NCBI RefSeq assembly: GCF_001997385.1
Contig: NZ_CP019633.1
Location: forward strand, 1,980,001 to 2,012,000
Direction of reading: 5' to 3'
From: Sedimentisphaera cyanobacteriorum
GTDB taxonomy: Bacteria > Planctomycetota > Phycisphaerae > Sedimentisphaerales > Sedimentisphaeraceae
Length of the DNA stretch: 32,000 bases
Shown: positions 1 through 32,000 of the stretch, one piece after another
How the letters are laid out: every line of letters starts with the position of its first letter
How positions within the stretch are numbered: position 1 is the first letter of the stretch
Position numbers and translations under genes: made by a program
Notes under the pieces: model-generated
The model's database searches: none
The model's input: only the letters and a program-made list of their open reading frames with translations
Told to the model about the DNA's origin: nothing

Positions 1-1254
1 AGAGGCAATGAAAACGCCCATAAGCGTCGTGCCAACGGCTGCTGGTATCCCGATAGAGCCCATCATATTTGCCGCACCTAACACTACAGGCCTTAGTTTG
101 CTGTTCAGACCCTGCGAGCCGATATAGTTTGAATACTGCTCGTTCCACGCTGCAGCACCCGTGAGGGTTTGCCCGTCAACCTCAAGAGCCATTCCGATTC
201 CCGCAGATACACATACAATCACCAAAAGCGCAAGCACCCCCTCCAGCAGCATTGAACCGTAGCCAACGAAAAGCGAATCGGTTTCTTTCTCCACCTGTTT
301 CGGGCTTGTACCTGAGGCCACAAGCGAATGAAACCCGCTCACTGCCCCGCACGCAATCACCACAAACATAAACGGCCAGATCGCCGGGGTGGTTTCCGGG
401 ACATTTTGATTTATCATCGGTGCAGACATCTCAAAATCTGTTGTAAAACCGGAAAAAACTGCTCCTGCAATAAGCAGAGTCAGTGCTACGAAAAGCTGCC
501 ATGCGTTGATATAGTCCCTCGGCTGTAAAAGCGTTGTTACCGAAAGAGTGGAGGCAATCCATGCGTAGATAAGAAGAAGAATCACCCAAACCCCGGAGGC
601 TGGAATCCCCATCATAGAGGGAATCTCAATCGGGAAGTAAGAACCTGCAATAATCATCAGATACATAGCTATAACCGCTGCTGCTGTGCTGATATTCACG
701 TTCGCACCCATTTTGTAAACCGCTTTACCGAGCAGTACAGCTATCGGTATCTGAAACCATACAGGAATCACCGAATTGGGAAAGAGGGTGAATACGCTCG
801 CTATTACAACGCCGAAAACCGCTATCAGAATCAGCAGTGTTAGGAATACAACCGCAAAGAATATAAATCGCACGCGTTTGTTGATGTATTTCGCTGCGGC
901 TTCCGATACGCTCCTGCCCTCATTACGCATTGATATTACAAGCGAGCCGAAATCGTGCACGGCACCCATAAATATAGAGCCGAGAAAAATCCACAGAACC
1001 GCCGGAAGCCAGCCCCAGATTATACCGATAGCAGGACCTACAATCGGGCCGGTGCCCGCAATGGATGTGTAGTGATGGCCGAAGATTATGCCTCGCTTCG
1101 AGGGGACGTAGTCTATCCCGTCGTTTATCTTTCTGCTCGGAACCTCTCTTGAGTTGTCAAGCCGGAATATCTTGCGGGCGAGAAACCTGCCGTAGGTGTT
1201 GTAGGCAATAATATAACCAACAAAACAGACTGCTAATAAAATAAGCGTTTCCAA
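1..1254 (-). CDS. cstA: Carbon starvation protein A family transporter, N-terminal 418 codons; the gene continues beyond the left window edge
   Basis: Absent from the ORF track because there is no stop inside the window. My minus-strand translation from TTG (1254-1252) stays open for all 418 codons down to position 1. It reads LETLILLAVCFVGYIIAYNTYGRFLARKIF...NDGIDYVPSKRGIIFGHHYTSIAGTGPIVGPAIG...GAVHDFGSLVISMRNEGRS. This matches the conserved CstA N-terminal block (DYVPT..LFGHHFAAIAGAGPLVGP...AVQDF). A GGAGAG Shine-Dalgarno (complement of 1261-1266) lies 6 nt upstream of the TTG. Confidence 0.85.
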   Translation of the reverse strand, partial: METLILLAVCFVGYIIAYNTYGRFLARKIFRLDNSREVPSRKINDGIDYVPSKRGIIFGHHYTSIAGTGPIVGPAIGIIWGWLPAVLWIFLGSIFMGAVHDFGSLVISMRNEGRSVSEAAAKYINKRVRFIFFAVVFLTLLILIAVFGVVIASVFTLFPNSVIPVWFQIPIAVLLGKAVYKMGANVNISTAAAVIAMYLMIIAGSYFPIEIPSMMGIPASGVWVILLLIYAWIASTLSVTTLLQPRDYINAWQLFVALTLLIAGAVFSGFTTDFEMSAPMINQNVPETTPAIWPFMFVVIACGAVSGFHSLVASGTSPKQVEKETDSLFVGYGSMLLEGVLALLVIVCVSAGIGMALEVDGQTLTGAAAWNEQYSNYIGSQGLNSKLRPVVLGAANMMGSIGIPAAVGTTLMGVFIAS

Positions 1255-1439
1255 AATAAACTCTCCGAAAAAAATTATGTTATGCTGAAATATTATAATA
1301 GTATTAAAATCATATCAAACCAAAAAGGCGATTTTCGAAAAGAAATTATATTTGCTATTTAAGTGAAAAGTGCTGATAATTACGGCTGAAAGCTGATTAT
1401 TTAAGGTAAAGTTTTGTTAAACGAACCATTCAAGGCTAT

Positions 1440-2420
1440 ATGACAGCGAGAAAGAAGAACAATTCCGCCCCGCCTTTGAGGGCAAAGGGAAAAACAAAAC
1501 CCGGCACGCACAAGCCGGTGCTCGAAAGAGAGATTCTGAAAAATCTCTCACCCGGCATGGGAGAAACTGCCGCAGACTGCACGCTCGGCTACGGCGGGCA
1601 TGCGGGCAAAATTATGGAAAAGCTGGGCGAAGAAGGCCTGCTTCTCGGCTTTGATGTTGACATCGCTGAGCTGAAGAAGACCGAAAAAAGGCTCAGCTCT
1701 CTGAAGTGCGGATTCAGGGGGATAAACAGGAATTTCCGTTTTATCAAAGAAGCAGCAGCAGAGCTTGGAATCAGCGGATTTGATGTTATACTCGCTGACT
1801 TAGGCGTTTCGAGTATGCAGGTGGATAATCCGCAAAGGGGAATAAGCTACAAGTCAAACGGGCCTCTGGATATGCGAATGGACACCAGCCTTGAACTTAC
1901 AGGCGAGAAGATTCTCCGTGAGTATTCCGAGGGAAAGCTCTCAGAAATATTCGACAAATATTCCGATGAACCCGACAGCGAAACCATCGCCTCCTTTATA
2001 GCAGGCCAGAGGAAGGCCTGCCCGATAACAACTGTAAACGAGCTTATTGATCTGATTCTCAATGCCAAGGGCTATTCTAGAAATACCTGGCAGAAGCATA
2101 ATAAGCAAAGCGCTTTCGGCGCCTCGCATCCGGCAGCGAGGGTGTTTCAGGCTCTCAGGATAGAAGTTAATGATGAGCTCGGGGCGCTGAAGGATCTGCT
2201 CAAGGCGGCTCCGGATGTTCTGAGCCCGGACGGGCGGCTTGGCATAATATCCTTTCATCAGGGCGAGGACAGGCTAGTGAAGAAAAGCTTTGCGGAAGGC
2301 CTTCAGCAGGGTTATTATACATATATATCCAAGAAGCCGGCAGCCCCTTCCGCAGGCGAGATTGCAGAAAATCCACGCAGCTCTTCTGCAAAATTCAGAT
2401 GGGCTGTAAAGTGCAAATAA
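1440..2420 (+). CDS. rsmH: 16S rRNA (cytosine1402-N4)-methyltransferase RsmH/MraW
   Basis: 326-aa ORF with the family blocks HKPVLEREIL, DCTLGYGGHA, ADLGVSSMQVDNPQRGISYKSNGPLDMRMD and ISFHQGEDRLVKKSF. ATG start. About 24 basic residues precede the conserved HKPVL. Confidence 0.9.
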   Translation: MTARKKNNSAPPLRAKGKTKPGTHKPVLEREILKNLSPGMGETAADCTLGYGGHAGKIMEKLGEEGLLLGFDVDIAELKKTEKRLSSLKCGFRGINRNFRFIKEAAAELGISGFDVILADLGVSSMQVDNPQRGISYKSNGPLDMRMDTSLELTGEKILREYSEGKLSEIFDKYSDEPDSETIASFIAGQRKACPITTVNELIDLILNAKGYSRNTWQKHNKQSAFGASHPAARVFQALRIEVNDELGALKDLLKAAPDVLSPDGRLGIISFHQGEDRLVKKSFAEGLQQGYYTYISKKPAAPSAGEIAENPRSSSAKFRWAVKCK

Positions 2421-2495
2421 AACGTTAATCATTGAGGCTTATAATCAGGCAAAATCAAAGCAGATAAATAAAAATAGTTTTTAAGGAAGATAAAA

Positions 2496-3455
2496 ATGAG
2501 CAGTAAAGAGATTGACAGAAGAAGTTTTCTTGGCAGTGCAGGGGCTCTGGCTGCCGGAATAATGCTGAATTCCGGTACGCCGGCAAAGGCCGCACAAAAC
2601 GGCAAGGCAGGAAGTAAGCAGGGTTCGAGAATCTGCCATCTAACAGATATCCATATCACACCCTTCAGAGATGCTCCGGAAACTTTCGAAAAGGCGATTG
2701 AGCAAATTAATTCACTAAACCCAAAGCCGAGTCTTATAGTTACCGGCGGAGACAATATTATGGATTCCTTCTCAACCCCTGAAGAGCAGGTGAAAAGGCA
2801 GTATGAGGTGCTTGATAAGCTGATGGCAAAAACGGACATCCCCGTTAAATACTGCCTCGGCAATCACGACCTCTGGGGCTGGAACAAATCCAAGAGCAAA
2901 ACCACCGGAGATGAGGCAAAGTGGGGAGCAAAATGGCCTATCCGGCATTACGGTCTTCCCGGGGAATACTACACATTCAACCATTCCGGCTGGAAATTCA
3001 TTATCCTCAACACTGTCCAGCCGGACCCGAACGATAAAAACGGATATATCGGCGGGATTGGAGACAAGCAATTTGCCTGGCTTGAAAATGTGCTTGCGGG
3101 TATGCCTTTAGATATGCCCGCTGCGATTGTATCCCATATCCCCCTGCTGACAATTTCAAATTTCGAGCTTATGGATTCAGGGCGGAATCTGCCTAAAATA
3201 AATCCCGGCTGGATATGCTACGACGGGCCTAAGGCAGCAAAGCTTTTCAGCAGATACAAAAATGTAAAGCTCTGCCTCAGCGGGCATATGCACCGCCAAG
3301 ACAGAATCGACTATATGGACGTTAGCTATATCTGCGACGGAGCCGTCTCCGGAGGCTGGTGGCGAGGGCCGCACAGAGGCTGCCAAGCCGGCTTCGGCCT
3401 GCTGGACTTAAACAGCAACGGAAGCTTCAAACACGAATATATAGAATATCTGTAA
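2496..3455 (+). CDS. Tat-exported calcineurin-like metallophosphoesterase
   Basis: 319-aa ORF. Twin-arginine signal (DRRSFLGSAGALAAGIMLNSGTPAKA). Metallophosphoesterase motifs are DIH, GGDNIMD, GNHD, SHIPL and GHMH. AAGGAAG RBS upstream of the ATG. Confidence 0.8.
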   Translation: MSSKEIDRRSFLGSAGALAAGIMLNSGTPAKAAQNGKAGSKQGSRICHLTDIHITPFRDAPETFEKAIEQINSLNPKPSLIVTGGDNIMDSFSTPEEQVKRQYEVLDKLMAKTDIPVKYCLGNHDLWGWNKSKSKTTGDEAKWGAKWPIRHYGLPGEYYTFNHSGWKFIILNTVQPDPNDKNGYIGGIGDKQFAWLENVLAGMPLDMPAAIVSHIPLLTISNFELMDSGRNLPKINPGWICYDGPKAAKLFSRYKNVKLCLSGHMHRQDRIDYMDVSYICDGAVSGGWWRGPHRGCQAGFGLLDLNSNGSFKHEYIEYL

Positions 3456-3485
3456 ATCCTGACAGCGAATAAACAGTTGCTGAAA

Positions 3486-4583
3486 TCAAAACTCCTGCGC
3501 TTCTTCTTTCCCGGGAGAAGCGTAGAGAGGATCGAGAGCTTTAACTCGGATCTCGCCTGTATCAAGCTGGCGGATATCCATTGGCACAATTGTAACCCCC
3601 TGTTTGTTCACGGTGTAGGCGGTATCGCTCAAGTCTTTGGTTTGGGCATGTTTTCTGCTGATTCTCGGAACGTTTGCATTGTAGAACGCAGTGCACCACC
3701 ACCGGCCTTGCTTATCCTTGAAAAGGGTGCCGTGGCCGAGGAATCTTCCTGCAAATTTTCTTTTGCCGTATCCTCCGTTTATCTTATCAGAAACGCAGTA
3801 GTAAAGGTTGTATGAGCCTTTGCGCATCTTGTCCGTTGACCAGCCCGTTCCGAACAATACATACTTATCGCCGATCTTCCTTATCATGCAGCCCTCATGG
3901 CCGATTTTTCTGTTTGAAGGCCAAATGCGCACCCAATCACCGGCCACGCCGGAGAAATCATCTTTCAGCGGAACAATATTAGCAGCTCCCCAGATCAGCC
4001 ATACTCTTCCGTTTTCATCTTCAAACAGGGTAGGGTCGTGCCTTTTGCGAATATTCTTCCCCATCGGATTGAGATAAGGGCCTTCAAGCTTTCTGCCCCT
4101 TGTAACTGAGAGATTAGCCCCGTTAACAGGAGCAGGGCTTGTATGAACAATAACCCAGCATCCGTCTATAAAGTGCATCTCCGGAGCCCAAAGCCGCCAG
4201 TCGTTTATGTTTCTGTGCTTTTCGGGATATACCTCCGGCCAGATTCCGTCTGCAAGAGAATAAGGAGCCCCGATATACTCCCAATCGATAAGGTTTCTGC
4301 TTCTCCAGAGCCGCATAATATGCCCAACCCTGTTCGGCGAGATGTTGTCGTTATATTTGTTATGAAGGAATTTTTCCGAATCCTCAGGGAGTTTGGTTGT
4401 GCCGGTGAGGTAATACCAGCCGTCCGGCATAAGAATTATGTACGGATCTCTTATCCAGCCGTCTTTGATGTGAAGGGCTTTGTTTCTTTCCTTTAGCCCT
4501 GCCCTTATCTTCTCAGCGGGCATTGCAGCAAACAGCGAGGAGCAAATTAGTGCCAACACGCAGATTATTACTGATTTCTTCAT
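3486..4583 (-). CDS. Secreted glycoside hydrolase family 43-like protein (five-bladed beta-propeller)
   Basis: 365-aa ORF with an N-terminal signal peptide (MKKSVIICVLALICSSLFAA). GH43-type blocks are RDPYIILMPDGWYYLTGT, LWAPEMHFIDGCWVIVHT and IGHEGCMI. Confidence 0.75.
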   Translation of the reverse strand: MKKSVIICVLALICSSLFAAMPAEKIRAGLKERNKALHIKDGWIRDPYIILMPDGWYYLTGTTKLPEDSEKFLHNKYNDNISPNRVGHIMRLWRSRNLIDWEYIGAPYSLADGIWPEVYPEKHRNINDWRLWAPEMHFIDGCWVIVHTSPAPVNGANLSVTRGRKLEGPYLNPMGKNIRKRHDPTLFEDENGRVWLIWGAANIVPLKDDFSGVAGDWVRIWPSNRKIGHEGCMIRKIGDKYVLFGTGWSTDKMRKGSYNLYYCVSDKINGGYGKRKFAGRFLGHGTLFKDKQGRWWCTAFYNANVPRISRKHAQTKDLSDTAYTVNKQGVTIVPMDIRQLDTGEIRVKALDPLYASPGKEEAQEF

Positions 4584-4689
4584 AAAGCTTTCCTTAATCT
4601 AAGATAAAAATACCGACTGTATATTAGATACCCCTTGCGATCGTATTTTTTCAAAATTTTCCTAAGACAGGATAATTTGGAAGGGGGAT

Positions 4690-5160
4690 TTCTTTTGAAT
4701 TGCCCGGGATTGTTTTTGCACCGCGAAGGGCGCTAAGGGCAGGAAGGATTTTTTTAATTTGTTTAAACCACGAGCAGCGCTGAGGTATTTCAGCCACTGA
4801 GAAACGCTAAGAAGCACTAAGGGGATATTTTTAGACAGAATTTTTAAAGTTCAAGGCAATGATAAGGGGAAAGTTTTTCATATTACAGCGGTGCGGCACA
4901 AGCCGCCCGCTAAGCCGACACAACGAATAGACTCTTCATATTACAGCGGAGTTCGCCGTGGCGGACCCGCTAGGCATTCTTTTAGAAAAGATTTTTCGCT
5001 TATTATTTTGCCACTCGCCACTCGCCACTCGCCACTCGCCGCTCGCCACTCGCCACTCGCCACTCGCCACTTATCTTCACTAATTCCAATAAAATATCGT
5101 TTTTTCGTGGTATAATCCAAATAAAATCTGTGGATAATAAACTTCAATACGAATCAAGTT
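4690..5160. repeat. Mosaic intergenic repeat patch A (same family as 10791-11485 and 15632-15850)
   Basis: 4942-5141 is an inverted copy of 11249-11431. The shared string is ACAGCGGnGTTCGCCGTGGCGGACCCGCTAGGCATTCTTTTAGAAAAGATTTTTCGCTTAT ... CTTCACTAATTCCAATAAAATATCGTTTTTTCGTGGTATAATCCAAATAAAATCTGTG. The two copies differ by five extra heptamers and a 19-nt indel. The upstream sub-modules CGCGAAGGGCGCTAAGGGC and TTTAAACCACGA...CACTAAGGGGATATTTTT recur at 15.6-15.8 kb. Confidence 0.85.
5010..5069. repeat. Tandem heptamer array (GCCACTC)n, about 8.6 copies, one variant GCCGCTC
   Basis: Read directly: gccactc x4, gccgctc, gccactc x3, gccac. The homologous array in the inverted copy (11338-11363) has only about 3.7 units. 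Confidence 0.95.
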
Positions 5161-5201
5161 TGTGTGACAGTTTTTTATGGGATTGACGGGTTTGATTTTT
5201 G

Positions 5202-5951
5202 TTACGATAAAAGCAGCGAGAAGTATCCTTTGATTCGTTTTATGCAGTTTCTCAGCACAACTCCTGCGGTGCGCAGAAAGCTGCCGGATGCCGCAGCAGC
5301 AACGTGTTCTGCGATATCTCGAGCTGAGAGCATCTGCCCTTTAGACGGGCGTTCATCGTAGCCGTGGGAATCGAAGAATTCGGTATCCACTCTCGCAGGG
5401 TATATGCTTGCGGTTTTTATCCCGGAGCTTTTCGCCTCCCAATAAAGAGACCACATAAACCCCGTAACTCCATGTTTTGATGCCCCGTATGCGGCAAAGC
5501 CCGGAGCGGGCAAAAGCCCAATCATCGAGGATACAGTAATAATCTTTCCGTTTATGCCCCTCTTTTTCATTATCCTCAGCGCCTCCCTTGAGCAGAGAAA
5601 CACGCCTGTAAGGTTCACGTCGAGCGTTTTCTGCCAGTCTTCCAGCTGGATATCAGCTATATCGGCCTTGAGCCCGCGGCCTGCATTATTAACGAGAATA
5701 TCCAGCGAGCCGAACCTCTGCACAGCAGCATCAAAAAGAGCCCGCACGTCGCTCTGGTTTGTTATATCTGCCTGTACAGCAAGGCATTCAGCATTCTGCG
5801 GCATTTTTGCGGCAGTTTCATCGAGCTTATCGCTTCGCCTTGCAGCTATTACCACCCTGCAGCCCTCTTCTGCGAGCTTTATAGCAGTTTGTCTTCCGAT
5901 TCCGCTGCTCGCCCCTGTAACCACAGCAGTCTTACCCTTCAAGCAGTCCAT
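5202..5951 (-). CDS. Short-chain dehydrogenase/reductase (classical SDR)
   Basis: Motifs are TGASSGIGRQTA (TGxxxGxG), NNAG and YGASKHG (YxxxK). The track start at 5969 is a TTG. The ATG at 5951 (MDCLKGKTAVVTG) is preceded by GGAGGAAT and gives a normal SDR N-terminus. Either start overlaps the 3' end of the upstream gene. Confidence 0.85.
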   Translation of the reverse strand: MDCLKGKTAVVTGASSGIGRQTAIKLAEEGCRVVIAARRSDKLDETAAKMPQNAECLAVQADITNQSDVRALFDAAVQRFGSLDILVNNAGRGLKADIADIQLEDWQKTLDVNLTGVFLCSREALRIMKKRGINGKIITVSSMIGLLPAPGFAAYGASKHGVTGFMWSLYWEAKSSGIKTASIYPARVDTEFFDSHGYDERPSKGQMLSARDIAEHVAAAASGSFLRTAGVVLRNCIKRIKGYFSLLLS

Positions 5952-6948
5952 ATTCCTCCATCCATTCAACCGTATCCTTCACGGTTGTTTCGAATTTGTA
6001 CTCAGGTTCCCAGCCGAGCTTTTCCTTTGCTTTGCTGTTGTCGAAATAGCGGAATTTGAAAGCAGAATGCACATTATCCGCAGTAACGGGCAAATTGCAC
6101 GGGCAGAACTTCTCGAGCATAAGTGTTGTCAGATACATCACGCCTTCGAATTTCGGGCTGAGTGTTTTCGTAGGTGGAGGCGTTCTGAGAAATTTAGAGA
6201 TCGCCGTATTGATTTGCGGGAATGTTAGGTTATACCCAGATAGAATTAGGTGCTTTTCCTGCGTTTGTGTTTTCACGGCCTGAGTTATCCCCCTTGCAGC
6301 ATCACGCACATCAACCACATTCGTTCCGCCTGGCAGGGCAAACTTGAGTTTTTTCCGTGCGATCGCATTAACAAGCTTCACAGAATTTATCCTGTCGCCC
6401 GGCCCGAGCATCAGTCCCGGGTATATTATCGTATAATGCCGGCCTTCGAGGAGCTTTTCAACCTTCTGGTCTCCAAAGTGTTTGGAGAGGCTGTAGTGCT
6501 TGTTGTGCCGGCTTGCCTCTGCCCAATCGAACTGAAATTCCTCGTTCACCGGCTTATTCTTGTCGCTGCCGTATCCAATCGCAGCCACAGAGCTTATCTG
6601 AATAAAATGAGAAACGCCCGCATCTCTCGAAAGCGAGGCAACGTTTTCAGTTCCGGCAGTATTTATATTGTACAGCTGCTGCTTATCTTTGATAGAGAAA
6701 GACACCTTCCCCGCCAGGTGAATAACAACATCCGCATCAGCAAAATCATTCTCTATCGAACTTTTCCTGCAGATATCCCTGCCTGTTCTCAGAACTACTC
6801 TGTCCGATTTTGTGAGCTGGTCAACAAGCTCATCATCGCATTTAACATCAATGATCTTCAGCTTCGAATCGGGCATCTGCTCCAGCAGCATCTCAACCAG
6901 ATACCTGCCCAGAAAGCCGCAGCCGCCGGTGATTAAAATATTCTTCAA
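5932..6948 (-). CDS. NAD-dependent epimerase/dehydratase (extended SDR, 3-beta-HSD-like)
   Basis: 338-aa ORF. N-terminal Rossmann motif ILITGGCGFLGRYLV and catalytic YSLSK (YxxxK). Co-oriented and overlapping with the downstream SDR, so probably an operon. Confidence 0.85.
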   Translation of the reverse strand: MKNILITGGCGFLGRYLVEMLLEQMPDSKLKIIDVKCDDELVDQLTKSDRVVLRTGRDICRKSSIENDFADADVVIHLAGKVSFSIKDKQQLYNINTAGTENVASLSRDAGVSHFIQISSVAAIGYGSDKNKPVNEEFQFDWAEASRHNKHYSLSKHFGDQKVEKLLEGRHYTIIYPGLMLGPGDRINSVKLVNAIARKKLKFALPGGTNVVDVRDAARGITQAVKTQTQEKHLILSGYNLTFPQINTAISKFLRTPPPTKTLSPKFEGVMYLTTLMLEKFCPCNLPVTADNVHSAFKFRYFDNSKAKEKLGWEPEYKFETTVKDTVEWMEEYGLLEG

Positions 6949-7197
6949 TTTTGCATCCTGTGGTATGTAGTTAGCAAATCTGAAATACGTTTTACAGGAT
7001 TATATTTGCAAATTTGATAATATTCAAGCTTTACTGTCTAATTGAGCCTGATATGGGCAAAGATTTAAGATCAGCCCGTTCAGCAATTTCGCTTTATCCC
7101 GCCTGAAACACAAAAATTCGCAGTGCAGGGGGCTGCATATAAGCCTCAAGCGCTTCTTATAAGCAGGTTGGCAGAGTTTTACTAAAATTGTGCTGGA

Positions 7198-8514
7198 TTA
7201 TTCGAGCTCTTCAATGCTTTCAGGTTTGAGCGAGCGGAGCTTATCGAGATTTTTTGAGCCGATAAGCACCTGCTGAACCATATTCATCTGGTCTATATCT
7301 GTTTTTTCTATGTCGGCATACTTCTTCAAAAAACCCTGAATCCTGCCTTTCTGGACGCTGTACACCACTTTAACCCTCCGCCTTTTGCCGGTAATTCGGC
7401 GGGTTATCTCATGCACTGCCGAATCAATGTTGTAGCCTGTTTTCGCTGAAACGGAAATGGCATCGGGAAATGCGGCCTTGAGGGTGTCGAGAGTGGTAAC
7501 GCTTACGGGGATCTCGGATTTATTCAGCAGAACGAGGGTGTCTTTCCCTCCGCAGCCGATATCCTCAAGCACTCCATTCACGCTTTCAATCTGCTCGAAA
7601 ACGCTCTCACTGCTTACATCCACAACATGAAGCAGAAGATCAGCGCTGAGAGCTTCCGAGAGCGTTGCCTTGAAAGATTCCACAAGCTGGTGGGGGAGTT
7701 TGCGAACAAAACCCACCGTATCGCTGAGAAGCGCCTCTGCCCCGCATTCGAGCTTCCATCTCCTTGTACGCGTGTCGAGAGTTGCGAAGAGCTTATTCTC
7801 CTGCACCACTCCCGCATCTGTAACAGCGTTCATAAAGGTGCTCTTGCCAGCATTTGTATAACCCACAAGGCAGATCTTGAATGCCTCGCAGCGCGATTCT
7901 ATCTCGCGGTCTTTTCGCTTTTCAATCTTTCTGAGCTCTGCCTTGAGCTCGGAGATGCGTTTGTTTACGAGCCTTCTGTCTATCTCGAGCTGCTTCTCGC
8001 CTGTACCCCTTGTTCCGATACCGCCCACAGCTCCAATCCCGCCGGAAGCTGCGCCCGTTACCGTATCCAAGTGAGACCACATCCTCGTAAGGCGGGGGTA
8101 GGTGTATTCAAGCTGAGCCAGCTCCACCTGCAGCCTCGCCTGTTTTGTGCGCGCCCGGGTTGCGAAGATATCGAGGATAAGCTCGCTTCTGTCTATAACC
8201 TGCTTTTCGAGTATATTCTCGAGGTCTTTGATCTGCCCTGGGGAGAGGTCGTTATCGAAAATCACAAGGCTGGCGTTTGCTTCTTTTGCGCGTTTGCCGA
8301 TGTATGCGGCTTTTCCTCTGCCGATATAGATGGAAGGGTTGATCTCGTTAATCTTCTGCTGGAGGCGATCTACAATAATCGCTCCTGCGGTTTCTGTTAG
8401 TGATGTGAGCTCGTGGAGGTTGTCGTTTTCTTTTTCACTGCCTCTAATTATAGCCCCAACGAGCACTGCCCGCTGCTTTTGAACTTTGAGCTGGTCTCTG
8501 ATATTATCCAACAT
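7198..8514 (-). CDS. hflX: GTPase HflX
   Basis: 438-aa ORF with the HflX N-terminal domain followed by the G-domain motifs GYTNAGKST (G1), DTVGF (G3) and LNKSE (G4-like). Confidence 0.9.
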   Translation of the reverse strand: MLDNIRDQLKVQKQRAVLVGAIIRGSEKENDNLHELTSLTETAGAIIVDRLQQKINEINPSIYIGRGKAAYIGKRAKEANASLVIFDNDLSPGQIKDLENILEKQVIDRSELILDIFATRARTKQARLQVELAQLEYTYPRLTRMWSHLDTVTGAASGGIGAVGGIGTRGTGEKQLEIDRRLVNKRISELKAELRKIEKRKDREIESRCEAFKICLVGYTNAGKSTFMNAVTDAGVVQENKLFATLDTRTRRWKLECGAEALLSDTVGFVRKLPHQLVESFKATLSEALSADLLLHVVDVSSESVFEQIESVNGVLEDIGCGGKDTLVLLNKSEIPVSVTTLDTLKAAFPDAISVSAKTGYNIDSAVHEITRRITGKRRRVKVVYSVQKGRIQGFLKKYADIEKTDIDQMNMVQQVLIGSKNLDKLRSLKPESIEELE

Positions 8515-8525
8515 TCATCCCAGAT

Positions 8526-9290
8526 TTAAGCTTTAATATCTCCCATTCTTCTCTCCCTTCTGCCGATGGTTTTAACGGCCTCAAACATCTCTTCTCTCGT
8601 GAAGTCCGGCCAGAGCGTCTTTGTTACATAATACTCGGCATAGCTGGACTGCCAAAGCAGAAAATTGCTTATCCTCATCTCGCTTGATGTTCTTATGATA
8701 AGGTCGGGGTCAGGGTATTCAGAGGTATATATATTTTCAGATATCATCTGTTCTGTGATTTCTTCTGGGCTGAGCTTTGCGTTTGAGATTTTTTCCCCGA
8801 GTCTTTTAACTGCATCGGCAATTTCCTCTCTTCCACCGTAGTTCAGGCATAGCCCGAGGGTGAGGCCTGTGCCGGATTTGGTGGCTTCGAGGGTGTTATC
8901 CAGCTCTTCAAGCAGGAAATCCGGAAGGCCTTCCCGCCTGCCGAAATGGGCGAGCTTCATATTCTTTTCAACCAAATCCTCACGCACAGCCACGAGGTAT
9001 CGGGTGAAAAGCTGCATAAGATAATCAATCTCCATCTCAGGCCTGCGCCAGTTCTGCACGCTGAAGCAGTAAAGCGTTACGCATTCACAGCCAATCTCCT
9101 GAGCAGCATCGCAGATTATTTCAATCTTTTTTGCTCCTTCTCTATGCCCGTGGAATCTTGGAAGGTCTCTCTGCTTTGCCCATCTGCCGTTGCCGTCCAT
9201 AATTATGCCGATATGCCTCGGTATTTTCTCGGCAGGCAGGCCGAACTTTTCAGCGGCCTGTTTTCTTACAGCTTCAAAATCATTTTTCAT
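8526..9290 (-). CDS. uppS: Isoprenyl transferase / undecaprenyl-diphosphate synthase
   Basis: 254-aa ORF with HIGIIMDGNGRWAK and IRTSSEMRISNFLLWQSSYAEYY, the two signature blocks of cis-prenyltransferases. Confidence 0.92.
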   Translation of the reverse strand: MKNDFEAVRKQAAEKFGLPAEKIPRHIGIIMDGNGRWAKQRDLPRFHGHREGAKKIEIICDAAQEIGCECVTLYCFSVQNWRRPEMEIDYLMQLFTRYLVAVREDLVEKNMKLAHFGRREGLPDFLLEELDNTLEATKSGTGLTLGLCLNYGGREEIADAVKRLGEKISNAKLSPEEITEQMISENIYTSEYPDPDLIIRTSSEMRISNFLLWQSSYAEYYVTKTLWPDFTREEMFEAVKTIGRRERRMGDIKA

Positions 9291-9294
9291 TCAT

Positions 9295-10578
9295 TCAGCC
9301 GTTATTTTTATAAATAATCTGATCTCTTCTCGGGCCGGTGCCTATCATACTCACTCTAACACCAGTAATCCGCTCTAATGCTTCTATATATCGCTTAGCG
9401 TTTTCGGGGAGCTTTTCATACTCTTTCACCTCCGAGAGGTCTTCGCTCCAGCCTGCGAAAGTTTCGTAAACGCATTCAGCTCTTTCAAGATCGCCTGCAT
9501 CAACCGGGAAGAAGTTTGTTTCTTCGCCGTCAAGCATATAGCTCGGACAGATCTTCAGCTCTTCCATGCCCGCAAGCGTATCCAAATGCATCACTGCAAG
9601 CTCGTTTATTCCGCCTATAGCAGCAGCGTATCTCGCGGCAACCCCGTCGAACCAGCCGCATCTTCTCGGCCGGCCGGTGGTGGTGCCGTATTCATTACCC
9701 TTGTCTCGGATGAGCTGGCCGGTCTGGTTGTCCTGCTCGGTGGGGAAAGGCCCCGAGCCTACTCGCGTTGTGTATGCCTTTACAACGCCGAGAAAACGTT
9801 CTACCTTGCTTGAAGGTATGCCTGAACCTGTACTCATGCCCAATGCCGAGGCGTTAGAGCTGGTAACGAAGGGGAATGTTCCGTGGTCGAGGTCTAAAAG
9901 GGCTCCCTGCGCGCCTTCAAAAAGCACTTTCTTGCCGGAAGCTATCGCCTCGTGGAGGTATTTAGTTGTATTACATATATATTTACCAAGCTTTTTGGAA
10001 TATGTTTGGCAGCTCTGGTAAACTTCTTCAGGATCTATGGGTTCTGCTCCATAAACCGCGCTGAACACCTTGTTTTTGTATTCGATTATATTATTGAGTT
10101 TCTTTTTCAGCTCTTCAGGACTTCTGAAATCTGCCACCCGTACGGCAAAGCTTCTGCCGATCTTATCTGCATAGCACGGGCCGATTCCTCGGTTGGTGGT
10201 TCCGATTTTATTCTTACCGAGAGCTGATTCTCTCAGCGAGTCTTCGAGCTTATGGTATGAGAGCACAACGTGAGCATTCTCGCTGATAAAAAGCCTGCTT
10301 GCAAAGCTGAAGCCCTTCTCTTCGAGCCCCTCGAGCTCTTTGAGGAAGATCTCCGGGTCGAATACTACACCGTTTCCTATAACGCAGGCAGTGTCTGAAC
10401 GTACGGCGCCGCTGGGCATTAGATGCAGCGCGAATTTCTGATTATTCACTATCACAGTATGCCCTGCATTTGCCCCGCCGGCAAAGCGAACGACAACATC
10501 ACACTGCTCGGCTAATATATCTACGACTTTGCCCTTACCTTCATCTCCCCATTGCAGTCCTGTAACGCAACAATTCAT
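9295..10578 (-). CDS. purA: Adenylosuccinate synthetase
   Basis: 427-aa ORF with GLQWGDEGKGKVVD (P-loop), GTTNRGIGPCYADK and TTTGRPRRCGWFD. It lies 4 nt upstream of uppS, suggesting a purA-uppS-hflX operon. Confidence 0.95.
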   Translation of the reverse strand: MNCCVTGLQWGDEGKGKVVDILAEQCDVVVRFAGGANAGHTVIVNNQKFALHLMPSGAVRSDTACVIGNGVVFDPEIFLKELEGLEEKGFSFASRLFISENAHVVLSYHKLEDSLRESALGKNKIGTTNRGIGPCYADKIGRSFAVRVADFRSPEELKKKLNNIIEYKNKVFSAVYGAEPIDPEEVYQSCQTYSKKLGKYICNTTKYLHEAIASGKKVLFEGAQGALLDLDHGTFPFVTSSNASALGMSTGSGIPSSKVERFLGVVKAYTTRVGSGPFPTEQDNQTGQLIRDKGNEYGTTTGRPRRCGWFDGVAARYAAAIGGINELAVMHLDTLAGMEELKICPSYMLDGEETNFFPVDAGDLERAECVYETFAGWSEDLSEVKEYEKLPENAKRYIEALERITGVRVSMIGTGPRRDQIIYKNNG

Positions 10579-10790
10579 ATATTGTTCCTTGCTATATATA
10601 CAGTCAAAAGCCGCAGCAGGAACACTCTGCCACGGCTTTATCGAATTCTAACCGAAAAATTGTTAATTTCAAATTATTTTACTCAAACTAAAAGTTTTTG
10701 TGTGCGGCAATATTATCCGGCAAGGGATTTCTCTAAGCGGTTATAAAATCCCCAGCCGCTAATCTGCGCTTCAGGTGAGAAATTTTTAGC

Positions 10791-11485
10791 CAGGATTAAC
10801 AGGATCTGCAGGATGAGATGGAGAAATAGGAAACATTTTGTGTTTTTTTAACAAGAAGCCCGCGAAACACACGAAGGGGATGTGGTTTCAATTGATTTTT
10901 TTATCCACAGATGGCCGCAGCATTTACGGACAGAGCCAGCGGTTCACTGCTTAATAATGCGGCGTCGCAGAGCGGAGGAACGCAAGCTCCCCGCTAGGAT
11001 AACGAAAAGTGAAGAGCCGGCGGTAAACGAAAAATCTTTTCTAAAAGAATGCCTAGCGGGTCCGCCACGGCGAACTCCGCTGTAGTACGGGGGATGTTAA
11101 ACATTGAGCCTGTCCGCCGCAGGCGGAGAGTTAGCGGAGAAGATATAATATTGGACAGGATTAACAGGATCTACAAAATGAGATGGAGAGATAGGAAAAT
11201 TTTATGTTTTGTTTTACCACGAAACACACGAAGGGGATATGGTTTTAATTTATTATCCACAGATGGCACGGATGTCACAGATTTTATTTGGATTATACCA
11301 CGAAAAAACGATATTTTATTGGAATTAGTGAAGATTAGTGGCGAGTGGCGAGTGGCGAGTGGCAAAATCATAAGCGAAAAATCTTTTCTAAAAGAATGCC
11401 TAGCGGGTCCGCCACGGCGAACACCGCTGTAGTACAGGGGATGTTTAACATTGAGCCTGTCCGCCGCAGGCGGAGAACAAGCGGA
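10791..11485. repeat. Mosaic intergenic repeat patch B: two tandem units (about 10791-11140 and 11155-11485, period about 364 nt)
   Basis: Both units start CAGGATTAACAGGATCT.CA..ATGAGATGGAGA.ATAGGAAA. Both contain ACACGAAGGGGAT.TGGTTT.AATT.ATT...ATCCACAGATGGC. Both end CGAAAAATCTTTTCTAAAAGAATGCCTAGCGGGTCCGCCACGGCGAAC.CCGCTGTAGTAC.GGGGATGTT(T)AAACATTGAGCCTGTCCGCCGCAGGCGGAGA. The middle sections differ between units. Hairpins TCCGCC-GCA-GGCGGA sit at 11113-11127 and 11460-11474. Confidence 0.9.
11338..11363. repeat. Tandem heptamer array (GTGGCGA)n, about 3.7 copies; reverse complement of the 5010-5069 array
   Basis: Read directly: gtggcga gtggcga gtggcga gtggc, in the same flanking context as the array in patch A but inverted. 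Confidence 0.9.
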
Positions 11486-11556
11486 TAGATTCGGCTTTAA
11501 AAAGCTTTGCCAATAAATATTGTCGCAAACACTTCTAAAGTGGGCGACAATATTAT

Positions 11557-11584
11557 TTGACTAATCGTATTCAAATATTACAAT
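11557..11584 (+). promoter_or_regulatory. Sigma70-type promoter for tRNA-Pro
   Basis: TTGACT (11557-11562), a 16-nt spacer, then TACAAT (11579-11584). The -10 box ends 12 nt upstream of the mature tRNA 5' end. Confidence 0.6.
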
Positions 11585-11596
11585 CTGCTTTCCTAT

Positions 11597-11671
11597 CGGG
11601 GCGTGGCTCAGCTTGGCTAGAGCGTTGCGTTCGGGACGCAAAGGTCGGAGGTTCAAATCCTCTCGCCCCGA
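11597..11671 (+). tRNA. tRNA-Pro (anticodon CGG)
   Basis: Hand-folded cloverleaf. Acceptor CGGGGCG/CGCCCCG plus discriminator A. D-stem GCTC/GAGC. Anticodon stem TTGCG/CGCAA with loop TTCGGGA (anticodon CGG). T-arm GGAGG-TTCAAAT-CCTCT. No encoded CCA. Confidence 0.9.
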
Positions 11672-11677
11672 TTTGAC

Positions 11678-11699
11678 TTGCAGGGTTCAAACCCTGCAA
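11678..11699 (+). other. 9-bp hairpin immediately 3' of tRNA-Pro (possible processing or termination structure)
   Basis: TTGCAGGGT-tcaa-ACCCTGCAA. There is no following T-tract, so it is not a canonical intrinsic terminator. Confidence 0.35.
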
Positions 11700-11799
11700 A
11701 TCAAATGGAGCAGTAGAGTGTAGAGAGGTGAAAGTAGAGCAATGTATAATCTCTGCTGCGGTCTCCTTTCTACTATCTGCTTTCGGGGTGAAAAACTAA

Positions 11800-12146
11800 A
11801 TGGCATTCGCTTTTGAAAAACTTGTCGTTTACCAGAAAGCTGTCGATTTTGCCGACAAGACTTGCGAGACAAAATCCAAATTCCCCAATGGATTTTATTA
11901 TCTTCGTGATCAGCTTAATCGTGCTTCTTTATCAATTGCTTCCAATATCGCTGAGGGCAATGGTCGGTTCACAAAAAATGATCGAAAACACTTTTTCGGT
12001 ATTGCTCGCGGTTCTGCGCAGGAATGAGTGCCTTTACTGGAATTATCTCTTAGGCGAGGTTTCTAAACACAGAACGCCATGCCTTTTTGGAAGGCAATTT
12101 GCAAGAAATTGCAAAAATGTTATCCGGCCTTATAAACGGCCTGTAA
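11800..12146 (+). pseudogene. Four-helix-bundle protein gene (23S rRNA intervening-sequence protein family, TIGR02436/PF05635-like), disrupted
   Basis: The N-terminal 75 aa (MAFAFEKLVVYQKAVDFADK...RASLSIASNIAEGNGRF...FFGIARGSAQE) end at TGA 12025-12027. The same frame continues VPLLELSLRRGF to TAA 12064-12066. A different frame starting at 12063 then reads LNTERHAFLEGNLQEIAKMLSGLINGL* (stop 12144-12146), the typical family C-terminus. This implies one premature stop plus a 1-nt deletion near 12060-12063. Confidence 0.75.
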
Positions 12147-12305
12147 AAGCGAAAGGTTTATTTCATCAATAACAGGCTCACCTCAATTTGAGGAATGGAA
12201 GTCTTGGCTGTCGAGAAGGTATCTGGTCAGCAATTTATAATTTACATAAATTTATGCCTGAATTTCTGTGTTTCCCGTATATTTCAAGCGGGCTAAGTAA
12301 AACCT

Positions 12306-13790
12306 CTATTGCTTTCTTTTATCGAATCGGAAGATTTCAATTTTGTGAAGCTTGATTTTCTCAACGAGTGTGAAATCCTCATTGAGCTTTTCAACGAGCA
12401 GATAATCCTCGTCCCAGCTGTGGCAGTACACCAGCCATACCCCATTCGCTCCTGCATACTGACGCTGAATCAGAGGTGCGTTTTCGGGTGTAACAGCGGG
12501 GCCTCCTGCCTCAATTTTTTGATCGAGAAGCGGAAAGCCCTTCACCTCGGCCTGTCCGTGGTAGTAGTAGCTGAAGGCCTTTCGGCAGAATGCCGGATGG
12601 ATAATCACCGTTTCAGAAGGCTCTGCCTGAGCTGAGATTTCCTTTGCCGCTGCCTTCCAGTTTTCATTGAACGGGCCGATATAGTAATCAGCGAGAACTC
12701 CTGCCATAGTGAGATACAAAACGGCTGAAGCGATGAACATAGCCTTGCGCTCGAGCCTGCTGAGAGCCCTGCCTGCGAGGATGAAAAATGCAAACGAGCC
12801 TGCAAGGATATACCGTCCTGAATACACCGGCGCAGCGATAAGCGAAAACAAATAAGGCACAGCAACCGTTACAACCAGCCACCAAATTGCTGTATGGTCT
12901 TTCAAAAGCTCTGTGAGGAACGATTTGCCGTTTCCCGCTGCCCTGTAAACAGCCCAAAGATAGAGTATGAAAAGGGCTGCGAAAACAGCCGCAAGCAGGA
13001 GGCTTTCCCCCGCAAAGAAGTACGGGGCTGCAAGCAGATGAATTATTCCCGGCCTTTCTAAAACGCCCGTCCCGCCTCCATATTTGCTGAGCCCCTGCAA
13101 AAGCACGGCAAACCACGGGATAAACAAAGCAGCGGCAAGAATCTGGCCTGCAATCCAGCCGGAGAGGTCTTTTTTGTTTAATCGCCCCGATTTGCGGGTT
13201 TCGATAATTATCTGCGTGATGGCAGCTAAATTCTGCGAAGCTATAACGAAGATTCCGTAGTAGTGATTGTATAATAGAAGGGCGGAGGCAAGGGATAAGG
13301 CAAGAAGGTTTCTCAGCCTTCGTTCTTGGATAAGCCTAACGAAGAAGTACATCGAAACGCAGGTTAAAAGCCCCATAAGCGAATAGAATCTCGCCTCCTG
13401 CGCCCATTGGATGTGGTATGCAGAAAGCACAAACATCCCCGCTGCAAATCTGGCTGCTTTTCTGCTTGTAAGCTTTAATGCAGTGAGGTAGAAAAAGGGA
13501 GCAGCGAACATCCCCGAGAGAGCAGAGATGAATCTCAGCGAGAATTCGCTATAGCCTGCAATCCCGCACCAGAGCTTTGCAAGGCAGTAGTGAAGGGGCG
13601 GGTGGTATTTGAGCTCGAGAAGACGGGCAAACATATCCTCCCACGTCATCGAAACGCGGTGGAATGTGGCCATTTCATCAATCCAGAAGCTCTCATTGCC
13701 AAGTATAAAGAAGCGAAGAAGCCCGGCTGAAAGAGTGAAAAACACTATATCGTGCCATACAGGCCTTTTATTACTGCTTAAAGCCCCCAT
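12306..13790 (-). CDS. Membrane glycosyltransferase, GT-C fold (family 39 / ArnT-PMT_2-like)
   Basis: 494-aa ORF, polytopic over the first ~370 aa. The first-loop acidic motif is NESFWIDEM, as in GT39/ArnT-type enzymes. The C-terminal domain is soluble. Confidence 0.75.
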   Translation of the reverse strand: MGALSSNKRPVWHDIVFFTLSAGLLRFFILGNESFWIDEMATFHRVSMTWEDMFARLLELKYHPPLHYCLAKLWCGIAGYSEFSLRFISALSGMFAAPFFYLTALKLTSRKAARFAAGMFVLSAYHIQWAQEARFYSLMGLLTCVSMYFFVRLIQERRLRNLLALSLASALLLYNHYYGIFVIASQNLAAITQIIIETRKSGRLNKKDLSGWIAGQILAAALFIPWFAVLLQGLSKYGGGTGVLERPGIIHLLAAPYFFAGESLLLAAVFAALFILYLWAVYRAAGNGKSFLTELLKDHTAIWWLVVTVAVPYLFSLIAAPVYSGRYILAGSFAFFILAGRALSRLERKAMFIASAVLYLTMAGVLADYYIGPFNENWKAAAKEISAQAEPSETVIIHPAFCRKAFSYYYHGQAEVKGFPLLDQKIEAGGPAVTPENAPLIQRQYAGANGVWLVYCHSWDEDYLLVEKLNEDFTLVEKIKLHKIEIFRFDKRKQ

Positions 13791-13857
13791 CCGCTCAATC
13801 CCTTTGCTAAGCGTAAGTTTTCAACGGCTTCAAGCTGCATATTTCCCCCGCTATATT

Positions 13858-14586
13858 TTAGTACGCCCGCTCTATACCGGCGGCTATCGCCTTGGCGAGC
13901 TTGGTTCTGTATGAACTGCTGGAGAGGCGTTTGGCCTCTGCGGGGTTAGACATAAATCCCAGCTCTATAAGCGTGGAGGGTTTGCTGTGTTTCACGAGGA
14001 CGCGGAAATCCGCCCTCCTTACCCCCCGAACGGGCAGGCCTCTGTCTCTGAATTCTTTTTCCAGAGCAGATGCGAGCCTTTTGCTCTGCCCCACGGCCGA
14101 GCGTGCTATAAAGAAGGATGCTCCTGAAACGCTTGGCGTTCCGCACCAGTCTGCGTGTATTGAGATAAGTGCGTCTGCGCTGTAACGCTCTGCGAGGGCG
14201 GCTCGGGCGTTCAGCTCTATGAATGTGTCGTCATCGCGGCTCATAATCACCCTCGCACCTTTCTGCTTGAGGTAGTATGCAGTTTTCTTGGCTGTATCGA
14301 GATTGATCTGCTTCTCATCGAACCTTGTAAGCGCCTTTCCGAGGGCGCCGGGGTCTTTGCCTCCGTGGCCGGCATCAATGATGAATGTTTTCCCTTTTAC
14401 AGAGCCTGTTCTTTGCTGCCTTTGAGGCTGCTGATAAGTGTAGTCTGGAGTTCTGTTTTCAATTCTCTCCAGCCGGGAATCTTTTCCCACTACAACAGGA
14501 GCCTGAACACTCGGTGCGCTGCATCCTGCAAGCATTGCCCCTGTTAATAAAACTGCAAGCCCGCTTAAAATCCTTTTCTTAGCCAC
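13858..14586 (-). CDS. N-acetylmuramoyl-L-alanine amidase (Amidase_3), lipoprotein
   Basis: Lipobox LLTGAMLAGCS. Amidase_3 blocks are IIDAGHGGKDPGA, ISIHAD and LIELGFMSN. Confidence 0.88.
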   Translation of the reverse strand: MAKKRILSGLAVLLTGAMLAGCSAPSVQAPVVVGKDSRLERIENRTPDYTYQQPQRQQRTGSVKGKTFIIDAGHGGKDPGALGKALTRFDEKQINLDTAKKTAYYLKQKGARVIMSRDDDTFIELNARAALAERYSADALISIHADWCGTPSVSGASFFIARSAVGQSKRLASALEKEFRDRGLPVRGVRRADFRVLVKHSKPSTLIELGFMSNPAEAKRLSSSSYRTKLAKAIAAGIERAY

Positions 14587-14616
14587 GCTTCAACACCTTT
14601 CTGCTCTTTTTTAAGT

Positions 14617-15510
14617 TTAGAAAGAAAAAGTCTTTCCGGTGAGCCTTTCGAAGCATTCTATGTATTTCTCGCTTGTTTTGCTTACGATCTCTTCGGGAAG
14701 CTCTATTCCATCGCCGGATTTATCAAAGTCAATCTTTTCGAGATAGTCTCTAACGAACTGTTTATCAAAGCTTTTCTGAGGCCTGCCGGGCTCGTAGTCG
14801 TCTCCGGGCCAGAACCTTGAGGAATCAGGCGTGAGAACTTCATCTATCAGGATAATATCATCTTGATATCTGCCCCATTCGAACTTTGTATCAGCGAGGA
14901 TAATCCCCTTGTCTGCGGCATATCTGCCTGCTTTCTCGAAGATCTCAATGCTCTTTCTGCTTACGTATTCAGCAGCTTCTTTCCCGATGATCTCTGCGCT
15001 TTTCTCAACGGAGATATTCTCATCGTGCTCGCCGTATTCGGCCTTTGTTGATGGCGTATAGAGCGGTTCGGGCAGCTTCTGGCATTCTTTCAGCCCTTCA
15101 GGGAGCCTGTGCCCGCATACCTTTCCGCTTTTCTTGTAATCCTTCCAGCCTGAGCCGGTGATGTACCCCCGGATTATGCACTCTATTGGCAAAACCTTAG
15201 TTTTGCGAACTAGCATACTCCGCCCTTCGAGCTGGTCGGGGTGTTCATTGAATGGTTCGGGATATTCGCTTACATCATCGGTTATGAAATGGCTTTCTAT
15301 CTCATCTTCGAAAAATTCAAACCAGAATTTGGATATCTGAGTTAGAACTGTTCCCTTGCCCGGAATACCGTTTTTCATAACAACATCAAATGCACTGATT
15401 CTGTCTGTCGCTGCGATGATGAGTTTATTGCCGGCATCGTAAATATCACGAACCTTGCCGCGATGTGCCTTAGCTCCTGGAATGGATGTTTGAAGTATTG
15501 TTTTTGACAT
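14617..15510 (-). CDS. purC: Phosphoribosylaminoimidazole-succinocarboxamide synthase (SAICAR synthetase)
   Basis: Blocks are [28 protein letters not shown] and [10 protein letters not shown]. The track start at 15516 is a GTG. The first ATG is at 15510 (MSKTILQ). Confidence 0.92.
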
Positions 15511-15631
15511 AAGCACAAACCCTTTATAAATATATCAGAATTTGCGGAGTATAGTATTGAATCAAAGCGGCTGAGTCAATATAAATCCGGTTTTTCTGCT
15601 AAGCTTTGCGGGGCTGCAGCTTTCGCAGGGC

Positions 15632-15850
15632 TTTAAACCACTAAGGACGCTAAAGACACGAAGGGGATATGTTTTTAATTGATTTTTCGTCCACAGATGG
15701 CACTGATCGCACTGATAATTGTATGAATGTAAGAGCTTTCTGTAAAACAGTTTATAACATAAATCTTCGCGGGCTTCGAGCCCTTCGCGGTTTAAACCAA
15801 TTACAAAAAATCCTTCGCGGGCTTGGTGTGCTTCGTAGTTTTAAACAAAT
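15632..15850. repeat. Mosaic intergenic repeat patch C
   Basis: TTTAAACCACTAAGGACGCTAAAGACACGAAGGGGATATGTTTTTAATTGATTTTTCGTCCACAGATGGCACTGATCGCACTGAT shares the core with 10868-10915 and 11224-11281. It is followed by CTTCGCGGGCTTCGAGCCCTTCGCGGTTTAAACC and CCTTCGCGGGCTTGG. These are the inverse of the CGCGAAGGGCGCTAAGGGC module at 4718-4748. Confidence 0.8.
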
Positions 15851-16031
15851 TACCCGCCCAAAAATTGTGTCTAAAAATATTAACCCGTCAATCCCGTCGT
15901 ATAATTCTGTAAATCTCATTAAAAAATCTTTGCTGCACTCGCTGTTTAAGATAAATTTGCAAAAACCGCCCGAAGAGTTTATTATTCTAATGAGAACAAA
16001 TTTAGAATTACTGCATTTAAGGAGATATCTG

Positions 16032-17060
16032 ATGCGCGTGAAACACTTGCTTATCTTAACGGCTCTGAGCTCTATTATCTTTCTCAGCTCTTGTGCGGGC
16101 AATAAAAGTATGGAGCTTTCTTATGAGAATCCCGTTTGGGACGGCTATCTTGCAGACCCCCACATATTCCGAGCCGAAGGTTCATACTATGCTGTAGGTA
16201 CAGGTCAGGCCGAGGACGGCAGGCATTTCCCGATAGTTAAATCTGATGATTTTGTGAACTGGGAGCATACAGGCGGCGCGCTTGAGCCTCTGGAAGAGCC
16301 GAACCTCGAGCTGTACTGGGCTCCTGAGATCGCCGAGAGGGACGGGAAGTTCTATCTGTACTATGCAGGCGATATGAATATGCGTGTGGCTGTGGCCGAG
16401 AGCCCTGAGGGGCCTTATGAAGATGCGGGCATCAAGCTTTTCCCCGATCTTGAATTTTCGATAGACGGCCATCCATACAAAGACCCTGTCAGCGGTGAAT
16501 GGTATCTTTTCTTCGCCAAAGACTTTTTCGATAAAAAGCCCGGAACCGCTCTTGCTGTAGTGAAGCTGGGAGATGATATGCTCTCTACAGAGGGGCAGGT
16601 GCATACTGTTATGCGGGCATTCTCAGACTGGCAGATATACGAGCGCAACCGGGACTGGTACGATAAAACCTGGCCTGCCTGGTACACAGTAGAGGGGCCT
16701 GCGGTTCTCCATAAAGACGGCAAATACTACTGCTTTTATTCAGGCGGGAACTGGCAGACTCCCGGTTACGGGGTAGGCTGCGCTGTATCGAAGGATATTA
16801 CCGGGCCGTATAAAGACCCGTGGAGCGAATCAGAGCCTTCTGTGCTCAGCAGTGATGATACAGAGCTTATTGGCCCGGGGCATAATTCAGTAATAAAGGC
16901 TCCGGACGGGCAAACTTGGTTCATCGTGTATCATTCATGGAACAGCGAGCAGACAAAGCGGCAGATGTGTATCGATCCTCTGATTTGGACATCCGAAGGG
17001 CCGAAATGCTTCAACCCTTCCCGCGGCGAGAAAACTGTTTCCCTGCCCCTTAATGACTAA
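16032..17060 (+). CDS. Glycoside hydrolase family 43 lipoprotein
   Basis: The track ORF (15669-17060) starts inside repeat patch C. The credible start is the ATG at 16032, preceded by AAGGAG (16019-16024). It gives MRVKHLLILTALSSIIFLSSCAG (lipobox). GH43 blocks are YLADPHIF, LYWAPEIAERDGKFYLYYA, TVEGPAVLHKDGKYYCFYSG and GPGHNSVI. Confidence 0.85.
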   Translation: MRVKHLLILTALSSIIFLSSCAGNKSMELSYENPVWDGYLADPHIFRAEGSYYAVGTGQAEDGRHFPIVKSDDFVNWEHTGGALEPLEEPNLELYWAPEIAERDGKFYLYYAGDMNMRVAVAESPEGPYEDAGIKLFPDLEFSIDGHPYKDPVSGEWYLFFAKDFFDKKPGTALAVVKLGDDMLSTEGQVHTVMRAFSDWQIYERNRDWYDKTWPAWYTVEGPAVLHKDGKYYCFYSGGNWQTPGYGVGCAVSKDITGPYKDPWSESEPSVLSSDDTELIGPGHNSVIKAPDGQTWFIVYHSWNSEQTKRQMCIDPLIWTSEGPKCFNPSRGEKTVSLPLND

Positions 17061-17081
17061 CAGTTTCCCCTTGTGCTGATT

Positions 17082-19073
17082 TTAATTGCCCCAGATCCAC
17101 TGCGAAGCAAAAAAGCTGAAATCCGGCTTGTTTACTGCCCCGTCGCCTCCGACGGGAGCAGTATCGCAGATATAATTCGAGCTAAGCCAGTCGCCTGTAA
17201 AAATCATCAGGTCTGAGGCGTTCACCTGTCCGTCGAAGTTGAAGTCTGCGCGGTAATATGAGCCCGTCCAGGTTTGTTCAATGCCTGTGTCTGTCAGAAT
17301 AATCGGTTTGATCTGGTCGCCGTCGTATTCAATTTTCTCAATGCACACCGAGCGTGAGCCGGAATATGGCCCGTCATCAAGGTGTTCGTTCCAGCGGTGA
17401 TAAACTATACACCATTCATCCACTGCTTTGTTATGCACAAACGAATGATGCCCCGGCCCTTTGAACCACCCTTGACTGCTCGCCAGCTCGCCTTGATAGT
17501 TCCAAGGCCCGAGCGGCGAATCGGAGGCGCAGTAATGGATTGAGTAGCTGCTGTTGTTCCAGCGTCCATTGCTGTAGGAGAGGTAGTAAACGCCGCTGCG
17601 ATAATGCATAAACGCGCCTTCAGTGAAATTTGGCGGGTTGTCAACGTTGATTTCCTGCTTGAAGCTGAGCATATCATCATTCAGTTCGAATACGCGCAGC
17701 TTAGAACCGGCGCTTCCGCCTGCATAGAAGTAAAACTTGCCTGAAACGGGGTCTTCAAACACCATCGGGTCTATCGCTTCGAAGCCCGGGCTGCCGTTAT
17801 CTGAAAGAAGAGCGGAGCCCTTGTCTGTAAACCGGCCGTTCGGCCTCCGGGCGTGTGCGACGCCGATATGCGAAGGTTTCGGGCCAACGGAATAGTAGAA
17901 GTAGTATGTGTTGTCTTTCTCAATTATGCACGGAGCCCATGCGTATTTGCCAGAGGGTATCCAAGAAATCTGGTTGAAATTCAAAATTTCCTGCCTTGAA
18001 GACCAGTTCACCATATCCGAAGATGAATAAGTGTAAAAGCGGCGCGGAAAGCCGGAGGTAGGATAAATCCAAGCCTTGTCGTGGGTGAGCATAATGTGAG
18101 GGTCTGCCCCGTCGAAAAGCGGATTGCGTTTTGTCGAGGGGTTAGGGGTCATAAGCAGCTCATTAAGCGAAAGGGCGGATGTAGAGATTCGCACCTCATC
18201 GATATACCCCCAGCAGCGGTCTGTTCGCTGGGCGTCATACATCCCGCGTCCTACCGACCACGCCCCGGTATGCCAGCCCTGGCCGCTTTGCGTGCCGGCA
18301 GTGAGCGATCTGTCTGGGCTCGGGCTTTCGGTTAGGTCTGCCTGGCCCACGAGGAAGGGGTCTGTGCCTGCTGTTATGTTTGCCAGATACAGGCTCAGCG
18401 TGCTGCCGTCGTTAATCGCAGCCATATAATACCAGCGTCCGTTCTGTCCTTGCGGGTCTGAGCTGAAATCGAAGCCGTCTATCATATCCGAAGGCGATTC
18501 TGCGATATGCTGGTATCCGGAGACATCCGCATAAACGATTGCAACGCTGTCGTCCGGACGAATCTGGAAGTAAAGAGCGGAAAGATTTGAGTTGCCGCCG
18601 ATTACATCAACCGCATCCCTGCCCACTACAGTGCGGTAACCGCCGTCTTCGGGCTTGAAAAATGCCTCGATAGTGAATTGGGACGGGGTGATTGTTTCAA
18701 TGTCGATTCCGGCAGGCAAGCTGCCAGGGCCTTCTGCCGAATCTTGGGAGCGCGTCTCAAGTGAGGGGGAAGAGCCGGTATTTTTTATGCTGTATGAATT
18801 TTCAGCCCCGCTCTGCGGGATAGAGGGGTAAGGTGTTTCGTTTTTGTAGCGCAAGCCCTGCTGGCCAGCCTGAGTTCCCGGGTCTAAATGGTTGCCGTTT
18901 CCTGAGCTGTCCGCAGCTCCGAATGTCTTTTGAACAGCCCCGTTTGCAGGCCCTTCGTCAAAACGCCAGTAAGCGACTGTTTCTGCCTTTAATGCTGAAG
19001 CGAAAAAAGAAAGCATTAAAAGCGGCAGGCAGCCTGCCAGCATCCGTCTAAGGTTTGAAGTGAGTAAATTCAT
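17082..19073 (-). CDS. Secreted LamG (Laminin_G_3) - GH43 - dockerin-like fusion protein
   Basis: Signal peptide from the ATG at 19073 (MNLLTSNLRRMLAGCLPLLMLSFFASALKA); the track start at 19115 is a TTG. LamG blocks are AYWRFDEGP, FTIEAFFKP, WYYMAAINDGSTLSLYL and GYIDEVRISTSALS. GH43 blocks are GADPHIM, YAWAPCIIEKDNTYYFYYS, FTEGAFMHYRSGVYYLSYS and GPGHHSFV. The C-terminal EF-hand-like pair is DFNFDGQVNASD plus GGDGAVNKPDF. Confidence 0.8.
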   Translation of the reverse strand: MNLLTSNLRRMLAGCLPLLMLSFFASALKAETVAYWRFDEGPANGAVQKTFGAADSSGNGNHLDPGTQAGQQGLRYKNETPYPSIPQSGAENSYSIKNTGSSPSLETRSQDSAEGPGSLPAGIDIETITPSQFTIEAFFKPEDGGYRTVVGRDAVDVIGGNSNLSALYFQIRPDDSVAIVYADVSGYQHIAESPSDMIDGFDFSSDPQGQNGRWYYMAAINDGSTLSLYLANITAGTDPFLVGQADLTESPSPDRSLTAGTQSGQGWHTGAWSVGRGMYDAQRTDRCWGYIDEVRISTSALSLNELLMTPNPSTKRNPLFDGADPHIMLTHDKAWIYPTSGFPRRFYTYSSSDMVNWSSRQEILNFNQISWIPSGKYAWAPCIIEKDNTYYFYYSVGPKPSHIGVAHARRPNGRFTDKGSALLSDNGSPGFEAIDPMVFEDPVSGKFYFYAGGSAGSKLRVFELNDDMLSFKQEINVDNPPNFTEGAFMHYRSGVYYLSYSNGRWNNSSYSIHYCASDSPLGPWNYQGELASSQGWFKGPGHHSFVHNKAVDEWCIVYHRWNEHLDDGPYSGSRSVCIEKIEYDGDQIKPIILTDTGIEQTWTGSYYRADFNFDGQVNASDLMIFTGDWLSSNYICDTAPVGGDGAVNKPDFSFFASQWIWGN

Positions 19074-19401
19074 ATAAACCCCGTGTTCCCTTCTATTTAA
19101 TGTTTGTTTCAGCAAACTGAAAAACGCTGATAATCTCTTGCAGATAATACCTGATTCAGGCTGCCTGTCAAACTTATTGCTTTTATGGTCTAATATTGTA
19201 TGTTTTTGGATTACGCTTTTAATATTTAATACGGTTATCGGCTTATTTTTTCATTTTTTTTTGTAAAAATAATTTGGGAATGTTAGTTATATGCAGTATA
19301 AAGGCCATTTGCATTTAAAGATACCAAAATAATTCAACTTTTGATATTGACCTTAGTTTTCAAAGATTTTGCAAACAGACTTAATTTTATGGAAAAGATT
19401 T

Positions 19402-20610
19402 ATGGAAAATACATTCAAAAAAATCTGCTTTGCCTCTGCGGTTTGCTGTATTATTTCAGCCGCAATTGTTCATGCTGGGGAGCTTGTCCCTCAGATTGAC
19501 GACAGTACTGCAAGATTCAATTCAACCACACCTCAGGTCGGAGAGACCGGCGATATTGAACCAATTGAAGGCGTTGGAGCGATTACACTGGCGGCTCGTT
19601 TTACCCCCTCATCGCAGGATATATCGAATTCTAATTCCGGCCCGGTTATAATAATAGAAACCGGCGGCACCACCTACGGCAACGGGCTATATATCTGCGG
19701 AGAGGACATTGTTTACTTCACCAAAGGCTCTAACGGCTCCGGTGGAAATTTAAGTACCCAGACATCGCTCAACGATACTGATGTAAGCGATAACGCAGCC
19801 TCCTATACTATAGGCCCGGTAAATTCCGGGGAGGATACAGTAGTTTACATTTCGTTAAACAGCGCAACCGGCGAGCTTACAGCGGGCCTTAACGGCGAGG
19901 TAAGCCAGACCATAATAAACGGGACAGTTGAGTGGGCGAATCTGTCGGGCAACGAATCGGTAAGCTTTTTCAGCAAAGGCACTTCCGCTGAGGAAGCAGG
20001 CTTTATGGGCGGCCTTACCAACACCGACCAAGGCCAAGGCGACCTCTGGAACGCGGGCCTAGCTCACGGCTTTGAAGGTGTAAGCGGGGCGCCCGCAAGG
20101 GGGCAGATTTTTGCCCAGCTCGCTCCTGAGGTGCTTCCGCCTTACTCTGTTTTCGTGAACCAGACGGGTGAAGAAACACTCATTGCAGAAGGCGGAGCGT
20201 CCGATGAGATTACAGTCGGGGTCAACAGCGACCCTGGGCAGTACCCTGTAGAGGTGGGGCTTTCTTTGTCTGAGCCGGAGCAGGCGAATTTATCTCAGCA
20301 GACCCTCACATTCACTCAATCAAACTGGGGCAGCAGCCAAACTGTTACCATAACAGCAGAGGATGACAGCAAAATGGAAAGCAAAACCCACTACGTCCAG
20401 CTTAGTTTTGATGTGAGAGCTGATGAGCAGTCTGAATATCACGGATTTATGGTCGCACCTGTGACAGTGGAGATTGAGGAAAACGACTGCGGGAGCTGGG
20501 GGATGTTCAACAAGGCGGATTTCAACAACGACTGTCAGGTGGATTTTGAAGATGCACTTGAACTTTCAGCTTCTTGGCTCGAAAGCACAATGCCGGAGCA
20601 GGCGGTTTGA
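19402..20610 (+). CDS. Secreted protein: jelly-roll (LamG-like) N-domain, Ig/Calx-beta-like middle domain, dockerin-like C-terminus
   Basis: The ATG at 19402 gives the signal peptide MENTFKKICFASAVCCIISAAIVHA; the track start at 19369 is a TTG. The C-terminal ~150 aa are paralogous to the next gene (…TVTITAEDDSKME…VEIEENDCGSWG…DFNNDCQVDFEDALELSASWL). No catalytic motif recognised. Confidence 0.7.
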   Translation: MENTFKKICFASAVCCIISAAIVHAGELVPQIDDSTARFNSTTPQVGETGDIEPIEGVGAITLAARFTPSSQDISNSNSGPVIIIETGGTTYGNGLYICGEDIVYFTKGSNGSGGNLSTQTSLNDTDVSDNAASYTIGPVNSGEDTVVYISLNSATGELTAGLNGEVSQTIINGTVEWANLSGNESVSFFSKGTSAEEAGFMGGLTNTDQGQGDLWNAGLAHGFEGVSGAPARGQIFAQLAPEVLPPYSVFVNQTGEETLIAEGGASDEITVGVNSDPGQYPVEVGLSLSEPEQANLSQQTLTFTQSNWGSSQTVTITAEDDSKMESKTHYVQLSFDVRADEQSEYHGFMVAPVTVEIEENDCGSWGMFNKADFNNDCQVDFEDALELSASWLESTMPEQAV

Positions 20611-20651
20611 AAGCCTTTTTTAACTGAAATTAAAGTAAATAATAGCAGGGA

Positions 20652-21941
20652 ATGAAAATGAGAATTTATTTATTGATGCTGTTTTTGATTGCCGTTACCG
20701 CAGCTGCTGTACCCGTTGCAGACGGGCTTATCCTCCATTTCGATGCGGGGGATATTTCAGGCCTCAGCGACGGAGACGAGCTGAGCGAATGGCAGGATTC
20801 AGCAGATGATGACACGGTTTCAGGCGATGCTTATTCGCAGGTCGGAACGGGGGAGCCTGCTTACAAAACGAATGTGATTAACGGGCTGCCCGCCGTAAGA
20901 TTCGAAAGGAATCAGGAAGACGTTCTGGTGTCTTCTCAATTTGCTCTGCCAAACCCTTCACAGGGGCTTACTGTTTTTATAGTCTGCACAGGCGGGCAGA
21001 GCGGAAGCGTTGAAAGAGCCGCGCAGATTGGCTCTTCAGCGGGAACAGCCTCTCATCTTATGGGTATAGACGTATCCTCGAATACCTCCGGCTGCCGCTA
21101 CAACAACGGCTTCTCGCTAACGCCGGCAGATTCCAATCCTGTTGAAGCGGGACAGTTCCATATTGGTGTAAGGCAGATGCAGGACGGCGGAACACACAGC
21201 GATTTGTTCTACTCGTGCAATGATTTAGAGCCGGAGAATATTCAGGCGAATAACCCATCGAATGTAATAACGTTCGACCGTTACAATAATGACATTACCA
21301 TAGGCACCGGCAGAGGCCCAGACGGGCAATGGTATCCTGATTTCTACGAAGGCGATCTCGCAGAGCTGATTATTTACAACCGTCAGCTTATCACTTCTGA
21401 ATTGCAGGAGGTGGGCGATTATCTCTCACAGAAATACAGCCTCCCCTTCACCTCAGAAGAGCTTCTGATTGATGAAACCGGAGGCGATACGACTGTTCAG
21501 GAAGGCGGTTTCAGCGATATTGTAAATGTATCTGTTTCCACAGACCCGGCCGGGTACCCTGTTCAAATCACGCCTGAGGACACATTAGACCCCAGCCAGA
21601 CCATAATCAGCCCTTCTTCAATTACGATTGATTCTGATAACTGGCAGGACACTCTCAGCTTCACAGTTACCGCTGTGGACGATGATTTTATGGAAAGGCC
21701 GGTGCACGACACGACAATCATATTTGATATTCAAACCGATCCTTCTTCCCCTTACTATGGCATGCAGCCTTCGGAATTGTGGGTTGATATTGAAGATAAC
21801 GACTGCGGGAGTCAAGGCTTCAGCAGGCAGGATTTGAATCTGGACTGCCGCGTTAATCTGGAAGATTTCTATCTCTTTGCCGACGAGTGGCTCGCCTGCG
21901 GCTTGCCCGACCCTGAATGTCAGCCTTCTGCGCTGCAATGA
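20652..21941 (+). CDS. Secreted LamG-domain protein with Ig/Calx-beta-like and dockerin-like C-terminal modules (tandem paralog of 19402-20610)
   Basis: Signal peptide MKMRIYLLMLFLIAVTAAA. LamG blocks are GLILHFDAGD, NGLPAVRFE and GDLAELIIYNRQLITSELQEVGDYLSQKY. The C-terminus is FTVTAVDDDFME…VDIEDNDCGSQG…DLNLDCRVNLEDFYLFADEWLACG. Confidence 0.75.
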   Translation: MKMRIYLLMLFLIAVTAAAVPVADGLILHFDAGDISGLSDGDELSEWQDSADDDTVSGDAYSQVGTGEPAYKTNVINGLPAVRFERNQEDVLVSSQFALPNPSQGLTVFIVCTGGQSGSVERAAQIGSSAGTASHLMGIDVSSNTSGCRYNNGFSLTPADSNPVEAGQFHIGVRQMQDGGTHSDLFYSCNDLEPENIQANNPSNVITFDRYNNDITIGTGRGPDGQWYPDFYEGDLAELIIYNRQLITSELQEVGDYLSQKYSLPFTSEELLIDETGGDTTVQEGGFSDIVNVSVSTDPAGYPVQITPEDTLDPSQTIISPSSITIDSDNWQDTLSFTVTAVDDDFMERPVHDTTIIFDIQTDPSSPYYGMQPSELWVDIEDNDCGSQGFSRQDLNLDCRVNLEDFYLFADEWLACGLPDPECQPSALQ

Positions 21942-21981
21942 TAATAACAAGAACGAGAAATAATTTAGAGAAAGTGTTAAT

Positions 21982-23523
21982 ATGAATCGAAGAACATTTC
22001 TAAAAACAAGCTGTTACGGAACTGCCGGCTTAGCCCTTGGCAGTTTGTCCTCTGTAAGCCCGGCTGATAACATAGACCGTCCTAATCTTATATACGTATT
22101 TGCAGACCAGCTCGGTGTTAATCACTGCGGCTACGCAAAATACTGGAACGGGACGAATTACCATAACGCTCAGCTCGCTCGTACGCCTAATATCGACGGC
22201 TTCGCATCTCAGGGCATAAATTTCAAGAATTGCGTTTCGAATATGCCGGTATGCTCGGCTTACAGAGCAAGCCTTTTCACAGGCAAGTACACTACAACCA
22301 ACGGAATGGTAATCAATGAGCTTAGGATGAATCCATACCATGAATGTTTGGGGCATGTGCTAACAAGAGGCGGGTACAACACAGCGTATATCGGGAAGTG
22401 GCATCTTTATGCCAACCAGCTCGGAAATCATTACGACCCGAACAATTCTTTCGTTCCTCGCGGCAAACATCGGCTTGGATTCAACGGCTTCTGGGCGGCC
22501 TACAATTTCCATCACGATTATTACGGCGACCACGCATACTACCATACTGAATCGAAAGACAAGATTCGCTTCGGCGAAGGAGTTTACGAGCCGGACGGCC
22601 AGACTGATCTTGCTATTGACTGGCTCAAATGCAGGGCGCAGAAATCTTCGCTGCCGTTTTCGATGGTGCTTTCTTATGGCACGCCCCACGCCCCGTGGAA
22701 CACGGGGAACGTGCCGCCGGAGTATATGGATATGTTTGCAGATAAGAGTATGCCGAACCCGCCGAACTATGAACCGGAAAATGATGAGCCGTATTCGGAC
22801 AGTTGGGCAGATTTGAGTCCAAATGCACGAGACCATCTCGAACAGCGACGAAGGATATACTACGCAATGACAACGAATTTGGACTGGAATTTTGGCCGTC
22901 TGCTGGATTATCTAGATGAAAGCGGGCTTGCTGATAACACGATCGTTGTTTTCACCTCCGACCACGGAGAGATGTTCGGCTCGCACGGAAGAGAAGCGAA
23001 AAACACGTTTTACGAAGAGGCTGCAAGAATACCGTTTCTCGTGAGGTGGCCGGGCAAGATTCCCGCAGGGCAGGTTTCAGATACCTGCATTTCAACGGTT
23101 GATTTTATGCCTACTCTGCTGGATCTGATGAAGCTGCCTATTCCTTCAAGAGTGGAGGGGCAGAATCTCAGTCATATTGCCAAGGGCGAATCCGGGCCGG
23201 AGCCAGAAGTTGCTTTTCTCCAGAACACCGGCGCCTGCGCCGCTTGGCAGAACGGCTACGAATGGAGAGCTGTGCGCGATAAACAATACACATACGCACG
23301 CTACCGCGTGGACGGACTGGAGCTTCTCTTTGATAACGTGAATGACCCGTACCAGATGAATAACTTGGCTTCCAATCCCGAATACAGCAGCAAGCTCTCT
23401 GAGCTAAGAACCAAGATGGACAATAAGATGGCCAGTATCAGCGATGAAAACCATACCTGCCTCTGGTACAGGGATCATTTTACAGACGGAAACAGAAATA
23501 TACTCCGCGGAGCCAGGGGCTGA
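21982..23523 (+). CDS. Tat-exported sulfatase (formylglycine-dependent type I sulfatase family)
   Basis: Twin-arginine signal MNRRTFLKTSCYGTAGLALGS. PNLIYVFADQLG. Formylglycine motif CSAYRASLFTGKY (the C-x-A-x-R variant). GKWHL. FTSDHGEMFGSHG. Confidence 0.88.
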   Translation: MNRRTFLKTSCYGTAGLALGSLSSVSPADNIDRPNLIYVFADQLGVNHCGYAKYWNGTNYHNAQLARTPNIDGFASQGINFKNCVSNMPVCSAYRASLFTGKYTTTNGMVINELRMNPYHECLGHVLTRGGYNTAYIGKWHLYANQLGNHYDPNNSFVPRGKHRLGFNGFWAAYNFHHDYYGDHAYYHTESKDKIRFGEGVYEPDGQTDLAIDWLKCRAQKSSLPFSMVLSYGTPHAPWNTGNVPPEYMDMFADKSMPNPPNYEPENDEPYSDSWADLSPNARDHLEQRRRIYYAMTTNLDWNFGRLLDYLDESGLADNTIVVFTSDHGEMFGSHGREAKNTFYEEAARIPFLVRWPGKIPAGQVSDTCISTVDFMPTLLDLMKLPIPSRVEGQNLSHIAKGESGPEPEVAFLQNTGACAAWQNGYEWRAVRDKQYTYARYRVDGLELLFDNVNDPYQMNNLASNPEYSSKLSELRTKMDNKMASISDENHTCLWYRDHFTDGNRNILRGARG

Positions 23524-23568
23524 AAAAGCCCCCGCCTCCCTGCGGCTTGAAATAAGCTTTATTCAGCC

Positions 23569-25725
23569 TTAGAACATTGGGTTTCTAAGGACATCTGCTG
23601 TTTTCAGAGGGGCGTCGTACACGCGTACGGTTTCCAGTTTGCCTTCGAAATCCTCAGACAGCGAAATTTTCTCTGTCCTGAATATGAGCTCATATATGTT
23701 GTAATCAGTATTCTGAGGCAGAACAATCTGCCCGTTGATTATGCCGTACACGTATTCTGCCCTGTAATCGATGATCAGAGCAATATGATTTGCCTCCTCC
23801 TCTTCGAGGAAGGGGCAGTTGAAACGGAGCGAACTGCTGCTGCCGTGCCCTCTCAGCGAATATTCGATTATATTGTCCGAGCTTCTGGAAACTGAAAATT
23901 CTCTTCCGCCTCTGCTTTCCAGAACGAGTATATCTTCGGGAGCATCTTCTTTCTGCATTTTTGCATAAAATTCGAGAGTGAGCCCGTTCTGATTGGCGGA
24001 TTTGGTTCTGCCGAAATTATTCACAGCTCTGGTTTTGTATTTATGCATCTTGCCTTCGCCTATTTCAATGGCAAGGTGTTTGGAAGTCCTCAAAGACATC
24101 GTTCTGGGTATAAAGCTTACCACGCCTTCCTTTGCGAACTGTACACGCATTGTGTCCCCGCTGCGGTAATACATCATCGGATCGTCGTCCTGTTCGAGTA
24201 TGCCACCGAAGCTGAAGGTGTCTTTCTCGGAATTTGGAGAATACAGAATAAGCTCAGGCTGATTCCAGCCCTCTTCTTCCCTTGCCTTTGTAAGCAGGTA
24301 CACGTAAGCACCTTTGCCTTCCTTCTCCACCTGAGAGAGAAGCATCTCGCCCAAGTTTTCTGTATTTTCGTAGTATGTCTTAACGCTGCCTCGCATTAGG
24401 GCATAGTTGTTGTCTGGATATCTGCAAACCTCGGCATCTGCCTTGTTTTCAAGTGTTGGTTTTTCAGTTATTTCGGCATAAAGCAGGTGTCCCTTTTCTG
24501 AGGCAAAGCTTACTATGAGTTTATCTCCGTTAGAGGCGATATTGAAGCTTTCGCTTTTGGGCGTTACTGCTGAAGGTATATCCATAAGCTGATCTATAGG
24601 CTGTGCTGTCCATGCGTTCTGCCCTGTTACAGAAGAAGTGTAGGATTCAGTGATTGCCAAAAGAGGAACATTATCCTCTCTGTCCAGCAGGACATATACA
24701 TACTCGCCCGCTACAGCACCTCGAGAAATAGAATTCACCGTCTCAATCTCAATATCACAGTTGATTTTTGTAGGTGCGTTCCAGTCGAACCCTTCGTCCG
24801 GTGATCTGTAAACGTAAAGTCCGCGGTAGAACTCAGGGTTGTCTTTTGCCTGCTCAAGCGGAGGCAGGTCATCCTTTGTGTCTCTTGCAAGCACCATAGC
24901 AAACGTATTGGAAACATCAAGCTGGAATAATGAAACGTAAGGTTTTGCGTAAAATTTTTCCTGAGACATTGTGGCAGCCGTTACAGACCAGTTCTCCCCG
25001 CCGTCGTAGCTTCGTACTGTTTCCATACGGTAATAATTTATCCCTGCCTTGCTGGCTATCTTGGTAGCAAATGTCATGAGCGTATCGTCCGACAGCTTGA
25101 TCATATTAGATGAGCCGTAGAGGGATTCGTTGTCTATTTTTGTCCCGTTGTTTGCATAGCGGTCGTCGGTGCGAATGTAATATTTGCTTTTCATATCGGC
25201 GAAAATTTTGCTGTGTTCATCGCTGCTAAGCTTTCGGTTGTAAAAAAGCAGCTGTGTTATGGCGCAGTCGTAGCCCGGTTCGCCTCTTAACACCAGCGTT
25301 CGGTTTTCAAAAACGTAAGAAAATCCGTCCTTCCTGTTTTCTCTGGTTTCGCTGTTGAAATCGAGGACTTTGAAGTCCGGGTAGTCTTTCTCATAATTTT
25401 TGATGTAGTAGCCTATTATGATGTGGTAGTCCGCAGGCTTCTCAACAGGCTTAAACCTGATGCTCCTCGAACTCGAGATCGATATTGCGGCCTGAGACTG
25501 GGCGAAATCCTTGATGAAAAGAGGCCTTCTGTTCACCTTAGTCTGCTGGGCAACAATAGAGGTTTTCTGCTCGTTTCTCAGGTTCGAAAGAAAGGCATCG
25601 TTGGTGTTTTTTACATTGCTCGCCTTAATGTGGATAAGAAGCCCTTTCTCAGGAGGCTGAGAATACACTGCTGAGGCTGTCAGAGCATGGACTGCTAATA
25701 ATAAAATTACTGTTTTTTTAATCAT
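23569..25725 (-). CDS. Secreted hypothetical protein: LamG-like N-domain, central BNR/Asp-box region, LamG-like C-domain
   Basis: The ATG at 25725 (AGGA RBS) gives MIKKTVILLLAVHALTASA. An alternative ATG lies at 25767. Asp-box-like motifs are SYDGGENW and SPDEGFDW. LamG-type terminal strands are ITQLLFYNRKLSSDEHSKIFADMKSKY and KLETVRVYDAPLKTADV. No catalytic residues can be assigned by eye. Confidence 0.7.
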   Translation of the reverse strand: MIKKTVILLLAVHALTASAVYSQPPEKGLLIHIKASNVKNTNDAFLSNLRNEQKTSIVAQQTKVNRRPLFIKDFAQSQAAISISSSRSIRFKPVEKPADYHIIIGYYIKNYEKDYPDFKVLDFNSETRENRKDGFSYVFENRTLVLRGEPGYDCAITQLLFYNRKLSSDEHSKIFADMKSKYYIRTDDRYANNGTKIDNESLYGSSNMIKLSDDTLMTFATKIASKAGINYYRMETVRSYDGGENWSVTAATMSQEKFYAKPYVSLFQLDVSNTFAMVLARDTKDDLPPLEQAKDNPEFYRGLYVYRSPDEGFDWNAPTKINCDIEIETVNSISRGAVAGEYVYVLLDREDNVPLLAITESYTSSVTGQNAWTAQPIDQLMDIPSAVTPKSESFNIASNGDKLIVSFASEKGHLLYAEITEKPTLENKADAEVCRYPDNNYALMRGSVKTYYENTENLGEMLLSQVEKEGKGAYVYLLTKAREEEGWNQPELILYSPNSEKDTFSFGGILEQDDDPMMYYRSGDTMRVQFAKEGVVSFIPRTMSLRTSKHLAIEIGEGKMHKYKTRAVNNFGRTKSANQNGLTLEFYAKMQKEDAPEDILVLESRGGREFSVSRSSDNIIEYSLRGHGSSSSLRFNCPFLEEEEANHIALIIDYRAEYVYGIINGQIVLPQNTDYNIYELIFRTEKISLSEDFEGKLETVRVYDAPLKTADVLRNPMF

Positions 25726-25815
25726 ATTTTTCCTGCTGTTAAACTCATAACTTTGACGTTTACCCATTATATTAGCATAATTTTATAAAAAAACCAAAAC
25801 TTTGAAAAAATGTGA

Positions 25816-25843
25816 TTGACTGATTGACAGGTGTTCCTATAAT
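25816..25843 (+). promoter_or_regulatory. rrn promoter P1 (sigma70-type) with an upstream A-rich UP-like tract
   Basis: TTGACT (25816-25821), a 16-nt spacer, then TATAAT (25838-25843). The upstream sequence ATAAAAAAACCAAAACTTTGAAAAAATG is A-tract rich. Confidence 0.7.
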
Positions 25844-25910
25844 TCGCCGTTCCCTCGTTGATAGGCTAATTCAAGCGTGCGGTTGAGAAATAGAAAGCTA
25901 AACAACTTTC

Positions 25911-25938
25911 TTGACATTACGCTCAGTTTAGTTATATT
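25911..25938 (+). promoter_or_regulatory. rrn promoter P2 (sigma70-type)
   Basis: TTGACA (25911-25916), a 16-nt spacer, then TATATT (25933-25938). The tandem P1/P2 layout is typical of rRNA operons. Confidence 0.65.
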
Positions 25939-25973
25939 AATGTGTCTCGCTTTAGAGCGGGAAGTTACAGGGA

Positions 25974-25985
25974 GCTCTTTAACAA
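25974..25985 (+). promoter_or_regulatory. Leader boxA antitermination element
   Basis: aGCTCTTTAACAA matches the E. coli rrn boxA consensus TGCTCTTTAACAA at 12 of 13 positions. It lies 51 nt upstream of tRNA-Ile. Confidence 0.7.
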
Positions 25986-26036
25986 ACGGAGACAGAATCG
26001 AGCTTTTGGGTTTAACCCCTTGGGCTCATAGAGATA

Positions 26037-26110
26037 TGGGCTCGTAGCTCAGCCGGCTAGAGCGTTCGCCTGATAAGCGAGAGGTCGAAGGTTCGAGTCC
26101 TTCCGGGCCC
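26037..26110 (+). tRNA. tRNA-Ile (anticodon GAT)
   Basis: Hand-folded. Acceptor GGGCTCG/CGGGCCC plus A. D-stem GCTC/GAGC. Anticodon loop CTGATAA. T-arm GAAGG-TTCGAGT-CCTTC. Confidence 0.92.
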
Positions 26111-26120
26111 ACTGTTATCA

Positions 26121-26194
26121 GGGGGCTGTAGCTCAGCTGGGAGAGCATCTGGTTTGCATCCAGAAGGTCGTCGGTTCGAATCCGTCCAGCTCCA
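26121..26194 (+). tRNA. tRNA-Ala (anticodon TGC)
   Basis: Hand-folded. Acceptor GGGGCTG/CAGCTCC with the diagnostic G3:U70 pair. Anticodon loop TTTGCAT. T-loop TTCGAAT. Confidence 0.92.
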
Positions 26195-26195
26195 A

Positions 26196-26208
26196 TGTTC
26201 TTTAACAA
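26196..26208 (+). promoter_or_regulatory. Spacer boxA element upstream of 23S
   Basis: TGTTCTTTAACAA matches the boxA consensus at 12 of 13 positions. It sits immediately after tRNA-Ala, the position of the spacer boxA in classical rrn operons. Confidence 0.65.
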
Positions 26209-26340
26209 TTAAATAGAGATAGCGAAAAGGTTAATTGTACCCATACAAATAAGCGGTACAATTTCACTGTAGATTAACACATATACCTAAGTTAGTTTTT
26301 TTCAATAAGGCGAACACATTAGTCAGTTAATGATTGATGT

Positions 26341-29147
<2,807 letters not shown>

Positions 29148-29238
29148 ATATCAATCATTGATTGACTTAACGTAGGTAAACGTTAATCCGCTGTCTCTTT
29201 TTCTTTGAATATAACGCTCATTTGAGCTTATAATAATC

Positions 29239-29345
29239 TTGCTGGTGACTATACTGAAGGGGAAACGCCTGATCCCATTCCGAACTCAGAAGCTAAGCCC
29301 TTCAGGCCGATGATAGTCTAAGCGAAAGTAGGTGATCGCCAGCTT
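29239..29345 (+). rRNA. rrf: 5S ribosomal RNA, unusually short (about 103-107 nt; ends +/-3 nt)
   Basis: Contains CCCATTCCGAACTCAGAAG and GCCGATGATAGT. Helix I pairs GCTGGTGA (29241-29248) with TGATCGCCAGC (29333-29343). The segment corresponding to E. coli helices IV/V is about 11 nt shorter. Confidence 0.88.
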
Positions 29346-29349
29346 TATG

Positions 29350-29381
29350 AAGCTCCTCAGGGAAACTTGAGGAGCTTTTTT
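29350..29381 (+). terminator. Rho-independent terminator of the rrn operon
   Basis: An 11-bp stem AAGCTCCTCAG / TTGAGGAGCTT with loop GGAAAC, followed by a T6 tract, 5 nt after the 5S. Confidence 0.9.
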
Positions 29382-29527
29382 AATGCAATGGCAGAAAAAG
29401 TGAATAATACTGGGGCAATAAAACTGCAGGACAAAGCCTCTTAGCGCGAACCACCAACACCTTATCAGCAAGATAATAATACACGGAAGGGAATAAATTT
29501 TTTCAGACATCCTGAATGGTTCATAAA

Positions 29528-29555
29528 TTGATATCAGAATTATTAATGGTATAAT
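29528..29555 (+). promoter_or_regulatory. Sigma70-type promoter with extended -10 for the Panacea-antitoxin operon
   Basis: TTGATA (29528-29533), a 16-nt spacer ending in TGG, then TATAAT (29550-29555). It lies 85 nt upstream of the ATG at 29641. Confidence 0.55.
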
Positions 29556-29640
29556 AGCTTTTACTTTTGAAGACGGCAAACTATTGTATATGAATATTCG
29601 TAAATTCTATTTAAAGGAAGTGATTTTGAGACTGTAAGCT

Positions 29641-30165
29641 ATGTTAAGAAATAAAATACATTTCGATTTTAGAAAAGAAAATGCCATTCAAGCTGTAATG
29701 TGGTTTTTGAGCAGGCACGGATATAGATTAGACCAGATGAAAGCATTGAAACTGATGTATCTTGCCGATAAGGCCCATTTGGCAAAGTACGGCAGGCCAA
29801 TTGCAGGGGGCAGCTACTACGCAATGAGATATGGTCCTGTTTGCTCAGAGCTTTACGACCTTTTCAAAGACCCCTCTGGTATCCCTTTTCACTTAGAAGA
29901 CAATTTTCTAAAGGCAGATGAATGCGAATATGAAGAAGATTGTTTGTCTGAATCTGATAAAGAGATTTTGTCTGAGATAAATGAAAAATTTGGCTCCAAA
30001 GATCCGTTTTCTTTAAGCAGCTACACTCACGAATTACCTGAATATAAAAATATATGGGATGAGAACAGAAAAGAGGGCAGGAAAAAAATAGATTATGAAA
30101 GCATTATTAACGATGAGGAAATGAAGGAGATAATTGTGGATGACCAGTCTGCTTGGGATTTTTGA
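29641..30165 (+). CDS. Panacea-domain (DUF4065, SocA/GepA-like) type II antitoxin
   Basis: 174-aa ORF. The block MKALKLMYLADKAHLAKYGRPIAGGSYYAMRYGPVCSELYDLFKD fits the DUF4065 core pattern (KL.YL.D..HL...GRPI.G..Y.A...GPV.S..YD). The C-terminal LSSYTHELPEYKNIW resembles the family LS..SH....W block. Confidence 0.85.
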   Translation: MLRNKIHFDFRKENAIQAVMWFLSRHGYRLDQMKALKLMYLADKAHLAKYGRPIAGGSYYAMRYGPVCSELYDLFKDPSGIPFHLEDNFLKADECEYEEDCLSESDKEILSEINEKFGSKDPFSLSSYTHELPEYKNIWDENRKEGRKKIDYESIINDEEMKEIIVDDQSAWDF

Positions 30166-30416
30166 TGGACTTGCCAGAATCTTTAACAATAGATAAAATT
30201 CTCAACACACCTGGCGCCGCTTTCAGAGCAGTGCTTCAAGAAGAAAACGAAAAGTTCAGGTTTTATTTCATAGCAAACTCAGACCCGCAAAATCAAGATA
30301 AATTATTGATGCTTACTGCCACATCCCGCATAGAAAGTGTAAGGAAAAAATTTCCGAAAGAAGTGCTTGTGCTTATAAAAAAAGCGATTTCCCCCAGCTT
30401 GAAGAGGATTCATTGA
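30165..30416 (+). CDS. Hypothetical protein; candidate toxin partner (N-terminal part if fused with 30413-30607)
   Basis: The ATG at 30165 overlaps the upstream stop (TGATG, 30163-30167), indicating translational coupling. The track start at 30153 is a TTG. Product: MDLPESLTIDKILNTPGAAFRAVLQEENEKFRFYFIANSDPQNQDKLLMLTATSRIESVRKKFPKEVLVLIKKAISPSLKRIH. No motif I can name. Confidence 0.5.
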   Translation: MDLPESLTIDKILNTPGAAFRAVLQEENEKFRFYFIANSDPQNQDKLLMLTATSRIESVRKKFPKEVLVLIKKAISPSLKRIH

Positions 30417-30607
30417 TTAATTGTGAGATGGCAAAAGTGAAATTGAAATCACAGCTCAGAGATAGTCTATTAAAGGCTAACGATAACGGCAATTTGCTGT
30501 TCTTAGCCCCGCTTCCTGAATCGCTTCTTGTAAAAGTGCGTACATCGATCGCAAAGTGCAAAACAATTCCTCCAATAGACAAAAGACTTGCAATTGCTGA
30601 AGAGTGA
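30413..30607 (+). CDS. Hypothetical protein; probable C-terminal part of the candidate toxin (frame -1 relative to 30165-30416)
   Basis: The TTG start overlaps the upstream stop (TTGA). The first ATG is at 30428 (MAKVKLKSQL...). This frame is already open from 30302, i.e. 37 codons upstream of the annotated start in AT-rich DNA. Confidence 0.45.
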   Translation: MINCEMAKVKLKSQLRDSLLKANDNGNLLFLAPLPESLLVKVRTSIAKCKTIPPIDKRLAIAEE

Positions 30608-30627
30608 ATATTCCTGCGCTGTTAATT

Positions 30628-31488
30628 TCAGCCCTTTTCCTTGTAGTGCGGTTTTTGAGCCCATTTAAGTTTGTATGCCAGCACGTCCCATTCGGTTTTA
30701 TCGGGGTTGCTGATTATCTCGAAATTTTGCGGGCTTTTTTCAATTTTAATGCTCTCAACGTCATTTAGCTCGGCAATGTTTTGCCCGTCTGCATTTACAG
30801 AAGAGCCCTCGTTCACCGAGAGAGGGTATATATGAATCACCTTCCTCGAATCCACCACCACCGGCCTGAAGCTCAGCGAATGGGGATTGAGCGGGGTAAT
30901 GCAAACCGCCTCTACATCGTTTGATATAATCGGCCCGCCCGCTGAGAGGTTGTATGCTGTTGAGCCTGTGGGGGTGCAAACAACGATTCCGTCGCCAACG
31001 CAGCTTGTTACCGGGCTGGAATTGACCTCGATTTCCATTTCAATCGTGTTGAATGGCCGCCCGGAGTTTATTGCTATGTCGTTAAGTGCGCATGCCGTCT
31101 CCACTGTACCGTCTTTTTTCACCGTCTCGCAGTTTATCAGCTGTTTCTTCTCAACAGCGAATCGGCCTTTGAAAATCTGGTCGAAATGCTTCTCGAGATG
31201 TTCTAAGCTGAATTCTGCGAGGAATCCGAGCCTTCCCATATTTATCCCCGCAGCGGGTATTCCCGCTCCGAGAAGGCTGTGTGCTGCGTGCAGGATAGAC
31301 CCATCCCCGCCTATTACAACAGCGATATCGGCAATGCCGGCAAAGTCTGCGCAGTTTTTTCTGCCGAAGCAGTTTTCGAGAATTTCCGCTTTGCCCTCGG
31401 CGAACTTCCTGAACACTTCAACCGCCTCGGCGGATTCTTTCCTTTTTATGTCTGCAAAATATATCAGCTTCATAAGGAGTACTTTCAT
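30628..31488 (-). CDS. nadK: NAD(+) kinase
   Basis: Blocks are VVIGGDGSILHAA, GINMGRLGFL, LNDIAI and GDGIVVCTPTGSTAYNLSAGGPI. The track start (31614) adds about 42 non-conserved residues. ATGs at 31488 (MKVLLMKLIYF) or 31473 give the normal ~285-aa length. The start is uncertain. Confidence 0.85.
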   Translation of the reverse strand: MKVLLMKLIYFADIKRKESAEAVEVFRKFAEGKAEILENCFGRKNCADFAGIADIAVVIGGDGSILHAAHSLLGAGIPAAGINMGRLGFLAEFSLEHLEKHFDQIFKGRFAVEKKQLINCETVKKDGTVETACALNDIAINSGRPFNTIEMEIEVNSSPVTSCVGDGIVVCTPTGSTAYNLSAGGPIISNDVEAVCITPLNPHSLSFRPVVVDSRKVIHIYPLSVNEGSSVNADGQNIAELNDVESIKIEKSPQNFEIISNPDKTEWDVLAYKLKWAQKPHYKEKG

Positions 31489-31699
31489 TAAAGAGAAAGT
31501 TTTGTACAAACTTTTCTGATTATATAAAATCCACCCTTTCAAATAAAGCTTTTTTATCCGCCCAGTTCTGATTTTTCTCTTCAGCATTAGCGTGCGTACG
31601 AATTTCGGCGCCAATTGCTTGCAATTCCGAGAGTATAGTATATATTCGATATTGTGTTACAAATGGAATTAACCAGCTTTGTTTTAAGGCTTAGATATT

Positions 31700-31972
31700 A
31701 TGATATGTAAAAAATGCGGCAAAAGAATCGGCGATACAGATAAATACTGCCCCGAATGCGGCACAGCTCAGTACGGAAAGCGAGAATCGAATATCCCGCA
31801 AAAAAGCGAAGACAAGCTCCCCGAGAGGTTCAGGGAAGTTGTTAAAACCATTCTTACCGCTTCAATAATAATGCTGATTTTCTGGATTATAATCAGGCAG
31901 CCTCGTATAATGGTAATAGCGGCGATTTTCAGCCTGATAACCTTTTTTCTGATCAGGATAAACAAACGTTAG
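31700..31972 (+). CDS. Zinc-ribbon domain membrane protein
   Basis: The N-terminal CKKCG...x10...CPECG is a zinc ribbon. The C-terminal half (ILTASIIMLIFWIIIRQPRIMVIAAIFSLITFFLI) is predicted to span the membrane twice. Confidence 0.6.
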   Translation: MICKKCGKRIGDTDKYCPECGTAQYGKRESNIPQKSEDKLPERFREVVKTILTASIIMLIFWIIIRQPRIMVIAAIFSLITFFLIRINKR

Positions 31973-32000
31973 GGAGATAGGGTTGAGTTCGATTGACAGA

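Follow-up and report, generated by a model that had tools for sequence, protein, structure and literature searches.

Genetic organization of the locus

A putative two-gene operon preceded by a promoter was found on the forward strand of the 32-kb stretch of S. cyanobacteriorum DNA analyzed here (referred to below as the window). Its features are listed below.

29528-29555, + strand: sigma-70-type promoter of the putative PanA-PanT operon, with TTGATA, a 16-nt spacer and TGgTATAAT (extended -10)
29641-30165, + strand: panA, encoding a putative stand-alone Panacea (DUF4065) antitoxin of 174 aa (Pfam SocA_Panacea, PF13274)
30165-30416, + strand: 5' piece of the putative toxin gene panT, 83 aa, with ancestral codons 1-73 (30165-30383) followed by 10 out-of-frame codons and a stop
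30377-30383, + strand: A7 run at the frameshift site, a 1-nt deletion relative to AAAAAAGA in S. salicampi, read in frame as A_AAA_AAA
30384-30607, + strand: 3' piece of panT with ancestral codons 74-147, shifted to the -1 frame with respect to the 5' piece and listed as a 64-aa ORF starting at TTG 30413

The promoter at 29528-29555 matched 11 of the 12 consensus positions, in addition to its extended -10. Four sites of equal quality were observed in the 32-kb window, for an expectation of 0.41 +/- 0.65 in Markov simulations. The 60-bp block around it (29501-29560) was 95% identical to its S. salicampi counterpart, whereas identity fell to 77% in the flanking spacer and 5'UTR. The near-consensus promoter that the original prediction, made from the letters of the window, had assigned to this unit was borne out. 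Among the three other equally good sites, two precede the rRNA operon.

The first gene product, identical to WP_077540441.1/AQQ09805.1, matched PF13274 over residues 36-135 (E 6.3e-24; 85.5 bits for a cut-off of 25.7), confirming the 174-aa DUF4065/Panacea protein first read at this place. The proposed overlap with the next gene was likewise found: the stop codon TGA (30163-30165) shares a base with the downstream ATG (30165-30167), forming TGATG. PanA lacks an N-terminal HTH and has no DNA-binding domain, and no solved structure matching it by sequence was found. Beyond the Pfam domain the protein continues as an acidic C-terminal tail (residues ~136-174) with ...DDQSAWDF as its last residues. 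Two residues of this protein, W172 and E163, were invariant in all 10 aligned cognate PanAs, which share only about 33% mutual identity. Comparison with S. salicampi gave a dN/dS of 0.14, indicating purifying selection.

The coding region 3' of panA (30165-30607, 443 nt) consists of the 83-aa ORF (30165-30416) and the 64-aa ORF (30413-30607). The former is identical to AQQ09806.1/WP_123785170.1, a hypothetical protein in the annotation of the source genome. It is colinear with residues 1-73 of an intact S. salicampi protein and bears R32 and T53. In S. salicampi the ortholog (protein WP_094760015.1) is an uninterrupted 147-aa gene at the same locus, 86% identical to the fused window product, and the order PanA / toxin / NAD-kinase is common to both genomes. 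Opposite AAAAAAA-GC in the window, S. salicampi has AAAAAAGAGC, and addition of one base to A7 restores a 147-aa frame that is exactly the fusion suggested at the outset. Joining the two ORFs was therefore correct, given this intact ortholog and a family of about 145 aa (see below), and only the A8 run originally read at the frameshift was wrong, the window having A7 (30377-30383). The 3' segment contains no internal stop and its frame stays open; dN/dS values relative to S. salicampi were 0.19 for the 5' segment and 0.28 for the 3' segment. An uninterrupted toxin frame was not found in this genome as sequenced.

Taken together, the locus is very probably a chromosomal type II PanA-PanT toxin-antitoxin operon with a MazF/PemK-fold toxin, split here by a 1-nt deletion.

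Family, fold and conserved pairing of the downstream gene

At curated thresholds the partner was without recognizable domain, as had been stated: no match was obtained in Pfam for the 83-aa, the 64-aa or the fused product, nor in NCBIfam and PADLOC for the fused product. Below these thresholds the statement did not hold. PemK_toxin (PF02452) was the only recurrent Pfam family, reached by 22 of the 50 members of the family alignment at E <=1 (best 3.5e-6). Scores were 14.2 bits (E 0.051) for the window fusion and 16.7 bits for its S. salicampi ortholog, below the gathering cut-off of 23.1.

The family itself had to be recovered by exhaustive search. A word-seeded search with the fused protein matched only the two Sedimentisphaera proteins, whereas phmmer against 1.84 billion cluster representatives returned about 87 relatives, nearly all 125-176 aa long (around 145 aa) and aligned end to end. 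Named sources of the family-profile matches were limited to Sedimentisphaera and one metagenome-assembled Verrucomicrobiae genome. No relatives were found in cultured phages and plasmids (tblastn) or in IMG/VR (scan), and PHROGs gave nothing for the S. salicampi ortholog. Within the 50-member alignment, Cys87 was invariant and Lys140 at least nearly so; position 32 was occupied by R in 45 members and H in five, and position 53 by T in 44 and S in six.

For the S. salicampi ortholog, AlphaFold2 gave a model (pLDDT 95.4, pTM 0.87) according to which the partner is a very divergent protein with the MazF/PemK/EndoA fold. Foldseek matches of this model in the PDB were all MazF/PemK/EndoA from rank 1 to 48 (best E 1.3e-5, target TM-scores 0.64-0.75). 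Rank 49 was CptN and rank 50 again of the MazF/PemK/EndoA type, with no CcdB among these best 50. The top matches among viral structures (BFVD) were PemK-like phage proteins. Additions to the MazF core in the model were helix 5-13 at the N-terminus, the long helix 95-107 and an extension at the C-terminus.

Sequence profiles agreed with this fold weakly but consistently. Besides the PemK_toxin matches, all eight hits of the profile against PDB sequences were MazF-type, and hhalign of the family against MazF/Kid sequences gave a probability of 86.5% (E 4.6e-6, 113 columns). This alignment paired R32 with R25 and T53 with T48 of B. subtilis MazF, residues which, with R29/T52 of E. coli MazF, we take to be the catalytic Arg and Thr. 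Of the CcdB/MazF resemblance noticed at first, the MazF half was thus upheld by structure and profiles, and the CcdB half received no support.

Gene neighbourhoods were read on contigs for nine distinct homologs. A Panacea gene lay directly upstream on the same strand in all nine, separated from the homolog by -1 to +10 nt, and in every context it was Panacea, not a MazE/PemI-type (AbrB or RHH) antitoxin, that occupied this place. The neighbourhoods were otherwise unrelated, with restriction-modification genes in three contexts and a terminase in two. Downstream of P0152, a PanA homolog that was recovered independently, lies an ORF that overlaps it as ATGA and begins with MSSRGGEGLPPD. At the level of gene order, this survey, which the original prediction had called for, shows the downstream gene to be a conserved partner of the PanA antitoxin. 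The pair forms a two-gene locus in the sense of Kurata 2022 (gap <=100 nt, partner conserved across species).

Proposed working of the module and alternative explanations

In the working proposed here, the single strong promoter at 29528-29555 would drive panA, and translation of panT would be coupled to it via the TGATG overlap. The ancestral PanT would have been a 147-aa protein with a MazF/PemK endoribonuclease fold, enlarged by a helix at the N-terminus and an extension at the C-terminus. As MazF is taken for the model, this toxin in its intact form is expected to be a dimeric, sequence-specific RNase arresting translation and acting via Arg32/Thr53 (His/Ser in a sister subfamily). PanA would neutralize it by direct binding, the likeliest contact being its acidic, Trp-ended C-terminal tail lodged in the RNA groove of the toxin, as for the MazE C-terminus. 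Neutralization by the tail is proposed from this analogy and from the conservation pattern. In S. cyanobacteriorum the 1-nt deletion would leave a truncated 83-aa fragment devoid of about half of the fold (in the ortholog model, the residues corresponding to the 3' piece account for three strands, 83-86, 91-94 and 111-114, and for two helices, 95-107 and 119-130). An intact, constrained antitoxin would then stand beside a very recently inactivated toxin.

The main competing explanation, a serious one although it falls somewhat short of probable, is that the module is intact in the organism and that A7 is a homopolymer undercall of the assembly (for a true A8 or AAAAAAGA), the two ORFs being artefactual. 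Loss of a single base in or next to a homopolymer is a typical residual error of long-read assemblies, and the clean frame of the 3' segment, its dN/dS (0.28, with 0.19 for the 5' segment), the purifying selection on PanA and the conserved promoter also speak for it. However, no other frameshift was seen among the 12 other Pfam-matched genes of the window (out of 16 other ORFs scanned), each of which covers essentially the whole of its profile, although only four long homopolymers lie within intact genes of the 32 kb. Inactivation is common among chromosomal toxin genes. Moreover, the 83-aa call was kept in both GenBank and RefSeq, and a very recent real mutation fits the same data equally well. 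No second S. cyanobacteriorum allele was found by protein and promoter-pattern scans of genome contigs or by a frameshift-region scan of metagenome contigs. We infer that the frameshift is biological. As far as the sequence goes, the gene in the window is either a recent pseudogene or the product of a homopolymer sequencing error, and this toxin copy is probably dead or mis-sequenced. Because the toxin gene is broken as sequenced, the PanA-PanT module of this genome may no longer work.

It is improbable that the partner, while MazF-folded, is no growth-inhibiting RNase toxin but, for instance, a non-catalytic nucleic-acid-binding or regulatory protein co-occurring with PanA. Its similarity to true MazF is sub-threshold, the family has additional N- and C-terminal elements together with an invariant Cys87 and Lys140 that are not known features of canonical MazF, and disruption of the gene is tolerated here. 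In addition, Kurata et al. saw no toxicity in E. coli for eight of the 25 candidate PanTs that they assayed (PMC8832971). Against this stand the strict two-gene coupling to an antitoxin domain, with translational overlap, kept across unrelated contexts, and the conservation of the residues that face the MazF Arg/Thr pair in the alignment. Translation is inhibited by two other MazF-like PanTs, and loss of the toxin with retention of the antitoxin is the expected path of toxin-antitoxin decay.

Another explanation accepts the frameshift as real but makes it leaky: -1 slippage of the ribosome, or an extra A inserted by RNA polymerase, would supply a little full-length toxin to a low-dose module. 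The phase ATA AAA AAA GCG from 30375, which the deletion brought about, is a perfect X_XXY_YYZ site, and both recoding routes would give the exact ancestral protein (...LIKKSDFP...). Slippage is known to occur at Lys-codon heptamers and at A-runs, as in dnaX and IS elements. Yet no stable, stimulatory RNA structure was found downstream of A7 (fold z-scores of +0.4 to +1.4 relative to shuffles), no strong SD-like element was seen upstream of it, and A7 is rather short for transcriptional slippage to be efficient. Furthermore, S. salicampi and all other family members lack the frameshift, which is thus not an evolved feature. Such leakage is accordingly judged very unlikely. A programmed frameshift shaped by evolution was considered separately and set aside, there being no downstream RNA structure and no shift in any relative; of this idea only the improbable leaky route is left.

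Finally, a CcdB-type gyrase poison in place of a MazF-type RNase has in its favour that CcdB and MazF have one basic fold in common and that the first motif impression did not discriminate between them. It is scarcely credible in view of the PDB ranking without CcdB, the Pfam and PDB profile matches, which are all PemK/MazF, and the aligned residues, which are the MazF Arg/Thr pair.

With a toxin gene split by a one-base deletion and a cassette of a known kind, the locus retained here, a PanA-PanT operon with a frameshifted MazF-type toxin gene, is probably a fairly ordinary, decaying addiction or defence module. A much broader reading can be formulated, which as a whole is regarded as doubtful. 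The family would be a distinct MazF-fold clade (87 or more clusters when grouped at 50% identity, mostly from uncultivated bacteria) dedicated exclusively to Panacea. Its marks would be the N-terminal helix, invariant Cys87/Lys140 and an Arg/Thr-to-His/Ser switch in one subclade. As part of the same doubtful reading, the Trp tail of PanA might be a MazE-mimicking 'linear neutralizer' added to a sensor domain, and the frequent restriction-modification and terminase neighbours might point to phage defence (abortive infection) with a new RNA target. It would also include a trickle of full-length toxin in S. cyanobacteriorum, possibly kept by the A_AAA_AAA frameshift.

Several consequences follow for annotation and function. 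AQQ09806.1, now a 'hypothetical protein', and the unannotated 3' remnant would become one frameshifted MazF-like toxin gene, and a family of about 145 aa that escapes the curated thresholds of Pfam, NCBIfam and PADLOC would be recognized as a MazF-fold partner of Panacea antitoxins. The His/Ser subclade raises the question of whether RNase function is retained. An acidic Trp tail acting as neutralizing element would also bear on the role of the Panacea core itself; it speaks against such a tail that some stand-alone Panacea domains neutralize via their globular core (PMC10440598).

Comparison with known systems

CcdB, the toxin of CcdAB, falls within the broad fold superfamily that also includes MazF, but it was missing from the top 50 structural matches and the antitoxins differ. 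SocAB, the type VI system of Caulobacter, has in common with the present locus an antitoxin with a SocA/Panacea domain. However, PanA reached only 40.1 bits against the SocA equivalog of NCBIfam (NF047745), for a cut-off of 190. SocB is a DnaN-binding protein without the MazF fold, and SocA is a ClpXP adaptor.

The MazEF, PemIK and Kis-Kid systems (PF02452) share with the locus the toxin fold, the residues aligned with R25/T48 of B. subtilis MazF and a bicistronic, antitoxin-first operon. A further likeness to MazE would be the proposed mode of neutralization, through a C-terminal tail of the antitoxin that is acidic and contains Trp. In contrast to MazEF and PemIK, the antitoxin is a Panacea protein without DNA-binding domain rather than an AbrB/RHH-type MazE or PemI. 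The toxin also departs from canonical MazF/PemK by a score below the Pfam gathering threshold. It is about 30 aa longer than canonical MazF, with helices 5-13 and 95-107 and a C-terminal extension carrying the near-invariant K140.

The closest known systems are the PanA pairs with MazF-like RNase PanTs of Pseudomonas moraviensis (T6) and Bifidobacterium ruminantium (T25), which inhibit protein synthesis and were validated in E. coli (Kurata 2022, PMC8832971). These clusters are represented by WP_083201923.1 and WP_026646888.1. Like them, the window locus has an antitoxin-first operon, a stand-alone ('noNTD') Panacea and stop and start codons that overlap or nearly so. Like the T6 toxin, recognized as EndoA/PemK/MazF-like by remote homology only, its toxin has no domain-database match. 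Unlike in T6 and T25, the toxin in the window is frameshifted. Another PanAT of S. cyanobacteriorum has been published (T1, Dataset S1); identity with it was rejected, this entry being WP_077541746/WP_077541748 with a gap of -14. Among the entries listed in the Kurata 2022 datasets, the pair WP_077540441.1/WP_123785170.1 was absent.

None of the 62 family-profile matches with a source name came from Pseudomonas, Halomonas or Bifidobacterium, which suggests, going by the source names of the matches, that the family may be separate from T6 and T25. The original prediction of a candidate new PanA-PanT module thus stands as regards PanA-PanT, while 'new' was an overstatement, the combination of PanA with a MazF-like RNase having already been published (PMC8832971). 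Since that pairing is known and validated in T6 and T25, the window locus adds a lineage to a known kind, and what is new is this previously unannotated, PanA-dedicated MazF-like lineage.

The panA gene, its promoter and its surroundings

The locus consists of an antitoxin gene preceding its partner, downstream of an rRNA operon and convergent with a NAD kinase gene:

25816-29344: rRNA operon with tRNA-Ile(GAT), tRNA-Ala(TGC), 23S (26341-29149) and 5S (29241-29344)
25816-25843 and 25911-25938: rRNA-operon promoters before the tRNAs, 11/12 positions each
29528-29555: panA promoter-like site, TTGATA, 16-nt spacer, TGgTATAAT, 11/12 positions, extended -10
29641-30165, plus strand: panA, 174-aa ORF
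30628-31614, minus strand: NAD kinase ORF, start TTG at 31614, 328 aa

The Panacea/DUF4065 protein named in the original prediction was recovered: PanA is identical to AQQ09805.1/WP_077540441.1 of Sedimentisphaera cyanobacteriorum (Planctomycetota, Phycisphaerae), and its residues 36-135 matched Pfam SocA_Panacea (PF13274) with an E-value of 6.3e-24 and 85.5 bits (cut-off 25.7). It has no N-terminal DNA-binding domain. The proposed stop/start overlap is equally present, the panA stop codon TGA (30163-30165) sharing a base with the partner's ATG (30165-30167) in TGATG (30163-30167). The near-consensus promoter also stood. Four sites of this quality occur in the whole window against 0.41 +/- 0.65 in Markov simulations, and two of the three others precede the tRNA-Ile/tRNA-Ala/23S/5S operon. 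Moreover, a 60-bp promoter block is 95% identical with S. salicampi, versus 77% for the adjoining spacer and 5'UTR. The panA promoter looks real and not a chance match.

Several observations concern the surroundings. Just past the 5S gene, at 29350-29381, AAGCTCCTCA ... TGAGGAGCTT can form a 10-bp hairpin without mismatch, and a T-run comes after it. This element shows 94% conservation with S. salicampi, was not among the calls of the terminator scan and probably serves as terminator of the rRNA operon, insulating the panAT promoter. No 16S gene was found upstream of the tRNA/23S/5S operon in the window and a 732-aa ORF without Pfam match (23569-25767, minus strand) lies there instead, so 16S is unlinked from 23S-5S here. 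The S. salicampi NAD kinase has 283 aa and starts with MKLIYFAD, which places its start at window position 31479 (ATG); the additional N-terminal residues of the 328-aa ORF are probably untranslated. Polysaccharide-degradation genes, including three GH43 glycoside hydrolases and a sulfatase, occupy 3486-4583 and 15669-23523, and the ORFs at 19369-20610 and 20652-21941 (413-429 aa) had no Pfam match.

The partner gene and its fold

The 443-nt coding region downstream of panA (30165-30607) was found as described, with an 83-aa ORF, identical to AQQ09806.1/WP_123785170.1 (L21SP3_01625) of S. cyanobacteriorum, and then, shifted to the -1 frame, a 64-aa ORF. Joining them proved legitimate. The S. 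salicampi locus shows the same synteny (174-aa PanA, 147-aa gene, convergent NAD kinase) and its intact ortholog P0001 (WP_094760015.1, 147 aa) is 86% identical to the fusion over its full length. The junction reads ATAAAAAAGAGCGAT in S. salicampi versus ATAAAAAAA-GCGAT in the window, a 1-nt deletion in the latter. One inserted base gives exactly the 147-aa fusion predicted, although the homopolymer to be repaired is an A7 (30377-30383) and not an A8. With P0001 as query, phmmer run exhaustively over 1.84 billion cluster representatives returned 87 relatives at E <= 1e-3, nearly all of 125-176 aa and aligned end to end. Owing to the intact ortholog, the junction deletion and these end-to-end relatives, the ancestral state is a single 147-aa protein, disrupted in the window.

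The partner had been described as devoid of any recognisable domain, and this holds at curated thresholds (no match in Pfam, NCBIfam and PADLOC, nor in PHROGs with the S. salicampi ortholog), but the weaker matches all led to PemK/MazF. The sole Pfam match of both the fusion (E 0.051) and P0001 (E 0.0088) was PemK_toxin, sub-threshold in each case; this was also the only recurrent Pfam family in the family alignment, with 22 of its 50 members matched (best E 3.5e-6). All eight matches of the family profile to PDB chain sequences were MazF/PemK/EndoA (best E 0.0054). The AlphaFold2 model of P0001, built on the 50-sequence alignment (pLDDT 95.4, pTM 0.87), gave 40 Foldseek matches in the PDB at E <= 1e-3, and ranks 1-48 were all MazF, PemK, MoxT or EndoA endoribonucleases (TM-score 0.64-0.75, target-normalised). 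Its best matches in BFVD, a set of predicted viral protein structures, were phage 'PemK-like' proteins. Of the MazF/CcdB resemblance initially suggested, the MazF half is thus retained; a CcdB-type partner was rejected, no CcdB appearing in the Foldseek PDB or BFVD match lists.

Alignment of the family by hhalign with four MazF/Kid sequences, of which the S. aureus member agrees with the PDB-profile alignment, reached 86.5% probability (E 4.6e-6, 113 columns). It paired R32 with R25 and T53 with T48 of B. subtilis MazF, the catalytic residues of that enzyme. Among the 50 sequences, 45 have R and 5 have H at position 32; at position 53, T occurs 44 times and S 6 times. Beyond the MazF core of about 115 aa, the P0001 model displays an N-terminal helix (5-13) and a long helix (95-107); further extras are a C-terminal extension with a near-invariant K140, and a near-invariant Cys87.

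Nature of the frameshift

As sequenced, the product comprises toxin residues 1-73 plus 10 out-of-frame residues. Compared with the P0001 model, three strands and the C-terminal helices are missing from it, so that it should not fold as MazF. We lean slightly towards a real and very recent toxin pseudogene leaving an orphan antitoxin: dN/dS values against S. salicampi were 0.14 for PanA, 0.19 for the toxin 5' part and 0.28 for the 3' part, which contains no stop codon. A homopolymer sequencing error at the A7 comes slightly behind; it is compatible with the same data, but no other frameshift was seen in the 12 other Pfam-matched genes of the window, a weak argument as only four long homopolymers lie within intact genes. 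Leaky recoding would be at most an accident and not an evolved device, because the perfect in-phase A_AAA_AAA -1 slippery heptamer left by the deletion (30375-30386, ATA AAA AAA GCG), where the exact ancestral ...LIKKSDFP... protein would be restored if ribosomes slipped by -1 or RNA polymerase inserted an extra A, has no detectable downstream stimulatory RNA structure (z-scores +0.4 to +1.4) and the frameshift was seen in no relative. No second allele of the locus was found by protein and promoter-pattern scans of genome contigs or by a frameshift-region scan of metagenome contigs.

The toxin 5' part (30165-30383) shares 91% nucleotide identity with S. salicampi (dS 0.29), versus 84% for panA (dS 0.70). 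This stronger conservation could come from mRNA constraint, or from chance with few sites.

Conserved pairing and relation to known systems

Contigs were read for nine distinct members of the toxin family (P0001, P0003, P0112, P0110, P0109, P0124, P0126, P0095 and P0049). The expected pairing with DUF4065 was found in all nine, each toxin gene being directly preceded by a co-oriented SocA_Panacea gene at a distance of -1 to +10 nt, and short duplicate contigs showed it for truncated upstream ORFs. Flanking genes differed among all loci except the two Sedimentisphaera genomes. Restriction-modification neighbours included Type I HsdR and HsdS fragments and an MmeI-type enzyme adjoining a DDE transposase; other loci were flanked by NADH dehydrogenase or redox genes.

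Features on contigs carrying toxin homologs
L005 235-1562; L011 2910-4079; L013 332-1588 and 3262-5408: flanking Type I or MmeI restriction-modification genes
L007 764-2104; L012 398-1780: flanking phage terminase large-subunit genes
L005, L007, L009, L011, L012, L013, L014, about 2501-3440: toxin genes of a His/Ser sister subfamily (motif PEPHYFIV...SS)

The restriction-modification and terminase neighbours suggest defence islands or prophages. In the reverse test, the only other PanA homolog from a word-seeded search (P0152, 40% identical) has downstream of it an ORF that overlaps it by ATGA and starts with MSSRGGEGLPPD, which resembles toxin-family N-termini. Such pairing across differing neighbourhoods is the hallmark of a mobile two-gene module. 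Two co-varying types were distinguished: the Sedimentisphaera type combines a PanA of about 175 aa with an R32/T53 toxin, while in the second PanA reaches about 200 aa, its tail is longer, and toxin positions 32/53 are His/Ser. Both types have an invariant Trp close to the PanA C-terminus.

The module observed has a strong conserved promoter and an antitoxin-first order with translational overlap. Its intact toxin is a putative dimeric endoribonuclease that would block translation, as the MazF-like T6 and T25 PanTs of Kurata et al. do, and PanA would neutralise it by direct binding. The ten cognate PanAs aligned are only about 33% identical overall, and all ten share an invariant E163 and W172 in a C-terminal tail outside the Pfam domain; the window PanA ends in ...DYESIINDEEMKEIIVDDQSAWDF, with 9 acidic and 1 basic among its last 24 residues. 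The acidic, Trp-bearing C-terminus of MazE occupies the RNA groove of MazF, and the PanA tail resembles this C-terminus. This tail is a lead as candidate neutralising element and would fit the idea of a 'linear neutraliser attached to Panacea' (Ernits et al., PMC10440598).

Kurata et al. (PMC8832971) reported PemK among PanT domains, and the MazF-like PanTs of P. moraviensis (T6) and B. ruminantium (T25) as validated toxin-antitoxin pairs inhibiting protein synthesis. The module forecast by the original prediction is upheld by its MazF-fold partner and conserved PanA pairing, but it is not new in kind. Our pair was not found among the entries listed in the datasets of Kurata et al. and Ernits et al. 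Dataset S1 of the former holds a different pair from S. cyanobacteriorum L21-RPul-D3 (WP_077541746.1/WP_077541748.1, cluster T1, gap -14; PMC8832971). Since this T1 pair lies outside the window, there are at least two Panacea loci in the genome, and an orphan window PanA could in principle cross-talk with the T1 locus. Family-profile matches with source names came only from Sedimentisphaera and one Verrucomicrobiae metagenome-assembled genome, the rest being metagenomic proteins; by these source names the family may be separate from T6/T25, and it is perhaps a new PanT cluster.

SocAB identity was rejected, the SocA equivalog scoring only 40 bits for a cut-off of 190. Canonical MazEF/PemIK systems resemble ours in toxin fold and in the aligned Arg/Thr residues, whereas the window toxin falls below the Pfam threshold and its antitoxin is unrelated to theirs. 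The closest known kind is that of PanA-PanT pairs with MazF-like RNase toxins (Kurata et al.). The locus is a new member of this already described and validated kind, its window copy broken or mis-sequenced, and its value lies in a PanA-dedicated MazF-like clade, a conserved Trp tail and a His/Ser subclade.
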